Notes under the pieces: generated by a model
Database searches by the model: none
What the model was told of the DNA's origin: nothing
Seen by the model: only the letters and a program-made list of their open reading frames with translations
NCBI GenBank assembly: GCA_021739695.1
Contig: JAIPBM010000021.1
Span: forward strand, 4,472 to 68,471
Origin: Flavobacteriales bacterium
GTDB taxonomy: Bacteria > Bacteroidota > Bacteroidia > UBA10329
Length of the DNA: 64,000 nucleotides
Direction: 5' to 3'
Part shown: in pieces, positions 1-64,000 of the stretch
Layout: every line of letters begins with the position of its first letter
Position numbering within the stretch: the stretch's first letter is position 1
Position numbers and translations under genes: made by a program

Positions 1-76
1 CTGACCAATATCAGTTTTGGCTGTGACTGCTCTCAGTAATCACAAGCAGCTACTGAAATTTCTTTGTTGCCTAAGA

Positions 77-238
77 ATGGAAGTCATATTTCTCCTTATA
101 GCGATCAGTATTGTAGCGGCCCTTGGGTTCTTGGCTGCTTTTCTGTGGGCTGTGAAAACGGGGCAGTATGATGATGATAAAACGCCTGCGATGCGCATTC
201 TTTTTGACGAGAAAAAATCAACAGAAACCAATAACTAA
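77..238 (+). CDS. ccoS: cbb3-type cytochrome oxidase maturation protein CcoS/FixS (small membrane protein)
   Basis: Translation MEVIFLLIAISIVAALGFLAAFLWAVKTGQYDDDKTPAMRILFDE matches the CcoS consensus (single TM, GQYDD, MRIL). Sits directly upstream of ccoNO with a 4-nt gap. The ORF track starts at 17; the internal Met at 77 is the more plausible start. Confidence 0.7.
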   Translation: MEVIFLLIAISIVAALGFLAAFLWAVKTGQYDDDKTPAMRILFDEKKSTETNN

Positions 239-242
239 ATCG

Positions 243-2381
243 ATGGAAAAGGAAACCTTCCGTTACGACAATACCATTGTCCGAAAATTTGCCTTCGCCA
301 CCATGGCGTTCGGTATTATCGGCATGCTGGTAGGACTTACCGCTGCTTTGCAGATGGTGGATCCCATGTTCAATTTCTTAACCCCCTGGCTTACCTTCGG
401 TAGGATACGCCCGTTGCATACGAATGCGGTCATTTTCGCATTTGTTGGTAACGGGATTTTCATGGGGGTTTATTACTCCCTTCAGCGTTTGCTGAAAACA
501 AGAATGTGGAGCGATGTTCTTAGCAACATCAACTTTTGGGGTTGGCAGCTGATCATTCTTTCGGCTGTGGTAACGCTTCCTTTAGGAATTACGACTAGTA
601 AGGAATATGCTGAATTGGAATGGCCGATCGATATCGCCATTGCTTTGGTTTGGGTGGTGTTCGGATTGAACATGTTTATGACCATTTTGAACAGGAGAGA
701 GCGACACTTGTATGTGGCCATCTGGTTCTACATCGCCACGTTTGTAACGGTTGCCATGCTTCACATTGTGAACAGCTTTGAGCTTCCTGTTTCATTCTTC
801 AAGAGCTACAGTTGGTACGCTGGTGTTCAGGATGCCTTGGTGCAATGGTGGTATGGCCACAATGCGGTTGCGTTCTTCTTAACCACACCTTATTTGGGAT
901 TGATGTACTACTTCATTCCAAAGGCATCTAATCGTCCGGTTTATTCTTATCGATTATCCATTGTTCACTTTTGGGCACTTATCTTCATCTATATCTGGGC
1001 AGGCCCTCACCACTTATTGTATACAGCGCTTCCAGAGTGGGCGCAGAACATTGGTGTGGTATTCTCTTTTATGCTCATCGCTCCATCTTGGGGAGGTATG
1101 CTCAACGGACTTCTTACACTGAGAGGTGCTTGGGATAGAGTTCGTGAAAGTGCGGTTCTGAAATTCATGGTTGTGGCAGTTACTTGCTATGGTATGAGCA
1201 CGTTTGAAGGCCCCATGATGTCGTTGAAAAACGTGAATGCCATAGCCCACTTTACGGATTGGGTCGTGGCGCACGTGCACATTGGTGGATTGGGTTGGAA
1301 TGGTTTCATGACCTTCGGTATCCTTTATTACTTGGTCCCAAAACTGTGGAACACAAAACTGTATTCATCCAAGCTTTCTGACTTCCACTTCTGGATTGGA
1401 ACCCTTGGAATCATCTTCTACGCGTTGCCACTTTACTGGGCAGGTTTCACGCAAAGTTTGATGTGGAAAGAGTTCACACAAGAAGGCTTTCTTGCTTACC
1501 CGAACTTTTTGGAAACGGTAACTCAGATCAAGCCGATGTATGCTGCCAGAGCATTCGGAGGTAGCATTTACATCATCGGTGTAATAAGTATGCTTTATAA
1601 CCTGATCATGACAATGAAACAGGGTTCATTCCAAAGAGAGGAAGAGGCTTCAGCACTTGCGTTGACCAAAAACTACGAAGGTCACAAGGGTGAAGGTTGG
1701 CACCGTGTAATTGAGAGAAGACCAATACAGATGTTGGTGTTCAGTTTGGTTGCCGTGGCCATTGGTGGAGCGATAGAGATCATTCCGACCATGCTTATTA
1801 AGAGCAATATTCCAACCATTGCTAGTGTGAAACCATATACTCCTCTTGAATTGGAAGGAAGAGATATTTATATCCGTGAAGGTTGCTACAATTGTCACTC
1901 TCAAATGGTCCGACCATTCAGAAGTGAAACTGAGCGATATGGAGAATACTCTAAAGCTGGTGAATTTGTGTATGATCACCCATTCCAATGGGGTTCTAAA
2001 CGAACTGGTCCGGATTTGCACAGAATTGGAGCCAAATATTCTGACAGCTGGCACTTTAACCACATGATGGATCCAGGAAGTATGTCTCCAGGAACGATTA
2101 TGCCATCTTACCCATGGTTATTCGAAAATGACTTGAATACAGAGTTGACTGCAGGCAAGATCAGAGCTATGCAAACGCTTGGTGTTCCTTATGCAGAAGG
2201 CTATGATCAGATTGCAGTTCAAGATTTGACATATCAATCTGAAAGCATTGCTAAGAATTTGGAGAAAGACGGACTACAAGTGTTGCCAAATTCTGAGATT
2301 CTTGCGCTGATTGCTTATCTGCAGCGCTTAGGAACTGATATTAAAGTGAAGGACGGCCAAGCCGCAATGGTAACCAATTAA
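243..2381 (+). CDS. ccoNO: cbb3-type cytochrome c oxidase subunit I/II fusion (CcoN-CcoO)
   Basis: About 712 aa with a multi-TM heme-copper oxidase N-terminus (HNAV, WAGPHHLLYTALPEW, HFTDWVVAHVHIGGLGW). The C-terminal part is a monoheme cytochrome c (CYNCHSQMVRPF) typical of CcoO. The fused arrangement is characteristic of Bacteroidota. Start is moved to the ATG at 243 (MEKETFRYD); the track start at 168 adds an implausible N-terminal extension. Confidence 0.9.
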   Translation: MEKETFRYDNTIVRKFAFATMAFGIIGMLVGLTAALQMVDPMFNFLTPWLTFGRIRPLHTNAVIFAFVGNGIFMGVYYSLQRLLKTRMWSDVLSNINFWGWQLIILSAVVTLPLGITTSKEYAELEWPIDIAIALVWVVFGLNMFMTILNRRERHLYVAIWFYIATFVTVAMLHIVNSFELPVSFFKSYSWYAGVQDALVQWWYGHNAVAFFLTTPYLGLMYYFIPKASNRPVYSYRLSIVHFWALIFIYIWAGPHHLLYTALPEWAQNIGVVFSFMLIAPSWGGMLNGLLTLRGAWDRVRESAVLKFMVVAVTCYGMSTFEGPMMSLKNVNAIAHFTDWVVAHVHIGGLGWNGFMTFGILYYLVPKLWNTKLYSSKLSDFHFWIGTLGIIFYALPLYWAGFTQSLMWKEFTQEGFLAYPNFLETVTQIKPMYAARAFGGSIYIIGVISMLYNLIMTMKQGSFQREEEASALALTKNYEGHKGEGWHRVIERRPIQMLVFSLVAVAIGGAIEIIPTMLIKSNIPTIASVKPYTPLELEGRDIYIREGCYNCHSQMVRPFRSETERYGEYSKAGEFVYDHPFQWGSKRTGPDLHRIGAKYSDSWHFNHMMDPGSMSPGTIMPSYPWLFENDLNTELTAGKIRAMQTLGVPYAEGYDQIAVQDLTYQSESIAKNLEKDGLQVLPNSEILALIAYLQRLGTDIKVKDGQAAMVTN

Positions 2382-2391
2382 TCTAAAGACC

Positions 2392-2583
2392 ATGCTAAAG
2401 TTCATTAAACACCATATGGAGACCATTTCTGGGATAGAGATTTATCCGATTATCTCCTTCATTATTTTCTTCACATTCTTCGTGGCTGTGCTGGCTTACT
2501 TGGTCATCCAACGCAAGGAGTACTTCGATCAACTGAGCATGATGCCGTTGGACGAGGAAGCAGGTTCAACCAATAAAATCTAA
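2392..2583 (+). CDS. CcoQ-like small membrane subunit of the cbb3 oxidase
   Basis: 63-aa single-TM protein (IYPIISFIIFFTFFVAVLAYLVIQ) sitting between ccoNO and ccoP, which is the canonical ccoQ position. Assignment is by position and topology only. Confidence 0.5.
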   Translation: MLKFIKHHMETISGIEIYPIISFIIFFTFFVAVLAYLVIQRKEYFDQLSMMPLDEEAGSTNKI

Positions 2584-2586
2584 ATC

Positions 2587-3768
2587 ATGAAAACAGAATG
2601 GTTTATTAATAAAACAAAAGTGCTTGGTGCAGCGGCTTTAATGCTCGTTGCCGCCAACGCAAGTGCCCAGGAATCAGTAGTTCCTGTTCCTTGGGAGAAC
2701 ATGGTTCAGGCCAATGATACAGCAGTATTTTGGGTCTTGGCATCATTTGCACTCATGCTGCTAATTCTTATTTGGGTAGTAGCCGGAGTTACCAAAGGAT
2801 TACTTTCCGATAAGCAGCTTTGGGAAGGAAAGTGGAGAAGTACTGCCAAAACAGTTACGGCTATTATCGGTACAGCTTTGCTTCTTGCGTCTTCATCCGC
2901 TATGGCGCAAACAGAGCCAGCAGCCGCTCCAATGTTCGAAATGTCTGACGGATTGTTTTGGATAATGATCATTGTAAATGCATTCCTTCTATTCGTTTTG
3001 CTTGGAATGTTGTACAACTTGAGCAGTCTGATCAAGTCCTTACGTTCTAAAGATGAGGCAGAGCCAGTTGTTGAAAAATCTATATGGGAAGGATCTCTTT
3101 CCGCTGCTGTTCCAGTTGAGCGCGAGAAAGATATTCTGATGGATCATGAGTACGATGGCATTATGGAGCTCGATAACAAGCTTCCGCCATGGTGGTTATA
3201 CATGTTCTACTTTACCATTGCATTTGGAGTAGTTTATATCGCCTACTATGAGTTTTCTGACGGGCCAGGACAGTACGATGAGTACAATACAGAAATGACT
3301 GTTGCAGCAGATGCCAAGGCAGAAATGCTAGCCAGTTCTGCAAATAACGTAGATGAAAATTCGGCAACCTTACTTACAGATGCAACTTCAATAGGCAACG
3401 GAAAGGAGAAATTCCAATCGCTTTGTGTAGCATGCCATGCAGCAACTGGAGGTAGCACGCAAACACCGTTGGGTGTTGGTCCGAACCTTACCGATGAGTA
3501 TTGGATTCACGGTGGTGGAATCAACAACATTTTCAAAACCATTAAATATGGTGTGCCTGCAAAAGGAATGATCTCGTGGGAAGCACAGCTTTCTCCAGTT
3601 CAAATTCAAGAAGTGGCATCTTACATCATTTCTCTTCAAGGTTCAAATCCTGAAAACGGAAAAGAACCACAAGGAGATATATGGGTGGAAGATGGCGCAC
3701 AGACAACACCGGCAGATTCTACGGAAGCTCCTGCTGCAGAGGCCGCTACGGCCGCTGCAACGGAGTAA
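2587..3768 (+). CDS. ccoP: cbb3-type cytochrome c oxidase subunit III (CcoP), monoheme form with an extended N-terminus
   Basis: One CxxCH heme motif (CVACHAATGG) with a downstream Met ligand region (GMISWEAQLS). Two N-terminal hydrophobic modules. A low-complexity Ala/Thr/Glu C-terminal tail. Operon position after ccoQ. Confidence 0.8.
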   Translation: MKTEWFINKTKVLGAAALMLVAANASAQESVVPVPWENMVQANDTAVFWVLASFALMLLILIWVVAGVTKGLLSDKQLWEGKWRSTAKTVTAIIGTALLLASSSAMAQTEPAAAPMFEMSDGLFWIMIIVNAFLLFVLLGMLYNLSSLIKSLRSKDEAEPVVEKSIWEGSLSAAVPVEREKDILMDHEYDGIMELDNKLPPWWLYMFYFTIAFGVVYIAYYEFSDGPGQYDEYNTEMTVAADAKAEMLASSANNVDENSATLLTDATSIGNGKEKFQSLCVACHAATGGSTQTPLGVGPNLTDEYWIHGGGINNIFKTIKYGVPAKGMISWEAQLSPVQIQEVASYIISLQGSNPENGKEPQGDIWVEDGAQTTPADSTEAPAAEAATAAATE

Positions 3769-3820
3769 TTCCGCAAGTTTTGAATAGGATAATCATATCC
3801 GACCCCGAAATGAAATAGAC

Positions 3821-5236
3821 ATGGAGACGAAAGATGAAAAAGGGTCATTCAGGGATCACCTCTCAACACTTGACGAGAGCGGAAATCGAAAGTGGATTTA
3901 TCCTAAAATGCCATTTGGTAGGTATTACAATTGGCGTAAGTGGCTGAGTTACCTACTTCTTGTTGTCCTTTTTGCAGGGCCGCATATTAAGATCGGTGGC
4001 GAGCCATTGTTGATGATCAACGTGCTTGCACGGAAGTTCGTCATCTTCGGGCAGGTTTTTTGGCCACAGGATTTTTACCTGTTCGGTCTGGCCATGATCA
4101 CTTTCGTGTTGTTCATTGTGCTTTTTACAGTGGCCTTCGGTCGTATTTTCTGCGGATGGTTCTGTCCGCAGACCATCTTCATGGAAATGCTTTTCCGTAG
4201 GATTGAGTATTGGATTGAAGGAGATTGGAAGCATCAGCAGCGTTTGGATGCCTTGCCTTGGAATGCAGAGAAGATTCGTAAGAAATCCATCAAGCATTTC
4301 CTCTTTTTCGCCATTTCATTCATCATTTCCAACACATTTTTGGCGTACATAATTGGCAATGATGAGCTTTTTAAGATCATGACCGATTCGCCAGCAGATC
4401 ATATAGTTGGTTTGATCCTGATTGTCGTTTTCACCTTTGTGTTCTATGGCGTGTTTGCCAGAATGCGGGAGCAGGTTTGCACCAATATCTGTCCTTACGG
4501 AAGATTGCAAGGCGTATTGCTTGATAGAAATTCAATGATTGTTGCTTACGATCACGAACGTGGCGAAGGCAGAAGTAAGTGGCGAAAAGGAGAAAATCGC
4601 AAAGCTGAAGGAAAAGGGGATTGTATCGATTGTCACGCCTGTGTGGATGTTTGTCCAACAGGAATTGACATCAGAAACGGTACTCAACTTGAATGCATCA
4701 ATTGCACGGCTTGTATGGATGCTTGCGATCATGTAATGGAAAAAGTGGGCTTCGAAAAAGCCTTGGTTGGTTACAAGAGTGAAGAAACCATTGCAACTGG
4801 AAAGCCTTTCACCTATACCACTCGTTTAAAAGCCTACACGGTTGTACTCAGCATTTTGATGATTGCCATGTTTGCGCTCATTATTACGCGCGCAGACATT
4901 GGAGCAACGGTGCTTCGAACTCCTGGAATGCTTTATCAGGAAGGGGAAAACAACACCATCACCAATCTCTACAACTTTAAGGTGATCAATAAGACAGCAC
5001 TCGATATGACCTTGAGTTTAAAGGTTGTGAAAGGTCCAGGCGAGGTGAAGTTGGTAGGTGATATGCTCAATTTGGAATCACAGGGAACATCAGAGGGTGT
5101 CATGTTCATCGCAGTACCAAAGGATGAACTTACAGAAAGAAAGACATCGGTAACTGTTGGAATTTTTGACGGAGATAAACTCCTGAAAAAGGTGAAGACC
5201 AATTTTATAGGACCGATACAAACCGGTAAAAAATAG
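3821..5236 (+). CDS. ccoG: cytochrome c oxidase accessory protein CcoG/FixG (polyferredoxin)
   Basis: Membrane N-terminus followed by 4Fe-4S ferredoxin motifs (CPQTIFME; CIDCHACVDVCPTGIDIRNG; ECINCTACMDACD). Operon position. Confidence 0.85.
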   Translation: METKDEKGSFRDHLSTLDESGNRKWIYPKMPFGRYYNWRKWLSYLLLVVLFAGPHIKIGGEPLLMINVLARKFVIFGQVFWPQDFYLFGLAMITFVLFIVLFTVAFGRIFCGWFCPQTIFMEMLFRRIEYWIEGDWKHQQRLDALPWNAEKIRKKSIKHFLFFAISFIISNTFLAYIIGNDELFKIMTDSPADHIVGLILIVVFTFVFYGVFARMREQVCTNICPYGRLQGVLLDRNSMIVAYDHERGEGRSKWRKGENRKAEGKGDCIDCHACVDVCPTGIDIRNGTQLECINCTACMDACDHVMEKVGFEKALVGYKSEETIATGKPFTYTTRLKAYTVVLSILMIAMFALIITRADIGATVLRTPGMLYQEGENNTITNLYNFKVINKTALDMTLSLKVVKGPGEVKLVGDMLNLESQGTSEGVMFIAVPKDELTERKTSVTVGIFDGDKLLKKVKTNFIGPIQTGKK

Positions 5237-5240
5237 AACT

Positions 5241-5663
5241 ATGGGCTGGGGAAAGGGTATCGCATTAAGTTACATCGGATTCGTCATTTTCATGCTGGGA
5301 TTGGTGTACCTAGCGGTCAATCAGGATTTTGATCTTGTGGCCGATGATTACTATGAGCAAGAAATCGCCTACCAAGGTAGAATTGATGAGCTCACGAACG
5401 CGTTGGATGACAATCAAAAAGTTGTAGTGTCTAATGTTGGAGACGCGGTACAATTGGTTTTTCCTTCAAAGGCAACGGATGTAAAGATCCATTTCTTCCG
5501 TCCGTCTGATGATACCATGGATTTTAAAGTGGAGGAAGCATCAGTAGATTCAGAATTGAACGTTGCCCATTCTCAATTCACGAAAGGAAAATACTTGGTC
5601 AAAGTTCAGTGGTTGAGTAACGGTAAAACGTATTTCCAAGAGGATGGATTTTATGTGAACTGA
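5241..5663 (+). CDS. ccoH: FixH/CcoH family protein
   Basis: 140 aa with an N-terminal TM (IALSYIGFVIFMLGLVYLAVN) followed by a soluble domain. Lies immediately after ccoG. Confidence 0.7.
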   Translation: MGWGKGIALSYIGFVIFMLGLVYLAVNQDFDLVADDYYEQEIAYQGRIDELTNALDDNQKVVVSNVGDAVQLVFPSKATDVKIHFFRPSDDTMDFKVEEASVDSELNVAHSQFTKGKYLVKVQWLSNGKTYFQEDGFYVN

Positions 5664-6370
5664 TGTTTTTTACCGCATTTGCCATAGGAGCCCTCGGGAG
5701 TTTTCACTGCATTGGCATGTGTGGTCCCATTGCGCTTTCAGTGCCGATGGGCGGAAAGCATGGCCTGATTGGCGTGCTTCGAGCATTGGCCTATAATCTG
5801 GGCAGAATTTCAACCTACGCAATTCTTGGTCTGGTGGTTGGATTGCTCGGACAGCGCATTGCCATTGGCGGATACCAGCAAGCACTTTCTATCGCTGTTG
5901 GTATATTGATTCTGGCGTTTCTCATTCTTCCAAAGACCATCACCAAAAAGCTTAATCCCACATCAACATTTGCCCGCATTTTTCTCAAGTTGAAAAACAC
6001 CTTTAGAGGGCTTTTTCAAAGCAAGAATGCCTTCGGTCCCTTGGTACTTGGATTGATAAACGGACTACTTCCTTGTGGATTGGTTTACGTTGGTCTGGCA
6101 GGAGCTTTGGCGCTTGGAGATCCGATTTCGAGCGCAGAATTTATGGCTGCCTTCGGATTAGGAACCGTTCCAGTAATGATTTCTATCATATTTCTTGGTG
6201 ATCTCATTTCGCTTCAGTGGCGCGCCAATATCCGAAAATTGATGCCTGTAATGTTTGCCATTATGGGAGCGCTTTTCATCCTCAGAGGTCTGAACCTTGG
6301 AATTCCATACATCAGCCCAAATATGGAGATGACTGCTGTCGGTGGCGTTCCGCAATGTCACACACCATGA
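5663..6370 (+). CDS. TauE/SafE-like (COG2836, DsbD-like) membrane protein associated with the cco operon
   Basis: Polytopic membrane protein carrying the HCIGMCGPI motif near the N-terminus and a Gly-rich TM repeat. Its start overlaps the fixH stop (ATGA-type junction at 5663), and its stop overlaps the hemN start. Confidence 0.6.
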   Translation: MFFTAFAIGALGSFHCIGMCGPIALSVPMGGKHGLIGVLRALAYNLGRISTYAILGLVVGLLGQRIAIGGYQQALSIAVGILILAFLILPKTITKKLNPTSTFARIFLKLKNTFRGLFQSKNAFGPLVLGLINGLLPCGLVYVGLAGALALGDPISSAEFMAAFGLGTVPVMISIIFLGDLISLQWRANIRKLMPVMFAIMGALFILRGLNLGIPYISPNMEMTAVGGVPQCHTP

Positions 6371-7719
6371 ACACGAATCTGATTCAGAAATACAATATTC
6401 CAAGTCCGCGATACACCAGTTATCCAACTGTACCGCATTGGAATACAACTGGTTTCAATAAGGAAGAACATCTTAAACGGCTTGTGGCCAGTTACAAGAA
6501 AGACAAGGCAGAAGGACTTTCGCTGTACATTCATTTACCCTATTGCGAAAGCCTGTGCACGTATTGTGGTTGCAACAAACGCATCACTAAAAACCATCAG
6601 GTTGAAGGACCTTACATTGATGCGGTTTTGGATGAGTGGAGAATGTATGTGGAGGTTTTGGGAGAAAAACCGAAGCTAGCAGAGCTGCATCTAGGAGGAG
6701 GAACGCCAACTTTTTTCTCAGCCGAAAACTTAGGTATGATGATGGATGGTGTTCTGAAATATGCCACTGTTAGCGATAAGGCGCAGTTCAGTTTTGAAGC
6801 ACATCCAAACAATACGACCGAAGATCAGCTTCGAGAATTAAGAAAGAAAGGCTTTAACCGAATCAGTCTTGGTATTCAGGATTTTGACCCAGTTGTGCAG
6901 CGCACGATTAACCGTATGCAATCGTTTGCACAAGTTCGGAAAGTAACGCAGGAATCTCGTTGGCTCGGTTTCCGTTCCATTAATTATGATCTGATCTATG
7001 GACTTCCAAAACAAACTATGGAAGGCCTGTTAGATACATTCGATAAGGTTCTGGTGCTCAATCCGGACCGAATCGCATTTTACAGCTACGCGCACGTGCC
7101 TTGGAAAAGTCCATCACAACGCGGATATGACGAAAGCGACTTGCCTGACGAGAACATGAAGATTGCACTCTACAACGCTGGCAAGGAAAAGTTGCTGAAC
7201 AGCGGTTATGTGGAAATAGGAATGGACCATTTTGCCAAGCCAGATGATGGTTTGGCCATTGCTGCACTGCACGGAGAAATGCATCGGAACTTCATGGGAT
7301 ATACAGAAGCCAAGAATGACACACTTATCGGTCTTGGCGTTTCGGCCATCAGCGATGCTTGGAGTTCTTTGGCGCAGAACCCGATTTCTGTTGAGGCATA
7401 CTTAGAGTGGATTTCGAACAAGCAATTGCCATTGGTAAAAGGTCACTTGCACACGGAAAAAGATCTCATCATCCGAAAAACGATTCTCGATCTGATGTGC
7501 ACCTTCAATTGTAGCATCGATTATCTGCCAAAAGGCGAGCGTGAGTCGGTTGTGAATAGGCTTTCAGAACATTTGGCTGATAATCTTCTGACGATTACCA
7601 ACGATGGAATTCATGTGAATGATGAAGGAAGAGCCTTCATCCGAACTATTTGTATGGCCTTGGATGAATACGTTTGGACTAAGGATTCCAGCCAGCAGAT
7701 GTTCTCTAAGAGCGTCTGA
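6367..7719 (+). CDS. hemN: oxygen-independent coproporphyrinogen III oxidase-like radical SAM protein (HemN family)
   Basis: N-terminus MNTNLIQKYNIPSPRYTSYPTVPHW and the radical-SAM CxxxCxxC block (LPYCESLCTYCGCN) are classic HemN. The start at 6367 overlaps the upstream stop (ATGA). The track ORF starting at 6217 is an out-of-context upstream extension. Confidence 0.85.
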   Translation: MNTNLIQKYNIPSPRYTSYPTVPHWNTTGFNKEEHLKRLVASYKKDKAEGLSLYIHLPYCESLCTYCGCNKRITKNHQVEGPYIDAVLDEWRMYVEVLGEKPKLAELHLGGGTPTFFSAENLGMMMDGVLKYATVSDKAQFSFEAHPNNTTEDQLRELRKKGFNRISLGIQDFDPVVQRTINRMQSFAQVRKVTQESRWLGFRSINYDLIYGLPKQTMEGLLDTFDKVLVLNPDRIAFYSYAHVPWKSPSQRGYDESDLPDENMKIALYNAGKEKLLNSGYVEIGMDHFAKPDDGLAIAALHGEMHRNFMGYTEAKNDTLIGLGVSAISDAWSSLAQNPISVEAYLEWISNKQLPLVKGHLHTEKDLIIRKTILDLMCTFNCSIDYLPKGERESVVNRLSEHLADNLLTITNDGIHVNDEGRAFIRTICMALDEYVWTKDSSQQMFSKSV

Positions 7720-10437
7720 TCAGGCCACCCATTTCTTGATCATTCTTTCAATGTCATTGGAAACAACGGGTTTGAGCAAAAGGTCGTCCATGTCTGATTT
7801 CAGATTGCCATCATCATCGCGCTGAAGTACATTTCCGCTCAGACCAATTACTGGCGGAACGTCTACGTATCGTCTCTTTATTTCTGTAGTGGCTTCAAGT
7901 CCGTCCATTTCGGGCATTTGAATGTCCATGAAAACAATGTCGTATTTGCTCTTTTCAAAGTTTTCTACAGCCTGCTTGCCATTGGAAAGGACATCCACTT
8001 TACAGCCCATTCGCTGTAGCATGATCTTAAATGCCTGCTGATTGATGAGATTGTCTTCAACCAATAGGACTTTCGTTCCCTGAACGGAAGATTTTATCGG
8101 TTTTGAAGTAACTTTGGAAATTGGTTTCAGTTCAATTGAGTTCAACCGAATCGGAAGAGAGAGCCAAAATGTACTTCCGGTGCCAACCGTACTTTCCACA
8201 CCGATCTTGCCCCCTAAAAGCTGCATCAGTTTTTTACTTATCGAAAGTCCCAACCCAGTTCCTTCCAGATTCTGTGCTGTAGTGTGCTGTAATTGAGAGA
8301 AGTCTTGGAACAGTTTTTTCTGGTCTTCCTTCGGTATTCCTTGCCCAGTGTCGGCCACCTTTATCAGCAATAGATTATCCGCATCTACTTCAACTGAAAC
8401 AGAAACAGATCCTTTGTCTGTGAATTTGATGGCGTTGCGAACAAGGTTAGAAAGAACTTGGGTGAGCCGTCTACGGTCGGTGTCAAGTTGAACCTCGTTT
8501 TTTAGCGTACTGAAGTTCAGTGACAATCCTTTGGTTTTCGCCTCTGGTTCATATCGTTCGGCAATTGTTTCAATCAATTGCGATAGATGGAACGACTCAA
8601 GCTGAAGCTTCACTTTACCAGCCTCAAGTTCAGACAGGTTCAGCACATCGTTTACAATGGAGCGAAGGTCTTTACTTGCATCCAGAATATTCTCTAGTTT
8701 CGATTTTTGGTCAGTCGTTAACTTTGAACTGAGCAAGATCTCGCTCAGACCCATTATTCCATTTAATGGAGTTCGGATTTCGTGGCTCATGCTTGCGAGG
8801 AAATCTGAACGGAACTTCAGTGAGTTTTCCGCTACTTGCTTAGCCTGAAAGAGCTGTTGCGATTTTTTCTGTTCTGAGATATCGATGATCGTTCCAAGAT
8901 ATCCGCGGTATTCGCCCAAATGATTGAACAGTGGTTGAGCTTGTTCTAATACATGAAGCGCATTCCCGTTTGGTCGCTTGAACCGATATTCCATTGAAAA
9001 GGGTTTCTTGTTCTTTTCAACCGCCTTCCATGATGATTTTACACGTGCTCTGTCTTCCGTATGAATGTTTTCAGTCCAAGAACCATCTAAGATGGAGGTG
9101 AGGTCTGTTCCGATGATGAGCTGCAAACTTTCGTTCACGTAGGTTGCATTTCCGTTTTCATCAACCTGATAAATTCCAACGGGAAGCAATGATGCCAGTT
9201 TTCTGAACTTTGACTCGTTCTCTTTCAGCGCTTTCTCGGCCTTTTTTCTATCCGTTATATCAATTGACCAAATGCTCAATCGATCTGATTCTCCATTCGA
9301 ATTAACAACTGGATTGATATGACGATCGAACCAATAATCTTTGCCGTTGATGTTGAAATGCTTTTCGACCTGAACTTTTCTGCCAGAAAAGGCACGTTCT
9401 GTTTCTATTCTGAATTGAACCAGATTCTCTTTCGAGGTTATGTCCAAAACGCTCATGCCCACTTTCAGTTCAATGCCAAACTGTTCTTTAATAATGGCAA
9501 AAGCAGCCTGATTGAATGCAAGAACATTCAATTTTCGATCAACCAGATAGAATGTTTGAGAACTACTGTCGAACACGGCACGTAAATTCTCTTCAGACCG
9601 TTTAACGTCTTTTTCCGCCTTTTTCTTGTCCGTGATATCGAAAGCCCAAATGGAAACCATTTTTTTCTTTCCAACGCTGTGTTTTACAGGTGTAAAACGT
9701 ACCTCAATGACGTTGTTTTCAAGCCCTGGTTTTTCGAGTTCGACAGAAACTGAGCCACCGCCACGGGCCACTTTTATACCGTTCAGAAACTCTTGCTTCC
9801 AATCTGGATGAATACATTTTATGATGTTCTGGCCATACGGATCCAGTTCGTTCGGCATGGTTGCAATCATGGCTGGCGCCATCAGATTGCAGCTCATTAT
9901 CCTGTCGTCATCATCAAGAAGAATGAAACCTTGCGAGCTGTTGTGGTTAATAGCCTGAAGAACCTGTGTTTTCTCAGAGGCTTGGCGTTCGGTCCGCTTC
10001 AGGTCTGAAATGTTCTTGTAAGAGTAGATCACACCTGCGGCCGTTCCTTGATCATTGAGTAGTGGGCTGAATCTACCTTCAACCCAAATTTCATCTGCTG
10101 AATTATCAGGTTTCTTTACTCGCTGTTCCGTGCTGATTGTACGTCCGTTCAGCGCTGTGTTGAAGTTGCGGATAAAACGTTTGTTCTGATGTTGGTCAAC
10201 GTAATCCCAATAAGAATTGCCGGTTTTAAGTTCTTCCTGAAAGAAACCGAACATTTCCTTAGCCGCACGGGCATTGAACCACAAGATTCGGAATTCATGG
10301 TCTAGAATGATCACGCTACGCGAAGTGTGGTCGAGCAACGACCTCATTTCGGCACTTGGTGCCAACGATTTGAATTCTCGATCTTTAGAACTATTTCCCT
10401 TCATCATCCATCCGAACGCGTGCGTCCGTAGAATCAT
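7720..10437 (-). CDS. hybrid sensor histidine kinase/response regulator with multiple PAS domains
   Basis: Several PAS/PAC-like segments. HisKA H-box (SHEIRTPLNGIMG). HATPase_c motifs (NLVRNAIKFT; DTGQGIP; GTGLGLSI). C-terminal receiver domain (LLVEDNLINQQ, DIVFMDIQMPEMDG). Confidence 0.85.
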   Translation of the reverse strand: MILRTHAFGWMMKGNSSKDREFKSLAPSAEMRSLLDHTSRSVIILDHEFRILWFNARAAKEMFGFFQEELKTGNSYWDYVDQHQNKRFIRNFNTALNGRTISTEQRVKKPDNSADEIWVEGRFSPLLNDQGTAAGVIYSYKNISDLKRTERQASEKTQVLQAINHNSSQGFILLDDDDRIMSCNLMAPAMIATMPNELDPYGQNIIKCIHPDWKQEFLNGIKVARGGGSVSVELEKPGLENNVIEVRFTPVKHSVGKKKMVSIWAFDITDKKKAEKDVKRSEENLRAVFDSSSQTFYLVDRKLNVLAFNQAAFAIIKEQFGIELKVGMSVLDITSKENLVQFRIETERAFSGRKVQVEKHFNINGKDYWFDRHINPVVNSNGESDRLSIWSIDITDRKKAEKALKENESKFRKLASLLPVGIYQVDENGNATYVNESLQLIIGTDLTSILDGSWTENIHTEDRARVKSSWKAVEKNKKPFSMEYRFKRPNGNALHVLEQAQPLFNHLGEYRGYLGTIIDISEQKKSQQLFQAKQVAENSLKFRSDFLASMSHEIRTPLNGIMGLSEILLSSKLTTDQKSKLENILDASKDLRSIVNDVLNLSELEAGKVKLQLESFHLSQLIETIAERYEPEAKTKGLSLNFSTLKNEVQLDTDRRRLTQVLSNLVRNAIKFTDKGSVSVSVEVDADNLLLIKVADTGQGIPKEDQKKLFQDFSQLQHTTAQNLEGTGLGLSISKKLMQLLGGKIGVESTVGTGSTFWLSLPIRLNSIELKPISKVTSKPIKSSVQGTKVLLVEDNLINQQAFKIMLQRMGCKVDVLSNGKQAVENFEKSKYDIVFMDIQMPEMDGLEATTEIKRRYVDVPPVIGLSGNVLQRDDDGNLKSDMDDLLLKPVVSNDIERMIKKWVA

Positions 10438-10491
10438 TGTACGGTAAAGATGGTCAAATGTTCAAGTTTTCGACCAATCGACTGCTGGCAC

Positions 10492-11712
10492 TTATGAAGC
10501 CCTTCTTCTGGCCTTTTCCTTGACGATCAGCGATAATTCCCTGCCTGTTTGGCCCGCAATGGAAGTGTTTTCCTCAGCTCTTCGAATCAGGTAAGGCATT
10601 ACTTCTAAAATAGGACCGTAGGGAACGTATTTGACCACATTGTAGTGGTTTGCTGCAAGATTGAAACTGATGTTGTCGCTCATTCCATATAACTGCGCGA
10701 AGAACACGCGCGCATCATCAGTATTCAGCTTCTTTTCTGCCATCAGTTCGGTCAGGTATTTTGAGCTGAATTCGTTGTGCGTGCCGGCAATCAACTGAAC
10801 TTCAGGGTAATTGTCGATGCAGAATTTTAGTGCCAGATCGTAGTCGCGGTCGGTTTCTTGTTTGGTTTTATGAATTGGTGATGGATAACCTTGCTGTTTG
10901 GCGCGTTCGCGTTCCTTTTCCATGTATGCACCACGCACCAACTTCACACCCAATTTGTATCCGTTTTTCTTGGCTTTTTCCAAACTGTCTTTCAAAAACT
11001 GAAGACGGTCGGTTCGGTAGAGTTGGATGGTGTTGTAAATCATCACTTTTTCTCGATTATGCTGCTGCATCTGCTCTTCCACCAGGTCATCAATTGCAGT
11101 TTGAAACCATGTTTCTTCCGCATCAACCAGAATGGGAACGTTATTGTCTGTAGCGGTCTGACAGATCTGCTTGATGCGCTCGGTTGCCTTCTCCCATTCT
11201 ACGGATTCACTTGCACTGAAAACTCCTTTAGCGTTCTTTTTTGCCAATAGTCTGTTGGGCAGTACGGCTGTAGGTTTGAACACGGAAAATGGTACGCGTG
11301 GGTCTGTTTTTCCAGTTGCATTGGCTGCAATGATCTCTTTTGCCGCTTCGTCCAATTCAGTGGCAGATTCTTTTCCTTCCGAAGAGTAATCGAGAAGTGA
11401 GTAAACGCCAGAACGATGCAAACGCGCAATGGTCGGTTCGCAGTCGCTTATTTTTTCTCCACCACAGAAATGGTTGAATACCGTTGATCGGATAATTCCT
11501 TTGATAGGCAGATGAAGTGCCAAACCGATCTTGAGCAAGGTTTTTCCTGCGCTGACCAAGGTTTGGTTGCCAACCAACTTGAACAGAAGATGAGCTCTGT
11601 TCAGTTCCTGATCTGTTCTGTCAGCAAAAGCGATTTTGGTGTCTTCAAACGAGATCATTCGGTCGGTGATTTGATGCGGCAAATATAGTTTGGCGTTTGC
11701 TTGGAAAGCCAT
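10492..11712 (-). CDS. proline dehydrogenase family protein
   Basis: About 406 aa, with a proline-dehydrogenase-like TIM barrel (LVRGAYMEKERERA, YGMSDNISFNLA). This is the stand-alone PutA-N homolog common in Bacteroidota. Confidence 0.75.
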   Translation of the reverse strand: MAFQANAKLYLPHQITDRMISFEDTKIAFADRTDQELNRAHLLFKLVGNQTLVSAGKTLLKIGLALHLPIKGIIRSTVFNHFCGGEKISDCEPTIARLHRSGVYSLLDYSSEGKESATELDEAAKEIIAANATGKTDPRVPFSVFKPTAVLPNRLLAKKNAKGVFSASESVEWEKATERIKQICQTATDNNVPILVDAEETWFQTAIDDLVEEQMQQHNREKVMIYNTIQLYRTDRLQFLKDSLEKAKKNGYKLGVKLVRGAYMEKERERAKQQGYPSPIHKTKQETDRDYDLALKFCIDNYPEVQLIAGTHNEFSSKYLTELMAEKKLNTDDARVFFAQLYGMSDNISFNLAANHYNVVKYVPYGPILEVMPYLIRRAEENTSIAGQTGRELSLIVKEKARRRAS

Positions 11713-11739
11713 GTTTTGATGGAACTGCTGATGTGGGCT

Positions 11740-11870
11740 ATTTGAGCCGCGTTAGGGATGGAAGCGACATCCTTTTTCTCATTGGGCGGGCATTTGCGCA
11801 GGCGGAAAAAGATATAGCGGACAGCCCGGCCGCGCTTGCGAAGCCGCGCGGAAACGCCCATAAGATGTGT
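11740..11870. other. GC-rich palindromic island, a candidate structured RNA or operator, in the divergent intergenic region
   Basis: About 65% GC against a roughly 43% background. Long-range complementary arms GGGCATTTGCGC ... GCGCGGAAACGCCC enclose an inner hairpin CCGCGC-(ttgcgaagc)-CGCGCGG. Confidence 0.3.
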
Positions 11871-11908
11871 TTAACATTTCATTAACAGCTGGCCTTAAGG
11901 CTGTTCTG

Positions 11909-11916
11909 TAATTTTG
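11909..11916 (+). promoter_or_regulatory. candidate Bacteroidota -7 promoter element (TAATTTTG) for the DUF1573 gene
   Basis: Exact match to the TAnnTTTG consensus, 53 nt upstream of the 11970 start. A 10-bp palindrome GCCTTAAGGC (11892-11901) sits in the -33 area. Confidence 0.3.
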
Positions 11917-11969
11917 GAATGTATTTTGAATGAAGCACTCACGTTTTACTAATTAAATCAATCATCATC

Positions 11970-12413
11970 ATGAAAAAAACAATGTTGTTATTGGCAATGG
12001 TCGTAGGATCTTTTGCTTACGTTTCTGCTCAAGTAGCTGGTCCACAAATTGAGTTTGAAAGAATTGAGCACGATTACGGTACAATTGACCAAGGAGGTAA
12101 CGGTGCTACGGAATTCGTTTTTACGAATACAGGAACTGAGCCGTTGATCATTTCAAAAGCAAAAGGATCTTGTGGTTGCACGGTTCCAGAATGGCCAAAA
12201 GAACCAATTGCTCCAGGTGCTAAGTCTTCTATCAAAGTGAAGTATGACACTAAGCGCGTTGGACCTATCAGCAAGTCTGTGACCATTACTTCTAACTCTG
12301 TTGATAACAGCACTGCGCTGTTGAAGATCAAAGGAACAGTGAACGCGGTTCCAACTGAATCTGATTCTCCAGAAATGAAGAGTATTGAAGGAGCAACTCC
12401 TGTTGAGGAATAA
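11970..12413 (+). CDS. DUF1573 domain-containing secreted protein
   Basis: Signal peptide (MKKTMLLLAMVVGSFAYVSAQ) followed by the DUF1573 pattern (IEFERIEHDYGTI ... FTNTGTEPLIISKAKGSCGCT ... VKYDTKRVGPISKSVTITSNS). Confidence 0.7.
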   Translation: MKKTMLLLAMVVGSFAYVSAQVAGPQIEFERIEHDYGTIDQGGNGATEFVFTNTGTEPLIISKAKGSCGCTVPEWPKEPIAPGAKSSIKVKYDTKRVGPISKSVTITSNSVDNSTALLKIKGTVNAVPTESDSPEMKSIEGATPVEE

Positions 12414-12441
12414 GCTAAATTAAACTTTCAGAGTGAATTGA

Positions 12442-12471
12442 AAAGTCCCGATTATTGTCGGGACTTTTTTA
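12442..12471 (+). terminator. rho-independent terminator
   Basis: Perfect hairpin AGTCCCGAC-(tatt)-GTCGGGACT followed by TTTTTT, 28 nt after the DUF1573 stop. Confidence 0.7.
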
Positions 12472-12487
12472 TGCTTAAAAATTAGCA

Positions 12488-13687
12488 ATGCCACGTTTAT
12501 CGTTGAAGGGGCAAATGATGCCCGAATCGCCAATTAGAAAGTTGGTTCCTTATGCCACAGCTGCGAAAGCGAGAGGCATAAAAGTGTATCATTTGAACAT
12601 TGGCCAGCCGGATATTGAAACGCCAGAAGTGGCGCTGAATGCGATCAGAAATATTGATCGAAAGGTTATTGAGTACAGCAATTCGGAAGGCTACGCAAGC
12701 TACCGAACGAGTCTTGCTAAGTATTACAGAAGTGTGGGAATTGAACTGGAAGATTCTGACATCATGGTAACAACTGGCGGTTCTGAGGCCCTGATCTTCG
12801 GTTTTATGAGCTGTATGGATCCGGGCGATGAGATCATTATTCCTGAACCGTTCTATGCCAATTACAACGGATTTGCCACGATGGCAGGATTGAACGTAAA
12901 ACCGATAACCGCCAAGATTGAAGATGGTTTTGCTTTGCCACCGATCTCTGAATTTGAACGAAGAATTACGGAGAATACGCGCGCCATTCTTATCTGTAAT
13001 CCAGGAAATCCGACAGGAACATTGTATGGGAAAGAAAGCCTTGAGGCTTTGGCCAAATTGGTGAAGAAATACGATCTGTTTCTGTTTGCTGATGAAGTTT
13101 ACCGCGAATTCTGCTACGATAGTGCCATTCCATTTTCGTGCATGAATTTGGAAGGAATTGAGAATAATGTGGTAATGGTTGATAGTGTGAGCAAGCGCTA
13201 CAGCATGTGTGGTGCAAGGGTTGGTGCGTTGGTTTCGAGAAACAAGGAAATGATGGCCAATGCACTCAAATTTGCGCAAGCGCGATTAAGTCCGCCAACA
13301 CTTGGGCAAATTGCTGGCGAAGCTGCGTTGAATACGCCTCAGTCGTATTTCGACCGTGTGAAAGAGGAGTACATGCAAAGGCGAAACACCTTGGTTGATG
13401 GGCTGAACGCGATTGATGGCGTGACGTGTCCGAAACCTGCAGGTGCCTTCTACGCCATGGCACAACTGCCTGTGGAAAGTGGAGATGATTTCTGCCAATG
13501 GATGTTGGAGGAGTTCAGCTACGAAGGCGAAACTGTGATGATGGCACCCGGAAGCGGCTTCTACTCAACGCGCGCCTATGGCGAAAAGCAAGTCCGTATT
13601 GCCTATGTTCTTAACGAAGAAGATCTGAAACGCTCTATTAAGATTATTGACGAAGCGTTGAAGGTTTATCCTGATAGAACGAACTAA
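12488..13687 (+). CDS. pyridoxal-phosphate-dependent aminotransferase, class I (aspartate aminotransferase-like)
   Basis: NIGQPDIETP ... NPGNPTG ... SVSKRYSMCGARVG contains the PLP-Lys motif SxSK. Start could be the internal MM at 12515-12520. Confidence 0.85.
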   Translation: MPRLSLKGQMMPESPIRKLVPYATAAKARGIKVYHLNIGQPDIETPEVALNAIRNIDRKVIEYSNSEGYASYRTSLAKYYRSVGIELEDSDIMVTTGGSEALIFGFMSCMDPGDEIIIPEPFYANYNGFATMAGLNVKPITAKIEDGFALPPISEFERRITENTRAILICNPGNPTGTLYGKESLEALAKLVKKYDLFLFADEVYREFCYDSAIPFSCMNLEGIENNVVMVDSVSKRYSMCGARVGALVSRNKEMMANALKFAQARLSPPTLGQIAGEAALNTPQSYFDRVKEEYMQRRNTLVDGLNAIDGVTCPKPAGAFYAMAQLPVESGDDFCQWMLEEFSYEGETVMMAPGSGFYSTRAYGEKQVRIAYVLNEEDLKRSIKIIDEALKVYPDRTN

Positions 13688-14901
13688 GGATAGACCAAAT
13701 ACTTCTCTCTCATTGTTTTGAAAGTAGCTAGGTCAGCCTGCCATGATTCACGTATTTCCTCAGCAGATTTTCCTGCCATGATCTGCTCTCTCAATTGCGA
13801 TGAGCCAGCCAAAAGATCAAAGAATTTCTTGTCGAAGAACTTGTCTTTTTCCGGATACGCTTGATAGGTAGAAATAAGCCATTCTAAGTTCATTTTGGCC
13901 AAGTTGTGAAGACTATCTTCGGTCAAGACTGAAAGGTCGGTTCCTGCACAATCTATTCCTTCGAATTTCGGATCGGTGGCCACACCTTTGATGTCTTTTG
14001 GAGTGAAATTGGTGTTTCCATTAGGCATTTTCGGATAGCCGAATTGTTGAAAAGGTTTGTCTGTTCCGCGGCCTTCACTCACCACTGTTCCTTCAAAATA
14101 GCAAATGCTAGGGTAGAGGTAAATTGCTTTTTGATTTGGCAAATTAGGCGATGGAGGAACAGGTAATTCATAGGCTTCGTTTCGAGAATAATGCTCCATT
14201 TCTATCACGGATAGTTCGCATTTCACTCCGTTTTTCAGCCAGCCTTCGCCATTCACCATTTTGGCATATTCGCCCACAGTCATTCCGTGAACCACTGGAA
14301 TTTCATGTAATCCTACAAATGAGGAGAATTCCTTTTTCAGAACTGGGCCATCAACGTAACGTCCATTCGGATTCGGACGGTCAAGAATCATCATTGGAAT
14401 TCCGTTTTCTGCACAGGCTTCCATGATGTAACTCATCGTGCTGATGTAGGTGTAAAATCGTGCTCCAACATCTTGGATATCAAAGATCACTAGCTCCAAT
14501 CCTTCCAGTTGCTTGGCTGATGGCTTGTAATTGCTTCCATAAAGTGAAACGATCGGAAGGCCCGTTTTCGGGTCTTTGCTGTCCGTGATCTTCTCGCCCG
14601 CACTAGCATTTCCACGAAAACCGTGCTCAGGTGCAAAAGCGCATGTTACATTCACTCCCAAGGCTAGAAGTGTGTCCACTAAATGAGTTTGCCTTATAAG
14701 CGAAGTCTGATTGGCAACAACCCCGACTGATTTTCCTTCCAACAATGGCAAGTAAGCCTCCGTTCTCTCCGCGCCTAAACGCATGAGTTTGCTGACTTCC
14801 TCTGCGCTGCTTTCTACAGATGCAGGCGGTGGTGCTGGCACAGGTTGACCACAGGACGATAGCCACAGAACGGTAAGCAGATATTTGATAGTTTTAGCCA
14901 T
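13684..14901 (-). CDS. DUF1343 family protein (exo-beta-N-acetylmuramidase NamZ-like)
   Basis: Signal/lipoprotein N-terminus followed by VGVVANQTS ... FAPEHGFRG ... ILDRPNPNG, typical of DUF1343. Start set to MAKTIKY (14901). Its 4-nt tail overlaps the aminotransferase stop (convergent). Confidence 0.8.
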   Translation of the reverse strand: MAKTIKYLLTVLWLSSCGQPVPAPPPASVESSAEEVSKLMRLGAERTEAYLPLLEGKSVGVVANQTSLIRQTHLVDTLLALGVNVTCAFAPEHGFRGNASAGEKITDSKDPKTGLPIVSLYGSNYKPSAKQLEGLELVIFDIQDVGARFYTYISTMSYIMEACAENGIPMMILDRPNPNGRYVDGPVLKKEFSSFVGLHEIPVVHGMTVGEYAKMVNGEGWLKNGVKCELSVIEMEHYSRNEAYELPVPPSPNLPNQKAIYLYPSICYFEGTVVSEGRGTDKPFQQFGYPKMPNGNTNFTPKDIKGVATDPKFEGIDCAGTDLSVLTEDSLHNLAKMNLEWLISTYQAYPEKDKFFDKKFFDLLAGSSQLREQIMAGKSAEEIRESWQADLATFKTMREKYLVYP

Positions 14902-14937
14902 TATCTCTCGCACAAAAATCAATTTAGCGGCAAGCAA

Positions 14938-16176
14938 TTGAATACTTCCTTTTTTATTGCAAAACGCCTCATCCGAGCAGGCGGGCAGGCCGAAAGTAAC
15001 ACTATTTCGGGTACGCGTCCAATTGTGCGGATTGCCATCGCTGGCATCGCTTTAGGCTTAGCGGTGATGATCATTTCAATGGCCATTGTCACGGGTTTTC
15101 AGAAAGAGATCACGAATAAGATCGTGAACTTCGGTTCAGACATCGTCATTACCGAATACTCCAATCTTAATGCCATTGAGCCGCAGCCTGTTTCTAAATT
15201 CCAATTGTTCTATCCCAGTTTAGAGGAACTCGATGGCATCAGCCACATTCAGGTTTTTGCTACAAAAGCAGGCATCATTAAAACGGATGATGAAATTGAA
15301 GGTGTAGTTGTAAAAGGAGTTGGTGCCGATTTTGACTGGAGTTTCTTCAAGCAGCACTTGGTTGATGGTGATGTATTCAGCACCACTGACACATCGCGAA
15401 GTAGAAATATTCTCATTTCCGAGATCATTTCTAAGAAACTGAAACTGGCTGTAGGAGATAGGATGGAGATTTTTTTCATCCAGAATGAAAAGCAGCGTGC
15501 ACGGATTTTTGACGTGACCGGAATCTATAAAACAGGGCTTGCAGATTTTGATGAACGCTACGTGATCACCGATATCGCGCACATTCAACGATTGAATGGT
15601 TGGAGTGAAGATCAGGTCGCTGGATTCGAGGTTTTTGTAGATGATTTCGACCGTTTGGATGAATTGGACGACATCGTTTATCACTCCATTGGAACAGATC
15701 TGTTTTCGGCAACGGTGAAGGAATTGCAACCGCAGATGTTCGATTGGCTTGATCTTCAGGATATGAACGTGCGCGTCATCATCATTCTCATGTTGGTGGT
15801 GGCTGGTTTCAATATGATTTCGGCCTTGCTCATCATGATCATCGAGCGCGTTTATATGATCGGCACGCTCAAATCGCTTGGAATGAATGATGTCAAGATT
15901 CGCAACATCTTCATTTATCAAGCACTTTATCTTACAAGTGTTGGGTTGTTTTGGGGAAATCTTGTTGGTATTTCACTTTGCCTGATACAACAGCATTTTG
16001 GCATTATTACGCTGCCAGAAGAAAGCTACTATGTGAAAGTTGTTCCCATCAATCTTCAACTCATTCACATATTAATGTTGAATGCAGGAACACTTTTCTT
16101 CTGTTTTCTAATGTTGCTGCTGCCTTCGATGGTCGTGTCGCGCATTCAACCTTTGAAGGCGATCCGCTTCAGTTAG
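14938..16176 (+). CDS. FtsX-like ABC transporter permease (LolC/LolE family)
   Basis: N-terminal TM, a large periplasmic domain, then a C-terminal 3-TM FtsX domain (MISALLIMIIERVYMIGTLKSLGM). Apparent TTG start. Confidence 0.75.
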   Translation: MNTSFFIAKRLIRAGGQAESNTISGTRPIVRIAIAGIALGLAVMIISMAIVTGFQKEITNKIVNFGSDIVITEYSNLNAIEPQPVSKFQLFYPSLEELDGISHIQVFATKAGIIKTDDEIEGVVVKGVGADFDWSFFKQHLVDGDVFSTTDTSRSRNILISEIISKKLKLAVGDRMEIFFIQNEKQRARIFDVTGIYKTGLADFDERYVITDIAHIQRLNGWSEDQVAGFEVFVDDFDRLDELDDIVYHSIGTDLFSATVKELQPQMFDWLDLQDMNVRVIIILMLVVAGFNMISALLIMIIERVYMIGTLKSLGMNDVKIRNIFIYQALYLTSVGLFWGNLVGISLCLIQQHFGIITLPEESYYVKVVPINLQLIHILMLNAGTLFFCFLMLLLPSMVVSRIQPLKAIRFS

Positions 16177-16177
16177 G

Positions 16178-16978
16178 TCATTGACCGAACATGTTCTCCA
16201 ACAGATCGCGGAGCTGTTTCGGTGAAATATCGTATTCCAGTTTCCCATCATGTGTCACTGAAATTCCGCCAGTTTGTTCCGAAACTACAATGGCAACTGC
16301 GTCCGAACTTTCCGAAAGACCAACAGCAGCTCGATGGCGCATGCCCAAATGAGCAGGGAATTCCTTGTCGTCCGTTACAGGAAGAACACAGCGAGCGGCT
16401 CTAATGCGATTTTCGGTGATAATTACCGCGCCATCGTGCAACGGACTGTTCTTGTAGAAGATCGATTCGAGGATCTTTGCAGAAACGCCCGCATCAATTG
16501 GTTCGCCCGTGTTGGCATAAAATTGCAAACTGTTTTCGCGGCTAATCACAATGATGGCACCCGTAAGTGAATGTGCCATATTCAGGCTTGCCGAAACAAT
16601 GGCGCTGATATCCAATGATTGTCGATTGCGAAGCCCTTTTCCCAGATTAAACCATCTCAGTGGAGAGCGCTTTCCGCTCATGATTCCGGTAGTTCCGATC
16701 AGTAGCAGAAACCGCCTTACTTCCTGCTGAAAAACCACGATCAACGCCAATACACCAACTCCAATGAATTGTCCCAAGATCGACCCAAGCAGTTGCATAT
16801 TGAGCACTCGAACGAGCAGCCATAGTAGGTAAAGCGAAAGAATGCCCAGAAAAATATTGACGGCTGCTGTTCCTCGAACCAGATTGTAAAGTTGATAGAG
16901 CAGAATGGCCACAATCAGAATGTCCAAGGCATCGAGCCAACGGAAGGTCAGAAATCCTAGAATAATATCAAGCACCAT
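16178..16978 (-). CDS. cdaA: diadenylate cyclase CdaA (DisA_N domain, c-di-AMP synthase)
   Basis: Three N-terminal TM helices followed by a DAC domain (GAIIVISRENSLQFYANTGEPIDAGVS ... SPLHDGAVIITENRIRAARCVLPV) and the RHRAA motif. Confidence 0.85.
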   Translation of the reverse strand: MVLDIILGFLTFRWLDALDILIVAILLYQLYNLVRGTAAVNIFLGILSLYLLWLLVRVLNMQLLGSILGQFIGVGVLALIVVFQQEVRRFLLLIGTTGIMSGKRSPLRWFNLGKGLRNRQSLDISAIVSASLNMAHSLTGAIIVISRENSLQFYANTGEPIDAGVSAKILESIFYKNSPLHDGAVIITENRIRAARCVLPVTDDKEFPAHLGMRHRAAVGLSESSDAVAIVVSEQTGGISVTHDGKLEYDISPKQLRDLLENMFGQ

Positions 16979-17060
16979 CAGAATCAGCTTTCCTTTTACA
17001 ACAGGCGGTTGTCAAATTTAGCGTAATGCGTGGGACTGCTGTCAAAAGTCAGTTGAAGAT

Positions 17061-17915
17061 TTGGACGATTGGCTTACTTCGTTCTATACAGACAACATGG
17101 ACGAAGATCATATTGAAGTATTTGACCCGAAAATGGCCCGAAAAGTGGCCAAGTTGTATCTGCCAATTCTCGAAACCTACCATCGGGCAAAATTTCTCGG
17201 ATTAGAGAATATTCCCAGTGAAGCATTTCTTGGTGTAGGCAATCATACGGGCATGCATTTCATGCCCGAATCGTTGCTTTGGCTCAGTAAATATCATTCG
17301 GAAGAACGTTCTGTTCCAATGCTCACACTCATTCATCACATGACACACTTGTTTGGCCGATTGGTGCACTTGCCTGTGAACGAATTGGGATTTTTGGAAG
17401 CAAAACCAGATAGCGCATTGAACGCATTGCAATCTGGTTTTGCAGTAACGGTTTATCCTGGAGGCGACAGAGACGTGGCTCGAACATTTACCGATAGGAA
17501 CAAGATCAATTTCTTTGATCATTTAGGATATGTTAAAACTGCGTTGAGGGCGCAAGTGCCGATACTTCCAATTGTGGGTTGTGGCGGTGGAGAAACGCTT
17601 TTTGTGCTCAATTCTGGTGAACGCTTTGCAGCTTGGAGTGGTCTGAAACGCTTGGCTAAAGTTCATACGTGGCCCACGTATTGGTCGTTTCCCTTTGGTT
17701 GGCACGTAGGTCATTTTCCACATTTCGAATTGCCACTTCCTTCGCAAATGACAATAAGCGTTCTTGAGCCATTTTACCTCAATCACTACCAACCAAGTGA
17801 TGCGGATAATCCTGAGATCGTGAAAAACATCAATGACGATGTGATGTACGTGATGCAAAAAGAATTGGACCGACTTTCAAAAGGTCGAATTCCGATTTTG
17901 GGAAAGATTTTCTAG
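17061..17915 (+). CDS. lysophospholipid/glycerol-phosphate acyltransferase family protein (PlsC-like)
   Basis: Acyltransferase-like blocks (GNHTGMHFMPE, VYPGGDRD, PIVGCGGGETLF). Family-level call only. Confidence 0.5.
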   Translation: MDDWLTSFYTDNMDEDHIEVFDPKMARKVAKLYLPILETYHRAKFLGLENIPSEAFLGVGNHTGMHFMPESLLWLSKYHSEERSVPMLTLIHHMTHLFGRLVHLPVNELGFLEAKPDSALNALQSGFAVTVYPGGDRDVARTFTDRNKINFFDHLGYVKTALRAQVPILPIVGCGGGETLFVLNSGERFAAWSGLKRLAKVHTWPTYWSFPFGWHVGHFPHFELPLPSQMTISVLEPFYLNHYQPSDADNPEIVKNINDDVMYVMQKELDRLSKGRIPILGKIF

Positions 17916-17924
17916 AACGGACAG

Positions 17925-18722
17925 TTACGTCTCCGATTTTCCGAATTCCTCAGCAAATTTTTTCGGAGTGTTCGTGTTGATCAGGTCAATGCCGATTTTC
18001 TGAAAAGATTCCCAAGCATTCGGATTGTCTGGTGATGCCCAAAGCCGTAGTTTCTTGCCTTCAGCATGAACCTTTGAAACCAGTTTTCTGAGTTTGAGTT
18101 GCTCTTCCGAAGGCATTTCTCCTACTCCGTTCCACGAAAGATGATTGTGGTAATTGTCGCTGATAACAGGCATCACTTCGGCAGGAATCTGTTGTCCAAT
18201 ATCGCTCGGTCGTCCATCCAAAAATGCCAGTTTGGGTTCAGCATTCAGAACGCCTTCGGTCGGTCTTCCTCCTGAAAGGAAAACGGTTACTGCTCCAGGT
18301 TTCAGTTCTCCATCTTCCATAACCGTTAGCATGGAACGGTATTTTCCCAAAAGTTCTGTCAGTCGATTGAAGGTTTCCATTCCGCCACCTTTAAAATCAA
18401 TCATCAGGTAAAACGGTCCGCCATAGTTCGGATAAACCCTTCTGCCATTTTTCTGAACGTGCTCAAAAAGCGGTTTCAGGTAAAGATTTTCGAGCGAGCG
18501 TTTTTTGTTTCGACCCAAGGGACGCACGTGCGCCACGTAGAGTTCTCCTTTCATCAGATGTACGTCCGCTTCTACCGAAACGAGGCCACTTTCCAATGCT
18601 TCATAAAGAGCTGGTTTGTTCAGGTAATCGTTGTGTGCATGGCCAGGAATGACTGTTTGCGCAAATGAAGTGAAAACGAAAAAGGAGAAAACGAAAAAAC
18701 TGAACGCGACTAATTGCTTCAT
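17925..18722 (-). CDS. secreted PLC-like phosphodiesterase (GDPD_2-type glycerophosphodiester phosphodiesterase family)
   Basis: Signal peptide followed by the HAHNDY catalytic-type motif near the N-terminus, characteristic of the GDPD_2/PLC-like TIM-barrel phosphodiesterases. Confidence 0.5.
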   Translation of the reverse strand: MKQLVAFSFFVFSFFVFTSFAQTVIPGHAHNDYLNKPALYEALESGLVSVEADVHLMKGELYVAHVRPLGRNKKRSLENLYLKPLFEHVQKNGRRVYPNYGGPFYLMIDFKGGGMETFNRLTELLGKYRSMLTVMEDGELKPGAVTVFLSGGRPTEGVLNAEPKLAFLDGRPSDIGQQIPAEVMPVISDNYHNHLSWNGVGEMPSEEQLKLRKLVSKVHAEGKKLRLWASPDNPNAWESFQKIGIDLINTNTPKKFAEEFGKSET

Positions 18723-19513
18723 TTTTTGGTGGCTGTAAGTGAATAAACCAATGGAAGTTTATTTCCGTGTTTCTCGATGATGAATTTCCGCTCGTCCAAT
18801 TTCTTCATTCCGTTGAAACAGTTGTAGGGCGAATAATCGAATTCATCAAAGCTTTTCAGTATCAATCCGTTTTCTTCTAGTGCGTGGAACACTTCGGCCA
18901 GCCCATGATTCCAACTGATTTCTGTTTTCTCGAAGGCTGCATCTTTCTCTGCGTATGTTCCAGAACTGGTTTCAACAATTGCTTCGTCTTTGAAGTAACG
19001 GTATTCGATCTTCTCAAATTCCGAATCGAACATCCACACCACAGGATGAAATTCCACAAATACAAGTTTGCCTTTTGGTTTGAGGTAATGCGAAATGGTT
19101 TCGGCCCATTTATTCAGATCAGGCAGCCAACCAATGGTTCCGTAGGAAGTGAAAACGATATCGAATTGTTGATCGAGCTTACCAATGAGTTCAAGGACAT
19201 CGCTCACCACAAATTCAGCATTCAAACCCAATTCTTCATTCAGTTTTTTTGCTGCCGCAATGGCTTCATCCGAAAGGTCAACACCAACCACATTCGCTCC
19301 CATTCGTGCCAGCGAAAGCGAATCTTGTCCGAAGTGACATTGAAGATGAAGAATCGATTTTCCTTGCACATCGCCAAGCAAATCCAGTTCAATATCGTTC
19401 AAACTGGATTTGCCCGCTTTCCAGGCTTCAAGTTCGTAGAACTCAGATGATAAATGTGCTGAAACCCGTTTGTTCCAAGCGTCTCGGTTGGTGGTTTGAT
19501 AGTCGTGTTTCAT
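18719..19513 (-). CDS. class I SAM-dependent methyltransferase
   Basis: SAM-binding motif I (ILHLQCHFGQDSLSLARMGANVVGVDLSDEAI). Start moved to the Met at 19513 so that it abuts the downstream toxin stop rather than overlapping it by about 50 nt. Confidence 0.75.
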   Translation of the reverse strand: MKHDYQTTNRDAWNKRVSAHLSSEFYELEAWKAGKSSLNDIELDLLGDVQGKSILHLQCHFGQDSLSLARMGANVVGVDLSDEAIAAAKKLNEELGLNAEFVVSDVLELIGKLDQQFDIVFTSYGTIGWLPDLNKWAETISHYLKPKGKLVFVEFHPVVWMFDSEFEKIEYRYFKDEAIVETSSGTYAEKDAAFEKTEISWNHGLAEVFHALEENGLILKSFDEFDYSPYNCFNGMKKLDERKFIIEKHGNKLPLVYSLTATKK

Positions 19514-19815
19514 TTGAGCGAACCAAGCAGCTTTTCGGGGTCTTGGCGTGTATCCCAAAATCCAATGACAATTAACTGAGTTGTAGTTAGCTGATAAACG
19601 ATACTAAAGTGACCGAGTGAAGTAATTCTTGTTCCTACTACTTCGGTTTCTTTTCCTGAAAACGGGTGTTTTACCAATTGTTTAATTCGTGCGCGAATGA
19701 ATTTGAGAAGCTTTTTGGAATACTGGGTAGAACCGTTTCTTGTATTCCAGTATTCGAGAATCTTTCGTCTTTGGAGTTTGGCAGTATCCGTCCAAACTAC
19801 TGTTCGCTGAGCCAT
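19510..19815 (-). CDS. type II toxin-antitoxin system RelE/ParE family toxin
   Basis: 101 aa with the size, basic composition and sequence pattern (FSIVYQL ... LIVIGFWDTRQDP) of Bacteroidota RelE/ParE toxins. Overlaps the upstream small acidic ORF by 19 nt. Confidence 0.65.
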   Translation of the reverse strand: MAQRTVVWTDTAKLQRRKILEYWNTRNGSTQYSKKLLKFIRARIKQLVKHPFSGKETEVVGTRITSLGHFSIVYQLTTTQLIVIGFWDTRQDPEKLLGSLK

Positions 19816-20033
19816 GCCATATCCTCTGCGTCTAAATCTTCTTGAGAAGTTAACCGACCATATTTGACGTCATCTTCGCTCATTTGAAGCATTGTCTTCT
19901 GTGCGTCCGTAAACTTCACTTTTTCATCAGAAGTTGAATTGACAATGGTCTGCAAGGCTTCAAGAAGTTCTTGATTCTCAATGGTGAGAATTTTATTGAT
20001 AAGACTTGTTTTGAGCGTATTAATAGCTTTCAT
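19797..20033 (-). CDS. putative antitoxin of the RelE/ParE module
   Basis: 78-aa acidic helical protein, encoded immediately upstream of and overlapping the toxin gene. Called by context. Confidence 0.5.
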   Translation of the reverse strand: MKAINTLKTSLINKILTIENQELLEALQTIVNSTSDEKVKFTDAQKTMLQMSEDDVKYGRLTSQEDLDAEDMAWLSEQ

Positions 20034-20036
20034 GCT

Positions 20037-20906
20037 CTAAAGTTCGGAAATTATTTCAACCGCCTCTTTCACATCATGAACCCTCAGAATATCAGCTCCA
20101 TTTTGCAGCAATTGGCGGTTCACTTCAATCGTTCCTCTTAAGGTTTGTTCAGGGCTTTCGCCATATTTCTTTTTAATCATGCTTTTGCGAGAAACACCAA
20201 CCAAAATGGGTTTCCCAAAAATGGCGAAATCGCCAAGACGGTCAACCAGTTCGTAGTTCTGATCAAAGGTTTTTCCAAAGCCAAAACCGGGGTCAATGAT
20301 CACATCATTAACGCCTTGTTTCACCAATTGAGGAACTCGCTGTGCGAAGAATGAAAGCACTTCGGGTGTGATTGGTTTACGTTCTAAGTTCTTCTGCATG
20401 TTTTGAGGCGTACCTTTCATGTGCATGCAGATGTAAGGTGCAGAGAATTTGGCGGCAACCGCAGGCAATTCACTATCCAGATTTCCGCCCGAAATATCGT
20501 TGATGATGTGCGCTCCAATTTCCAAGGCTTTTTTGGCAACTACAGAACGGAATGTGTCAATGGAGATCAGCGCATCAGGAAACTGCGAAACGATGGCTTC
20601 CAAAGCTGGTAGAAGGCGATTAAACTCTTCTTCTTCCGAAATATTGTCTGCCCCAGGTCGACTGCTGTAAGCACCAAGATCCAGAATATCCGCACCTTCA
20701 TTGAGCATTTGCTCGGCATGTTTCAAAGCAGCATCCACGGAATTGAACTTTCCGCCATCGAAAAAACTGTCAGGCGTTAGGTTCAGAATTCCCATAACTA
20801 ATGGACGGTCGAGTATGACCAGTCTACCTCGGCAATTTAAAGACCTGTTAGGTTTTGAAAACCTAGTAGGTCTATCTTCGTTGGTTAAGCTATTTTTGCC
20901 GCTCAT
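20037..20906 (-). CDS. folP: dihydropteroate synthase
   Basis: Pterin-binding barrel motifs (MGILNLTPDSFFDGG ... DILDLGAYSSRPGA ... SIDTFRSVVAKKALE). The true start may be the internal Met at MGILNL. Confidence 0.9.
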   Translation of the reverse strand: MSGKNSLTNEDRPTRFSKPNRSLNCRGRLVILDRPLVMGILNLTPDSFFDGGKFNSVDAALKHAEQMLNEGADILDLGAYSSRPGADNISEEEEFNRLLPALEAIVSQFPDALISIDTFRSVVAKKALEIGAHIINDISGGNLDSELPAVAAKFSAPYICMHMKGTPQNMQKNLERKPITPEVLSFFAQRVPQLVKQGVNDVIIDPGFGFGKTFDQNYELVDRLGDFAIFGKPILVGVSRKSMIKKKYGESPEQTLRGTIEVNRQLLQNGADILRVHDVKEAVEIISEL

Positions 20907-20936
20907 CTTCGAGCCGAAGTTAATGGTTCAATACTG

Positions 20937-21488
20937 ATGGCAGATACCAATACACAATACGATAAGGCGCTTGCCGAATGCCGCGAGATTTTCGTGGGCA
21001 AGATGAAGGATTATGGTGCTTCGTGGCGCATTTTTCGCCCATCTTCCATTACCGATCAACTTTTTATCAAGGCCAATCGCATTCGCAGTTTGGAAGAGAA
21101 AGGCGTGAGCAGAGTAGGAGAGGGAATCTATCCTGAATACATCGGTCTGGTGAATTATTCCATCATGGAGATCATTCAGTTGGAACATGGCCATGCGGAT
21201 GAAGCTGATCTGAATCTTGATCGTGCCATTACTTGGTATGATCAATATGCAGCCGAAGCAAAAGCACTGATGGAACGAAAGAACCATGATTATGGCGAAG
21301 CGTGGCGCGATATGCGTGTGAAGTCGCTGACAGATATGATATTGGTGAAGATCCTTCGCATCAAAGAGATGGAAGACAACCAGGGTCAGAGCGAACTTTC
21401 AGAAGGAATTGATGCTAATCTGTATGATATGATCAATTACTCCATTTTTGCGTTGATAAAGCTTGATGAGGCAAAGACCTCGGCTTGA
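20937..21488 (+). CDS. DUF1599 domain-containing protein
   Basis: Two tandem copies of the DUF1599 motif (KMKDYGASWRIFR ... IRSLEEKG and KNHDYGEAWRDMR ... ILRIKEME). Divergent from folP, a conserved Bacteroidota arrangement. Confidence 0.75.
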   Translation: MADTNTQYDKALAECREIFVGKMKDYGASWRIFRPSSITDQLFIKANRIRSLEEKGVSRVGEGIYPEYIGLVNYSIMEIIQLEHGHADEADLNLDRAITWYDQYAAEAKALMERKNHDYGEAWRDMRVKSLTDMILVKILRIKEMEDNQGQSELSEGIDANLYDMINYSIFALIKLDEAKTSA

Positions 21489-21538
21489 CATTGTCGGTTG
21501 AAACCGAAGTTTAAATTTGTTTTTAAAACCCACTATCA

Positions 21539-22828
21539 ATGAAACTGATAACTGATATAGCCCGATATTTTGTAGGTGTACTGTTCATTTTTTCGGGCAT
21601 TGTAAAAGCCAACGACCCGCTAGGTTTTAGCTATAAACTCGAAGAATATTTTGAGGAGTTTGCCAAGTTGGGCGAGTATTGGGGCTTCTTAGAACCATTT
21701 TTCCATTTCTGTCATGATTACGCGCTTCCGCAGGCCATTTTTCTAGTTGTGTTGGAAGTTGTGCTTGGCGTTGCCATTTTGGTTCGTTTTAAGACCAGAC
21801 TTACAGCAACGCTTCTGTTGTTGTTGATCATGTTTTTTACCGCACTTACGTTTGCATCGGCCTATTTTGGCATTGTAAAAACCTGCGGATGTTTTGGCGA
21901 TGCCATTCCACTTACAGCTTGGGAAAGCTTTTATAAGGATGTCATCTTATCGGTTTTGATTCTGATCATTTTCATCAGACAGAAGCAGATCAGTATTTCC
22001 GAAACAGGCGTCAACGATTTTGTGTTGGCGGGCGTTGGGTCGCTGATCATGCTGAAGTTGTCTTACGACCTCGAATGGTTTTTCCCATTCTGGTTTTTGG
22101 TTTCAACCTTCACCTTCTTCTTCTTGGTGCGCTTGGTAGAGCACCGAAAAGCACCCATGTTCACTACCATTCTGGCAACTTTTGCTATGGCATTTTTTAC
22201 ATTCTATACCTACAGTTATCTACCTGCGAAGGATTTCCGTGCTTACGCTCCGGGAAAAAGCATTGCTGAACAGATGGAAGGCATTCCAGACAAGTTAAAG
22301 TACTTCTACATCTTGCGCGATAAGGAAACGGGTAAAGAACAAGAGTTTGAGAAGTTCCCAGAGAACTATCAAGAGAAGTATGAGTACGTAGATTCGAGAA
22401 CAGAAGTGATTGAGCAGGGCGTTGAACCTAAGATCATGGATTTCTCCATCACATCTGCCGAAGGCGAAGATCTTACCGAAGATTTCTTGATGAGTGAGAA
22501 CTTCACGTTCCTTCTTATTTCTTATGACCTGAATTTGGCGGTAACGCAGCCTCAGCCACGAATCAATGAGCTTGCGGCACGCTTGCAGGAAAAAGGCTAC
22601 AGGTTTGTCGGTTTGACTTCCAGTTCTCCGCAAAATGCTGTTGCTTTTGCACAGGAGAACAGCAATCCTTTCAGCTACCTTTTCTGCGATCAGATCGTGC
22701 TAAAAACCATCATTCGTTCCAATCCCGGATTATTGCTTTTAAAGGATGGAAAAGTGTATGGCAAGTGGCATTACAATGATCTGCCAGAGCTTCAGGTGTT
22801 GGAGTTGGATTATCTCAATCAGCCTTAA
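21539..22828 (+). CDS. DoxX family membrane protein with a C-terminal soluble domain
   Basis: N-terminal DoxX-like TM helices (ARYFVGVLFIFSGIVKANDPLGFS) and a roughly 180-aa C-terminal extension. Confidence 0.55.
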   Translation: MKLITDIARYFVGVLFIFSGIVKANDPLGFSYKLEEYFEEFAKLGEYWGFLEPFFHFCHDYALPQAIFLVVLEVVLGVAILVRFKTRLTATLLLLLIMFFTALTFASAYFGIVKTCGCFGDAIPLTAWESFYKDVILSVLILIIFIRQKQISISETGVNDFVLAGVGSLIMLKLSYDLEWFFPFWFLVSTFTFFFLVRLVEHRKAPMFTTILATFAMAFFTFYTYSYLPAKDFRAYAPGKSIAEQMEGIPDKLKYFYILRDKETGKEQEFEKFPENYQEKYEYVDSRTEVIEQGVEPKIMDFSITSAEGEDLTEDFLMSENFTFLLISYDLNLAVTQPQPRINELAARLQEKGYRFVGLTSSSPQNAVAFAQENSNPFSYLFCDQIVLKTIIRSNPGLLLLKDGKVYGKWHYNDLPELQVLELDYLNQP

Positions 22829-23905
22829 TTGATCGGATATATCTCACGTAAATTACTGTACAGCATTTCGGTGCTGTTCGGTATCGTGACCGTGGTTTTT
22901 CTGCTTTTTGCGGCTTTGCCTGGCGATCCTGCGAGATTGATGCTCGGTCAGCGTGCAGATCAATCGGAAGTTGAGATGATCCGAAAAGATCTTGGCTTGG
23001 ATCAACCGCTCTTGACGCAATATTTCGTTTATCTCAACGACTTATCGCCCTTGGCGTTTTACAATCTTAGCGATTCTGAAAGTGCTTATTTTTTCGAACC
23101 TACTGAACACGAAAGCAGCAAAAGTCTTTGGAATTCTGGCTCAACTGTTCTTGTGCTGAAAGCGCCTTATCTGAGACGTTCATACCAGTCGCAGCAAACG
23201 GTTGTCTCTATCGTTTTGGAAGCACTTCCCGGAACAGCCGTTTTGGCGGTTACTTCAATCATTATTGCTACGTTTCTTGGAATCACATTCGGCATTTTCG
23301 GAGCGTTGTTCAAAGGGCAATGGTTGGATAAACTGCTGATGGTTTTTTCCATTTTCGGAATGAGTTTGCCATCATTTGTAGCAGCCATTCTCATCATGTG
23401 GGTTTTCGCTTATTTGCTTGGTTCCATCACGGGCTTGGAAGTAACAGGAAGCTTGTACGAAATAGATGAATTTGAAGGGAAAAAGCTGGTGCTCAAAAAC
23501 CTGATTCTACCAGCCATCACGCTTGGAGTTCGACCATTGGCCGTTTTTATGCAGTTAACGCGAAACTCGATGCTCGAAGTCCTTTCGATGGATTATGTAC
23601 GAACTGCTACGGCAAAAGGCCTATCGTTCAAAACCGTTGTGCTGAAGCACGCATTGCGCAACGCGCTAAATCCTGTTATCACGGCTATTTCGGGCTGGTT
23701 GGCTTCGTTGCTTGCAGGAGCCGTTTTTGTCGAGATCGTATTCGGCTGGAAAGGCTTGGGACTTATCATGCTTAATGCGCTGAATACCTACGACCTTCCA
23801 GTGGTGATGGGCTGCATCATTTTAGTGGCTGTCATCTTTGTGGTTATTAATATGTTGGTTGATGTGCTCTATGGTATATTTGACCCACGTGTAAGTATTG
23901 GATGA
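22829..23905 (+). CDS. ABC transporter permease (OppB/DppB-type, binding-protein-dependent)
   Basis: N-terminal TM and LPGDPARLMLG. The EAA-like loop (YVRTATAKGLSFKTVVLKHALRNAL) is typical of the DppB/OppB family. Confidence 0.8.
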   Translation: MIGYISRKLLYSISVLFGIVTVVFLLFAALPGDPARLMLGQRADQSEVEMIRKDLGLDQPLLTQYFVYLNDLSPLAFYNLSDSESAYFFEPTEHESSKSLWNSGSTVLVLKAPYLRRSYQSQQTVVSIVLEALPGTAVLAVTSIIIATFLGITFGIFGALFKGQWLDKLLMVFSIFGMSLPSFVAAILIMWVFAYLLGSITGLEVTGSLYEIDEFEGKKLVLKNLILPAITLGVRPLAVFMQLTRNSMLEVLSMDYVRTATAKGLSFKTVVLKHALRNALNPVITAISGWLASLLAGAVFVEIVFGWKGLGLIMLNALNTYDLPVVMGCIILVAVIFVVINMLVDVLYGIFDPRVSIG

Positions 23906-23976
23906 AACGAAAAAGGAGAAATGAGAGAATGGATTCACATTTTTCATTTCCTCCCTTTTCCTTTTAACTCATTAAA

Positions 23977-24732
23977 ATGAGAGAGAAAATAGTAGCTGGA
24001 AACTGGAAGATGAACATGACCCGAGAGACAGGGTTAAGTTTGGCGGATGAGATTTTTACAGGATTGGCTGATGGTGCTTCGTCAGATGTTAAGGTGATTT
24101 TGGCGCCATCTTTCCCCTTCATTTCTGACCTTGTTTCCAAAGCTGATGGATCGGCTGTTTCCGTCTCTGCCCAAAACTGTTATCAAGAAGAAAATGGTGC
24201 CTTTACAGGCGAAGTTTCTGTTGAAATGCTGAAGTCATTCGGATGCGAATATTGCATTGTGGGTCATTCTGAAAGACGCCAGTATTTCGGAGAAGATGAT
24301 GCGCTTGTCAATTTGAAGATTCAGCGTCTTTTCTCGCATGGAATCACACCGATCTACTGTTGTGGCGAATCGTTGGAAGAACGCGAATCGGAGCATCATT
24401 TTGATGTGGTCGGAGATCAGATTCAATCTGCTTTACAAGGTTTTACAAAGGACGAATTAAGCAAGATTGTAATTGCCTACGAGCCCGTTTGGGCCATTGG
24501 TACGGGGATAACTGCTACACCGAAACAGGCACAGGAAATGCATGCATTTATTCGCGAAAAACTGTCTGAGGTTCTGTCTGAACACGCAGAGGAAATTTCC
24601 ATCCTTTATGGGGGAAGTGTAAAACCTGAAAATGCCAGCGAACTCTTCGCTCAAAAAGATATTGATGGCGGCCTTATTGGTGGCGCATCTTTAGCTGCTA
24701 CCGACTTTTTACAAATCATTCACTCTTTCTAA
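23977..24732 (+). CDS. tpiA: triose-phosphate isomerase
   Basis: AGNWKMN, IVGHSERR, YEPVWAIGTG and GGSV motifs. Confidence 0.9.
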   Translation: MREKIVAGNWKMNMTRETGLSLADEIFTGLADGASSDVKVILAPSFPFISDLVSKADGSAVSVSAQNCYQEENGAFTGEVSVEMLKSFGCEYCIVGHSERRQYFGEDDALVNLKIQRLFSHGITPIYCCGESLEERESEHHFDVVGDQIQSALQGFTKDELSKIVIAYEPVWAIGTGITATPKQAQEMHAFIREKLSEVLSEHAEEISILYGGSVKPENASELFAQKDIDGGLIGGASLAATDFLQIIHSF

Positions 24733-24733
24733 T

Positions 24734-25567
24734 ATGGCCCACGCGGTGCTTACAATTAAGGTCAGTCCTGTAGAAATGGGACGACAGATCGTTATTTCTG
24801 AACTTTCCGATATTGACTTCGAAGGTTTCTTGGAAACCGATGAAGGTGTGGAAGCTTACATCGAAGAATCAGCGTTGAATTTGGATAACGTGGAAGCCGT
24901 TTTTTCCCGCATTCGCGAAGCTGAATTTGACGTTTCGTTTGAGACATCTCTTTCTGAGGAAAAGAATTGGAATGAGGAATGGGAAAAGAATTTCGATCCG
25001 GTTGAGATCAAAGACCTTTGCCGCATCCGAGCGCCATTCCATGAATCGAAACAAGGCTTCAAGATGGAAATTCTCATTATGCCTAAAATGTCTTTCGGAA
25101 CAGGTCATCATGCCACAACTTCGCTGATGGTGGAATACCTGATGACCACCAAAGTGGAAAGTCCGCTGTTGGACATGGGTTCTGGAACAGCGGTGCTGGC
25201 CATTGTTGCGCGCAAACTTGGTGCGGAAGACGTTACCGCCATTGATATTGATGAATGGGCATTTGAGAATGCGCCAGACAATTGCGAGTTGAATGACATC
25301 AACGATATTGAGATTCTTAAAGGCGATGCTTCTCTGCTCGGAACGAAGAAGTTTCGCACAATTCTAGCCAATATCAATCGGAATGTATTGGTGGAAGATA
25401 TTCCGAAATATGCAGCATCACTCGAGAAAAACGGACAGCTTTTTGTAAGTGGATTTTATGTTGAAGACTTAGATATCATCAAAGACGTAGCTATTCGATC
25501 AGGCTTTATCTTTAACGGAAATCTGACTAAGAACAATTGGGTCTCAGCCCGATTCATCAAACAATAA
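24734..25567 (+). CDS. prmA: ribosomal protein L11 methyltransferase
   Basis: FGTGHHATT, LDMGSGTAVLAIVA and the overall PrmA architecture. Confidence 0.85.
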   Translation: MAHAVLTIKVSPVEMGRQIVISELSDIDFEGFLETDEGVEAYIEESALNLDNVEAVFSRIREAEFDVSFETSLSEEKNWNEEWEKNFDPVEIKDLCRIRAPFHESKQGFKMEILIMPKMSFGTGHHATTSLMVEYLMTTKVESPLLDMGSGTAVLAIVARKLGAEDVTAIDIDEWAFENAPDNCELNDINDIEILKGDASLLGTKKFRTILANINRNVLVEDIPKYAASLEKNGQLFVSGFYVEDLDIIKDVAIRSGFIFNGNLTKNNWVSARFIKQ

Positions 25568-25568
25568 C

Positions 25569-28500
25569 ATGAGAAATTTTCTTTTCCTATTTGCCGCGCT
25601 CGTACTTGGCACGGTTCAATTTGCGCAAGCGCAGCAGCTCAAATCCTTTACTCACGACAACGAAAAGTACATCACCGAATTGCAAGAGTTCTTTGCAATG
25701 GGCGATCCAAAAGCAGCCAAAAAGCTGATTGAGGAAACCTTTCTTCCTGTTTGGAATAGCGGTCATTACAGTCCGCAGCAGAAGGAGCGGGTTTACAAGA
25801 TTTCGGATCTGATGTTGAAGGAGAAAAAAAAGGCGGTCGATTTTGAAAACTACCTTTTTGCACTCATGAGTTTTGCAAAGAGTATGAAGCCAGCTTCCGA
25901 CTTTGATGCATTTCATGACGGTTTGGAAAAAACCATCACGCAACTTTCAAGAAAGCAGTTTACCGAGTATTTGGAAGTGTGTAAAAGCCTCTTTACTGAT
26001 TACATTCTGTACGATTCTCAGGCCGTGAAATGGGTGGCCAAATTTGATGCTTACAAGATTCAATTCGATTCTTTGCCCAAGATTGTTTTTGGGAAATTGG
26101 ACCTGAAAGCATATTCCAAGCGCGATAGTTCAATCATCTACGGAACGCAAGGAGTCTATTATCCAACACTTACCAAATGGGTGGGCAAAGGCGGAAAAAT
26201 AGATTGGAGCCGTGCTGGATTCGACCCCGCAAAAACCTACGCTGATATTGGGAATTATACCGTTGATGCAACCAAATCAACCTATTCAATAGACTCAGTT
26301 ACGTTCTATCATCCCGACTATCTTGATAGACCACACATTGGTGTTCTCACCGAAAAAATTCTGGCCGATGTGGACGAAGAATCGGCTTCTTATCCTCGAT
26401 TCGATTCTTACGACAAGCGTATCCTTATCAAAGACATGTATAAGGATATCGATTACTCGGGAGGGTTTTCGCAGCACGGAATCAAGTTCATTGGTTCTGG
26501 AGATGCGGATCAAGATGCCACGCTGATATTCAAAAAGATGAATCACCTCACGAAGAAGAATGAAAATTTCATTGCTGCTCGATCTAAATCGTTTGTGATC
26601 CGTCCTGATAAAGTGCTTTCCAAAAAGGCGGAAGTGTCTTTCTATTACGAAGGCGATTCCATTTATCATCCTGGAATTCGGGTGGATTACAATGTGGAAA
26701 AACACGAAGTGGTCTTTGCAAAAGACAAGGAAGGTTCGGGCAGAAGTCCGTTTTACGATACCTACCATAAGGTTGATATGCACGTGGATGCCATTACTTG
26801 GAATATGAGTGCCGATTGGATGACGCTTCAAAATACCACTGGTGGAGCAGAAAGTAGCGCCATGTTTGAGTCTGATGATTATTACGATGAATACCGCTAC
26901 GACCGAATCAGAGGAACTGCGGATATTCATCCACTTTGGAAAATCCGGAACTATGCGAAGGAATTGGGCATGGAGGAGCTGACAGTAGAACAGGTAGCGC
27001 GTCTGTTTAAGTCAGATATCAGTGAAACAAAGGTTTTTCTCATCAATCTGTCAAACTCAGGTTTCATGACATACAACTACGAGAAAGACCTTGTAATGCT
27101 CAAGCCTCGTCTGCATCACTATGTCTTGGCCCGTTCGAAAAAGACAGATTACGACATTCTTCAATTCGAGTCTATTGTAGATGGTTTGCCAAATGCCAAA
27201 CTGAATCTATTGAACTGGGATATGGACATGAATGGAGTTGGTCGCATTTTCCTTTCCGATTCGCAGGATGTGATCGTCTTTCCATACGAGCAGGAATTGA
27301 CACTGAAAAAGAATCGGGATTTCCTTTTCAACGGAAAAGTAGTTGGTGGTAGATTGGACTTCTTTGGAAGCGATTTTTACTTCAGCTATGACGATTTCAA
27401 AATCACCATGAACCAAGTGGATTCATTGCGATTGAAGGTTCCGGATGGCACGCCTGATGACAGCGGAAGGCAACCTTTGCGAGCGGTTAAAACGGTACTT
27501 CGCGATCTGAAAGGAGAACTCTTGGTGGATAGGCCCGATAACAAATCAGGACTCAAAGATCATCCTCGGTATCCCGTGTTCAATAGTACGGACGATTCGT
27601 TCGTGTATTATGACAAGCGTTCAATTCAAGATGGTGCTTATAAGAAAGAGGAGTTTTACATGCACCTTAAGCCATTCAGTATAGACAGTTTGGAGAATTT
27701 TACCAAAGAAGGTTTGGCCTTTGATGGGAATTTTGTGTCAGCCGGTATTTTTCCGGATTTCGAGGAAACGTTAAGACTTCAACCAGACTTTTCTCTTGGT
27801 TTTGTGCGAGAAACTCCGCCAGAAGGTTTAGATACTTATGGTGGAAAAGGAAAATACAAAGCCACTATCAAGCTAAGTCATGAGGGTTTGAGAGGAGATG
27901 GAAATCTGGAATATTTGACATCCATTTCCAAGTCAGATGATTTCCTTTTCTATCCAGATTCTGTAAACGGAGTTGCTCAAGATTTTGTGATAAACAAGCA
28001 AAAGAGCCCAACGCCATATCCGCCAGTTACGGGTGTTGATAGTCGCGTGCATTGGGAGCCGAAACTAGACCACTTCTATGCCTATAAGCTTCAAAACCCC
28101 TTCGATATGTATGAGGGCGAAGTGACACATCATGGCGGCCTCGACCTTTCTCCAAAAGGTCTTGATGGTTTCGGGAATCTCGATTTTGCTGATAGCTACA
28201 TGCGGTCGAACAGATTCAATTTCAAATACAGGGATTTCCATGCGGATACTGCGGATTTCAAATTGAAAGGCGCTTCAGAAAACTCATACGCTTTCAAAAC
28301 AAGCAACGTGAGAATGGACATCAGTTTGGATGACCGACAAGGAAAGTTCAAGTCGAACACGGGAGGCGATTTTGTTGATTTTCCAGTGAATCAATACATC
28401 TGCTACATTGATGAGTTCAAGTGGAACATTGATCAGAAGAATATTGATGTAGTGTCTGATGGCGAAGGCTCACGCTACGTATCCACCAACCCGAAGCAGG

Positions 28501-29987
28501 ATTCGCTTGAGTTCCGCTCTCCGTTAGCAAAATTCAATCTTGATAATTTCATCATTTCCGCCAAAAAAGTGGACCACATTGATGTGGCCGATGCAATCAT
28601 TTATCCTGATAGTGGAAACGTGACCATCCGTGAACAGGCTGCGATGGATCCGTTGGGAAATTCGCGGATTGTGGCCAACCGAATCACCAAGTTTCATACA
28701 TTCTATGAGTCTACTGTAAATGTGCTGGGCAAATGGAAGTACAACGCTAAAGGCAAGTACGATTATGAAGATGTAACGGGTAAAAAACAATTGATTGAAT
28801 TTGCCAAGATCGGTATCGACTCGGCTGGGCAGACTTTTGGTGAGGGAATCATTGCTGAAGAAGCAGCCTTTACGCTCAGTCCAAATTTCGATTACAAGGG
28901 CAAGGCAAAATTGTTTGCCAGTCAGGAGTTTCTCACCTACGATGGTAGTACGCGAATCAAACATGATTGTCCTGGTATTACCCGCGACTGGTTAGCGTTT
29001 GATGCAGATATCGATCCGAAAAACATCTATATTCCGATACCTGCTGAGCCGAAAGATGCCAATGGAATGCCGATGTCTTCAGGTGTTGTTATCAGTAAAG
29101 ATTCTACAACGGTTTATCCAACGTTCCTTTCCAAGAAGATCAAACCGAATGATATTGATATTGTGGCAGCAGAAGGCTATCTCCATTTCGATAACGAGAG
29201 TCAAGAATACCGGATTTCTAACAAGGAAAAATTGCAAGGTGCCGTTGTTGGTGGCAATTACTTGAGTTTAAGCAACGAGTGTATTGCCAGAGGTCAAGGA
29301 AAATTGAACATGGGAATGGATTTCGGGCAAGTTGAATTGACTCCGCTCGGAACGGTTGAGCACAACATGAATAATGATTCAACCAAATTCAATCTATTCC
29401 TTGGTATCGACTTTTTCTTTAATGATGAGTCGCTGAGGATCATGGCCGAGAAGATCAGTAATCACTTCCCTCCATTGGATGCTGTGTTCTATGGAACGGA
29501 ATATGAAAAAGCCTTGATCGAGTTGGTTGGAAAAGACGAAACAACCAAGCTCATCCAAGAGCTCAATCTTTATGGAACTTTCAAAAAGCTACCGAAGGAG
29601 CTTGAAAAAACCATGTTCCTTACAGATGTGGAACTTGTTTGGAACCCAACTACTGGATCGTATCGCTATAAAGGATTCATCGGTATTTCCAGTGTTGGAA
29701 AATTCCAGGTCAATAAGATGGTTTACGGATTGGTTGAGCTCACCAAAAAGCGTAATGGCGATGAACTTTCGGTTTATTTTGAGCCGAGTGATGACAGTTG
29801 GTTTTTCTTCAACTATAAACGAGGAATGCTTGGTGCATTCTCTTCGAACGATGATTTCAACGCACAGATTCGTGATACGAAAGACGATAAGCGCACACAG
29901 AAAGGGGAGAAGGGAAAGCCAAATATTACCTACGTCCTATCAACAGCGATCCAAAGAAGAAATTTTGTGCGTTCGTTTGAAGAATGA
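25569..29987 (+). CDS. large secreted uncharacterised protein (1472 aa)
   Basis: Uninterrupted 4.4 kb ORF with a signal peptide (MRNFLFLFAALVLGTVQFAQAQ), rich in Tyr, Asp, Lys and Phe. I recognise no catalytic motif. Confidence 0.6.
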   Translation: MRNFLFLFAALVLGTVQFAQAQQLKSFTHDNEKYITELQEFFAMGDPKAAKKLIEETFLPVWNSGHYSPQQKERVYKISDLMLKEKKKAVDFENYLFALMSFAKSMKPASDFDAFHDGLEKTITQLSRKQFTEYLEVCKSLFTDYILYDSQAVKWVAKFDAYKIQFDSLPKIVFGKLDLKAYSKRDSSIIYGTQGVYYPTLTKWVGKGGKIDWSRAGFDPAKTYADIGNYTVDATKSTYSIDSVTFYHPDYLDRPHIGVLTEKILADVDEESASYPRFDSYDKRILIKDMYKDIDYSGGFSQHGIKFIGSGDADQDATLIFKKMNHLTKKNENFIAARSKSFVIRPDKVLSKKAEVSFYYEGDSIYHPGIRVDYNVEKHEVVFAKDKEGSGRSPFYDTYHKVDMHVDAITWNMSADWMTLQNTTGGAESSAMFESDDYYDEYRYDRIRGTADIHPLWKIRNYAKELGMEELTVEQVARLFKSDISETKVFLINLSNSGFMTYNYEKDLVMLKPRLHHYVLARSKKTDYDILQFESIVDGLPNAKLNLLNWDMDMNGVGRIFLSDSQDVIVFPYEQELTLKKNRDFLFNGKVVGGRLDFFGSDFYFSYDDFKITMNQVDSLRLKVPDGTPDDSGRQPLRAVKTVLRDLKGELLVDRPDNKSGLKDHPRYPVFNSTDDSFVYYDKRSIQDGAYKKEEFYMHLKPFSIDSLENFTKEGLAFDGNFVSAGIFPDFEETLRLQPDFSLGFVRETPPEGLDTYGGKGKYKATIKLSHEGLRGDGNLEYLTSISKSDDFLFYPDSVNGVAQDFVINKQKSPTPYPPVTGVDSRVHWEPKLDHFYAYKLQNPFDMYEGEVTHHGGLDLSPKGLDGFGNLDFADSYMRSNRFNFKYRDFHADTADFKLKGASENSYAFKTSNVRMDISLDDRQGKFKSNTGGDFVDFPVNQYICYIDEFKWNIDQKNIDVVSDGEGSRYVSTNPKQDSLEFRSPLAKFNLDNFIISAKKVDHIDVADAIIYPDSGNVTIREQAAMDPLGNSRIVANRITKFHTFYESTVNVLGKWKYNAKGKYDYEDVTGKKQLIEFAKIGIDSAGQTFGEGIIAEEAAFTLSPNFDYKGKAKLFASQEFLTYDGSTRIKHDCPGITRDWLAFDADIDPKNIYIPIPAEPKDANGMPMSSGVVISKDSTTVYPTFLSKKIKPNDIDIVAAEGYLHFDNESQEYRISNKEKLQGAVVGGNYLSLSNECIARGQGKLNMGMDFGQVELTPLGTVEHNMNNDSTKFNLFLGIDFFFNDESLRIMAEKISNHFPPLDAVFYGTEYEKALIELVGKDETTKLIQELNLYGTFKKLPKELEKTMFLTDVELVWNPTTGSYRYKGFIGISSVGKFQVNKMVYGLVELTKKRNGDELSVYFEPSDDSWFFFNYKRGMLGAFSSNDDFNAQIRDTKDDKRTQKGEKGKPNITYVLSTAIQRRNFVRSFEE

Positions 29988-30020
29988 TCTGCTTATATTT
30001 GCAGCCCCAAAAAACGGGAT

Positions 30021-30094
30021 GGCTATGTAGCTCAACTGGATAGAGCACCTCACTACGGATGAGGAGGTTTGGGGTTCGAATCCCTACATGGTCA
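30021..30094 (+). tRNA. tRNA-Arg (anticodon ACG)
   Basis: Hand-folded cloverleaf. Acceptor GGCTATG/CATGGTC with two G-U pairs. D-arm GCTC-aactggata-GAGC. Anticodon stem CCTCA/TGAGG with loop cTACGga. T-arm TGGGG-ttcgaat-CCCTA. Discriminator A. CCA is not encoded. Confidence 0.8.
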
Positions 30095-30105
30095 CAATAA
30101 GAAAA

Positions 30106-30128
30106 GGAGGCAATTGCCTCCTTTTTTT
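30106..30128 (+). terminator. rho-independent terminator after tRNA-Arg
   Basis: GGAGGC-(aatt)-GCCTCC perfect hairpin followed by TTTTTTT. Confidence 0.7.
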
Positions 30129-30182
30129 ATTGTTGACCGCAACGTGTCACTTTATTTACATTTGCAGTCAAACGCATTAACC

Positions 30183-30716
30183 TTGTTTAAAAACAGATTC
30201 AGAAGCTTACTGGTGATAACGGCCAGTTTAACCTTGGTCACTTCCTGTAGTAAGAAGTTGATGTCGGTATTGGTGGAAAATCCCAATGGCAACGTTGAAC
30301 TCATTTATGCGGGTACTGAGTCTCCAGATAATTTAGTCAAGGAAATCAGATTTTATCCTAGTGGAGATACCCTGTCGGTTACACCTATGAAAAAGGGTTC
30401 GGTTCATGGTGTCGTTGAGTTCTACTATCCCAACAATACGCTCAAAGAGCAAACTTCATTTGTTGATGGCAAGCAGAATGGAGCATTCAAAAGGTATGGA
30501 ACAGATGGCACCCTTGTTTTTGAAGGACAATTGACAAATGGTCAAAAAGACGGTGTTTGGACAACTTGGTTTGATGAGGTCCAGATGTCGGAGCAAGGCG
30601 CTTATTCCAATGGTGAGCGCCAAGGAAAGTGGACCTATTGGTTTTTGGACGGCAATATGAAGCGTGAGGAGGTCTACGAACTTGGCAAGCTCATTGAAGA
30701 GAAGAATTTCAACTAA
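30183..30716 (+). CDS. YwqK/MORN-variant repeat lipoprotein
   Basis: Lipoprotein signal peptide (LLVITASLTLVTSC) followed by G-x-W-x-x-(W/Y) MORN-like repeats (KQNGAFKRYGTDG, QKDGVWTTWFDE, ERQGKWTYWFLDGN). The track ORF starts at an ATG inside the tRNA (30069). A TTG at 30183 after the tRNA terminator is the more likely start, but it is uncertain. Confidence 0.55.
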   Translation: MFKNRFRSLLVITASLTLVTSCSKKLMSVLVENPNGNVELIYAGTESPDNLVKEIRFYPSGDTLSVTPMKKGSVHGVVEFYYPNNTLKEQTSFVDGKQNGAFKRYGTDGTLVFEGQLTNGQKDGVWTTWFDEVQMSEQGAYSNGERQGKWTYWFLDGNMKREEVYELGKLIEEKNFN

Positions 30717-30728
30717 CCCCAAATTACG

Positions 30729-31502
30729 ATGAGAATCCTGCTTTTAATCCTTTTTGTGCTTCCACATTTGGCCATAGGTCAAGAAACTGTTAAAGATTAT
30801 TACGAATCCAAACGTTTGAAATCGGTTGCAACAACCAAAGATGGAGTTTTGAACGGGATCTATACCGAATGGTACGAGAACGGTAGCAAGAAATCTGAAG
30901 GATTATATAAAGAAGGGAAGAAACAAGGGAAGTGGCAAGAGTGGTACCAGAACGGAAAACTTTGGTCATTGTCCTATTTTGAAAATGACATACCGAACGG
31001 TCGCTACGAAGATTACGACATGAACGGTGCGAAGGTGGAAGAGGGAAATATGCTCAACGGGGTGCCAAACGGACCATTTTTCACATGGTACAATGATGGA
31101 AAACCAAGGAGTGAAGGCAGTTTGAAAGACGGTACGAAGGTGGGAGTTTGGACCACCTATTACGAAGATGGAGCCGTAAAAGACAAAGGAGAGTATAAAA
31201 TGAATACCCGAGTAGGAACGTGGGAAGAGTGGCATCCCAACGGTAAATTAAGTTCAAGAGGAGTTTATTTTGCGGGAATTCCTCATGGAATGTGGACATA
31301 TTGGTTTGATAGTGGAAGAAAGTCTAAGGAAGGCGAGTATTTTGAAGGCAGTTTGAAAGGAGTTTGGATTGAATGGCATGATAACGGCCAAATGAAAAGC
31401 AAAGGCAACTACAAGGGTGAGCAAAAAGTTGGTAAATGGCAATATTGGTCACCTTTTGGCGAGTTGGAAAAGGAGGAATCTCACCCTGTGCCGGATCAAT
31501 AA
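30729..31502 (+). CDS. YwqK/MORN-variant repeat protein, tandem paralog
   Basis: Signal peptide followed by about eight repeats of the form NG-x-(Y/W)-x-x-(W/Y)-(Y/H)-x-NG-x-x-K-x-EG-x-Y-K. Confidence 0.65.
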   Translation: MRILLLILFVLPHLAIGQETVKDYYESKRLKSVATTKDGVLNGIYTEWYENGSKKSEGLYKEGKKQGKWQEWYQNGKLWSLSYFENDIPNGRYEDYDMNGAKVEEGNMLNGVPNGPFFTWYNDGKPRSEGSLKDGTKVGVWTTYYEDGAVKDKGEYKMNTRVGTWEEWHPNGKLSSRGVYFAGIPHGMWTYWFDSGRKSKEGEYFEGSLKGVWIEWHDNGQMKSKGNYKGEQKVGKWQYWSPFGELEKEESHPVPDQ

Positions 31503-31585
31503 CGTTAGAACAGTATTGGGATTTAAAAAAGCTGCGTAATTTTCCATTTCTTTAAAGCTTGCAAACCAACTTAAGCTAGAGATTT

Positions 31586-34500
31586 GTGAAACGACTTCTA
31601 CTCTTATTCTCAACCATATTTTTTCTTGGATTCCAAAATGCTTCAGCAACACATATTGTTGGTGGTGAGCTCGTGTACAATTACCTTGGAAATAGCCAAT
31701 ATGCCGTAACACTTGTGATTTACCGCGACTGTCTAAGTGGTACTGCGGATTTTGATGATCCTGCTGCTGTCGGTATTTTCAATTCGAGTGGAACGCTACT
31801 TCAGAATCTGAATTTCAACCTTGATTCGGTTGTTTCTATACAATCATCAATCAACTCGAGCTGTGTAACAGCCCCTAGTAATGTTTGTACAGAAGCGGGT
31901 TATTACACCGAGATTGTCACTTTACCGCCAATAGCTGGAGGTTACACTATTTCGTATCAACGTTGCTGCAGAAATGCAGTTGTTCAGAATATTCAAAACC
32001 CCGGTGATGTGGGTGCTACATATGTAGCTACCATTCCAGGAACTGAGTCAAGTCCTGCAAATAGTAGCCCATTCTGGAATAATCTTCCCCCGTTGTACGT
32101 CTGTGTGAATTTGCCGTGGCAGTTCAATCATTCTGCGTTTGATGCCGATGGTGATGTGTTGGTTTACTCCTTGTGCAACCCTTACGAAGGCGCAACGGCC
32201 AATGCTCCTCAACCAGATCCGCCAGCCGCACCACCTTACACACCTATAACTTGGGCTGCGCCTTATAGTTTAACTGATATGATGGGCGGAACTGTTCCAT
32301 TAACCATTGATCCAGTAACAGGCGAGCTAAATGCCACTCCCACCAGCGTTGGTACTTATGTTATTGGTATGTGTGTGCAAGAATATCGTAACGGTGTTTT
32401 ACTAGGAGAAACCAGACGAGGAATTCAAGTTAATGTGGTGAATTGTCAAGCACCCGTTGCTTTTCCAGATGATGTCAACGAAATCTCACCGACCTCATTC
32501 ATTAATTGTACTGAATTTGTAGAGTTCAATGCCTTTAATTCTGCAGGATTCAGTGTGTGGTGGGATTTTGGAGATCCAACTACGACAAGTGACCAGTCCA
32601 CAATCCAAAATCCTACTTGGACTTACCCAGGGCCGGGGGTTTACGACCTAACACTCGTTGTCTACAATCCGATCAACCCTAACGACCCACTTTGTACTGA
32701 TACTGTGGTTCAGCAGGTTACGGTTCAAGACACGGTTATTCCTGATGCAGGACCAGATCAATCAACATGCCCTGGTATTCCTGTCCAAATTGGAACACCG
32801 GCAGTACCAGGATGGACCTATCAGTGGACGCCTGCTACAGGCTTGGATAATGCAAATATTGCTCAGCCAACTGCGAGCATTACCCAACAAATAGTTTATA
32901 CTTTGACCGCGACAGATGCGGTTGGCTGTTCGGGAAGTGATGCCGTCACCATCGGTCTTCTTTCAAACCCTGGCGCTAATGCAGGGGCCGATGTACAGAT
33001 CTGTTCCGGGGATTCGGTTCAGCTGAATGCCACTGGAGGTGTTGATTATTTGTGGTTCCCGTTCACTTTCATCGATGACAACACAATCGCGAACCCGTTC
33101 GTGTTCCCACCTACATCTACCGAATATATTGTCGGAGTGACCAGTAGTGATGGTTGCGTTGGGGTGGATACGGTTTTGGTTGAAGTATTGAGTGCTCAAC
33201 TGCAAGTTTCCAGTAATGTGGATATCTGTTTCGGAGATTCCACGCAACTTTCTGCTAGTGGGGCAGTCACTTATTTGTGGAGTCCTAATCAGGATATCAG
33301 TGATGTGAACAGTTCTTCACCATTTGTTTCTCCAACGGTAACCACTATTTACACGGTTGATGCTATTACTGGCAATGGATGTGAAGTTTCTGGGGCTGTA
33401 GAAGTAACGGTTAATGCTTTGCCGAACGTCAATGCTGGCTTAGATGTATCGATTTGCGATGGTGAATCTACGTTGCTCGGAGCAATCGGAGCTAATTCAT
33501 ACACTTGGAGTCCTTCTGCTTCTTTGGATAATCCAAATAGCCAAGGACCGCTTGCTTCGCCAGTATCAACTACAACATATGTGGTCGAAGGCACAAGTTC
33601 TTTAGGCTGTACAGACCTAGACACAGTCGTAGTGACGGTCAACGCATTGCCACTTGTCAATGCGGGAGTGGATCAGACCCTCTGTCTTGGACAGTCAGTA
33701 CAATTGACAGTCACAGGAGCAGATACCTATCAGTGGACACCATCAACTGGACTTAGTGACTCCAACATTCCGAACCCGACCGCTCAACCAACGCAGGCGA
33801 CCACCTATGTTGTGGAAGGTACAGATGTGAACGGCTGCACAGGCACCGATACGGTTCTGGTCGATGTGTTCACCGTAAGTGCCACGGCCGATACGACCAT
33901 CTGCATCGGAGATCAGGCACAACTTGGAGCATTTGGCGGCACCAGCTGGAGTTGGACACCGACCACGGGACTATCCGATCCGAGCGCACAGTTTCCAACA
34001 GCTGATCCAACAACAACTACAACCTATACGGTAATAGCGGATGACGGCACAGGCTGTCTGGCCAGCGATGATGTCACAGTAACGGTCAGTCCGCTTCCGA
34101 CCGTATTTGCAGGCTTCGACCAAGGCGTATGTGCAGGCAATCAGGCACAGTTGAACGCCACAGGCGGAGTAGGCTACGTATGGACACCGGCCGCAGGACT
34201 TAGCAACCCGAACATCTCGAACCCTGTTGTCACCTTCAGTACAGACACCATCACCTATCAAGTGACCGTCACGGATAATATCGGATGCTCCAATACCGAT
34301 GCGGTGACCGTCTGGCAAGAGCCACTACCAGAGGCATTGGCAGGTCCCGACACCACCATCTGCGTGGGCGGAAGTGTTGAACTGTTCGCCACAGGCGGAC
34401 AGACCTACATCTGGAGCCCTACCTCAGGATTGAACAACCCGACATCACAGAACCCCACGGCCACTCCGCTCACCACGACCACCTACACGGTCACGGTAGG

Positions 34501-36487
34501 TCAGCAGAGCGGAAACATCGTTTTCAACGGAGATTTCTCACAGGGCAATGTGGGCTTCGGAAGCGACTACACCTATTATAGTGGCGGACCGAATATGGGT
34601 GAAGGGCTGTATGCCGTTGAGACAGATGCGAATGCGGTTCACAACGCTTTCCAAGGCACAGGTCACACCGGCAACGCCCCACAGGACAGTTTCATGGTGG
34701 TGAACGGAGCAGGCATACCGAACCAGAATGTCTGGTGTCAGACCGTATCGGTGAGCCCTAACACGGACTATTATTTTGGAGCATGGGTAAGCACAATGGT
34801 TGCCAGCAGCCCAGCCATCCTTCAGTTCTCGATCAACGGACAGGTACTCGGCTCACCGTTCAGCGCCCCGTTCAACACGAACAACTGGGTACAGTTCTTC
34901 CAGACATGGAACTCAGGCAATGCCACCACAGCCACCATCTGCGTGGTGAACCAGAACACCAACACGGGCGGAAACGACTTCGGATTGGACGACATCACGT
35001 TCAGCACGTTCTGCACGAACACGGCCGAAGTGACCGTTACAGTGAACCCACTTCCACAGGCAGATGCAGGAGCCGATCAGGCCATCTGTATCGGAGAGAC
35101 GACCCAGTTGGAAGGATCTGGAGGAAGCACCTATGAGTGGGTTCCACCGATAGGGATCAGCGATCCGACCGACCCGAACACGGACGCATCACCGATCACC
35201 ACCACCAATTACACGCTCATCGTAAGAGACAACATCGGTTGCGAGGCCACCGATCAGATGACGCTGACGGTGAACCCATTGCCACAGGCCAATGCAGGTC
35301 CCGACCATGCGATATGCATCGGAGAGAGCGTAGTACTACAAGGCTCTGGCGGCACGGTCTATCAATGGTTCCCGACCACGTATCTGGACGATCCGACCGC
35401 ACAACTGCCGATCTCCACAGCAGAGGCGACCACGACCTACACGCTAACGGTGATAGACAATAACGCGTGTGTGAACACGGATCAGACCACAGTGACGGTA
35501 AATCCGCTACCGATAGTGGATGCAGGACAGGACAGCATGATCTGCGCCAATGCCACCATCGTGCTACAGGCAAGCGGAGCAAACACATATCTGTGGAGTC
35601 CACTTGTGGGTCTGAGCGATCCTCAAAGTGCGAGTCCATCAGCATCACCGACCAACGGAACGACCTATTACGTGACCGGAACGGATGTGAACGGTTGTTC
35701 GAATATGGATTCGGTTTCAATCATGATTTTCGGTGTTGCTGCCAATTCGGGCGACTACGTGATCTGTCTGAATGATAGTGTTCAAGCAACGGTTCTTGGC
35801 GGGTCAAGTTATGTTTGGACACCAACTTTAGGTGTAAGTGATTCAACCTCCAATGCGCCATATCTTAGCCCCGAAACGAGTACGAACTACATCATTTCGG
35901 TTACAAGTGCATTTGGATGTTTGGCTGAAACCGAAGTCAATGTTCAGGTTCTAAGCTTACCCATTGCAGGGTTCACTGCTGCGTTTGAACCAAGCTGTGA
36001 TGGGATTTTCGCAAGTTTCAACAACACATCTGAAAACACACAAACCTATTCTTGGAATTTTGGTGACGGCACGTTTTCCTCCTCAATGGAACCAACTCAC
36101 ATTTATGCAGTTGGATCTGGAAATGTGGTGACCTTGGTGGCTTACAATAATGATAGTCTGTGCGTGGATTCAATGACCATTGATTATTCCGGTCAATGGT
36201 TTGGGAATGATAGCGTGACCATTGATTATTCAAATGTCTTCACCCCAAATTTTGATGGGATAAACGATTGTTTCAAACCCGATTTTGACGGTCGGTTCAG
36301 CGAATGTTACGAACTGAAGGTTTATAATCGATGGGGCGAGCTCTTGTTTGAATCAGTTGCTGGGCAGAATCACTGTTGGGACGGAAGGACCAAAGGTGGC
36401 AATATGGTACCCGAAGGAACGTATTACTACATATCCGTCATTCATGGCATGGATCATGCGGGATACGTGACGGTCATTTATCAATGA
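31586..36487 (+). CDS. giant T9SS cargo adhesin (1633 aa) with a conserved N-terminal domain, about 16 SprB-type repeats, an internal CBM4/9-like insert and a C-terminal gliding-motility/T9SS type B sorting domain
   Basis: Signal peptide followed by an N-terminal domain (HIVGGELVYNYLG ... YRDC ... EYRNGVLLGETRRGIQVNVVNC). The body is repeated roughly 77-aa units (AGxDxxIC.G.S.QL.A.GG..Y.W.P..GLS.PN..NP.A.P..TTTY.V..TD.NGC..D.V.V.V). The C-terminus (YSNVFTPNFDGINDCF ... YNRWGELLFES ... EGTYYY) matches the Bacteroidota gliding-motility-associated C-terminal sorting domain. Confidence 0.85.
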   Translation: MKRLLLLFSTIFFLGFQNASATHIVGGELVYNYLGNSQYAVTLVIYRDCLSGTADFDDPAAVGIFNSSGTLLQNLNFNLDSVVSIQSSINSSCVTAPSNVCTEAGYYTEIVTLPPIAGGYTISYQRCCRNAVVQNIQNPGDVGATYVATIPGTESSPANSSPFWNNLPPLYVCVNLPWQFNHSAFDADGDVLVYSLCNPYEGATANAPQPDPPAAPPYTPITWAAPYSLTDMMGGTVPLTIDPVTGELNATPTSVGTYVIGMCVQEYRNGVLLGETRRGIQVNVVNCQAPVAFPDDVNEISPTSFINCTEFVEFNAFNSAGFSVWWDFGDPTTTSDQSTIQNPTWTYPGPGVYDLTLVVYNPINPNDPLCTDTVVQQVTVQDTVIPDAGPDQSTCPGIPVQIGTPAVPGWTYQWTPATGLDNANIAQPTASITQQIVYTLTATDAVGCSGSDAVTIGLLSNPGANAGADVQICSGDSVQLNATGGVDYLWFPFTFIDDNTIANPFVFPPTSTEYIVGVTSSDGCVGVDTVLVEVLSAQLQVSSNVDICFGDSTQLSASGAVTYLWSPNQDISDVNSSSPFVSPTVTTIYTVDAITGNGCEVSGAVEVTVNALPNVNAGLDVSICDGESTLLGAIGANSYTWSPSASLDNPNSQGPLASPVSTTTYVVEGTSSLGCTDLDTVVVTVNALPLVNAGVDQTLCLGQSVQLTVTGADTYQWTPSTGLSDSNIPNPTAQPTQATTYVVEGTDVNGCTGTDTVLVDVFTVSATADTTICIGDQAQLGAFGGTSWSWTPTTGLSDPSAQFPTADPTTTTTYTVIADDGTGCLASDDVTVTVSPLPTVFAGFDQGVCAGNQAQLNATGGVGYVWTPAAGLSNPNISNPVVTFSTDTITYQVTVTDNIGCSNTDAVTVWQEPLPEALAGPDTTICVGGSVELFATGGQTYIWSPTSGLNNPTSQNPTATPLTTTTYTVTVGQQSGNIVFNGDFSQGNVGFGSDYTYYSGGPNMGEGLYAVETDANAVHNAFQGTGHTGNAPQDSFMVVNGAGIPNQNVWCQTVSVSPNTDYYFGAWVSTMVASSPAILQFSINGQVLGSPFSAPFNTNNWVQFFQTWNSGNATTATICVVNQNTNTGGNDFGLDDITFSTFCTNTAEVTVTVNPLPQADAGADQAICIGETTQLEGSGGSTYEWVPPIGISDPTDPNTDASPITTTNYTLIVRDNIGCEATDQMTLTVNPLPQANAGPDHAICIGESVVLQGSGGTVYQWFPTTYLDDPTAQLPISTAEATTTYTLTVIDNNACVNTDQTTVTVNPLPIVDAGQDSMICANATIVLQASGANTYLWSPLVGLSDPQSASPSASPTNGTTYYVTGTDVNGCSNMDSVSIMIFGVAANSGDYVICLNDSVQATVLGGSSYVWTPTLGVSDSTSNAPYLSPETSTNYIISVTSAFGCLAETEVNVQVLSLPIAGFTAAFEPSCDGIFASFNNTSENTQTYSWNFGDGTFSSSMEPTHIYAVGSGNVVTLVAYNNDSLCVDSMTIDYSGQWFGNDSVTIDYSNVFTPNFDGINDCFKPDFDGRFSECYELKVYNRWGELLFESVAGQNHCWDGRTKGGNMVPEGTYYYISVIHGMDHAGYVTVIYQ
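32740..35960 (+). repeat. intragenic tandem array of SprB-type protein repeats, about 231 bp each (diverged at the DNA level)
   Basis: Recurrent translated pattern with conserved Cys, GG..Y.W.P, TTTY and TD.NGC. Confidence 0.6.
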
Positions 36488-37206
36488 GACAATTACCCGT
36501 TTTTCTTTTTCTCCTTTTCCCGTTCTCAGTATTCGCTCAAAGCTCGGACACAGCCAAGTTTGTACTTGGGAAAGTTGAATACGCCCAGCATTCGGAGTTT
36601 GTAAAAATCCCACAAGCCTACGCCAATAAGGAAGGAATGTATCTGCGGAAAGAAGCCTTGGACGCATTCATTCTGATGCGAAAGAAAGCGCAGACTGATG
36701 GCGTGAATCTGACCATCATTTCTGCTTGTAGGAACTTTAATCATCAGAAAAGTATTTGGGAAGCCAAGTGGAATGGCAGCCGTAAAGTAGGAGGGAAGGA
36801 TCTGAGCCAATCAATTCCTAATGCTGCGGAACGCGCCAAGGAAATCCTAAAATACAGTTCTATGCCAGGTACTTCGCGCCATCATTGGGGAACAGACATT
36901 GATGTCAATTCCTTGAGTTCAGCTTATTTTGAATCGGGAAAAGGGAAGAAGGAATATGAATGGCTGCGTGATAATGCGCTGGAATTTGGATTCTGTCAGG
37001 TTTATTCGGAGAAAGGAAACGAGCGGAAACACGGCTACGAGGAGGAAAAATGGCACTGGAGTTATGTGCCGTTATCTTCCCGATACTTGGCTTACTACAA
37101 ACGAAATATCAAGCAAACGGACATACAAGGGTTTGATGGGGCAGATGCGCTTCCGTTCAGCGAGATCCGAAAATATGTATTAGGTATTTCTACCGATTGC
37201 AAATAA
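36484..37206 (+). CDS. peptidase M15B-like D-alanyl-D-alanine carboxypeptidase family protein (VanY-like)
   Basis: Signal peptide (MRQLPVFLFLLFPFSVFAQS) and the zinc-ligand motifs SRHHWGTDIDV and EEEKWHWSY typical of M15B/VanY. The start ATG overlaps the adhesin stop (ATGA), which suggests translational coupling. Confidence 0.7.
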   Translation: MRQLPVFLFLLFPFSVFAQSSDTAKFVLGKVEYAQHSEFVKIPQAYANKEGMYLRKEALDAFILMRKKAQTDGVNLTIISACRNFNHQKSIWEAKWNGSRKVGGKDLSQSIPNAAERAKEILKYSSMPGTSRHHWGTDIDVNSLSSAYFESGKGKKEYEWLRDNALEFGFCQVYSEKGNERKHGYEEEKWHWSYVPLSSRYLAYYKRNIKQTDIQGFDGADALPFSEIRKYVLGISTDCK

Positions 37207-37238
37207 AAAAGGTCGTCTCATTTGAGACGGCCTTTTCT
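37205..37238. terminator. bidirectional rho-independent terminator
   Basis: 11-bp stem AGGTCGTCTCA-(tt)-TGAGACGGCCT, flanked by an A-tract on the 5' side and TTTT on the 3' side. It lies between convergent genes ending at 37206 (plus) and 37256 (minus). Confidence 0.65.
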
Positions 37239-37255
37239 ACTGCTGAATGATATTC

Positions 37256-38056
37256 TTAGTTCTTCATGAATTTTTGAACACCCATTACAGAACCTTGAGA
37301 TTGAAATTCCAAGATGTAAGCTCCGAATGCGATGTCAGAAACTGTAAGGTCCAATCGCTGATTTCTGCTAGTTGGAATCACTCGGATAGATTGTCCCATT
37401 GCATTGCGGATCACGATCATATCAACCAAATCGTTGGCAGTGCCGAGATTGATTGCCAAATGGTCTGTTGCAGGATTTGGGAAGATTGAAATACCATGCT
37501 CTGAAAGGAAATCTGAGCTGATTGAAGCTGGATTTGTAGCGATGGCGTTATTCACAGCACTCACCATTCCAGCAAGGTTTTGATTCCAAACATCGGCAGT
37601 GATTTCTCTGTCTGCAGGACGAATTACACTGATTGTTGGAAATCCATCTGGCCAATAAACACTTCCAGAAAGCGAAAGTGGAGCTGACTCATCCACAATT
37701 GGATAATTGGCATCAGTAACCCAATCGCCTTGCGTGTTGCTGCCAGTTCCATTCAGGTCTGCAGTATTCGTACTAGCATCGGCTTCGTAGAAGATGACAC
37801 GAATCTGATTGGTTCCAGTTGGCCCCATTTGCGTGTTCAGGTCATTCAGGTAATTAGCATTGTGAACACTCCAGCAGGTACCGCACCAAGTTGCAGATGC
37901 ATCTAGCACAACCACATAGCCTTGATCCAAAATCCCGTATAGATGATGTGTTTGACCGTCAATGTCGGTCACTGTGAAATCAGGAGCAGTTCCCATTTGG
38001 GCGTAGCTTCCAGATGACACAATAATTGAAGAAATTAGAAGTAATAGTTTTTTCAT
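37256..38056 (-). CDS. thioredoxin-like (TlpA/redoxin, WCGTC) protein with a T9SS type A C-terminal sorting domain
   Basis: Signal peptide followed by a thioredoxin-fold CxxC motif (DASATWCGTCW). The C-terminal 80 aa (ISIFPNPATDHLAINLG ... VIRNAMGQSI ... GAYILEF) matches the Por/T9SS secretion C-terminal domain. Confidence 0.7.
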   Translation of the reverse strand: MKKLLLLISSIIVSSGSYAQMGTAPDFTVTDIDGQTHHLYGILDQGYVVVLDASATWCGTCWSVHNANYLNDLNTQMGPTGTNQIRVIFYEADASTNTADLNGTGSNTQGDWVTDANYPIVDESAPLSLSGSVYWPDGFPTISVIRPADREITADVWNQNLAGMVSAVNNAIATNPASISSDFLSEHGISIFPNPATDHLAINLGTANDLVDMIVIRNAMGQSIRVIPTSRNQRLDLTVSDIAFGAYILEFQSQGSVMGVQKFMKN

Positions 38057-38128
38057 CGTGTTTTTTTAAGGTTGATAACTCCGTAAATCTAACGAACAGA
38101 TCAGAATAGGTTCTCGAAAGTCAAATCA

Positions 38129-38136
38129 TATTTTTG
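38129..38136 (+). promoter_or_regulatory. candidate -7 promoter element (TATTTTTG) upstream of guaA
   Basis: Matches TAnnTTTG, 52 nt upstream of the guaA start. Confidence 0.25.
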
Positions 38137-38187
38137 CCAAGTGTCGGTAGACGTACAATAAACCGACAGTACTTTACCTGATTTATC

Positions 38188-39720
38188 TTGATGCAAGAGA
38201 CCATTCTGATACTCGATTTCGGTTCGCAATACACCCAGCTCATAGCGCGTAGAGTTCGCGAGTTGAACGTTTACTGCGAAATTTATCCCTTCAATAAAAT
38301 CCCAGCTATCACGAGCGATATAAAAGGAGTGATTCTTTCTGGAAGCCCATCTTCCGTAAGAGACGAAGGTGCACCAGCGCCTGATCTTAGTGGAATACGA
38401 GGAAAACTTCCACTTCTTGGCGTTTGCTACGGAGCACAATATTTGGCTCAGGCCGACGGAGGAAGTGTAGAGGCTTCTAATTCGCGAGAGTATGGCAGGT
38501 CGAACCTTTCGTTTTCTGATGGTGCAAACGCGTTGATGAAAGGTGTTCCTGAAACATCGCAAGTGTGGATGTCGCACGGAGATACCATCAAAAAACTGCC
38601 GAATGGAGCGAAACTGATCGGAAGTACCAAAGATGTGGAAGTGGCTGCTTTCTGTTTTTCGGGAGAAGAAACCTACGGTATTCAATTCCATCCAGAAGTG
38701 ACGCATTCCATTGATGGACTCACTTTGCTTCGGAATTTTGTAGTTGGTATTTGCGGCTGCGATCAATCTCACACCGCAGATTCTTTCATTGATAGCACTG
38801 TTGCTCAGCTGAAATCACAATTGGGTGATGACAAAGTGGTTCTTGGTCTTTCGGGCGGAGTGGACAGTAGCGTGGCTGCCATGCTGCTTGATAAAGCAAT
38901 TGGCAAGAATCTGTACTGCATTTTTGTAGACAATGGTCTTCTTCGTAAAAACGAGTTTGAAACAGTTCTTCAAACCTATCAAGGTTTGGGATTGAATGTA
39001 AAAGGAGTGGATGCCAAATCCGAATTTTTGGATGAATTGGCTGGTGTTTTTGATCCTGAGACCAAACGAAAGATCATTGGTCGTGTGTTCATCGAAGTAT
39101 TCGATCAGGAAGCAAAGCGAATTCAAGATGTGAAATGGTTGGCTCAGGGAACGATCTACCCCGATGTGATTGAATCGATTTCGGTGAATGGACCTTCAGC
39201 AACCATCAAGTCACATCATAATGTTGGTGGTTTGCCTGATTTTATGAAGCTCAAAGTGGTGGAGCCTTTGAACACGCTTTTCAAAGACGAAGTGCGCGAA
39301 GTGGGTAAACATCTCGGCTTGCCAGAGCGCTTGTTGGGCAGACATCCATTTCCAGGTCCAGGTCTGGCCATTCGTATTTTGGGAGATATCACTCCTGAGA
39401 AGATCAGAATTCTTCAAGAAGTCGATCATATTTTCATTTCGTCTCTGCTGGAAGCAGATCTGTACGATGATGTGTGGCAGGCTGGCGCTATCTTCTTACC
39501 CGTCAATTCTGTTGGAGTTATGGGAGACGAGCGAACCTATGAGAACGCGGTCTGTCTGCGAGCGGTGTCATCAAGAGATGGCATGACCGCAGATTGGTGT
39601 CATTTGCCTTATGAGTTCCTTGCCAAGGTTTCGAATGAAATAATTAACAAGGTCAGGGGCATCAATCGGGTGGTTTATGACATATCTTCAAAACCTCCTG
39701 CAACAATAGAATGGGAATAA
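38188..39720 (+). CDS. guaA: GMP synthase (glutamine-hydrolysing)
   Basis: GATase domain ([20 protein letters not shown] ... GVCYGAQ). ATP-PPase P-loop (SGGVDSSV). Conserved C-terminal dimerisation domain. Confidence 0.9.
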
Positions 39721-39733
39721 TGCTTGTTTAGCA

Positions 39734-41407
39734 TTGGATATGCGATCTGTTTTATTCATACTTCTTGCCTTTTTGCTGAATCTATATAATGGATTTGCGC
39801 AGGATGTTGCAGTTCAATTAAGCGATAGTATCGCCAAAATTGAAGGCAATGTTTACATCATTCATGTGGTGCAACCCAAGCAAACGTTATTCTCCATTGC
39901 AAAAGCTTACGAAGTAAAACTAAGCCGCATTGCATTCGATAACCCGGGTGTTCTGGACGGGTTGAAGCTTGATCAGCCGTTAAGAATTCTTAAAAGTGCG
40001 ATGGGCGAAACGCAGCCAACCGAGTCCACCAAAGAGACGCTGGAATTGGACGGCCACTATGTGCTTTATACCGTGCCAAAGCAGCAAACGTTGTATGCAA
40101 TTTCCAAAGAGTACAACACAACGGTTAGCGCTATAATTGATGCGAATCCAGAGCTTTCGGAAGGATTGAAAGTTGGCTCCACCATTCGGATTCCAACCCC
40201 CAAGATTTTTGGAGATGGAAATAAAGAAGGAGAGAGGAAGGATGTGAAAATGGAGATGGTCGGATTGCCGGACATCGTGAAGCGTAAAGAGTTCGTTACG
40301 CAAGCGGAAACGAGTTCAGGCAAAGCTTATACCATTGCTTTGATGTTGCCTTTGTATCTGGATATGAATGATACAATCGAAGCGAAGCGAATTCAGGAAC
40401 AGCCAGAAGAGATCTACGAAAAATCAGAAATCGCTCTTCAATTCTATGAAGGATTTCTAATGGCCATGGATTCTTTGAATGCCATTGGTTATAATGTGAA
40501 GCTTAAGGTCATTGATACAGAAAACCGTGCTTGGAAAGTAAAGCGGATAGCAGAAACGGGCGGATTGAAAAATGTTGACCTTATAATTGGCCCTTTCTAT
40601 TCGAAGGTTTTTTCTGAAGCGGCTGCTTACGCCAATCAGAGCTGTGTGCCAATTGTTTCTCCCACAATTAAGGGCTCAAACATCATTCTTAATTCTCCAA
40701 ACGTATTCAAAATGATTGCTGCGGATGATGCGATGATAGGAGAAATGGGTCGCTACCTCGGTGCATCAGATTCAACCAACAATATGATTTTGCATTATGG
40801 TGCTGCCGATGAGCTTGCAATGGTTGAAAGGTTTAGAAGTGGTCTGAAAGCAAGAGGAGGGAAACCGGTTTCCTTCAGATCCTACAACATTTATACCTCT
40901 GGATCGGATTCCATCCGAAATCATCTATCGCATGCCAAGCGAAACAACATCGTGGTGTTGAGTAACAATCAGGTAAAATTGGCTAGTCTTATCAAGAAGA
41001 TTTCATCGTGGGCAGAAGACGATTACATAGTGGCTTACGCTCCGAACACGTGGCAAACCTTCAAAAATCTCGAGATCGATTATTTCGATAAGCTGAGATT
41101 GCATATGCCGGTTCCGTTTCATGTCAATTACGAAAGGCTGGACGTGGAATACTTCGTTCTGAATTTTAGAGAAAAGTTCAATGCCGAGCCAAGTTCATTT
41201 GCTTTCAGAGGCTACGATCTTGCCATGCATTTTATCCGGAATTTGGATGGGATAAAATCGCAAGGTGTGGATTACATGCAGCAGGTGCGCGAAACGGGAT
41301 TACAATCGTCATTTTCGTGGTCAAAAGTTCCAGATGGTGGATTCGAGAATTCCCATGCAATTATGGTTGACTACACTGACCTCGAACTAAAAATTGCCAC
41401 AGATTGA
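39734..41407 (+). CDS. LysM domain-containing protein fused to a periplasmic-binding-protein-like domain
   Basis: Two LysM motifs (YIIHVVQPKQTLFSIAKAYEVKLSRIAFDNP and YVLYTVPKQQTLYAISKEYNTTVSAIIDANP) followed by a type-I PBP-like alpha/beta region. Confidence 0.65.
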   Translation: MDMRSVLFILLAFLLNLYNGFAQDVAVQLSDSIAKIEGNVYIIHVVQPKQTLFSIAKAYEVKLSRIAFDNPGVLDGLKLDQPLRILKSAMGETQPTESTKETLELDGHYVLYTVPKQQTLYAISKEYNTTVSAIIDANPELSEGLKVGSTIRIPTPKIFGDGNKEGERKDVKMEMVGLPDIVKRKEFVTQAETSSGKAYTIALMLPLYLDMNDTIEAKRIQEQPEEIYEKSEIALQFYEGFLMAMDSLNAIGYNVKLKVIDTENRAWKVKRIAETGGLKNVDLIIGPFYSKVFSEAAAYANQSCVPIVSPTIKGSNIILNSPNVFKMIAADDAMIGEMGRYLGASDSTNNMILHYGAADELAMVERFRSGLKARGGKPVSFRSYNIYTSGSDSIRNHLSHAKRNNIVVLSNNQVKLASLIKKISSWAEDDYIVAYAPNTWQTFKNLEIDYFDKLRLHMPVPFHVNYERLDVEYFVLNFREKFNAEPSSFAFRGYDLAMHFIRNLDGIKSQGVDYMQQVRETGLQSSFSWSKVPDGGFENSHAIMVDYTDLELKIATD

Positions 41408-42306
41408 GTTTGAACAAGGAAGAAATTGCCAGTTGGTTCCAGGGCTTGCAACAGCACATTTGCACGGAGCTTGAGAAAGAAGATGGCAAAGCCAAGTTTG
41501 AGGAAGATATTTGGACAAGACCAGGTGGAGGAGGAGGCCGAACTCGCGTTATCCAACACGGAAATGTTTTCGAAAAAGGTGGCGTGAATTTTTCGGCAGT
41601 TCATGGCGAACTTGGTGAAAATATCGTTCGGGCTTTGGGTGTAAAATCCAACGTCTTTTTTGCAACAGGCGTTTCAATCGTCATTCACCCCATCAATCCC
41701 TTTGTTCCGATCATTCACATGAATGTTCGCTATTTCGAGTTGGGCGATGGTACCTATTGGTTTGGTGGAGGAATTGACCTTACACCTCATTACATCTTTG
41801 ACGACAACGCTCAATATTTTCACACGGCATTGAAGCAAACCTGTGACCGATTTGATTCAGCGTATCACCCAAAATTTAAAAATTGGGCTGACGATTATTT
41901 TTTCATTCCTCACCGAAAAGAAACACGTGGAGTTGGCGGCATTTTCTTCGATCGCCTGATGGAAAACGATTCGAAATCGAAAACTGATATCTGGAATTTT
42001 GTGCAAGCAGTTGGAGAAACTTTCGCGCCCACTTACCGCCACATCGTTTCTGCCAATAAGGCCAAAACGTTCACTGAATCCAACATGAAATGGCGCAATG
42101 TGCGGAGAGGTCGCTACGTGGAGTTCAATTTGGTGTACGATAAGGGAACGAAATTCGGTTTGGAGACCGATGGAAGGATCGAATCGATATTGATGAGTCT
42201 GCCTGAAAATGCATCTTGGATATATAATTTTCAAACCGAAGCAGGCAGTTTGGAGGAACGAACTCAGAGCCTTTTGGTCAAAGGGCTAGATTGGATTCAA
42301 TCTTAA
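41404..42306 (+). CDS. hemF: oxygen-dependent coproporphyrinogen III oxidase
   Basis: WTRPGGGGGRTRV, HPINPFVPIIHMNVRYFE and YVEFNLVYDKGTKFGL are classic HemF blocks. The start overlaps the preceding stop. Confidence 0.85.
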   Translation: MSLNKEEIASWFQGLQQHICTELEKEDGKAKFEEDIWTRPGGGGGRTRVIQHGNVFEKGGVNFSAVHGELGENIVRALGVKSNVFFATGVSIVIHPINPFVPIIHMNVRYFELGDGTYWFGGGIDLTPHYIFDDNAQYFHTALKQTCDRFDSAYHPKFKNWADDYFFIPHRKETRGVGGIFFDRLMENDSKSKTDIWNFVQAVGETFAPTYRHIVSANKAKTFTESNMKWRNVRRGRYVEFNLVYDKGTKFGLETDGRIESILMSLPENASWIYNFQTEAGSLEERTQSLLVKGLDWIQS

Positions 42307-42328
42307 GAATTTTCAGTTCATTTTTGGC

Positions 42329-42336
42329 TATTTTTG
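42329..42336 (+). promoter_or_regulatory. candidate -7 promoter element (TATTTTTG) upstream of adhesin 2
   Basis: Matches TAnnTTTG about 85 nt upstream of 42421. A second near-copy CATTTTTG lies 10 nt further upstream. Confidence 0.25.
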
Positions 42337-42420
42337 GTTGATATGTTCGTGGCTTTATGAAGCAACCGAAGCGTTCATAGGTCGTTATTGAAATGGCTGT
42401 CGCCCAGCCATTCGCTTGAA

Positions 42421-45400
42421 ATGAAAAACCGTTATTTCCGTCTGCTTTTTGCAGTGATATGTTCCATAGTTTTTTCTGCCAATAAGGCTGAGGCTTCGCA
42501 CGCCTTGGGAGCAGAGATCACGTACGAATGTTTGGGAGGCGATCAGTATCGAGTGAGGTTGGTTTTTTACCGTGATTGTGGCGGAATTGCAGCACCAACG
42601 GCCCCGGCATTGACTCTTTCATCTTCATGTGGAAATCAGAGTCTGGCAATGACATTGCAACCACCAGAACCAGCTTATCCACCGTTCGATCAGTATTTGG
42701 CGCCTTACGAACTGCCTGTTTATTGTTCTGCTTCTGATTGTGGAAGTGGTAATAATCCTGGTTTGCAAGAATACGTGTATGAGGCAACGGTAACGCTTCC
42801 TCCATGTGCAGACTGGACATTTAGCTATGACCTTTGCTGTCGCAGTGCTGCTATCAATACGATAAGCGCACCTGGTAATCAGGATATTTATGTCAGTGCT
42901 TTTCTAAATAATCAAGCTGCACCATGCAACAGTTCTCCTGAGTTTGACGTGGCAGCTCGTGGTTTCATATGCTTAAACCAAGACAATACGATTTTGGCAA
43001 CCGCCACTGATCCCGATGGCGATCTTCTTGTTTACAGCGTTTACACTCCATGGCACAATCCAGGTCAGAGCGTTAATTACACAGGCGGATTTAATCCAAA
43101 TAATCCGCTTTCTAATTCCAACTACACGTTTACTGATGGTGTGATTGAAGTTCATCCAACTTCCAATGGTCAGATCACTGTAATTGGTGTGATGGTGGAA
43201 GAGTATCGGAACGGTGTGCTCATCGGACGTGTGGTTCGAGACATGCAGGTGCGCGTGATCAATAACTGTCCACAAAATCCAGGCAACGATTTCGACATTG
43301 ATCAGGATGGGATATTTGACGGGAACAACTTCGTGATTTGTGCGAACAACGAGATCCAATTGGATGTGTATCTGAACAACACCCTTCCCAACGCCAATTA
43401 CAATATGGTTTTGGAAAATCTAGCGGATTTCCCTGGCGCCACATTCAATACAGTGCCAAGTGGAACAGCTCCAGGAGGCATTGTCGGTCAGTTCTTTTGG
43501 ACTCCTGATCAAGGTTCCATCGGCTCCAACCAAACACTCGTATTCACTGCGTTCGATGATAACTGTCCCGTGGTCGGATTTTCCAATTTCACCTACGATT
43601 TTACCATCACCGGCCTCGAATTATTAGTTGATATTGATACGGTGGCCATTTCCTGTGCGGATTCGGTTCAAATGGTTGCCACCGTTTCCAATGGATCACC
43701 ACCCTATAGTTTTCTCTGGAACGATGGATATGCTGGCGCAAGTAGATGGGTTGGGGCCGGACAATATATTGTTGAAGTTACAGACAATGAAGGCTGCACA
43801 GGAAGTGATACGATAGAGGTCTATTACGTAGATGATCCTCAAGGCGCATTTTTTGACCCAACAGGTGCGTGTGTCGATTCGGCCGTTGCTTTTGTGGATC
43901 AATCTTTCAGTAATTATCCTGCCAATTTGCCACCAATTACCATTGTTGATTGGGAATGGGATTTTGGAGATGGATCAACGCTTACAGGTGTCCAAAATCC
44001 AACCCATGCATACGATACGGCAGGATTGTATCAAGTACAACTTATTGTGACGAACGATCTTGGATGTGTGGATACTGCTTGGAGTTCCGTTTGGGCCAAT
44101 CCACCTCCGAGAGTAGATTTTGAATTTGAAAATGTGTGCACCGACACACTTTTTACCTTCACTGATCTTACTACAATAGATACTGGCCAAGTGGTCTCCT
44201 GGGCATGGGATTTTGGAGATGGAACAGCTCCAGTTCAACTTCCAAGCACTACGCATCAATTTGCCAACACAGGTTATTTCGATGTGACCTTGGCTGCGGT
44301 TTCAGATAGCGGTTGTCCCGCATATCTCACACAACAAGTGTATTCATTTCCCTTGCCGATTGGCGATTTTTCACCTACGGATGTGTGCTATGGTAACGCA
44401 TCGAGTTTTCTTGATCTTACCACAGTTTCAGCAGGTTCGGTAGAAGGTTGGCTGTGGGATTTTGGAGATGGAACGATTTCCTCCACGCTTCAAAATCCGG
44501 TTCATACATACGGAGATACAGGCGTTTTCAACGTTACACTTATCTCAACTACCGATTCTGTCTGTCGCGATACCATTACCCAAAGCGTCATGGTTCACCC
44601 AAGTCCGGTAGCCGGATTTGTGAACGATACCGTGTGCGCAGAGCTGGAAATGACCTTCACTGATACAACTACCGTTCCTTCCGGAATTATTTCAAACTGG
44701 TCGTGGTATTTTGGAGATGGAGGTGTTTCTGCGGTTCCCAATCCAATTCACGTGTATTCAATTGGTGGTCAATATACCAGTTCGCTTGTGGTTCAGTCCG
44801 ACCTCGGTTGTATAGATAGCATCGCCAAAACGGTTATTGTTTATCCGAAACCACTAGCAGAATTCACAGCTTTGGCTGCTTGTGAAAATGATGAAAACAT
44901 ATTCATCGATCAGTCGAATGTGGCTGCCGGATCTCAAGTTGTTGGTTGGGATTGGGACTTTGGTGATGGTATGGGGACATCTTCAGTCCAATTTCCAACC
45001 TACGTATATTCAGGAAGTGGCGTTTATACAGTAACGCTAATGACAGAAACCGATTTCGGTTGTCGTGATACCGTTCAGCACACTACCGAAGTGTATGACC
45101 TGCCGATTTCTGATTTCACTTTCAGTGATGTCTGTTTGTACGACCCGGTCATTTTTAATAACACTTCAAGCATTCCGTCTGGTTCAATTGTAATCAATGA
45201 GTGGGATTTTGGAGATGGTGATATTTCTTCCGCTCAGCAGCCGGTCGGGCAGCCGTATCCCGCTGCGGGATTCTATGATGTATCACTGATTACGCAATCA
45301 AATCATGGTTGCCGAGATACCTTGGTTCAGACAGTTGAGTTATTTCCTGTGCCAACAGCCATGTTCACCTTCGATTCTGTGTGTTTTCCATTTGCTACCA

Positions 45401-46668
45401 ATTTCGTTGATCTTTCGAACGTAACGGGGCTGTATAGTGTAACCGATTGGGACTGGAAGTTTGGCGATGGAATTGTGAATGCAGGAATTCAAAATCCGAC
45501 ACACGCTTACACATCGTGGGGCGATTATTCTGTTCAATTAACAGTTACGACAGACGCTGGTTGCGAGGCAGATACCACACTATCGCCAGTTCGCGTGTAT
45601 CCTAAACCGCATGCTGATTTCAGCAATGAATTGGCCAATTGTTTGAACGACACTACTGTTTTCGAAGACCTATCAACATTGGAGAACGGTCCTGAAGATG
45701 TTCTAGCTACTTGGAGCTGGAATTTTACAGATGGTTACGGAAGCAATGATCAGAATACCGATCACGTTTTTGGAACACACGGTTTTTACAACGTAATTCT
45801 GGGTGTGGAGACCAACCATGGCTGCCAAGACACAACCATCATTCCAGTAGAAATCTACCCGTTGCCAGATGTCAAATTTACGGTCGACACGAATTTAGGA
45901 TGCCAACCTTTCCGTGTTCAATTCACGGATTTGACCGAGATTCCGAATCCTTATCTACTCACAACGTGGGAATGGAATTTTGGCGATGGCCCTGGAATTA
46001 TTTCTACGCAGAATCCAGTTCATACCTATAATGACGAAGAGCTAGGCGATTTTGAGACTGGAGTTTATTCCATTTGGTTGCGGGTTACTTCGGCCAATGG
46101 CTGTGTTTCCGACACCATCTATCAGGATTACATAACGGAGTATCCGAAACCGGATGCGCTGTTCTCGGTGGATCCGATGCGCACCGAGATTCTTTTTCCG
46201 AATTTCAATATTACCGATCTAGCATCTCCCAACGTGGTCAGTTGGACTTACGAATGGGGCGATGGCTCCACTTCGAATCTTCAGAATCCTGCCCACGAAT
46301 ATGCCGATACTGGTCATTATGAGATTATCCAATACGTAGTAACGGAATTCGGATGCAAGGATACCGCCAAGGCGATAGTTATTGTAGATCCTGAGTTCAG
46401 ATTTTATATTCCTTCAGCCTTTACTCCGGATGCTGATGGCGTGAATGAAGAGTTTTTCGGTTCAGGAATTGGAATCATCGAATATCAAATGCGCATTTAC
46501 ACCCGATGGGGTCAACAGATCTTTGAATCCAATGAATATGATTTCCATTGGGATGGCACGTTCATGGGAGAGCAAGTTCAAGAGGGCGTATACGTGTACC
46601 AGTTCAATATTTTGGATATCAAAGGCGAACCTCATTTGTATCGTGGTGGTGTAACATTATTTAGGTAG
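42421..46668 (+). CDS. giant T9SS cargo protein (about 1415 aa): N-terminal domain paralogous to the 31586 gene, about 11 PKD-type repeats and a C-terminal T9SS type B sorting domain
   Basis: Signal peptide (MKNRYFRLLFAVICSIVFSANKAEA). N-terminal domain (HALGAEITYECLG ... YRDC ... EEYRNGVLIGRVVRDMQVRVINNC). Recurring W(D/E)FGDG ... NP.H.Y ... Y.V.L ... GC.D PKD units. C-terminus FYIPSAFTPDADGVNEEF ... YTRWGQQIFES ... EGVYVY. Start chosen at 42421 rather than 42388. Confidence 0.8.
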   Translation: MKNRYFRLLFAVICSIVFSANKAEASHALGAEITYECLGGDQYRVRLVFYRDCGGIAAPTAPALTLSSSCGNQSLAMTLQPPEPAYPPFDQYLAPYELPVYCSASDCGSGNNPGLQEYVYEATVTLPPCADWTFSYDLCCRSAAINTISAPGNQDIYVSAFLNNQAAPCNSSPEFDVAARGFICLNQDNTILATATDPDGDLLVYSVYTPWHNPGQSVNYTGGFNPNNPLSNSNYTFTDGVIEVHPTSNGQITVIGVMVEEYRNGVLIGRVVRDMQVRVINNCPQNPGNDFDIDQDGIFDGNNFVICANNEIQLDVYLNNTLPNANYNMVLENLADFPGATFNTVPSGTAPGGIVGQFFWTPDQGSIGSNQTLVFTAFDDNCPVVGFSNFTYDFTITGLELLVDIDTVAISCADSVQMVATVSNGSPPYSFLWNDGYAGASRWVGAGQYIVEVTDNEGCTGSDTIEVYYVDDPQGAFFDPTGACVDSAVAFVDQSFSNYPANLPPITIVDWEWDFGDGSTLTGVQNPTHAYDTAGLYQVQLIVTNDLGCVDTAWSSVWANPPPRVDFEFENVCTDTLFTFTDLTTIDTGQVVSWAWDFGDGTAPVQLPSTTHQFANTGYFDVTLAAVSDSGCPAYLTQQVYSFPLPIGDFSPTDVCYGNASSFLDLTTVSAGSVEGWLWDFGDGTISSTLQNPVHTYGDTGVFNVTLISTTDSVCRDTITQSVMVHPSPVAGFVNDTVCAELEMTFTDTTTVPSGIISNWSWYFGDGGVSAVPNPIHVYSIGGQYTSSLVVQSDLGCIDSIAKTVIVYPKPLAEFTALAACENDENIFIDQSNVAAGSQVVGWDWDFGDGMGTSSVQFPTYVYSGSGVYTVTLMTETDFGCRDTVQHTTEVYDLPISDFTFSDVCLYDPVIFNNTSSIPSGSIVINEWDFGDGDISSAQQPVGQPYPAAGFYDVSLITQSNHGCRDTLVQTVELFPVPTAMFTFDSVCFPFATNFVDLSNVTGLYSVTDWDWKFGDGIVNAGIQNPTHAYTSWGDYSVQLTVTTDAGCEADTTLSPVRVYPKPHADFSNELANCLNDTTVFEDLSTLENGPEDVLATWSWNFTDGYGSNDQNTDHVFGTHGFYNVILGVETNHGCQDTTIIPVEIYPLPDVKFTVDTNLGCQPFRVQFTDLTEIPNPYLLTTWEWNFGDGPGIISTQNPVHTYNDEELGDFETGVYSIWLRVTSANGCVSDTIYQDYITEYPKPDALFSVDPMRTEILFPNFNITDLASPNVVSWTYEWGDGSTSNLQNPAHEYADTGHYEIIQYVVTEFGCKDTAKAIVIVDPEFRFYIPSAFTPDADGVNEEFFGSGIGIIEYQMRIYTRWGQQIFESNEYDFHWDGTFMGEQVQEGVYVYQFNILDIKGEPHLYRGGVTLFR

Positions 46669-46685
46669 AAGAGTTAAGGTGTCCC

Positions 46686-49600
46686 GTGGGTTTGATACAG
46701 TTCGACAAGATTTTCAGGTTTGTTTTTTCAATGATAGCGGTAATCTTGCCGTTGGCAGGATTTGGACAGTACCAGATAAACGGTAACGCCAATCAGATCT
46801 CCTGTAATTGCTACCAACTAACTGAAGATCAACCATATTCTGGTGGTTCAGTTTGGAACGTTAATCAAATCAATCTTAACACTCCTTTCAATTACAATTT
46901 TGAGGTTTGGCTCGGCTGTAGTGAGTGGGGAGCAGACGGAATTGCCTTTGTGCTGCAGCCTGTAAATGTGACACAAGGAGGAGGTTCTAGTTCTTTGGGT
47001 TATGGAGGTATAGTTCCTTCCTTGGAAGTTGAAGTTGATACCTGGCCAAATGATGTGACGATGGCTGATCCTCCACAGGATCATATCGCTATCATGAAGA
47101 ATGGCGATTCGAACCATGGTTCAGCAAATAATCTTGCAGGACCGGTTGTGGCGAGTAGCACACAACCAAATATAGAAGATTGTGCTTGGCACACAGTACA
47201 GGTTGTCTGGCAGCCTAGTGTTAATACCTTAGCTGTTTTCTTCGATGGAGTATTCCGTACGAGCTACACGGGCGATATCATCAATACTATTTTCGGTGGT
47301 TCTTCTCAGGTTTATTGGGGTTGGACAGGCGGAACGGGATCCGCCAGTGCCGATCAGCGCTTTTGCAATTCCATCCTGCCAGATTACACAATTAGCAATT
47401 CGACTACTTGCGTTGGTGATCAGATCAATTTTACGGATGCTTCGTTGACATCATCAGGGAACATCACCAATTACACATGGGATTTCGGTGATGGAACCAC
47501 GGGTTCTGGCGCTCCGGTTTCACATACATACTCTAGCGCTGGCAATTTTAACGTGAATTTGAGCATAACCACGGAAGGTTGCTCTCAAGACACCGTTATT
47601 CCAATAACCATCGACCCTACACCAGTTGTCAATCTTGGTCCTGATCTGAGTATTTGCGATGGACAGACGGTACAGCTGAACAGCCCTAATACGCTCGGAA
47701 GTGGAACATATAGCTGGTCTCCGACAACAGCACTCAGCAGTGCATCGGCTCCAAGTCCAACAAGTTCAACCGTTTCAAATATCAATTATAACCTCACATT
47801 CACGTCAAGCAATGGATGTTCTGGTTCAGATAACGTTCAGGTGATCGTAAATCCGTTGCCCGTAGCTAATGCAGGACAGGATCAGACCATGTGTGAAGGC
47901 GTTCCAGTAACCTTGCAAGCCTCTGGCGGAGTGAGTTATAATTGGTTGCCTGCAGCAAGTTTGAGCAATGCGGCCATCAGCAATCCTTCAGCTTCTCCTA
48001 TCACCAGCACCACGTATACGGTTACTGTAACGGACGCCAATAACTGCTCAAACACTGATAACGTGGATATTACAGTTGAACCCGCACCGATTTTAGATGC
48101 TGGTCAAAATCAGAATGTATGCGAAGGAGATGTGGTGCAATTGAATGCTGTCGGAACAGGAAGTTTTTCGTGGTCACCGCCAACGGCTTTAAGCAATACA
48201 TTGATTGCAAATCCGAGTGCCAGCCCTTCTGTTACAACCACGTATCTCGTAACACTAACAGATGCTAACAATTGCTCGTCAGTTGATAGTATTGTGGTTG
48301 ATGTTGATCCAATTCCGATAGCCGATTTTCCAAATCCAACGCCTGTTTGTAACGGTAATGCTGTTCAATTCAATGACAATTCAACGGGAACAATCGTCAG
48401 TTACAATTGGGATTTTGGTGATGGAACCACTGGACAGGGAACCAATCCAACACACGTTTATCCCGATCTTGGCACATACACAGTAACGCTCACAACTTTG
48501 AGCGCCAATGGTTGCAGTGCCACAGCCACAGGAACTGCTGAAGTAATTGATGGACCGATTCCTGTCTTTTCGTTGGCAGACGGCCCTGATTTTTGTGAAC
48601 AGGAGTTGCTACAGATCACCAATTCAAGTTTCGGCCCGATTGTGACCTACCTGTGGGATTTCGGTGACGGAACTACTTCAACGGCAATGGTTCCAAACTT
48701 TAGTTACTCAAGTTTTGGCACCTACACCGTTTCACTCACCGTTGGAACAGCCGATCAATGTTTTAACACTTCAACGGAAGATGTTATCGTACATCCGATC
48801 CCACAAGCGGCTTTCAGTTCAACGCCCGCATGTTTTGGAGAAGCAACTGGTTTTACAGATTCATCAATCATTCCAGAAGGAGCCGTAACGGGTTGGGAAT
48901 GGACGTTTGGCGATGGTTCTAATATTGCATACGGGCAAACGCCAACTCATACGTATACAAATTTTGGTGCGTATCAAGTTCGAATGATAGCGCAAAGCGC
49001 CATGGGGTGCAGAGATACCATTACGCAATTGGTCTACGTAAATCCAACTCCGGTTGTCACGATAGATGCAGCCGATATCTGTTTGGGAGAAGAGGCCGTT
49101 TTTGTCAATTCCACGGTACCGAATGATAATACCATTGCACTTTGGAGTTGGAATTTTGGCGATGGTCAAATAGGTAACCAAAATTCACCTGCACATCAAT
49201 ATCAGAATTACGGCACATTTACCGCTGAGCTGACAGCCACTTCAGATAGTGGTTGCATTGGCTCGGCAACCACAGAGCTTGAAGTTTATCCATATCCGGT
49301 AGCGGGTATCGGTTATTCTGAGTTTGAAGGTTGCACGCCCGTTGCCATCAATTTTGTTGATGAGAGCACCATTCCAAACAACTACACTATTGGTTCGTAC
49401 GAATGGATTTTTGGAGATGGTTCTACGGGATCCTCAGCTTCGTCTTCGCACACATATGTTACGCCTGGTATTTACGATGTAAGTTTGATCGTGACCACTC
49501 AGAATGGTGGTTGTGCAGACACGTTGACGATTGCTCAGGCCATGTCCATTTACATTACGCCAACGGCCAATTTCAATTACCGGCCTACGGATGCGACCAT

Positions 49601-50072
49601 GCTAGATCCACGCATTAGGTTCACAAACACTACTTCAAATGGAGTTACGTATGTTTGGGATTTTGGTGACGGAGGATCGTCTACTGAAGCTAACCCGACC
49701 AATTCTTATCCTGCCGAAGGCGATTATGTGGTAACACTTTTGGCTGAAAATGGAATCTGCTCTGATGCCACAACTCGAATCGTTCATATAGACCCAGAAA
49801 CCTTCATTTATATTCCGAATGCGTTTACACCAAATGGAAACAGGTTAAACGATGGATTTACTGCGAAAGGGATTGGAATTGAGAAGTTTGAGATGACCAT
49901 CTTCAATCGATGGGGAACAGAATTGTACTATACTGCTCGGATAGATGAACCTTGGGATGGAATTTACAAAGGCATGCTGCTACCATCAGACAGCTACGTA
50001 TATCGAATTGAGATCGTAGACGTGAAAGGGGAAAGTAAAAAGTTTACTGGAAGTGTGAATTTGGTGCGCTAA
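46686..50072 (+). CDS. giant T9SS cargo protein (1128 aa): N-terminal L-type lectin-like domain, SprB-type repeats, PKD repeats and a C-terminal T9SS type B sorting domain
   Basis: Legume-lectin-like blocks (ADGIAFVLQP; LEVEVDTWPND; DHIAIMKNGDSNH; W.G.TGG). Three or more SprB-type repeats. About 8 PKD units (W.FGDG). C-terminus FIYIPNAFTPNGNRLNDGF ... FNRWGTELYYT ... DSYVYRIE. Start is uncertain (46686 or the Met at 46731). Confidence 0.8.
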   Translation: MGLIQFDKIFRFVFSMIAVILPLAGFGQYQINGNANQISCNCYQLTEDQPYSGGSVWNVNQINLNTPFNYNFEVWLGCSEWGADGIAFVLQPVNVTQGGGSSSLGYGGIVPSLEVEVDTWPNDVTMADPPQDHIAIMKNGDSNHGSANNLAGPVVASSTQPNIEDCAWHTVQVVWQPSVNTLAVFFDGVFRTSYTGDIINTIFGGSSQVYWGWTGGTGSASADQRFCNSILPDYTISNSTTCVGDQINFTDASLTSSGNITNYTWDFGDGTTGSGAPVSHTYSSAGNFNVNLSITTEGCSQDTVIPITIDPTPVVNLGPDLSICDGQTVQLNSPNTLGSGTYSWSPTTALSSASAPSPTSSTVSNINYNLTFTSSNGCSGSDNVQVIVNPLPVANAGQDQTMCEGVPVTLQASGGVSYNWLPAASLSNAAISNPSASPITSTTYTVTVTDANNCSNTDNVDITVEPAPILDAGQNQNVCEGDVVQLNAVGTGSFSWSPPTALSNTLIANPSASPSVTTTYLVTLTDANNCSSVDSIVVDVDPIPIADFPNPTPVCNGNAVQFNDNSTGTIVSYNWDFGDGTTGQGTNPTHVYPDLGTYTVTLTTLSANGCSATATGTAEVIDGPIPVFSLADGPDFCEQELLQITNSSFGPIVTYLWDFGDGTTSTAMVPNFSYSSFGTYTVSLTVGTADQCFNTSTEDVIVHPIPQAAFSSTPACFGEATGFTDSSIIPEGAVTGWEWTFGDGSNIAYGQTPTHTYTNFGAYQVRMIAQSAMGCRDTITQLVYVNPTPVVTIDAADICLGEEAVFVNSTVPNDNTIALWSWNFGDGQIGNQNSPAHQYQNYGTFTAELTATSDSGCIGSATTELEVYPYPVAGIGYSEFEGCTPVAINFVDESTIPNNYTIGSYEWIFGDGSTGSSASSSHTYVTPGIYDVSLIVTTQNGGCADTLTIAQAMSIYITPTANFNYRPTDATMLDPRIRFTNTTSNGVTYVWDFGDGGSSTEANPTNSYPAEGDYVVTLLAENGICSDATTRIVHIDPETFIYIPNAFTPNGNRLNDGFTAKGIGIEKFEMTIFNRWGTELYYTARIDEPWDGIYKGMLLPSDSYVYRIEIVDVKGESKKFTGSVNLVR

Positions 50073-50075
50073 GCA

Positions 50076-50726
50076 CTACCTGAAATCGACAATGTCGAAA
50101 TCCTGTGCTTCGTATTTCTCCTTAGAGAAAACAAACTTATCGGCAGTAACACCAGCATTTGTTTTCATGCTCTTTACTTCCAAAAGGTAATCTGTACCAT
50201 CCTTTCCAAAGGTTTTGGAATACACGATATGGTTCGTCTTTTTGTCGATGCCCATTCTGATTCTTGAGAACGATTTTTTACCTGGCACTTCAGGAAAAAG
50301 GTCCACCACGTTCAGTGCCTTGCCTTCTTTGGTTTCTTCGCCATAGAATTTTGATTTGAAACCTTTGTCGTATTGACTGAAGAAGTTGGATGGATCAAGT
50401 TCTGTTTCTTCTTTGAATTCCTCTATGGACTTAACGTGGACTTCTTGGTCGTCCTTCATAACGTACCAAACAATTTTCCCATCGCTGTAAATATCTTGTC
50501 CCATCAGTTGCAGATGGAACTTATTTCCAGCAAGGGTCAATTCACCCGTTCTGGTGTCATTCACCTTGGCTTCTTTGTTCTCGAGCGTGTAGCTAAAACT
50601 GACCTGAATGTCTTTGTAGCTGCCGTTTGTTGTGCTTACGGCTTTAAGTATTGATGCGGCTTTCTCGTCATCTTGGCCAAAAACAGCCAAGGGTAAAAGG
50701 GCAATGAAAAGGATCTTTCTAAACAT
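50076..50726 (-). CDS. LolA-like outer-membrane lipoprotein carrier / lipoprotein-sorting family protein
   Basis: Signal peptide (MFRKILFIALLPLAVFGQ), about 215 aa with a beta-rich sequence. Sits adjacent to and co-oriented with ftsK, the usual ftsK-lolA arrangement. Confidence 0.55.
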   Translation of the reverse strand: MFRKILFIALLPLAVFGQDDEKAASILKAVSTTNGSYKDIQVSFSYTLENKEAKVNDTRTGELTLAGNKFHLQLMGQDIYSDGKIVWYVMKDDQEVHVKSIEEFKEETELDPSNFFSQYDKGFKSKFYGEETKEGKALNVVDLFPEVPGKKSFSRIRMGIDKKTNHIVYSKTFGKDGTDYLLEVKSMKTNAGVTADKFVFSKEKYEAQDFDIVDFR

Positions 50727-50737
50727 GATTAAATTTC

Positions 50738-53182
50738 TCAACTATGGTTTTGCAACTTTTGTTCCAAACTCATTTCATCTTGTATAAGCACTTGTCGCGC
50801 CTTACTTCCTTCAAACGGGCCGATGATTCCCGCAGCTTCCAATTGATCAATAATTCTGCCAGCTCTGTTGTAACCGAGCTTTAGTCTTCGTTGTAGCAAA
50901 GATGCTGATCCTTGCTGATGCTGAACCACAATGTGAGCAGCTTCATTGAAAAGCGCATCGCGGTCGCCAGGATCCATCGCTCCGTATTCTCCACTACCAC
51001 TACTTTCATCAATGAATTCAGGCAATTCGAACGCGAATGGATAAGCCTGTTGATTGCCAATGAAATCCACCACTTTTTCCACTTCGGGCGTATCTATGAA
51101 TGCGCACTGAATACGGATCATGTCATTTCCGGTAGACATCAACATGTCTCCTCTTCCGATCAACTGGTCAGCTCCACCTGCGTCAAGAATTGTCCGTGAG
51201 TCAATTTTAGACGTAACGCGGAAGGCAATTCTCGCTGGAAAGTTCGCTTTGATCGTTCCAGTGATGATATTCACGGAAGGGCGCTGCGTAGCTATGATCA
51301 AGTGAATACCAATAGCACGCGCCAATTGCGCCAAACGGGCGATAGGCGTTTCCACTTCCTTACCCGCAGTCATGATCAGATCCGCGAACTCATCAACCAC
51401 CAGAACGATGTATGGTAAGAATTTGTGTCCTTCTTTCGGGTTCAACCTTCGGGCAATGAACTTAGCGTTGTATTCTTTTAGATTTCGGCACTGCGCATCT
51501 TTCAGAAGATCGTAGCGATTATCCATCTCTAAGCAAAGAGAATTCAGCGTGGTAACTACTTTCTGCGTGTCGGTGATAATTGCTTCTTCAGTATCTGGCA
51601 ATTTGGCTAGAAAGTGACGCTCAATCTTGTTGAACAGCGTTAGCTCTACCTTTTTTGGATCCACCAATACGAACTTGACCTGCGCTGGGTGTTTTTTGTA
51701 AAGGATGGAAGCGAGAATACAGTTCAATCCTACCGATTTACCTTGTCCTGTAGCTCCAGCCATCAGAAGGTGGGGCATTTTAGTAAGGTCCGTTACGTAG
51801 GTTTCGTTAGAAATCGTCTTTCCTAACGCAATAGGTAACTCCATTTTTGAGTGTTGGAACCTCTCTGAACTCAACACGGCTTTCATCGAAACGGTATCAG
51901 GGTTCAAGTTCGGTACCTCAATACCGATTGTTCCTTTACCTGGAATTGGCGCAATGATTCTGATTCCTAAAGCAGAAAGGCTCAGTGCAATGTCGTCTTC
52001 TAGGTTTTTGATCTTCGAAATTCGAATTCCGGGAGCTGGAACAATTTCATAAAGCGTAACGGTTGGACCGATGGTAGCTTTGATCCTTTCAATCTCAATA
52101 TTGTAATTTTTGAGGGTTGAAACGATTCGGTTCTTGTTCGATTCAAGTTCTTCCTGATCTACCGATATTTCGCCTTTTCCGTAGGCTTCCAAAAGATCTA
52201 ACGGAGGTTTTTTGTAGTTGCTGAGGTCGAGTGTCGGGTCGTATTCTCCCATACCTTCTCCGTCAGATTCAGCAACGGTTTCTTCTTCAACTGCAACCGT
52301 TTCAATGTCGAATTGAACATCTTCCAATAACGGACTTGCATCTAGCGTTGGAGCGTCAATAATCATCGGTCGTTCGAATGGAACGGATGTTTCCAACTTC
52401 AATTCAGGCTCTGCTTTTGGTTCTTCCTGAACTGGAGGCCGTTGTTTGAATACCGTTTCCTTCAGATCCAGCTCATTGGTTTTGATGGTCACATCTGCAA
52501 CTGGCTCAAAATCATCATCGTCTTTTTCCACTTTATTATCAGCAGATGCTACATCTTGAGGCTTGGCTGCGAAAAGTGCTTTGATGCTATCAACGGATAG
52601 ATTGAAAACAACAGCAGAATAAACTGCAGCCATGAAGAGAAGGAGCAGAGCGGTGCCAGCAGAACCGATCAGACTTGTTGTCCATCTGTTCAGTTGAAAT
52701 CCCAACGCGCCTGAAAGGACAAAGTTTTCCAAGAACAGAAAACCCATCGCCAGCGGCAACACGTAAAGGAAGAACAGGGAATGTTTGATTGATTTTCCTA
52801 TCGGAAGGATGCTTCTGCGGAACAGAATTTTCAAGCCTACCAACATCAATAGAAACGGAAATAGAAAAGCAGCAATTCCGAACCAGTTGTAAATGAACTT
52901 CTCGGCTACCGCAGCACCGAATTTTCCCATGATGTTATTGACGTTGGTGCTAGGGTCGGCCAGCGTTTCAGCGAATTCCTGAAGTTCGCTCTGATCGGTA
53001 AAACCATCGATGAGGTACGAAATGAACGAAAGCACCAGAAAGAGGGAAACGATAACGAAGAAAAGCCCCGTAATGGTACGGGTTCTCGAATCGCCTAAAA
53101 ACTCAAGAAGGCCATTTTTATTTCCCTTCTTGGCATTAGATGAATCCTTTTTTGAAGTTGATTTTTCCTGTTTTTCAGCCAT
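50738..53182 (-). CDS. ftsK: DNA translocase FtsK/SpoIIIE
   Basis: N-terminal TM helices and a Pro/Glu-rich linker. Motor domain Walker A (GATGQGKSVGLN) and Walker B (IVLVVDEFADL). C-terminal gamma winged-helix domain. Start set to MAEKQEK (53182). Confidence 0.85.
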   Translation of the reverse strand: MAEKQEKSTSKKDSSNAKKGNKNGLLEFLGDSRTRTITGLFFVIVSLFLVLSFISYLIDGFTDQSELQEFAETLADPSTNVNNIMGKFGAAVAEKFIYNWFGIAAFLFPFLLMLVGLKILFRRSILPIGKSIKHSLFFLYVLPLAMGFLFLENFVLSGALGFQLNRWTTSLIGSAGTALLLLFMAAVYSAVVFNLSVDSIKALFAAKPQDVASADNKVEKDDDDFEPVADVTIKTNELDLKETVFKQRPPVQEEPKAEPELKLETSVPFERPMIIDAPTLDASPLLEDVQFDIETVAVEEETVAESDGEGMGEYDPTLDLSNYKKPPLDLLEAYGKGEISVDQEELESNKNRIVSTLKNYNIEIERIKATIGPTVTLYEIVPAPGIRISKIKNLEDDIALSLSALGIRIIAPIPGKGTIGIEVPNLNPDTVSMKAVLSSERFQHSKMELPIALGKTISNETYVTDLTKMPHLLMAGATGQGKSVGLNCILASILYKKHPAQVKFVLVDPKKVELTLFNKIERHFLAKLPDTEEAIITDTQKVVTTLNSLCLEMDNRYDLLKDAQCRNLKEYNAKFIARRLNPKEGHKFLPYIVLVVDEFADLIMTAGKEVETPIARLAQLARAIGIHLIIATQRPSVNIITGTIKANFPARIAFRVTSKIDSRTILDAGGADQLIGRGDMLMSTGNDMIRIQCAFIDTPEVEKVVDFIGNQQAYPFAFELPEFIDESSGSGEYGAMDPGDRDALFNEAAHIVVQHQQGSASLLQRRLKLGYNRAGRIIDQLEAAGIIGPFEGSKARQVLIQDEMSLEQKLQNHS

Positions 53183-53272
53183 TCCTCCCGCGAACTCAAA
53201 TGTAAGAAAAACCCCAACAAGCAAGCTGCGGGGTAATTCGCTACAACGTGGTCAGTTTGAACTTATTTCGGC

Positions 53273-53983
53273 TTAGAAACTTTGGAAAATATCAGCCATT
53301 TCTTCTACCGTAATGGGTTGATATTCCTTGGTGATGATGAAATCTTCCTCTGGATAGGTTTCTTGGACAACAGAAGTGGCGATCATGTGCATGTCAATGT
53401 TGAACTTATTGACCTTCGCTTCCATCAGAACACCACTTATTTCGTAGAATGGCGTACACCAGTTCGGGTCTTTGATGCCAATATCGTTGGTGTAAAAGAT
53501 GCTGTAATTCTTGGCGCTATCATTTTCAAAGGTCACTAACGCGTGATGGCAGATATAACCAGCAATAACCTTGGTGCTATCCGTTGGCGTGATTTTCATG
53601 CCGGCCGGCTTCTTGCCGTACTCCTCCATGATCTCTACACTATCCATTTCCAAACCCGAATATTTATTCGCGATCCGGACAAGATGCGTGACTTTTTTCT
53701 GCTTGTTGTCTGCTAAAAGTGATGTGCTGAAAACAGCCATGGAAGTTTTCAATTCATTCAACGTGTTGTTGTCTTTGAATTTAAAACTCATTTCCCGTGG
53801 GAACATGGACGTGAAAATATTGTCGTCATCAAACTGAGGGTAAGTCAGTTGATACACGATTTTACCTTCAGTTATAATATCAACACCAGATTCCGTTTTG
53901 GGACCCGATTGACATCCTACGAAGAAAATAAATGCAACTATCGGAGTGCCGAAAAGTATGCGTTTAAGTAATTTTTTTTTCAA
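53273..53983 (-). CDS. hypothetical lipoprotein
   Basis: Lipoprotein signal peptide (FIFFVGCQSG). No recognisable catalytic motif. Confidence 0.45.
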   Translation of the reverse strand: MKKKLLKRILFGTPIVAFIFFVGCQSGPKTESGVDIITEGKIVYQLTYPQFDDDNIFTSMFPREMSFKFKDNNTLNELKTSMAVFSTSLLADNKQKKVTHLVRIANKYSGLEMDSVEIMEEYGKKPAGMKITPTDSTKVIAGYICHHALVTFENDSAKNYSIFYTNDIGIKDPNWCTPFYEISGVLMEAKVNKFNIDMHMIATSVVQETYPEEDFIITKEYQPITVEEMADIFQSF

Positions 53984-54126
53984 ACGAATTCACTTTTAAG
54001 TGTTTCGTCCAAGTTCCTGGTTTCCTGCGCAAGGTAGTAAGTAGATCGGTTTGTAAAAGAATCGCTTACAAATATCTGCGTGTAATGCGTACCTGCTCCA
54101 AAGCTACACTTGCTGTGCTTATACAG

Positions 54127-55518
54127 CTAGTGATAACCTAAGGTTTCAAGCATTCCTTTATAACCCTGTTCTTCTGAGAAAAGTTCGGATACGATCTGGC
54201 CTTCATCATCTTTATATATCACAATTTGCTTGGGTGAAGGGATGAGGCAATGTTGGATCCCTCCATAACCGCCAAGCGCATTCTGATAGGCTCCAGTATT
54301 GAAAAAGCCAATGTAAAGTGGTTTATCTTTTCTGAATTCTGGCAGATAGATATTATTCACGTGGGCTTCCACATTATAATAGTCCTGACTGTCGCATGTC
54401 AAGCCACCAAGGTTTACGCGCTCAAACGGGCTGTCCCAACGATTTACGGCAAGCATTACAAATCGTTGATTGATGGCCCAAGTATCAGGCAGCGTGGTGA
54501 TGAACGAACTATCGATCATGTTCCACCATTCCACATCATTTTGCCTTTTTTGATCAATGATGGAATATATGGCGGCACCACTTTCGGCAACCGTATAACT
54601 GCCGAATTCGGAGAAAATGTTCGGAACCGGAACATCTTCTTTTTCGCAGAAATCCTTTATCTGTCTGATTATTTCGTCTGACAAATACTGATAATCAAAC
54701 TCATCGGCCAAGGAATGTTTGATCGGGAATCCACCACCAATATTCAGCGAATCCAATGTTGGACACTCCTTTTTCAGGTCGCAATAAACACGAAGGCATT
54801 TCTGCAATTCGTTCCAGTAATAGAGACTGTCCTCAATTCCATTGTCGATAAAGAAGTGAAGCATTTTCAGTTTGAACAGCTTCTCTTTTCGAAGCACATT
54901 CATATAGTAATCCTGAATTTCGCGATGACGGATTCCTAAACGTGCCGTGTAATAGTTCGACTGTGGCTCTTCGCCCGTGGCAATTCTAATTCCAACGTTG
55001 CATTCGCGTTTTACCAATGGGCGGAAACTGTCTAGCTCCGTTAGGTTATCGAGAACAGGAAGGCTGTTGAATCCATCATTGATCAGTTGCGAGATCAGTT
55101 CAACGTATCGGTCGCGCTTGTAGCCGTTGTGAACAATGAAGTTGTCTTTGCTTATCCTGCCTTGTTCATACAACTTATGCAAAATGTAGATGTCGAAAGC
55201 GGAAGATGTTTCAAGATGAATGTCATTCTTCAATGCTTCGTTCAGTACGTACGAAAAATGTGAGCTCTTAGTGCAATAGCAATACGTGTATTGGCCCGTG
55301 TAATCGTACTTGGACATCGCATTACGGAAATAGCCCTTTGCCCGTTGGATCTGTTCCGATATTTTAGGTAAGTAACTCAGTTTCAGCGGAGTTCCGTACT
55401 GCTCAATAATGGCCATCAGGTCAATGCCGTGGAACTGAAGTTTGTTGTCAACGACCTCAAATCCTTCTTGTGGAAATTCGAAAGTCTGCTCAATAAGGTT
55501 GTAATAGTTGTTCTCCAT
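54127..55518 (-). CDS. speA: arginine decarboxylase (fold-type III PLP-dependent Orn/Lys/Arg decarboxylase family)
   Basis: About 463 aa. N-terminal YGTPLKLSYLP, a PLP-barrel and a C-terminal beta-domain GGLTCDSQD are consistent with the short Bacteroidota SpeA. Family-level call. Confidence 0.65.
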   Translation of the reverse strand: MENNYYNLIEQTFEFPQEGFEVVDNKLQFHGIDLMAIIEQYGTPLKLSYLPKISEQIQRAKGYFRNAMSKYDYTGQYTYCYCTKSSHFSYVLNEALKNDIHLETSSAFDIYILHKLYEQGRISKDNFIVHNGYKRDRYVELISQLINDGFNSLPVLDNLTELDSFRPLVKRECNVGIRIATGEEPQSNYYTARLGIRHREIQDYYMNVLRKEKLFKLKMLHFFIDNGIEDSLYYWNELQKCLRVYCDLKKECPTLDSLNIGGGFPIKHSLADEFDYQYLSDEIIRQIKDFCEKEDVPVPNIFSEFGSYTVAESGAAIYSIIDQKRQNDVEWWNMIDSSFITTLPDTWAINQRFVMLAVNRWDSPFERVNLGGLTCDSQDYYNVEAHVNNIYLPEFRKDKPLYIGFFNTGAYQNALGGYGGIQHCLIPSPKQIVIYKDDEGQIVSELFSEEQGYKGMLETLGYH

Positions 55519-55658
55519 TTTCGGGCGCTAAAGATGCAATTGATTTGTCAGTTCGAGCGGATGGCCCATTAATTCTCTGTTCATTTTCGATAAGGTTCTC
55601 ATTTATAACTCCTTTCCCTAACTCGCAGAAGACCCTGTACTTCAGATACCTTTGTACT

Positions 55659-57182
55659 ATGATAAGAGAGATAGAGAATATTGAATTGAAATTTTTGACG
55701 GTGGATGACTATCAGGAATTGAAGTCTGCCATGATTGATTCCTACACGAGTATGCCCAACTCTATATGGTCAGAAAAACACATCAAGTCCTTAATTGAGA
55801 AATTCCCTGATGGGCAAGTTGTAATAAAGGTGAACGGCCATTTGGCTGGTTGCGCGCTCTCCATTATCGTTGATTACAACAGTTTTGACGCCAATCATAC
55901 ATACAAAGACATCACAGGAAATTACACGTTCAGTACGCATACTGATAAGGGCGATGCGCTTTACGGAATCGATGTGTTCATTCATCCAGATTATCGCGGA
56001 CTCCGATTAGGAAGGCGTTTGTACGATTATCGAAAAGAGCTTTGCGAGCGGCTGAATCTTCGCGGAATTGCCTTTGGAGGACGCATTCCGAATTATCACA
56101 AGTATGCGGATAAGATGTCGGCCAAGGAATACATCGAAAAAGTGAAGCGTAAAGAGATTGATGATCCGGTTCTCAATTTTCAAATGTCGAACGATTTCCA
56201 TCCACATAAGATCCTGAAAGGATACTTGGAAGGAGATCAGGCATCGAACGAGTATGCCGTTCTGCTAGAATGGGACAACGTTTATTACGAGAAGAAAAGC
56301 ATAAGAGCCGGTGCGAACAAAAAGATCATTAGGCTTGGATTGGTGCAATGGCAAATGCGGCTCTATGCCGATTTTGACGAGCTGATGCAGCAAGCAGAAT
56401 ACTTCATCGATGCTGTTTCGGGCTATCGTTCTGATTTCGCCCTGTTTCCCGAGTTTTTCAATGCGCCTTTAATGGCAGAGAATAACCATCTGTCAGAATC
56501 GGAAGCTATTCGCGAATTGGCCAAGCACACTTCGCGCATCGTTCAGAAATTCTCCGAACTCGCTATTTCCTACAATATCAACGTCATTACTGGCAGTATG
56601 CCCGAAATAAAGGACGATCTGCTCTACAACGTGGGCTACCTGTGCAGACGCGATGGCACGATGGAGCGTTACGAAAAACTGCATGTAACGCCCGATGAAG
56701 CAAAAGTTTGGGGTATGCAAGGCGGACACGAACTGAAAGCTTTTGATACCGATTGCGGCAAGATCGGTATTCTGATCTGCTACGATTCGGAGTTTCCGGA
56801 GCTGAGCCGATTGTTGGCAGATGAAGGCATGGATATTCTATTCATCCCGTTCCTTACCGATACTCAGAATGGTTATTCTCGCGTTCGAAACTGTGCGCAA
56901 GCTCGTGCCATAGAGAACGAATGCTACGTTGCAATTGCTGGTAGTGTTGGCAATTTGCCTAAGGTGCACAACATGGACATCCAGTATGCCCAATCGATGG
57001 TTTTTACGCCATGCGATTTCTCGTTTCCGGCCAACGGAATAAAAGCAGAGGCAACTCCGAACACCGAGATGATCCTAATTGCCGATGTGGATATCGATTT
57101 ACTGCGCGAACTCAATCAGTTCGGTAGCGTGCGCAATCTGCGCGATAGGCGGAAGGATATTTTTGAGTTGAGAAAGAGGTAG
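55659..57182 (+). CDS. bifunctional GNAT N-acetyltransferase / carbon-nitrogen hydrolase (nitrilase superfamily) fusion protein
   Basis: N-terminal GNAT fold (IDVFIHPDYRGLRLGRRLY). C-terminal CN-hydrolase E-K-C triad context (LFPEFF ... KLHV ... GILICYDSEFPE). Start moved to the Met at 55659. Confidence 0.75.
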   Translation: MIREIENIELKFLTVDDYQELKSAMIDSYTSMPNSIWSEKHIKSLIEKFPDGQVVIKVNGHLAGCALSIIVDYNSFDANHTYKDITGNYTFSTHTDKGDALYGIDVFIHPDYRGLRLGRRLYDYRKELCERLNLRGIAFGGRIPNYHKYADKMSAKEYIEKVKRKEIDDPVLNFQMSNDFHPHKILKGYLEGDQASNEYAVLLEWDNVYYEKKSIRAGANKKIIRLGLVQWQMRLYADFDELMQQAEYFIDAVSGYRSDFALFPEFFNAPLMAENNHLSESEAIRELAKHTSRIVQKFSELAISYNINVITGSMPEIKDDLLYNVGYLCRRDGTMERYEKLHVTPDEAKVWGMQGGHELKAFDTDCGKIGILICYDSEFPELSRLLADEGMDILFIPFLTDTQNGYSRVRNCAQARAIENECYVAIAGSVGNLPKVHNMDIQYAQSMVFTPCDFSFPANGIKAEATPNTEMILIADVDIDLLRELNQFGSVRNLRDRRKDIFELRKR

Positions 57183-57206
57183 AGACGCAATGCTTTGCGT
57201 CTCTTT
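57181..57206 (+). terminator. weak rho-independent terminator after the GNAT/CN-hydrolase gene
   Basis: AGAGACGCA-(atgctt)-TGCGTCTCT hairpin overlapping the stop codon, followed by only TT. A second long-range inverted repeat GATGGCGCG...CGCGCGCCATC follows at about 57207-57290. Confidence 0.4.
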
Positions 57207-57368
57207 GATGGCGCGTTTCGGGTTTCCATAATTAGGGTTGGTGCAGGCATGCGTTTTGTAAACGCGCGCCATCGGATTTTGGAGGAGGGTGTACAGCAGT
57301 TAGCGGTGTTGTAGTTGGCTTTCCCTTTGATCATCGGTGTGTTTGTCAATCACCTGATGGACTTCTCT

Positions 57369-58583
57369 TCACTGGTGCAACCTATAAAAAAGCAATCGTC
57401 CTTTAATTTTCAAACAAAGTTTATTCCGATGAAAATTCTCTATTGAAAAATCGTCATAATTGTTTTTAGGAGTGGGATAATTCAATTCAAAGGTCTCATC
57501 TACAACCAACTCCATTGGTCGATTCCCGTGAATATTAAATTGCAAGACCCATAACGATATTGTGATCAATTTTTTGGAGCTTCCCCGCCCGTCCCAATTC
57601 CCTCTCGAGTAAATCAATGTCAACGTGTCTGAGCGTAAAGCATCATATACGCTATGGAATTTGTCTGAGTTAAATGGATAGTCTTTCCACGAATCGATTT
57701 GATGTTTCTGTTTGAGATTGAACTCGGATGATCTTGGCGGATAAGAATGCAACAGCAACAGCCTGCCGTTGGAATATCCCGCAAAATGGCTATTCCGTTC
57801 TAATGCCGAATAAACCTTACCCGATTTTTCCATCACTAATCTTGTGGTGTTGTGGTAGTCAGATTCATGCTCACAACAAGTGGATTGTAAGGTGTACAGC
57901 CTTTTCTTATGAACGAAAAAATCATTTATAGAAGATGTCTTGTGGGTTTGGCTGCCATCCTCCACATCCTTTATCTTCATTTTATTGGTCATTTTGACCT
58001 TTACGTAGAATCTTCCGGTAGCTGATTGACCAATATCCTGACCGTCAATTCGAAGTTTGGCATCTTCCGACATAGTGTGGGCCAAAATCAGCTCTTTGCG
58101 ATGCGTTGTGAACTTAATGTCCGTAAAGTAACCGCTGGACATCGTCAAATAATCGAAGTGGCGTACATACTCTCCGCTTAAAGTCAATTGGACCAACGAC
58201 CAGCCTTTCGGCCAGTATTCGTTTTCCTTACGAAGAATCACGGTCTGGTTGATGGTGGTGATTCCGTTGTTGGAATACTCCTTAAAACTGGGAACAACCA
58301 CATATATCTGATTGTCTCTGAAAAAGAAAGGAATTAGCCCACTAATTTTCTCATGAAAGTTGAAGTGCCCTAATTCTTGAACAGAATCCTTTTTTAATCG
58401 ACCTAAGACCAACGATGGCTCCTCCTTCACTTGATAAAGCAAATGACCACTATCGGCATTGTAGGAATGTACATACAAGGAGTCTGGGGTAGTAAAAACT
58501 AGTTCCTGTGCATGACATGTTCCACTGAGCACAGACAAGAAGCCAAGGCATAAATCGAAGAAGTAAGAAATCAACCTTTTCAT
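57369..58583 (-). CDS. hypothetical secreted protein
   Basis: Signal peptide (LGFLSVLSGTCHAQ). 404 aa with no recognisable motif. Confidence 0.5.
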   Translation of the reverse strand: MKRLISYFFDLCLGFLSVLSGTCHAQELVFTTPDSLYVHSYNADSGHLLYQVKEEPSLVLGRLKKDSVQELGHFNFHEKISGLIPFFFRDNQIYVVVPSFKEYSNNGITTINQTVILRKENEYWPKGWSLVQLTLSGEYVRHFDYLTMSSGYFTDIKFTTHRKELILAHTMSEDAKLRIDGQDIGQSATGRFYVKVKMTNKMKIKDVEDGSQTHKTSSINDFFVHKKRLYTLQSTCCEHESDYHNTTRLVMEKSGKVYSALERNSHFAGYSNGRLLLLHSYPPRSSEFNLKQKHQIDSWKDYPFNSDKFHSVYDALRSDTLTLIYSRGNWDGRGSSKKLITISLWVLQFNIHGNRPMELVVDETFELNYPTPKNNYDDFSIENFHRNKLCLKIKGRLLFYRLHQ

Positions 58584-58623
58584 AGCCTAATTATCTGAGA
58601 GGAACCATAATAATGTTCATTTT

Positions 58624-59799
58624 TCAAGGTTGTGATGTTCTTTGATGAAGGCGAACTGTCTTGATTTTGGAGATTTTAAGTGTTCCCTTTCTAGATTTCA
58701 CTTTACATCGCAACCATAACATGTTTGCATGTGTGCGCCTCCCAACGGTAGGCACTAATAATTCAAGCCAAGCAGATACTTTATAAGTGTTACGAGTTCC
58801 GTCTATTCCCAAAGTGATAGTCCCGCTCAAGGCATTACCTTCCTCGTTGTAGAAACGAACACGCTGCTCTAGAAAAGTTAATCTATCTGTAATGGTTAAA
58901 TCCTTAATGGAAACAAGCCAAGGATTTCCCCAAGCTACGGTGCTGTCCTCATAAACAAACATTGCCAAAGCGGGCTGGTCTAGAATTGCCTGCACGATTT
59001 TCGAGATCTCCGAATTTGATTGTGTCAATTGTGTGACATGAGCCAAAGAATCCATTGAAAAATAGGCATCCGCTATTTTTTCGACATTTTGAGGAATTCC
59101 TCTCTGAGTACCCGCCTTCCAATTGGAATTTTCTAAAACCCTTTCCAGCTCTTTTTCATAGTCTTTGTGAGAACCTCTTACCATTTCCAAGTTTGCAGGG
59201 GTTCCATCCTTAGTTACAATCAATTTGAACAGTACCTTTTCGTCTTGGACATTGCGAATAGTCGCCATGGCAGGACATCTTATATCCCTTGCTAAAAACG
59301 AAAGCAATTTATCATCTCCTGTCTCTCCATTGTCTGCCTTAAATTGTGGAGGGTCTTCAACAATCCACTTATAATTAGGATTACCTTCATTATCTTCTTC
59401 AGGAATCTTACCGAATTCAATATCGAAGTTCAATTTCGTCAGAACAGGCTTACACCTTTTATCTCTGTAATACTCCCATTCACCAGTCATTACTCCATCT
59501 GTGTATTGACCAATTGCAAATAGTGTATCGCTTTTCACGTCATAGAACTCAAACTTACCGTGTTCAATAAATGGATCAATGGAATTATATTCTCCTACCA
59601 AGACCCTATTGCCCGCCACATCAGTTTCGGACACTTTATAAGAGAAATTCCCCTGTTTTTCAATTTGCCTTATGAATACTGCCTCAGTCTCTGTAACTAC
59701 TTGCCAGTTTTTATTCAGGAATTGCATGGTCGTATCCTGACCATGGACTTCGACAGTTAGACAAACGAAAAGAAGGAAAAGGGAAATATATTTTGCCAT
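58624..59799 (-). CDS. secreted protein with a YwqK/MORN-like segment and a TonB C-terminal-like domain
   Basis: Signal peptide MAKYISLFLLFVCLTVEVHGQ. The start is set at 59799 because the 45 residues upstream in the track ORF precede the signal peptide. The segment CPAMATIRNVQDEKVLFKLIVTKDGTPANLEMVRGS ... LERVLENSNWKAGTQRG resembles TonB_C. Confidence 0.5.
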   Translation of the reverse strand: MAKYISLFLLFVCLTVEVHGQDTTMQFLNKNWQVVTETEAVFIRQIEKQGNFSYKVSETDVAGNRVLVGEYNSIDPFIEHGKFEFYDVKSDTLFAIGQYTDGVMTGEWEYYRDKRCKPVLTKLNFDIEFGKIPEEDNEGNPNYKWIVEDPPQFKADNGETGDDKLLSFLARDIRCPAMATIRNVQDEKVLFKLIVTKDGTPANLEMVRGSHKDYEKELERVLENSNWKAGTQRGIPQNVEKIADAYFSMDSLAHVTQLTQSNSEISKIVQAILDQPALAMFVYEDSTVAWGNPWLVSIKDLTITDRLTFLEQRVRFYNEEGNALSGTITLGIDGTRNTYKVSAWLELLVPTVGRRTHANMLWLRCKVKSRKGTLKISKIKTVRLHQRTSQP

Positions 59800-59955
59800 G
59801 GCTTTTTTCAATAATGCTTGCTTGTAACCTATGTAATCAACAGACTGAGCTTCATTTGCTGTTATTACCGCCAACTTATGGCCAAGACAACCCAAGTTGC
59901 TATGGCCAGATTTGTTTCTCCCAATATTACCCAACCCGATTCGTCATTCCAACAA

Positions 59956-59984
59956 TAAAAAAACCGACACGCAATCGCGTGGCG
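59956..59984 (-). terminator. rho-independent terminator on the minus strand (end of the deiminase operon transcript)
   Basis: Minus-strand read CGCCACGC-(gatt)-GCGTGTCGG followed by TTTTTTTAT. On the plus strand this is the A8 tract at 59956-59963 followed by the hairpin. Confidence 0.5.
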
Positions 59985-60058
59985 TCCTTCTGCGTATATG
60001 GCTTAGGTGTGTGGCTACAGTCAGGCTATAAATTGCTCTTCTGAGCATCCAAGTTTGT

Positions 60059-60226
60059 GTCTTTCAGATGAAAATTGCTGTATTTAACACCTACCTTTCA
60101 GTTCGGAACGTCAAAATTGCACTTCGGAACACAAAAGTTTCGGTTCAGAACATGAAAATTGCTCTTTTAGACAGCAAAATTGGTGTCCTGAACACCAATT
60201 TGGACGTTCAGAACACCATTTTGGGG
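60059..60226. repeat. array A: about 8 tandem 21-bp repeats with the palindromic core GTTCnGAAC
   Basis: Core copies at 60101 (GTTCGGAAC), 60122 (CTTCGGAAC), 60143 (GTTCAGAAC), 60185 (degenerate) and 60206 (GTTCAGAAC). Spacing is exactly 21 bp and the units share an AAAATTG tail. Confidence 0.7.
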
Positions 60227-60241
60227 AAGGAGTAACGAAAA

Positions 60242-60268
60242 GTTGAACATGTCGGCTACATGTTCAAC
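60242..60268. repeat. perfect 10-bp inverted repeat GTTGAACATG-(7 nt)-CATGTTCAAC
   Basis: Read directly from sequence. Sits between arrays A and B. Confidence 0.65.
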
Positions 60269-60312
60269 ATATGAGCTCAGATGGCAAATAGTTGGAATGA
60301 AAACTTCAGCAT

Positions 60313-60438
60313 CTGAAGTCAGATGTTCTTCCTATGAATCGGTATCGGTAAAAGTTGAATCCACATCTATTCAATTTGAATCCGAATTGTCAAAAGTTGA
60401 ATCCAAATGGTCAACAATTGAATCCAACTACCGGACTT
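60313..60438. repeat. array B: about 6 tandem 21-bp repeats with the core TTGAATCC
   Basis: TTGAATCC at 60355, 60376, 60397 and 60418, exactly 21 bp apart. Degenerate copies at 60313 and 60334. Ends 2 nt before the stop of the 60440 gene. Confidence 0.7.
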
Positions 60439-60439
60439 T

Positions 60440-61378
60440 TCAATCTCTCGGCAGAAAAACCTCTGCCATCATGCATCTGGCACTTCCTCCGCCCAATGTT
60501 TCAATTGTATTGAGCGAACTGTGCAGAATGCGGTTGGTCTTTTGGATGGTGGCGATCTGCTCGGGTGTGAGGCTTTCGTAGGCCTGTGTTGACATGACCA
60601 TGATTTTTTCTCCAGCCGAATTTACCACCTGAAGCATATTTCCGGCAAAGCTCGATTTCTGCGTTTCGCTAATGTATAAGATGTCTTTGTCTGTTTGCTG
60701 CAAGGATTTGACAACTGCTTTACGCTCCGCTTCATCTTTAATGCTGTCGGCACAAAGAATAGCAATTTCCTCACCCACGCTCATCATCACATTGGTGTGA
60801 TAGATAGGAAGGAGTTTTCCATCAACCTTTTGCAGAGCGTGAAAGATGACTGTTTTGTAGCCCGTGATTTCGGCCCATTCTTCCAATATTTCCGAGTTTG
60901 TTCGTTGCGACAAGCACGCGTAGGCTACCATGTTTTCGCGGTCAAGCACCAAACTTCCTGTTCCCTCCAAAAAATGTCCATCAGCTTCGGCATCCGAAAA
61001 ATCAATGACGCGGTCAATTTCGAATCCTAGATCTTCTAACGATTCTAGAATATCCATGCGTTTTTCCCATCTGCGGTTTTCGGCAAACATCGGATAAAGG
61101 ATTACCGACTCATCTTGATGAAACGAAACCCAGTTGTTCGGAAAAATACTGTCGGGCGTGCACGGTTCAAGCGTGTCGTCTACCACTATTACATTCACGC
61201 CTGCTGCACGCAGTTGTTCCACCAGTCCGTCAAATTCCTTTAACGCTTGTTGCTGAGCAGAATCGTTCGTCAATCCATCAACCTGTTGTTGGTAGTGATT
61301 GTCCTTGGCCGTTTCGGTATTCATGGCAAATGCCATAGGCCGAATCATTAATATGTTAGATGTGTTCTGTGCTGGCAT
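60440..61378 (-). CDS. amidinotransferase/DDAH-family protein (arginine deiminase superfamily), possibly a citrulline- or dimethylarginine-utilising hydrolase
   Basis: 312 aa with a C-terminal catalytic Cys context (TLGGGSARCMMAEVF) typical of the DDAH/amidinotransferase fold. Confidence 0.65.
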   Translation of the reverse strand: MPAQNTSNILMIRPMAFAMNTETAKDNHYQQQVDGLTNDSAQQQALKEFDGLVEQLRAAGVNVIVVDDTLEPCTPDSIFPNNWVSFHQDESVILYPMFAENRRWEKRMDILESLEDLGFEIDRVIDFSDAEADGHFLEGTGSLVLDRENMVAYACLSQRTNSEILEEWAEITGYKTVIFHALQKVDGKLLPIYHTNVMMSVGEEIAILCADSIKDEAERKAVVKSLQQTDKDILYISETQKSSFAGNMLQVVNSAGEKIMVMSTQAYESLTPEQIATIQKTNRILHSSLNTIETLGGGSARCMMAEVFLPRD

Positions 61379-61512
61379 TTATGTCTATTTTGAAAAATCC
61401 TCCGCCTCGTTCCTCAGCACCTCCTTTAAAAGGAGGACCGATACCCTTCCCCCTTCAAAAGGGGGTGGCGTAAAAGTGGAGCTTGCTGAACTTTTATGAC
61501 AGGGGATTTTCA

Positions 61513-62985
61513 TCATATATCCTCCCGTTGCAATGGCATACTCATGCAATGCGTGCCACCTCTTGCTCTAGAAAGTTCTGCCGATGGCAAAATGATCAGC
61601 GTATCTCCGGTGATCACGTCATCCAGTTTTTCGCCAGCGTCCATTCTTGCGTTGAAATCTTCGGCACGTATGATCTTGAATCCTCGCTTTTGAAGACTGG
61701 CATTAGTATATGTGTTCCTGTCATAACCAATGATCACACCTTCTCGAATAGCCAAGAAGTTGCAGCTATCGGTCCATTGCTCACGCTCAGTAAACGGGAA
61801 TTTTCCATTCGCATTCGGAATGATATTCACCTTTTTGCAACCGAAATCCACCTTGCTCACTTCAGCCAACAGGTCATCCAAATAGTCGAATTCTTTCACT
61901 TCCACCTTAAAACCGTCAGCCTTTTTCTTGCGGATGAATTGCGTGACGTAAACCTGCTCTTCGGGTGTTTCCATCTCATCATCCAGCATGCGTCTGAAGT
62001 CAATTTCTTCCTTCGATAGCGTGATGGCATCGCGTGTGAATGGCGCATACATCACCCAGGTATCGCGCTTTATCATGGTAAAGATCGTGTCGATGTGCAT
62101 ATAGGCACGTTCCGAAGGGATGTTCACCACCGATACCTTATCAACCAGATTCTTACTGAATAGCTGGGTCGTTAACTGATGGATGGCATTTTGCGTTGTC
62201 CGAGCACTCAATCCCACAAGTAAATGCCGCGGGCTTACCATCATCACATCGCCACCTTCAATACTCACTTCCTGCCGCTCTTTGTCCAACGAGTCGGTCA
62301 AGAAATAATATTCGTTGTCCTCCAGTTCTATGACGCGGTCAGAAAACTGGTATTTATCCCAGTTCGCCTCATCGCCAAACAAGTAGAAATAAGCGATGTA
62401 TTTGATCAGCAGAGCTTCTCGCGTTCTGCCTTTTTCCGCAGCTTTTATCAATAGCAGATGGTCATTTATCACAATGCCGATGTCGCGCGTAAAAATGAAA
62501 TTCGGAAGTGGCGCAAACAGATAATCTTCTTCGCCTTCGTAGATCCAAACGCCAGAGATCAAGGTTCGTGTCAGCGTTTCCGAATCCATCTTCATGAGCA
62601 GCATCTGCGTTTCAAAGTCACACTTTTCCATCGCGCACACGGCCGAAACCAGCAGCTGCTTGGCCAGATCGTCCTTCAACACCTGCATTAACAAGTGTTC
62701 TGCATCCAACACCTTATCTGATTTCAGATAACCGTCCTTCGTTGGCTTAAAGAAGTCAGGGTCATTCTTATCCCTTGTACGCATCACTTCTGGGTGCAAA
62801 AACCACAGCAGAACGCTCAGATACTCGTTGTATTCCTCGCGCATCTTTTCCAGATAAACGATGTCGTCATACAGTAGATCTTCCATCATTCTTGGCGCAA
62901 TTTTGCCAATTCCAGCATCAGGGCTGTGAATGATCAATCGTTGAAGTGTTCCCACTTCAGAAGAAACTCGAATATTCTTACTCAT
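61513..62985 (-). CDS. arginine deiminase-family protein (GME/amidinotransferase superfamily)
   Basis: 490 aa with the C-terminal RGGTHCMSMPL motif, which matches the arginine deiminase active-site Cys context. Confidence 0.6.
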   Translation of the reverse strand: MSKNIRVSSEVGTLQRLIIHSPDAGIGKIAPRMMEDLLYDDIVYLEKMREEYNEYLSVLLWFLHPEVMRTRDKNDPDFFKPTKDGYLKSDKVLDAEHLLMQVLKDDLAKQLLVSAVCAMEKCDFETQMLLMKMDSETLTRTLISGVWIYEGEEDYLFAPLPNFIFTRDIGIVINDHLLLIKAAEKGRTREALLIKYIAYFYLFGDEANWDKYQFSDRVIELEDNEYYFLTDSLDKERQEVSIEGGDVMMVSPRHLLVGLSARTTQNAIHQLTTQLFSKNLVDKVSVVNIPSERAYMHIDTIFTMIKRDTWVMYAPFTRDAITLSKEEIDFRRMLDDEMETPEEQVYVTQFIRKKKADGFKVEVKEFDYLDDLLAEVSKVDFGCKKVNIIPNANGKFPFTEREQWTDSCNFLAIREGVIIGYDRNTYTNASLQKRGFKIIRAEDFNARMDAGEKLDDVITGDTLIILPSAELSRARGGTHCMSMPLQREDI

Positions 62986-63135
62986 ATCGCAGAGAATTAA
63001 GCTGCGAAGTTAGCACTTGGCAGGAGTTCAAGGTTTGATGTTCAACGTTCAATGTGGATCAACTTTGAACCTTTAACCGTGAACATTGAACTATTCCTAA
63101 CTCCCTATTCCTAGTTTTGCAGAAAATACGATCAC

Positions 63136-64000
63136 GTGAGCAATACATTGACCCAGCACATTCAGAAAGCGATCTCCAACCTATATGGTACGGAGCTAGG
63201 TGAGGAACAGATCCAACTTCAAAAGACCAGAAAGGAATTTGAAGGCGATATGACCTTGGTGGTGTTTCCGCTTTTGCGCGTTTCCAAAGGTTCTCCCGAA
63301 CAAACAGGGCAGCAAATTGGAGAAGCATTAGTTGCGGCTGTTGATCATGTCGAAAGTTTCAACGTCATCAAAGGCTTTCTCAATCTTTCGTTCACTGCCA
63401 GTTATTGGTTGGATAAATTGACCGAAATGCAGGCATCCGAAGCTTACGGTTTCCGAGCCAAAGGCGAACACAGCCGAAACGTGATGGTTGAGTATTCTTC
63501 ACCGAACACAAATAAGCCGCTTCATTTGGGACACATCCGAAACAACCTTCTCGGTTATTCGGTGTCGGAAATTTTGAAGGCCAACGGCCACACGGTACAG
63601 AAGGTGCAGGTAATTAACGACCGCGGCATCCACATCTGCAAAAGCATGTTGGCTTGGCAGAAGTTTGGTAATGGCGAAACGCCACAATCTTCTGGATTGA
63701 AAGGCGATAAGCTGGTTGGGAAGTATTACGTTGAGTTTGATAAACGATACAAAGCTGAGATTGCAGAACTTATCGAAGCAGGAAAAACCAAGGAAGAAGC
63801 CGAAGCGCAAGCACCTATTATAATAGAAGCGCGCGAAATGCTTTTGAAATGGGAAGCAGATGACGCGGAGGTCCGCGAACTTTGGTCTACCATGAACGCT
63901 TGGGTTTACGAAGGCTTTGATGCTACCTACGATCGCTTAGGAGTTGACTTCGACAAACTCTACTACGAAAGCAATACCTATTTAATAGGTAAAGAATTGG
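63136..64000 (+). CDS. argS: arginine--tRNA ligase (5' partial; continues beyond the window)
   Basis: Read manually in frame: IQKAISNLYGTELGEEQIQLQKTRKEFEGDMTLVVFPLL followed by the class I HIGH region (VEYSSPNTNKPLHLGHIRNNLLG). Non-ATG start, GTG at 63136 or TTG at 63148. Not in the ORF track. Confidence 0.8.
   Translation, partial: MSNTLTQHIQKAISNLYGTELGEEQIQLQKTRKEFEGDMTLVVFPLLRVSKGSPEQTGQQIGEALVAAVDHVESFNVIKGFLNLSFTASYWLDKLTEMQASEAYGFRAKGEHSRNVMVEYSSPNTNKPLHLGHIRNNLLGYSVSEILKANGHTVQKVQVINDRGIHICKSMLAWQKFGNGETPQSSGLKGDKLVGKYYVEFDKRYKAEIAELIEAGKTKEEAEAQAPIIIEAREMLLKWEADDAEVRELWSTMNAWVYEGFDATYDRLGVDFDKLYYESNTYLIGKEL

Follow-up and report, generated by a model that had tools for sequence, protein, structure and literature searches.

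The GC-rich island upstream of a Flavobacteriales proline dehydrogenase gene is a complete Flavo-1 element of a subtype with a three-way junction

The stretch of DNA analysed here, 64,000 nucleotides in length and referred to below as the window, carries a short GC-rich island in the spacer between two divergent genes, one encoding proline dehydrogenase and the other a DUF1573 protein. A sequence-only reading of this spacer took the island for a structured RNA, either a leader or riboswitch-like element on the minus-strand proline dehydrogenase mRNA or a small RNA, and/or for an operator. The question raised by the locus is therefore what the island is and whether it serves either of its neighbors. 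All the motifs quoted in that reading are present in the DNA: GGGCATTTGCGC at 11788, GCGCGGAAACGCCC at 11846, CCGCGC at 11830, CGCGCGG at 11845, the palindrome GCCTTAAGGC at 11892-11901 and TAATTTTG at 11909-11916. Its description of the composition was right as to length, about 110 bp (112 nt, 11749-11860), and as to how atypical the segment is, just 0.06% of the 110-nt windows in the window reaching such a GC content, but too high as to the content itself, which is 60.7% rather than about 65%, the window mean being 44.3%. Because the other three equally GC-rich regions all lie within a single 1633-aa open reading frame (window 31586-36487; regions at 33.9-35.5 kb), the island is the only non-coding stretch so rich in GC. 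The spacer itself measures 311 bp (11659-11969) and not the 257 bp first reported, as the start codon of the proline dehydrogenase gene is the ATG at 11658 and not the longest-ORF start at 11712. This assignment was made because the homologs are 387-390 aa long, which holds for nearly all of the 120 listed matches; the best of these has 388 aa, is 100% identical and comes from a Flavobacteriales MAG, which places the host in the Bacteroidota. An identical copy of the locus is present in one public assembly. The features of the locus are the following:

10492-11658, minus strand: proline dehydrogenase coding sequence, 388 aa, with the start corrected (Pfam Pro_dh, E = 3e-79; homolog lengths)
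11687-11680, minus strand: -7 box of the proline dehydrogenase promoter, TATATTTG, invariant in three relatives (L002, L083, L085) at the same distance from the ATG
11741-11835, plus strand: extent of the Rfam Flavo-1 match, which spans the 5′ flank, the P1 5′ strand and P2 only
11749-11860, plus strand: the whole element, a Flavo-1 subtype with closing helix, three-way junction and CCA tail (Rfam, about 150 relatives, RNAfold)
11749-11753, plus strand: P1 5′ strand, GCGTT, which pairs with AACGC at 11853-11857 (covariation)
11755-11827, plus strand: P2, the long Flavo-1 hairpin with its GGG..CCC base (Rfam alignment, covariation)
11830-11851, plus strand: P3, a hairpin of CCGCGC and GCGCGG with the loop TTGCGAAGCC, the inner hairpin of the sequence-only reading (compensatory changes)
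11853-11857, plus strand: P1 3′ strand, AACGC (covariation, as for the 5′ strand)
11858-11860, plus strand: 3′ tail CCA, conserved in most metagenome copies
11870-11888, plus strand: 19-nt box TTTAACATTTCATTAACAG upstream of the DUF1573 -7 box, found in all relatives that cover the site, with or without the element
11892-11901, no strand: palindrome GCCTTAAGGC, judged to be a chance occurrence and absent from orthologous promoters
11909-11916, plus strand: DUF1573 -7 box TAATTTTG, with counterparts at the same place in relatives
11970-12413, plus strand: DUF1573 gene (Pfam), followed by an aminotransferase gene at 12488-13687, a block conserved in relatives

The Rfam covariance search that had been proposed as a check gave a direct answer to the first part of the question. 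The plus strand matches Flavo-1 RNA (RF01705) with 51.2 bits, the gathering score being 42 and the E-value over the whole window 3.9e-8, and the match covers model positions 1-76 of 76, with about 19 extra nucleotides at the hairpin tip. The Flavo-1 loop consensus, GAUnGnAGCG(G) and nAGCGnAnAGC, is satisfied by GGGAUGGAAGCGA ... AUAGCGGACAGCCC, and the tip between them is of variable length. The spacer gave no other convincing Rfam match, even at E <= 10. A score above the gathering cut-off, a hairpin with conserved internal loops, covarying pairs and a Bacteroidota host show that the island is a complete copy of this known Bacteroidota element, occupying 11749-11860 on the plus strand and belonging to the subtype that starts GCGUKAGGGAU and ends AGCCCGRCC. 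It is the single Flavo-1 copy in the 64-kb window. Apart from it, a tRNA gene at 30021-30094 is the one Rfam match in the window to exceed the gathering score of its family.

The Flavo-1 motif was found by comparative genomics in 2010, as a set of 239 sequences that covary, have a stem of variable length and are not associated with particular genes (Weinberg et al. 2010, PMC2864571), most of them in Flavobacteria (PMC2864571). An analysis of the Flavobacterium psychrophilum transcriptome reported 128 Flavo-1 hits in one genome (PMC9723704); these were found sense and antisense to transcripts alike, many of them were not transcribed, and the authors chose not to regard them as RNA genes (PMC9723704). 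A review of 2022 counts Flavo-1 among the most abundant small-RNA families (PMC9029176). The window copy shares with the family the long hairpin, the GAUnGnAGCGG and nAGCGnAnAGC loops, the variable-length tip and the phylum, and its subtype is already represented in the 2010 seed, by sequences whose 5′ and 3′ ends are GCGUUAGGG and AGCCCGACC, respectively. The other subtype in that seed (UAGCC-CCGAU...AGCGGGA) is flanked by UAGC(C) at the 5′ and AAAUAGC at the 3′ side, a conserved direct repeat and a candidate target-site signature.

The published consensus is a single hairpin, in which GCGUUAG has no partner, and it reaches about 7 nt past the hairpin, short of P3. Our comparison shows that in the GCGUKAGGGAU subtype this published hairpin is one arm (P2) of a junction that is closed by the 5-bp helix P1 and has P3 as its third arm. 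The three-way junction is absent from Rfam and from the 2010 paper, and no other description of it was found in the sources searched; a literature search with the core sequence returned no relevant paper, as judged by title and abstract. The Rfam model misses many copies of the subtype, giving only 5 matches, in 3 of the 14 loci searched.

The evidence for the junction comes from its relatives. A scan with the 18-mer GCGTKAGGGATNGNAGCG retrieved 66 IMG/VR viral contigs and at least 120 metagenome contigs, and most of the matches continue past the end of the Rfam model into a short hairpin of variable sequence, followed by [A/C]ACGC and usually by CCA. About 150 relatives, from viral as well as metagenome contigs, have the same architecture, and all three helices covary, which is also backed by two positional orthologs of the window element. 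In P1, GCGTK pairs with MACGC such that a T at position K has A as its partner and a G has C. This innermost pair is U-A in 37 and G-C in 13 of the distinct viral copies, with zero exceptions, and T-A in 52 and G-C in 45 of the 99 distinct metagenome copies, for which the search fixed the 5′ half only, with 2 exceptions. In a MAFFT alignment of 33 copies the same pair is U-A 26 times and G-C 7 times and is never unpaired, and a third type, C-G, occurs in two microvirus clades (L160, L316). The 16 proposed pairs of that alignment are 94% paired, a value that falls to 28-51% when the partners are slid by 1-3 columns. At one P2 pair (alignment columns 20 and 86) each of the four Watson-Crick types occurs and a mismatch never does, and every one of the four P3 pairs has changed on both sides. 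The P3 position in relatives is occupied by a hairpin of variable sequence, with a fold of at least 3 bp in 86 of the 99 metagenome copies, and the tail after P1 in these copies is CCA in 64 and CCT in 17. A covariance model built from the 33-copy alignment gave 109 matches in 100 metagenome contigs, including copies that the 18-mer had missed.

What the sequence-only reading had seen of this architecture was in part correct. The broader claim of a structured nucleic-acid element is borne out by conservation with covariation in related genomes, and its inner CCGCGC-loop-CGCGCGG hairpin is conserved in relatives as P3. The outer arms that were proposed to pair around this hairpin did not fare as well. 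They would join the variable P2 tip to the 3′ strand of P3 and P1, their bases are not conserved, and the 5′ arm falls in the variable tip and is missing from the ortholog L311. The nested pairing does occur in the minimum-energy fold of a 136-nt segment, yet structure prediction on both strands shows this segment to be no more stable than shuffled sequence (z = 0.40 for the plus and -0.44 for the minus strand). Folding with RNAfold from the P1 5′ strand through the first base of the tail returns exactly P1, P2 and P3 as the minimum-energy structure; trimmed to within one base of its 3′ end, the element is likewise not stabler than shuffled sequence (z = 0.5-0.7). On both strands, as RNA and as DNA, no fold beats dinucleotide shuffles. 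The evidence for structure in the window is thus comparative, and thermodynamics alone shows nothing beyond chance. The internal loops of P2 are purine-purine (GAA/GGA and GAC/AUA), and its variable tip extends over 11778-11804. In 46 of 49 copies the sense strand is the stabler of the two, since on it the conserved mismatches of both arms are purine-purine; sense folds are no richer in G-U pairs than antisense folds (72 of 1374 versus 95 of 1286).

A comparison of orthologous intergenic regions shows that the fold has been kept at this locus. The DUF1573-aminotransferase block is retained in relatives, and the gene on its 5′ side differs by lineage, being proline dehydrogenase in the window and carboxyltransferase, RNA methyltransferase or valyl-tRNA synthetase elsewhere. 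The element stays with the DUF1573 side while this 5′ neighbor changes. Both L306-308 (90% protein identity) and L311-312 (87%) have a copy upstream of DUF1573 that points the same way as in the window; no copy is present there in L303-305 (93% protein identity) or L309-310 (89%). The copy of L311 is also called Flavo-1 by Rfam (45.1 bits). Between the window and L311 there are compensatory changes in both P2 and P3, the P3 strands being CCGCGC/GCGCGG in the window versus CCTCGC/GCGAGG in L311, and the G-C pair of the window's P2 at alignment columns 20-86 having A-T as its counterpart in L311. All three orthologous copies have subtype-independent details in common, the tail of L311 is CAC instead of CCA, and the surrounding spacer is unalignable. 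Compensatory changes in orthologs within an otherwise unalignable spacer therefore indicate that the fold is under selection at the DUF1573 locus, on whose 5′ side rearrangements have happened repeatedly. At the position where L311 has the element, and between the same two genes, L309 (2790-2900) and L310 carry an unrelated AT-rich hairpin, AAACGAAAAAGGG...CCCGTTTTCGTTT.

Elsewhere in chromosomes and metagenomes the family behaves as a repeat. The orientation of the sampled copies relative to the flanking reading frames is unbiased: between genes of the same direction, 19 are antisense and 14 sense, and convergent and divergent gene pairs account for 14 copies each. Copies are nearer to stop codons than to start codons. 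Some AT-rich contigs have three to five copies within 2-6 kb, and several AT-rich Bacteroidota-like contigs contain inverted pairs made of two subtypes, with the 5′ ends facing each other at 14-16 nt (L205 1-249 and 3471-3703; L227 2911-3160; L251 1944-2217; L274 23-270). By analogy, these facing pairs recall BIME or REPIN arrangements. The neighbors on multi-copy contigs are mostly unrelated housekeeping genes, for example rimP-nusA, a Crp-family regulator, ApaG and a periplasmic binding protein; one PDDEXK_2 putative transposase is among them, without a pattern. No RAYT gene was found among 15 neighboring proteins scanned against Pfam. Orientation showed no link to the GC skew of the contigs, a noisy proxy for the replication strand (27 vs 25). 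We also found no target-site duplication, the flanks not repeating one another, no terminal inverted repeats beyond the 5-bp P1, and no clean empty site, the losses in phages being imprecise deletions and the site in L309 holding unrelated sequence.

Contigs of Microviridae and of tailed phages also carry the element, in either orientation. Among these viral contigs, many are 4.4-6.7 kb long, have all their reading frames on one strand and encode a Microviridae-type replication initiator or DNA pilot protein, and GenBank Microviridae from animal feces match the same region. In one clade (L155-L181, at about 2390-2490), whose Rep proteins are 78-100% identical, 23 of 28 contigs have a sense copy at a distance of 23 nt upstream of rep, and two contigs retain a 5′ remnant only. 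Of the 9 contigs of another clade (L313-L321, at about 2570-2730), 7 have it antisense and downstream of the pilot-protein gene, and two show imprecise deletions; two clearly different variants occupy this one site. In seven further contigs (L105, L106, L126, L128, L129, L149, L151) it lies antisense, 0-23 nt after a phage reading frame of about 550 aa; these reading frames have no Pfam match, and two of them weakly resemble a large terminase. The microvirus intergenic region upstream of the element is, in L155 at about 1790-1880, dense with small conserved hairpins such as GCGCGGTAGCGCG and GTCATCTTGGATGAC. Placement on either strand together with loss in single-stranded DNA phages is hard to reconcile with an RNA whose function depends on its orientation or with an origin of complementary-strand synthesis.

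We favor, with moderate confidence, the interpretation that the element is not a gene-specific regulator and instead a dispersed, structured repeat whose mode of action resembles that of REP/BIME-type elements. The purine-rich plus strand would fold and would probably be recognized by a protein as a folded single strand, which could be DNA exposed by replication, recombination or supercoiling-driven extrusion, or RNA where a copy is transcribed. Copies would spread or be exchanged between chromosomes and phages. The copy at the DUF1573 locus may mark a recurrent rearrangement breakpoint, a suggestion made because four different genes are found 5′ of the DUF1573 block across lineages. Against the repeat interpretation stand a search for a partner enzyme that found none, the missing target-site duplications, longer terminal inverted repeats and clean empty sites, the orientation unrelated to GC skew, and the low number of copies, one in the 64-kb window and two strong ones in the 1.4 Mb surrounding 86 proline dehydrogenase loci of other Bacteroidota. 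Its main weakness is that the fold is kept by compensatory changes, at 87-90% protein identity, in an untranscribed spacer; this argues for a local or host-level function over a purely selfish insertion, and the strand-specific conserved purine loops would fit RNA equally well.

The likeness to the REP, BIME and REPIN elements associated with RAYT (TnpA-REP) consists in dispersed intergenic structured repeats that lie nearer to the 3′ ends of genes, in either orientation, with inverted pairs possible, one strand that folds and conserved mismatches. Dispersed intergenic copies including inverted pairs are a property of the family and not of the window. The element differs in being a 112-nt three-way junction and not a 20-40 nt hairpin, and in having no 5′ GT[AG]G foot. 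The REPs reported for subclass 2.6 of the Bacteroidetes RAYTs are unlike the element, consisting of short GC hairpins whose foot is GCTAG or GCTGG (PMC6006769, Table S1). We considered whether Flavo-1 might be an atypical REP of this subclass and discarded the idea, as the published REP sequences differ (PMC6006769). With no GT[AG]G foot, no RAYT gene among the 15 neighboring proteins scanned and different sequences for the REPs reported for Bacteroidetes RAYTs, the element is not a member of the REP family. The MITE-like repeats (Correia/NEMIS, ERIC, BOX, RUP) are similar in being multi-copy, intergenic, foldable and co-transcribed in either orientation; the lack of terminal inverted repeats beyond 5 bp and of a target-site duplication set the element apart from them.

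The main rival to the repeat interpretation, and the one that corresponds to Rfam's own label, is an independent small RNA gene on the plus strand, with its own promoter and a product that acts in trans or binds protein. Covariation together with strand-specific conserved purine loops would be expected of such an RNA, and the element is conserved in a spacer that neither neighboring gene transcribes. CCA follows P1 in 64 of 99 copies, and one possibility is a tRNA-like minihelix, with P1 stacked on P3 and then CCA; in L311, however, the tail is CAC and not CCA. Among 170 copies there is no enrichment of TTTG at any fixed upstream distance, and the three orthologs lack a perfect TAnnTTTG upstream, their one-mismatch candidates lying at 56, 32 and 28 nt. 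No U-tract terminator follows P1. The element also occurs on either strand of single-stranded DNA phages that have all their genes on one strand, and many of the F. psychrophilum copies are untranscribed or antisense to transcripts (PMC9723704). Taken together, these observations make a small RNA gene a rather unlikely explanation, for which there is no positive support. A seemingly shared TTTGAnGG box was considered as the element's own promoter and rejected, since in L311 it belongs to the leader of the divergent gene for valyl-tRNA synthetase (ValRS), between the -7 box and the start codon. An intrinsic terminator does not fit either: P3 and P1 are followed by CCAUAAG with no U-tract, and the candidates from a terminator scan were limited to part of the P2 stem and to a weak hairpin at 11884-11905, the latter not kept in relatives. 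A tRNA or tRNA-like RNA was likewise set aside, there being no tRNA-clan match at the locus even at E <= 10, and the resemblance to a minihelix with CCA is only an idea.

A bolder proposal, to which we give about as little weight as to the small RNA, is that the closing-helix subtype is a folded single-strand site, in the form of a three-way junction, for a replication or recombination enzyme such as an HUH endonuclease or a primase/primosome, shared by Bacteroidota chromosomes, Microviridae and tailed phages. Known folded sites in single-stranded DNA (the phiX174/G4 complementary-strand origins, plasmid sso, CTX-phi attP(+), integron attC) are likewise branched hairpins with conserved unpaired bases, and the position of the element in intergenic regions of Microviridae next to rep resembles that of such sites in single-stranded DNA replicons. 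The loops of the element are often GCGAAGC, a sequence that forms a very stable DNA mini-hairpin. The element differs from these sites in that its sense strand is the coding, packaged strand in some Microviridae clades and the complementary strand in others, and in that phage contigs exist with most of it deleted. An integron attC site in particular (5′ RYYYAAC ... GTTRRRY 3′, with C and G innermost) can be dismissed, as the order in the element is reversed, with GCGTT at the 5′ side and AACGC at the 3′ side.

The element might instead be a cis-acting part of the DUF1573-aminotransferase unit, either as a leader transcribed from a distal promoter or as an insulator or supercoil sink between the divergent promoters. 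Its presence upstream of DUF1573 in three lineages, in the same orientation, despite differing 5′ neighbors and with compensatory changes, is what speaks for such a role. The element lies, however, in the spacer between two divergent promoters, so that neither flanking mRNA contains it; the promoter of DUF1573 itself is downstream of the element, two equally close lineages, L303-305 (93%) and L309-310 (89%), keep the same box and -7 element and have no copy, and members of the family adjoin unrelated genes. We therefore regard a cis role at DUF1573 as improbable. The -7 element, described in the sequence-only reading as a good one, is conserved before DUF1573 in relatives with or without the island, and fits TAnnTTTG in most, including TAGTTTTG and TACCTTTG, with one mismatch in L309 (TATCTTCG). 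The 19-nt box upstream of it is a candidate regulatory or UP site. The GC-rich element also affects gene annotation at the locus. In the public copy, gene callers laid a 68-aa reading frame over it (window 11655-11861, minus strand), and in L311 (120-2870) they stretched the N-terminus of valyl-tRNA synthetase across it, giving 916 aa versus 896 aa; both the small reading frame and the lengthened synthetase look like annotation artifacts caused by the element.

Another reading would make the palindromes of the spacer, chiefly GCCTTAAGGC, operators at which a dimeric regulator of one of the divergent genes binds, and the placement of GCCTTAAGGC between the conserved upstream box and the -7 element is in keeping with this. 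Perfect 10-bp palindromes are nevertheless at chance frequency in the window (51 observed versus about 62 expected), this one is not kept in orthologous promoters, and the sequence of the spacer is different in every relative. The conserved mismatches of P2, moreover, are purines of one strand in both arms, unlike the half-site symmetry of an operator in duplex DNA. An operator role of GCCTTAAGGC is thus very improbable.

On the proline dehydrogenase side, the -7 box, which is of the Bacteroidota type, falls between the island and the ATG, and the island is located more than 60 nt upstream of the box. As this box is conserved, the proline dehydrogenase mRNA does not contain the island. In the nearest relatives of the gene (72-74% identity) another gene lies upstream, the spacer is 70 bp long and the island is missing, and Flavo-1 was not found upstream of proline dehydrogenase in any relative examined: an Rfam search of 148 kb from seven Flavobacteriales/Flavobacteriaceae loci of the gene gave no Flavo-1, and the 86 loci from other Bacteroidota gave the two strong copies mentioned above, neither of them upstream of the gene. 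A proline-responsive leader or riboswitch-like RNA on the minus-strand mRNA, which has only proximity to the gene in its favor, is hardly credible, as it fails in position (the island is upstream of the promoter), in strand (the Flavo-1 model matches the plus strand) and in conserved gene association (the closest relatives are without the element).

For the window, our results mean that the island is neither a proline riboswitch nor an operator and that it is one more copy of a catalogued repeat of no known function. For the family they mean more. About half of the Flavo-1 architecture, the closing helix and the third arm, with clean covariation, is absent from the present model. This missing architecture, the occurrence in phages in both orientations and the retention of one copy with compensatory changes in an untranscribed spacer suggest that the small RNA label may be wrong. 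If the proposal of an enzyme site were true, Flavo-1 would represent a new REP-like system or a structure used by phage and host and not a small RNA. The results supply concrete sequences for pull-down and genome-census experiments.

What the first reader, a model, noticed from the sequence alone, without database searches (positions are those of the whole stretch)
33700..35700. A roughly 2-kb block of anomalous GC and codon usage inside the 1633-aa adhesin gene
The protein repeat type is continuous across the gene. The middle of the gene nonetheless switches to GC-rich codons (for example runs like caccacgaccacctacacggtcacggtagg; local GC about 57-63% against about 43-47% in the flanking repeats). 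Stop-free frames pile up here, seen as the many spurious overlapping ORFs at 34783-35775. This is the signature of intragenic mosaicism: repeat cassettes acquired by recombination from a higher-GC relative, or strong gene conversion.
Basis: seen in the sequence. Interest (0 to 1): 0.6.

Follow-up and report, generated by a model that had tools for sequence, protein, structure and literature searches.

The report
GC-rich recombination cassette in adhesin gene
The GC-rich 2 kb inside this surface-adhesin gene is real, and it coincides with a cassette that related bacteria keep in two neighbouring genes and copy between them, so it more likely marks recombination between gene copies within the lineage than DNA imported from a GC-richer species.

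Summary
Codons 725-1326 (nt 33758-35563) have GC3 0.635 against 0.380 in the rest of the gene. GC1 and GC2 are flat, and nothing else in the 64 kb looks like this.

The shift is almost purely synonymous, mainly T3 to C3. No donor was found: no homolog listed in three searches exceeds about 80% amino-acid identity to the block. In protein trees the block groups with the same low-GC relatives as the gene's tail.

The block matches a discrete cassette of about 656 codons: six Ig-like repeats with a nested CBM-like domain. Four related Flavobacteriales loci carry this cassette twice, in the adhesin gene and in the adjacent DUF7948 gene. Three of them contain 100%-identical conversion tracts.

The cassette's GC3 excess is +0.13 to +0.24 in four of seven lineages that have or had two copies. 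It is -0.04 to +0.05 in six single-copy lineages.

The window's gene is itself a hybrid: adhesin head, cassette, then a DUF7948-paralog tail. The DUF7948 gene is missing.

Best reading: a paralog recombination and gene-conversion cassette whose GC3 rose in situ through conversion-associated GC bias. Import from a GC-richer relative, synonymous selection and assembly collapse remain possible.

The parts
31586..36487 (+). 1633-aa T9SS type-B (CHU_C) cell-surface adhesin gene. It is a hybrid: adhesin-type head, shared cassette, DUF7948-paralog-type tail.
   Evidence: ORF and translation. Pfam Ig_7, PKD_4 and CHU_C, and NCBIfam TIGR04131. An identical protein is in NCBI as MCF8277668.1, from a Flavobacteriales MAG. 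Hybrid nature.
31586..33757 (+). Head: N-terminal domain (aa 1-380) plus Ig_7-like repeats R1-R5 (aa 381-724). Codon usage is host-like, with GC3 about 0.27-0.50.
   Evidence: GC3 profile. The flank's codon usage correlates with the host at r=0.91. The N-domain is 77-83% identical to adhesin orthologs.
33758..35725 (+). GC3-rich cassette, aa 725-1380: Ig_7-like repeats R6-R11 with a nested domain. The ML-defined GC3 block is 33758-35563, the strongest core runs from about nt 34106 to 35545, and the shoulders are intermediate. The same segment is duplicated and gene-converted in relatives.
34511..35020 (+). Nested non-repeat beta-sandwich domain (aa 976-1145), inserted in a loop of repeat 8. 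It has a CBM-like fold, is the most conserved part of the protein, and contains the GC3 maximum (0.80-0.87).
   Evidence: No Pfam or PDB sequence match. AF2 model with pLDDT 81. Foldseek best PDB matches are CBM22, CBM4 and CBM16, E about 1e-6 to 1e-5, TM 0.45-0.55. Conservation is 77-88%. GC3.
35726..36484 (+). Tail: repeat R12, PKD domain and CHU_C sorting domain, of 'type B'. This is the tail type found after the cassette in cassette-bearing DUF7948 paralogs. GC3 is host-like at 0.42.
   Evidence: The tail tree splits type A from type B with bootstrap 100. The window is 71-81% identical to DUF7948-paralog tails and 61-66% identical to adhesin-ortholog tails.
36376..37206 (+). VanY-family gene immediately downstream (longest ORF; the true start is probably near 36484). 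The DUF7948-PKD-CHU_C gene that separates the adhesin gene from VanY in most relatives is absent here.
   Evidence: Pfam VanY. Synteny in L001, L002, L003, L165, L166 and L168 compared with L163 and L164.

Best explanation
The block is a discrete cassette of about 2 kb: six Ig-like repeats carrying a nested CBM-like domain. In this clade of uncultured Flavobacteriales the cassette became duplicated into the neighbouring DUF7948 T9SS gene. Since then gene conversion has kept the two tandem copies alike.

The window's gene is the product of a crossover inside that cassette. It has the head of the adhesin gene and the tail of the DUF7948 paralog, and the DNA between them is deleted.

The GC-rich synonymous codon usage is confined to the converted tract. 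It most likely built up in situ as a by-product of repeated conversion, through GC-biased repair of heteroduplex mismatches, as is known for conversion tracts in mammals. The window keeps that signature as a single-copy relic.

Shown: the anomaly, the cassette, its duplication and conversion in relatives, the hybrid head and tail, and the restriction of GC3 excess to lineages with duplicated cassettes. Inferred: that conversion bias, rather than import or selection, raised GC3, and that the window's lineage once had two copies.
For: 1. The GC3 shift is synonymous and sharply local.
2. A full-length second cassette lies in the adjacent gene in L166, L006, L085 and L169.
3. The copies contain 100%-identical tracts of 1.3-2.1 kb, with identity falling to about 60% outside. 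Identity is 82-94% in L169.
4. Cassettes cluster by genome, bootstrap 100 in each of three genomes, while the tails split into two ancient types, bootstrap 100.
5. The GC-rich zone is coextensive with the tract in L166, L006 and L169. The right edge falls at window codon about 1380 in all of these and in the window.
6. Cassette GC3 excess is +0.24 (window), +0.19/+0.20 (L166), +0.13/+0.20 (L006) and +0.15 (L169). In six single-cassette lineages it is -0.04 to +0.05. One-sided Mann-Whitney p=0.007, without phylogenetic correction.
7. The window block and the L166 block share one codon dialect (r=0.91), unlike either host's flanks (r=0.23).
8. The window has an adhesin-type head and a type-B tail, and the DUF7948 gene is missing.
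9. Precedents: elevated GC3 in mammalian conversion tracts (PMC2720389), and an association between recombination and GC3 in bacteria (PMC4450053).
Against: - No second cassette copy lies in the 64-kb window, and none is visible among database proteins. Conversion cannot be active here now unless a copy lies elsewhere in the genome or was collapsed in assembly.
- L085 has an active 100% tract but no GC3 excess. The fused relatives L163 and L164 have almost none.
- The shift is strand-asymmetric. Window-specific changes at conserved third positions are T>C 22 against A>G 3, and A3 is retained. Simple GC-biased conversion predicts symmetry.
- Synonymous sites are saturated between all sampled lineages, so the history cannot be traced directly.
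- The lineage comparison is small and not phylogenetically independent.
Confidence: 0.5

Rival explanations
1. The cassette was imported by homologous recombination from a related lineage with a GC-richer genome, and in L166, L006 and L169 it was then copied onto the paralog by conversion. The GC3 therefore reflects the donor's genome composition.
For: - The clade contains orthologous, syntenic genes in genomes of 48-58% GC (L165, L083, L003).
- The block's codon usage correlates better with L003 (r=0.71-0.81) than with its own flanks (r=0.23-0.36).
- The boundaries are fairly sharp.
- There is real phylogenetic incongruence elsewhere in the family. L166 groups with L006 in the block (BS 91-96) but with L001 and L002 in the tail (BS 96).
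Against: - No candidate donor was found. Maximum block identity is about 80%, and the best matches are GC3-poor.
- The window's cassette groups with L085, L163 and L164, as its tail does (BS 80-82 and 87-98).
- The dialect keeps low-GC-clade idiosyncrasies (GGA 0.42-0.46, GGG 0.04, CCC 0.08, A3 0.21). L003 shows GGA 0.10, CCC 0.54 and A3 0.11. No sampled higher-GC relative has C/(C+T) above G/(A+G) as the blocks do.
- GC1 and GC2 are barely shifted.
Confidence: 0.2
2. Selection on synonymous sites in the conserved functional core. U-ending codons, which are read by G:U wobble, are avoided for translational accuracy or speed, or for an mRNA-level property. This gives a T3-poor cassette whose GC3 depends on lineage.
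For: - The change is specifically loss of T3, with A3 kept or raised (ACT 0.03, GCT 0.07, ATT 0.05; GGA, GCA and GTA are not reduced).
- T3 is also depleted in the AT-rich cassettes of L163, L164 and L085 (0.26-0.33, against 0.31-0.44 in their flanks).
- The cassette is the most conserved part of the protein.
Against: - Single-cassette orthologs encode the same conserved cassette at 76-79% amino-acid identity, yet have flat GC3 and T3 of 0.36-0.41 (L001, L002, L168).
- The pattern tracks duplication state, not protein conservation.
- U-ending codons in four-fold boxes are often preferred in highly expressed genes of low-GC bacteria. This rests on general knowledge and was not tested here.
Confidence: 0.12
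3. Assembly artefact in the metagenome-assembled contig. Either the block is a chimeric path through a co-occurring GC-richer relative, or two real cassette copies were collapsed, which falsely fuses the adhesin head to the DUF7948-paralog tail.
For: - The source is a MAG.
- A direct repeat of 1.3-2.1 kb, as seen in relatives, is exactly what short-read assemblers collapse. The collapse would delete the intervening 5-6 kb (inference).
Against: - GC3-rich cassettes recur in independent assemblies (L166, L006, L169). L166 appears to belong to a Nanopore and Illumina hybrid-assembled MAG set (membership of that set is inferred from adjacent accessions).
- The same fused architecture, with VanY directly downstream, is seen in two other independent assemblies, L163 and L164.
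- A two-junction chimera between sequences about 70% identical is unlikely.
- A collapse would alter copy number and the fusion claim, but not the GC3 finding.
Confidence: 0.08

Closest known systems
Concerted evolution of paralogs by gene conversion with GC3-enriched conversion tracts (mammalian gene pairs BMP8A/B, DDX19A/B and TUBG1/2; histones; X-chromosome palindromes)
   Same: A bounded tract is kept near-identical between two neighbouring paralogs while the flanks diverge. The tract has higher GC3 than the flanks of the same genes (PMC2720389; PMC8981503, listed).
   Different: This case is bacterial, and the tract is an internal domain cassette of two otherwise different surface-protein genes. 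The enrichment is strand-asymmetric (T3 to C3 far more than A3 to G3) and is absent in one converting lineage (L085). In the window only one copy remains.
Recombination-associated GC enrichment in bacterial genomes (biased gene conversion hypothesis, Lassalle et al. 2015)
   Same: Higher GC3 where recombination occurs, with the effect strongest at synonymous sites (PMC4450053).
   Different: That evidence is a genome-wide statistical difference between recombining and non-recombining core genes, arising from exchange between strains. Here the case would be a single locus, with a GC3 excess of 0.13-0.24, tied to conversion between paralogs within a genome.
Interspecies mosaic genes (for example pneumococcal pbp genes and neisserial penA; from general knowledge)
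   Same: A block inside a gene whose sequence properties differ from its flanks because of homologous recombination.
   Different: Classical mosaic blocks are recognised by high divergence from the recipient's alleles and near-identity to a donor species. Here the block's protein phylogeny looks native and no donor exists in the databases searched.
Hybrid genes formed by unequal crossover between tandem paralogs, with deletion between direct repeats
   Same: The head comes from one paralog and the tail from the other. The junction lies in the shared homologous segment, and the intervening gene parts are lost.
   Different: The exact crossover point cannot be located, because the cassette is homogenised. 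An assembly collapse would mimic the same architecture.

Membership tests
T9SS type-B sorting-domain (CHU_C / TIGR04131) surface proteins with Ig_7 repeats | C-terminal CHU_C / Bac_Flav_CTERM sorting domain | tested here: met
   PF13585 at 2.7e-18 over aa 1547-1628, and TIGR04131 at 9.1e-13. Both are above the curated cut-offs.
T9SS type-B sorting-domain (CHU_C / TIGR04131) surface proteins with Ig_7 repeats | Ig-like CHU_C-associated repeats and PKD domains upstream of the sorting domain | tested here: met
   PF19081 Ig_7 at 1.3e-27 in 4 stretches, and PKD_4 at 8.9e-16. About 12 repeats of roughly 76 aa are delineated in the sequence.
Interspecies mosaic block (horizontally acquired segment) | The block's nearest relatives differ from those of the flanks | tested here: not met
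   The cassette groups with L085, L163 and L164 (BS 80-82), as the tail does (BS 87-98). The head's placement is unresolved (BS 19).
Interspecies mosaic block (horizontally acquired segment) | An identifiable donor lineage much closer to the block than to the flanks | tested here: not met
   Best block identity anywhere is about 79-80% at amino-acid level, and those matches are GC3-poor. The genome and metagenome contig scans returned only 5 and 4 orthologous loci.
Interspecies mosaic block (horizontally acquired segment) | Composition and codon usage deviate from the host | tested here: met
   GC3 is 0.635 against 0.380. Correlation with host codon usage is r=0.58 for the block and 0.91 for the flanks.
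Paralog gene-conversion tract (concerted evolution) | A second homologous copy in the same genome | tested here: inconclusive
   None lies in the 64-kb window; the only hits are 26-43% identical generic Ig_7 matches at 47394-49313. None is visible in protein searches. A second copy is present in relatives L166, L006, L085 and L169. The rest of the MAG could not be read.
Paralog gene-conversion tract (concerted evolution) | Paralogs more alike than orthologs over a bounded tract, with identity collapsing at the edges | tested here: met
   Shown in relatives, not in the window. L166, L006 and L085 have 100%-identical tracts of 1.3-2.1 kb, flanked by about 60% identity. Cassette copies cluster by genome with BS 100.
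Paralog gene-conversion tract (concerted evolution) | The window gene carries parts of both paralogs | tested here: met
   The head is adhesin type and the tail is type B (BS 100 split). The DUF7948 gene is absent.
GC-biased gene conversion | GC3 elevated in the converted tract relative to the flanks | tested here: met
   Excess is +0.13 to +0.24 in the window, L166, L006 and L169, but 0 in L085.
GC-biased gene conversion | Strand-symmetric W-to-S bias (A>G as frequent as T>C) | tested here: not met
   Window-specific changes at conserved third positions are T>C 22 against A>G 3. A3 is unchanged while T3 falls from 0.39 to 0.16.
GC-biased gene conversion | G/C alleles segregate at higher frequency than A/T alleles in the tract; the bias is independent of codon optimality | not testable with these tools
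   This needs population reads and the genome's highly expressed genes. Neither was available.

The most novel reading that the evidence does not exclude
This locus family is a locus-level, sharply bounded example of conversion-driven GC enrichment in bacteria. An adhesin domain cassette shuttled between two tandem paralogs gains 13-24 points of GC3 exactly over the converted tract. The strand-asymmetric T-to-C signature would point to a mismatch-specific, strand-specific repair bias (for example G:T to G:C) during ectopic conversion.
Probability: 0.35. Interest if true: 0.6.

Novelty: new member of a known kind. Interest (0 to 1): 0.42.

Why it matters
Evidence for GC-biased gene conversion in bacteria is so far mostly statistical and genome-wide. 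A set of natural loci offers a concrete test bed for whether, and how, bacterial recombination repair is GC-biased. In these loci the same cassette occurs in single-copy, two-copy converting, and fused states, and GC3 excess appears only in lineages with a duplication history.

There is also a caution for annotation. A compositional island inside a gene is usually read as horizontal transfer. Here the protein phylogeny says the block is native, and the likelier cause is recombination between paralogs.

For the biology of these uncultured Flavobacteriales, the result identifies the conserved, CBM-like-bearing core of a T9SS adhesin as a module exchanged between two surface proteins.

Tried and rejected
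- Exact look-up of the window protein, with V or M as first residue, found nothing. The identical protein P0001 turned up only through the homology search.
They gave only 5 and 4 true orthologous loci.
- The block-only protein search listed only proteins up to about 1.75x the query length, so it could not show long paralogs. A triple-cassette synthetic query worked around this and revealed cassette-bearing DUF7948 proteins, but no second copy from the window's MAG.
- Synonymous-codon identity and four-fold transversion distances were computed to trace the block's ancestry. Transversion fractions are 0.35-0.51 between the window and all other lineages, so synonymous sites are saturated and uninformative.
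- Window-specific changes at codon positions 1 and 2 show only a weak, non-significant GC-ward trend in the block: 22:16 against 33:44 in the flanks.
- Conversion among the gene's own repeats is rejected. They are 60-80% identical at DNA level and share no long identical tracts.
- The extra ORFs in other frames and on the antisense strand are treated as by-products of GC richness. They were not tested further.
- No ribosomal or other highly expressed genes lie in the window, so the translational-selection dialect could not be tested.
- The window's context is ordinary chromosome (cbb3 oxidase, GuaA, FtsK and similar), with no mobile-element genes near the adhesin gene.
Full report
**1. The observation**

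The gene at 31586-36487 (+) encodes a 1633-aa protein. In 300-nt windows GC is 0.54-0.58 between about 33650 and 35600. The rest of the gene is 0.39-0.51, and every 2-kb window elsewhere in the 64 kb is 0.41-0.46.

The rise is at third codon positions. GC3 goes from 0.27-0.47 to 0.55-0.83 while GC1 and GC2 stay flat. A two-breakpoint likelihood fit places the block at codons 725-1326 (nt 33758-35563). GC3 is 0.635 inside and 0.380 outside. The statistic 2*dlnL is 99, against at most 21 in permutations.

Third-position composition changes from A.23 C.21 G.17 T.39 to A.21 C.39 G.25 T.16. No other gene in the window has a 100-codon stretch above 0.65. The quoted string is at 34471-34500, and the extra ORFs in other frames are present.

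Two details need correcting. The repeats are also interrupted by a 170-aa non-repeat domain nested in repeat 8.

**2. Anatomy**

The protein is a type IX secretion cargo. It has a C-terminal CHU_C / TIGR04131 sorting domain, PKD domains, and Ig_7 repeats. Reading the sequence gives:
- an N-terminal domain (aa 1-380);
- about twelve 76-aa Ig-like repeats;
- a domain (aa 976-1145) inserted in a loop of repeat 8;
- a PKD domain;
- the sorting domain.

The nested domain has no Pfam or PDB sequence match. Its AlphaFold model (pLDDT 81) is a beta-sandwich. The best solved-structure matches are carbohydrate-binding modules CBM22, CBM4 and CBM16, at moderate TM scores of 0.45-0.55.

The surroundings are ordinary chromosomal genes: cbb3 oxidase, GuaA, FtsK and other T9SS proteins. 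The identical protein is in NCBI from a Flavobacteriales MAG.

**3. Is the block foreign?**

Dozens of full-length orthologs at 55-75% identity exist, in conserved synteny.
- Orthologs from genomes of 41-45% GC (L001, L002, L163, L164, L167, L168) have flat GC3 of about 0.35 across the gene.
- L003, from a 58%-GC relative, is uniformly about 0.63.

The anomaly is therefore lineage-specific and not a property of the protein.

No donor appears. Nothing in the databases exceeds about 80% amino-acid identity to the block, and the closest matches are GC3-poor. In protein trees the block groups with L085, L163 and L164 (BS 82), as the C-terminal flank does (BS 98).

The block's codon usage resembles L003 more than its own flanks do. 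It nevertheless keeps the low-GC clade's habits: GGA is favoured, GGG and CCC are avoided, and A-ending codons are retained. Essentially only U-ending codons are removed.

Synonymous sites are saturated between all sampled lineages, so they cannot trace ancestry. The gene's own repeats are only 60-80% identical at DNA level, which excludes conversion among them.

**4. What the block corresponds to**

Two other low-GC lineages, L166 and L006, also have GC3-rich blocks over nearly the same codons. All three share a right edge at window codon about 1380. GC profiles of those loci showed a second GC-rich 2-kb stretch in the neighbouring gene.

A tblastn search with window aa 725-1380 found a full-length second copy of the whole segment in four loci: L166, L006, L085 and L169. 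In L166, L085 and L169 the second copy lies inside the downstream DUF7948-PKD-CHU_C gene. In L006 the two copies lie in tandem genes.

The copies compare as follows:
- L166: 100% identical over about 1.3 kb, with 86-93% shoulders and about 60% outside.
- L006: 100% identical over about 2.1 kb.
- L085: 100% identical over about 1.3 kb.
- L169: 82-94% identical, dropping to 59-70% just after the cassette.

In a cassette tree the two copies cluster by genome (BS 100 in each of three genomes). The regions after the cassette fall into two old tail types (BS 100). This is concerted evolution of an internal cassette by gene conversion.

The GC-rich zone is coextensive with the converted tract in L166, L006 and L169. 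L166 most likely belongs to a Nanopore and Illumina hybrid MAG set (inferred from adjacent accessions), which argues against a short-read artefact there.

**5. The window's gene is a hybrid**

The window's head is adhesin type. The N-domain is 77-83% identical to adhesin orthologs. Repeats up to about aa 840 match L166's adhesin copy, not its DUF7948 copy.

The tail (aa 1381-1633) is 71-81% identical to the tails of cassette-bearing DUF7948 paralogs. It is only 61-66% identical to adhesin tails, and it falls in the type-B clade.

The DUF7948 gene that lies between the adhesin gene and VanY in most relatives is absent here, as in L163 and L164. The simplest account is an unequal crossover within the shared cassette that deleted the adhesin tail and the DUF7948 head.

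L085's two-copy tail is nested between the window and L163/L164 in the tail tree. The fusions in those two lineages therefore look independent (inference). An assembly collapse across a long identical repeat would mimic the same structure and cannot be excluded without reads.

**6. Why GC-rich?**

The table gives cassette GC3 minus the GC3 of the rest of the same gene.

| Lineage | Cassette state | GC3 excess |
|---|---|---|
| window | fused | +0.24 |
| L166 | two copies | +0.19 / +0.20 |
| L006 | two copies | +0.13 / +0.20 |
| L169 | two copies | +0.15 |
| L085 | two copies | 0.00 |
| L163 | fused | +0.02 |
| L164 | fused | +0.05 |
| L001, L002, L165, L168, L083, L003 | single | -0.04 to +0.05 |

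The one-sided Mann-Whitney test gives p=0.007. It is not corrected for phylogeny.

The window's block and L166's block use the same codon dialect (r=0.91). Elevated GC3 in conversion tracts is characteristic of mammalian paralog pairs and is attributed to GC-biased repair of heteroduplex (PMC2720389). Recombining bacterial genes also have higher GC3 (PMC4450053).

I therefore favour in-situ enrichment tied to conversion, with the window retaining it after fusion. Four weaknesses remain:
- L085 converts without enrichment.
- L163 and L164 lack enrichment.
- No second copy is seen in the window.
- The change is strand-asymmetric (T>C 22 against A>G 3; A3 kept), which simple biased conversion does not predict.

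A mismatch-specific repair bias combined with strand-specific heteroduplex formation could produce that asymmetry. That is speculation.

**7. Rivals**

It lacks a donor, phylogenetic incongruence, and a matching genome-wide dialect.
- Selection against U-ending codons in the conserved core fits the T3-specific pattern, and it fits the milder T3 depletion in L163, L164 and L085. It does not explain why single-cassette orthologs that encode the same conserved cassette are flat.
- An assembly artefact could explain the fusion, but not the recurrence of GC3-rich cassettes in independent assemblies.

**8. Verdict**

The anomaly is real.

The thing itself is a hybrid adhesin gene carrying a paralog-conversion cassette, which is a new member of known kinds. 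What could make it notable is its use as a natural, sharply bounded test case for conversion-associated GC bias in bacteria. That reading is plausible but unproven here.

Noticed in passing
window 34511-35020: A 170-aa domain nested in a loop of an Ig-like repeat has no Pfam or PDB sequence match. It models confidently (pLDDT 81) as a beta-sandwich resembling CBM22, CBM4 and CBM16. It is the most conserved part of the protein (77-88% identity across orthologs).
   Followed up: partly
window 36174-36189 and 36216-36231: An exact 16-nt direct repeat (TGACCATTGATTATTC) 42 nt apart, encoding a duplicated 'TIDYS' motif just upstream of the CHU_C domain (family D17).
   Followed up: no
window 25569-29987: A 1472-aa ORF just upstream of the MORN-repeat genes has no Pfam match. 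A gene of the same length (1472 aa) lies at the equivalent position in L001, at 402-4820.
   Followed up: no
window 42388-46668 and 46686-50072: Two more T9SS CHU_C surface proteins lie here, one with about 10 PKD domains and one with an N-terminal L-type lectin domain plus PKD and Ig_7. Their GC3 (0.39-0.40) is below the host mean of 0.45, like the flanks of the adhesin gene.
   Followed up: no
L083 about 9900-10500 (window codons about 1301-1550): In this 49%-GC relative, the tail of the orthologous gene has GC3 0.65-0.76, against 0.36-0.64 in the rest of the gene. This is a different intragenic GC3 step in the same gene family.
   Followed up: no
L166 7261-9261 (8218-8291 against 9640-9713): The L166 adhesin (P0002 group, about 1809 aa) carries an additional, diverged copy of the CBM-like insert and adjacent repeats upstream of the converted cassette. 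It is 78% identical at DNA level over 74 nt and 43% at amino-acid level over the cassette. This explains the group's extra 180 aa.
   Followed up: partly
L166 639-4331: Phage-type integrase, HTH_17 and AAA_25 genes lie immediately upstream of the MORN genes and the adhesin locus in this relative. This suggests an integrated element next to the locus.
   Followed up: no
L163, L164 and L085 cassettes: In these AT-rich relatives the cassette is depleted in T3 (0.26-0.33 against 0.31-0.44 in the flanks) and enriched in A3 (0.29-0.31), without being GC-rich. This could be a decayed form of the GC3-rich state, or a sign of selection against U-ending codons.
   Followed up: partly

Follow-up and report, generated by a model that had tools for sequence, protein, structure and literature searches.

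A non-coding tract of 21-bp repeats next to ctlX in a Flavobacteriales bacterium contains a module that recurs in a second Bacteroidota genome

The intergenic DNA downstream of ctlX in the 64-kb window (the whole stretch of 64,000 nucleotides analysed here) is non-coding, repeat-built extragenic DNA, and holds no gene, gene remnant or known RNA family. A 195-bp part of it is found again in another bacterium with no change of spacing, which suggests a probably movable intergenic repeat element. Tentatively, with a probability of about 0.4, the tract is interpreted as an extragenic repeat element able to change location, akin to BrickBuilt or REP/BIME, that carries terminator hairpins together with a phased motif to which a protein probably binds. 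Unlike ordinary decaying satellite DNA, it displays unit-by-unit periodic constraint, exact spacing and an apparently relocated module. Should a protein- or RNA-mediated function prove true, the tract would offer a compact handle on how transcription is insulated or regulated near genes that uncultured Flavobacteriales of marine or fresh waters have gained by horizontal transfer.

Genomic context and architecture of the periodic tract

The stretch is bounded by the stop codon of a minus-strand 312-aa gene and the ATG of the next minus-strand gene (Table 1). The sequence-only reading had called it gene-free, and an independent gene call for the same organism (L081), which places no gene there, agrees with the ORF list and Pfam. 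The 312-aa product is a citrulline utilization hydrolase (Pfam DDAH_eukar, E = 1.9e-110; NCBIfam citrull_CtlX, 431 bits against a cut-off of 334), and the operon upstream of the repeat block is one of arginine/citrulline breakdown. The repeat tract forms the edge of a 3.26-kb block that is missing in the nearest relatives: in L082 only 31 nt separate ctlX from a convergent GNAT/CN_hydrolase gene, and in L001 a decarboxylase gene directly follows ctlX, with no array and neither ORFan gene in either case. Besides itself, the 391-aa protein has a single weak partial match among 5.8 billion proteins searched.

Table 1. Coordinates of the features discussed, numbered from the first letter of the window
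Feature	Position	Strand	Description
Hairpin X	57181..57204		GAGACGCAATGCTTTGCGTCTC; far end of lineage-specific block; 20/21 positions identical to L093 389-409
Lineage-specific 3.26-kb block	57183..60439		Hairpin X, 404-aa gene, 391-aa gene and repeat tract, in that order
404-aa secreted ORFan gene	57369..58583	-	
391-aa secreted ORFan gene	58624..59799	-	Downstream of repeat block
Gene-free intergenic stretch	59800..60439		Between ctlX and 391-aa ORFan gene; from ORF list and Pfam
Predicted intrinsic terminator	59957..59987	-	GC-rich stem and T7; upstream of promoter region of 391-aa gene
Array A	60028..60237		10 x 21 bp, consensus CAAAATTGCTGTTCTGAACAC; lag-21 autocorrelation 0.56, z = 9.7
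Conserved module of array A	60032..60225		Homologous to L093 128-321
55-codon open frame	60068..60235	+	Heptads KIAVFNT...; over array A; pN/pS 1.9 in frame
Long hairpin, units 8-10	60175..60223		A-run 5', T-run 3'; terminator-like on both strands
Middle array M	60238..60342		About 2.5 units of 42 nt, palindrome-rich; z = 2.9-3.2
Perfect 11-bp hairpin in M	60238..60268	-	GTTGAACATGT / ACATGTTCAAC, then UUUUCGUU
Array B	60334..60447		Four perfect and two degenerate TTGAATCC(A) cores, variable spacers of 12-13 nt; z = 8.4
ctlX, citrulline utilization hydrolase	60440..61378	-	DDAH fold; upstream neighbour of repeat block
Arginine deiminase-like gene	61513..62985	-	First of operon; Pfam ADI; NCBIfam arcA-related, below cut-off
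GTTCA/TGAAC cluster	63026..63091		Lattice of 7-nt multiples in operon promoter spacer; lineage-specific

The neighbouring genes encode ADI, CtlX, the two secreted ORFans, GNAT/CN_hydrolase, a decarboxylase and FtsK, and the remainder of the window has a housekeeping content. The scan took in ORFs of 150 aa or more up to 42.3 kb and, from 50.7 kb onward, most ORFs of 120 aa or more, leaving out 42388..46668 and 46686..50072, both large, and the 221-aa ORF at 50076..50741. Among the ORFs scanned there is no transposase, IS or RAYT-type gene, and no rep, par or LytTR gene or nearby regulator. The earlier statement that gene content explains nothing of the periodic stretch still holds. A replication-terminus/dif idea, which arose from a turn of the GC skew near 50-58 kb, was discarded, no dif-like site having been found. 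Across 80 genome and six metagenome loci around ctlX, a synteny check found no homologous array, the periodic matches being coding repeats or unrelated short repeats. Unrelated short tandem repeats of 7-16 nt are frequent at ADI/ctlX gene borders in many Flavobacteriia.

The strict 21-bp periodicity reported from sequence alone is real and extends further than first described, from 60028 to 60447, that is, over about 420 bp or some 20 rows of 21 nt. Autocorrelation reaches 0.52, 0.51 and 0.47 at lags of 21, 42 and 63, against about 0.25 at other lags. Compared with shuffled sequences, the tract attains z = 11.4, and it ranks first in periodicity across the whole window. It is composed of three adjoining parts, array A with ten units, the middle array M with 42-nt units and array B with its TTGAATCC cores. 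The AAAAGTTGAA motif slips by 7 nt from the middle part to B (spacing 112 = 5x21+7), so that the tract is better described as three contiguous 21-periodic arrays than as one perfectly phase-locked motif. Sixteen inverted-repeat pairs occur in 750 bp, short imperfect palindromes being clustered 3' of the gene.

In array A, units 2-7 form 42-nt dimers in which a unit of AAAATTG type alternates with one of AxxTTTC type, and a repeat search returned seven copies at spacings of 42, 21, 21, 21, 21 and 21. The 21-bp array proposed earlier is real, with AAAATTG present four times, but the core assigned to it, GTTCnGAAC, is exact in only three units (60101, 60143 and 60206). The conserved module, of about 195 bp, consists of seven direct 21-nt units followed by a hairpin built from units 8-10.

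Array B has the geometry of a 9-bp direct repeat, TTGAATCCA, followed by 12 nt, with perfect cores at 60355, 60376, 60397 and 60418, exactly 21 bp apart, and degenerate ones at 60334 and 60439; its match count was reached in none of 100 shuffles. The spacing is thus as first noted. The array does not, however, end 2 nt before the ctlX stop codon as had been thought, since its last degenerate unit overlaps that codon.

A homologous array in a second Bacteroidota genome

A counterpart of array A was reached through P0125, a 109-codon ORF retrieved in a HMMER search of 1.84 billion representative proteins. It resides on another Bacteroidota contig (L093) and aligns with array A over 194 nt at 80.4% identity with no indels (0). 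The copy separates a T9SS-tail gene from a convergent 177-aa gene, the 3' ends of both pointing towards it, and its flanks are unrelated to those in the window. An nhmmer search of all fetched loci detected the module in the window, L081 and L093 only. The relatives L001, L082, L083 and L086 have no array at the ctlX locus; since a periodic homologue of array A exists elsewhere, in L093, absence from these relatives, which the sequence-only reading had named as a refutation, does not refute the feature. Occurrence at another intergenic site in a second Bacteroidota genome, together with absence from the locus in the nearest relatives, suggests that array A has relocated at least once.

Orthologous units of the window and L093 are 80% identical and paralogous units 57%. 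Divergence between the two copies is itself periodic, amounting per unit to 10% in columns 18-21 and 1-8 and to 33% in columns 9-17. This corresponds to differences at 27 of 82 sites in columns 9-17 and at 11 of 112 elsewhere (Fisher P = 9e-5, or P = 0.002 once corrected for the post hoc choice of column block). The conserved 12-nt block of the unit is ACAC|CAAAATTG (conserved blocks in short form, ACACCAAAATTG). GTTCnGAAC, formerly taken for the core of array A, is in fact the part of the unit least conserved with respect to L093. The best-kept parts of the module are a 5' segment (60049-60077) and the 3' hairpin, with one difference in 21 positions in each of units 2, 8 and 9.

Hairpin X, at the far end of the lineage-specific block, is likewise common to the window and L093, in a different arrangement; outside these two it was not found in 1.7 Mb of fetched loci. 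Comparison of the left flank of A, M and B with the L093 flanks returned only a 9-mer (P = 0.04) and a B-unit-like 16-mer in a coding region, both of which are treated as chance resemblances. M and B have no homologue anywhere searched.

Terminator-like hairpins and the ctlX transcript

Three terminators are predicted on the minus strand, at 60268..60242 (followed by UUUU), 60218..60181 (followed by AUUUU) and 59981..59968. The first of these is formed by the perfect inverted repeat that had been placed between the arrays; its presence is confirmed, with arms of 11 nt (60242-60252 and 60258-60268), a 5-nt loop and a folding energy of -14.2 kcal/mol (z = -5.6). The second belongs to the long hairpin of units 8-10, whose stem is about 17 bp long, with 16 pairs counted on the minus strand; its predicted energy is -26.8 kcal/mol for the minus strand and -21.1 for the plus strand (-28.6 and -29.2 for the L093 copy), and it is here that homology to L093 stops. 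The third is the terminator already recognized from the sequence, with a stem at 59968-59981 preceding T7.

The hairpin in M is probably the first terminator of the operon transcript. The 3' UTR of roughly 480 nt once envisaged for this transcript is doubtful, as two more terminator-like minus-strand hairpins precede the final terminator; because of them, the transcript may end about 200 nt past the ctlX stop codon, before array A.

Against shuffled sequences, the two strands of the tract fold with z = -4.0 and -5.6. Strong folding on both strands indicates a property of palindrome-rich DNA and not a strand-specific one. Array A aligns with itself in reverse-complement orientation (47 bits), and its units 1 and 9 constitute imperfect inverted ends (10 of 10 positions in L093, 8 of 10 in the window), which is a consequence of the quasi-palindromic nature of the units.

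Interpretation of the tract

According to the extragenic-element reading, the element would settle in the 3' regions of genes, where its hairpins would end or insulate transcription arriving from either side, separating the ctlX operon from the acquired genes. Purifying selection would keep the 12-nt block at a spacing of exactly 21 bp, equal to two helical turns, and the retention of this block every 21 bp points to repeated recognition by one protein, either of the host or specific to the element.

The closest parallel is BrickBuilt, a MITE carrying a minisatellite in Porphyromonas gingivalis, also of the Bacteroidota (PMC4596501). It is intergenic, with tandem 23-nt repeats in which conserved and variable positions can be told apart, and hypothetical genes have been misannotated over it; its 19 copies per genome have a leader, a tail and 12-nt terminal inverted repeats matching those of IS elements (PMC4596501). 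The tract resembles it in belonging to the same phylum, in its strictly intergenic position, in its spacerless tandem direct repeats (about 20-23 nt) with conserved and variable positions, in its long stem-loops and in the spurious hypothetical genes called across both. The BrickBuilt units are 23 nt long and at least 89% alike (mismatches of at most 11%), those of the tract 21 nt and 57% alike. In contrast to BrickBuilt, the tract has no leader, tail or IS-like inverted repeats, occurs once in 64 kb and displays periodic purifying selection between genomes; no target-site duplication was found around array A either. To our knowledge, hardly any description exists of extragenic repeat elements in Flavobacteriia, and within the phylum BrickBuilt alone has been studied well.

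REP/BIME and BOX elements of Enterobacteria, Pseudomonas and pneumococcus are mosaics of imperfect palindromes and tandem subunits that follow the 3' ends of genes. They form hairpins in transcripts, serve as terminators or mRNA stabilizers and are bound by host proteins; they reach tens to hundreds of copies per genome, REP being associated with the RAYT (IS200/IS605-like) transposase. The clustered imperfect palindromes 3' of ctlX recall these elements, but the period of the latter is not 21 bp, the window holds one copy of array A in 64 kb and no RAYT gene is present in the scanned ORFs. Array A and hairpin X are each present as a single copy within the 64 kb covered, whereas MITE and REP families are defined by their copy number. 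The lack of indels and the periodic purifying selection are unexpected in a purely selfish element, and would be explained no less well by an RNA or by a phased array with a function.

It is conceivable, if rather unlikely, that a protein binds one site every 21 bp, on one face of the helix, in A, in B or in both. It might then give rise to a nucleoprotein filament or an insulator, or reach by DNA looping the GTTCA/TGAAC lattice that occupies the operon's promoter spacer. The period of exactly two helical turns speaks for such binding, as do the 9-bp core and 12-bp spacer of array B and the 12-nt conserved block of array A, whose 9-nt free spacer has diverged by 33% with no indels. In the whole 64 kb, GTTCA/TGAAC motifs are most densely clustered at two places, one on each side of the ctlX operon, a hint of a locus-specific role, and TTGAAC occurs five times in 150 bp against 0.21 expected, a post hoc statistic like the other enrichments. 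On the other hand, the L093 copy has the 3' ends of two convergent genes on its sides, a setting with no promoter to regulate, and the copy in the window comes after the operon and ahead of a terminator. Nearby, the scanned ORFs include neither a regulator nor a rep or par gene. A, B and the promoter block have motifs with only a pentamer in common, and the promoter block is missing in relatives.

Plasmid iterons and centromere-like arrays (R6K, P1, F, parC) consist of 17-22-bp direct repeats that recur every 21-22 bp; each repeat combines a conserved core with a free spacer, and from several to ten of them line up on the same helix face. The tract shares with them its phased direct repeats with core and spacer, but has a chromosomal housekeeping context, no rep or par gene in the scanned ORFs and no identified AT-rich unwinding region. 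LytTR-type sites (those of AgrA, ComE and PlnC) are present in two or three copies upstream of a promoter, with the consensus xxxGTTxxx. Array B, with a 9-bp direct repeat and a 12-bp spacer, has the same 21-bp period; unlike them, it comprises four to six copies abutting a stop codon at the 3' end of a gene, its core TTGAATCC does not fit xxxGTTxxx and the scanned ORFs include no LytTR gene. A broader version, in which array A is a functional phased array of a kind undescribed in Bacteroidota, is similarly doubtful. Its 12-nt motif, repeated every two helical turns in seven to nine units, would be read cooperatively by a protein, either on DNA (as a chromosomal iteron-like array or insulator filament, possibly bridging to the promoter lattice) or on a sponge-like RNA, the module being exchangeable between loci.

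An RNA element is a somewhat improbable explanation. Array A would then encode a plus-strand sRNA of about 155 nt (approximately 60066-60222), or be part of a 3' UTR, in which at least seven A/C-rich 12-nt motifs (ACACCAAAAUUG) would act as a sponge or multi-site binder ahead of a terminal terminator hairpin, and B and M would make up a structured ctlX 3' UTR. The conserved module does stop right after a stable hairpin and U-run, its best-kept parts are the 5' segment and this hairpin, it occupies intergenic regions typical for sRNA genes and the fold z-scores are strong. RNAalifold also returned four compensatory pairs, between units 3 and 6 on the plus strand, yet for two sequences these have P = 0.08-0.19 against substitution-randomized nulls and, not exceeding the nulls, were dropped as evidence of conserved RNA structure. 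The single-sequence MFE structures are not conserved, 11-16 pairs being broken, and both strands fold equally stably, as palindromic DNA would. A search of Rfam 15 gave only three chance-level matches (18-20 bits against gathering scores of 45-80; E = 0.7-0.9), and no exact -7 box (TAnnTTTG) of the canonical Bacteroidetes promoter exists on either strand of 59751-60500.

Less probable still is a functionless local minisatellite, generated by 21/42-nt slippage or duplication in slack DNA that had come along with the acquired genes, and now decaying. The short tandem repeats common at ADI/ctlX borders would suit such an origin, as would the lack of homologues of M and B. Pattern scans also met other 21-nt tandem repeats: in viral contigs, three phased TTGAATCC cores matched five perfect repeats, all unrelated to B, and in metagenomes the phased AAAATTG pattern, which was too permissive, matched at least 120 unrelated satellites, with no homologue among the matches listed. 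The hairpin pattern had no match in viral contigs, nor did blastn find any against plasmids and phages. A local minisatellite is at odds with the unit-by-unit conservation of array A in L093, under periodic constraint and with no indels, and with paralogous units that are old (57% identity) and still in phase.

A coding origin, whether as the remains of a gene whose protein was built of heptad repeats (21 nt equalling seven codons) or as a small plus-strand heptad peptide, is largely refuted and very improbable: the 55-codon frame has a conserved ATG, and its translation matches genuine proteins with heptad repeats, among them P0123 (E = 1e-29) and P0128, but these database matches are repeat-driven, some being obvious mistranslated satellites. 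Coding hypotheses were rejected by six-frame reading, codon-position tests, pN/pS, Pfam searches of the open stretches and HMMER. Stop codons interrupt every frame somewhere along the tract and none is open throughout; the differences between one unit and another follow no codon periodicity (P = 0.37, 0.90 and 0.51). Differences between the window and L093 are distributed 13/10/9 over the codon positions, with no excess at the third, pN/pS is 0.73-1.9 across all six frames and Pfam is empty. The same figures speak against a degenerated gene fragment, homology to which the sequence-only reading had named as a refutation. The 55-codon frame is a by-product of the repeat and not a gene. When gene callers translate arrays of this type, spurious heptad-repeat proteins result, as P0125 and several further database entries show.

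A 21-bp periodic tract downstream of ctlX

The sequence-only reading had described two arrays with 21-bp periodicity in the gene-free stretch downstream of ctlX. The periodic repeats are real and larger than was then stated, rows of 21 remaining in register over 60028-60447, or about twenty units. Autocorrelation of this tract reaches 0.52, 0.51 and 0.47 at lags of 21, 42 and 63 and is about 0.25 at other lags, and its periodicity (z = 11.4 against shuffles) is the highest in the whole 64 kb. Units 2-7 of array A alternate as 42-nt dimers. For array B, the observed count of core matches was reached in 0/100 shuffles. The perfect inverted repeat previously noted between the arrays is indeed present in part M, with arms of 11 bp. 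The sequence AAAAGTTGAA recurs in the last A-type units and in both M and B, with a 7-nt shift from M to B; the three parts are probably of common ancestry and do not represent one phase-locked motif.

The assignment of CtlX is supported by Pfam DDAH_eukar (E = 1.9e-110) and NCBIfam citrull_CtlX (431 bits versus a cut-off of 334). On the other side of the tract, the gene for the 391-aa protein starts with an ATG at 59799, not 59800; its product belongs to no family in Pfam or NCBIfam and, apart from itself, a search of 5.8 billion proteins gave a single weak match, at 33% identity and covering 27% of the protein. The region is identical in an independent assembly of this organism, which differs at one site in 13.4 kb (62796) and likewise has no gene call in the 59800-60439 stretch.

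Features of the repeat tract and its surroundings (window coordinates)
Feature	Position	Strand	Remarks
Arginine deiminase-like gene	61513..62985	-	operon with ctlX; precedes ctlX
ctlX, citrulline utilization hydrolase, 312 aa	60440..61378	-	upstream of repeat tract; Pfam and NCBIfam
Array B	60334-60447		TTGAATCC cores at exact 21-bp spacing
Part M	60238-60342		about 2.5 units of 42 nt; perfect 11-bp inverted repeat
Array A	60028-60237		ten 21-bp units, consensus CAAAATTGCTGTTCTGAACAC
Hairpin plus U-run (three sites)	60268..60242; 60218..60181; 59981..59968	-	the last with T7
Gene for 391-aa signal-peptide protein	58624..59799	-	downstream of repeat tract
Hairpin X, GC-rich, GAGACGCAATGCTTTGCGTCTC	57181-57204		right after GNAT/CN_hydrolase stop, far end of lineage-specific block

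Coding tests and the homologue of array A

The tract is non-coding. No open frame runs through the whole of it, and unit-to-unit variation lacks three-base periodicity (P = 0.37 for array A, 0.90 for array B and 0.51 for all units). A 55-codon ORF runs across array A, and its translation retrieves heptad-repeat proteins from a 1.84-billion-protein library; these are either real fibre-like heptad proteins matched by the repeat alone or mistranslated satellites, with the exception of P0125, the one true homologue (64% identity), which pointed to L093, another Bacteroidota contig. Window and L093 differ at 13, 10 and 9 sites at codon positions 1, 2 and 3 of this ORF, and pN/pS is 1.9 in its frame, with values of 0.73-1.4 for the five others; a coding origin of the tract was accordingly rejected. 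P0125 is itself a satellite-type call spanning the L093 copy of array A. Many other 'proteins' in public databases (P0126, P0129, P0130, P0132, P0134, P0137, P0143, P0144 and P0124) also resemble translated 21-nt DNA satellites, containing, for example, NSKLGVQ or NSWIAVR many times over.

Positions 128-321 of L093 align without gaps to window positions 60032-60225, differing at 38 of 194 nt (80.4% identity), between unrelated flanks; this is the only homologue of array A found, and the comparison is thus one of two sequences. Orthologous units are 80% identical and paralogous units inside the window 57%; the nine to ten diverged units are therefore older than the split, none having been gained, lost or resized since. 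The differences are periodic, affecting 27 of 82 sites in unit columns 9-17 and 11 of 112 elsewhere (Fisher P = 9e-5; P = 0.002 after correction for the post hoc choice of block), and units 2, 8 and 9 are nearly invariant. The conserved part of the unit is ACAC followed, across the unit boundary, by CAAAATTG; the palindrome GTTCnGAAC, formerly proposed as the core of array A, is the variable part.

History of the locus and the favoured reading

The CtlX proteins of the nearest relatives are 70-76% identical to that of the window. In one (L082) a convergent GNAT/CN_hydrolase gene follows 31 nt after ctlX, and in another (L001) a decarboxylase gene follows directly. From these gene orders, the tract and the two ORFan genes constitute a lineage-specific block of 3.26 kb (57183-60439). 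Hairpin X matches 20 of 21 positions of a hairpin at L093 389-409, 70 nt from the L093 array A, and has no counterpart in the other loci fetched (1.7 Mb); its arms resemble the BrickBuilt/ISPg1 terminal repeat GAGACCTTTGCA only loosely. The L093 module lies 22 nt downstream of a gene with a T9SS sorting tail at its end, and is followed, after about 70 nt, by a hairpin and next by the stop codon of a 177-aa gene in convergent orientation. The sharing with L093 of two non-coding elements in another arrangement, and of no genes, is more readily explained by relocatable extragenic elements than by one orthologous locus.

Unrelated short tandem repeats (7, 8, 14 or 16 nt), often as inverted blocks, lie exactly at the ADI/ctlX borders of many Flavobacteriia (L009 5906-5990, L019 4776-4915, L042 5908-5985, L044 6926-6990, L045 5402-5466 and L026 5696-5790), and simple repeats seem to recur in this region.

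On the best-supported reading, the tract is an extragenic repeat element, non-coding and relocatable, that contains predicted terminator hairpins acting in both directions and a phased motif to which a protein probably binds. It would be a new variant of the class of element that BrickBuilt (PMC4596501) exemplifies in Bacteroidota, and REP/BIME and BOX elsewhere. It is not counted as a member of the BrickBuilt family, whose definition includes copy number, a leader and tail, and IS-like inverted repeats.

Hairpins, protein binding and RNA

Units 8-10 of array A form a long predicted hairpin between A- and T-runs (-21 to -29 kcal/mol for each strand, in window and L093 alike), exactly where the homology between the two stops. 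The minus-strand terminator of the sequence-only reading corresponds to the predicted hairpin with T7, but the roughly 480-nt 3' UTR attached to it is doubtful given the earlier hairpin-plus-U-run sites; with three such sites, the operon transcript may end about 200 nt past the stop codon, ahead of array A.

A phased array for a regulator is a serious rival. The exact two-turn spacing, the conserved 12-nt block and spacers that are free but fixed in length favour a role at the DNA or protein level; a classical operator, however, is at odds with the L093 module, which lies between two 3' ends with no promoter there. GTTCA/TGAAC pentamers cluster most densely at two places in the window, the repeat array and a lineage-specific block at 63026-63091, in the promoter spacer of the arginine deiminase-like/ctlX operon, where relatives have unrelated spacers. 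There, GTTCA (63026, 63040 and 63047) and TGAAC (63066, 63080 and 63087) fall on a lattice whose steps are multiples of 7 nt, with spacings of 14 and 7 and a pattern recurring after 40 nt; TTGAAC occurs five times in 150 bp in this region (0.21 expected).

A small RNA is likewise a serious rival, the tract folding far better than shuffles. Both strands do so, however (z = -4.0 and -5.6), as palindromic DNA would; Rfam yielded no match to the tract and the stretch contains no exact Bacteroidetes -7 box. RNAalifold proposes, for the + strand, four adjacent compensatory pairs joining unit 3 to unit 6, which were not counted as RNA evidence: substitution-randomised trials give as many in 8-19% of cases, and single-sequence predicted structures are not conserved between window and L093.

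A neutral minisatellite is possible for M and B. It is unlikely for array A, the 194-nt alignment of which contains no indels despite 33% spacer divergence, a level at which several would generally be expected in neutral bacterial DNA. A plasmid iteron or partition centromere and a LytTR binding site both fail on gene context, no rep, par or LytTR gene being among the ORFs scanned.

The other scanned ORFs of the window are ordinary Flavobacteriales chromosomal genes (cbb3 oxidase, housekeeping enzymes, T9SS cargo and FtsK). Cumulative GC skew peaks at about 50000-58000, and beside ftsK, at about 50 kb, most genes change from + to - orientation. A search for an E. coli-type dif site that allowed up to three mismatches gave none. 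A 1472-aa ORF (25569-29987) without a Pfam family at E <= 1e-5 is followed by a tRNA-Arg (30021-30095) and two MORN-repeat proteins. The gene for a 1633-aa T9SS cargo protein with Ig_7, PKD and CHU_C domains (31586-36487) is located in DNA of clearly raised G+C content (0.48-0.54 versus about 0.44).
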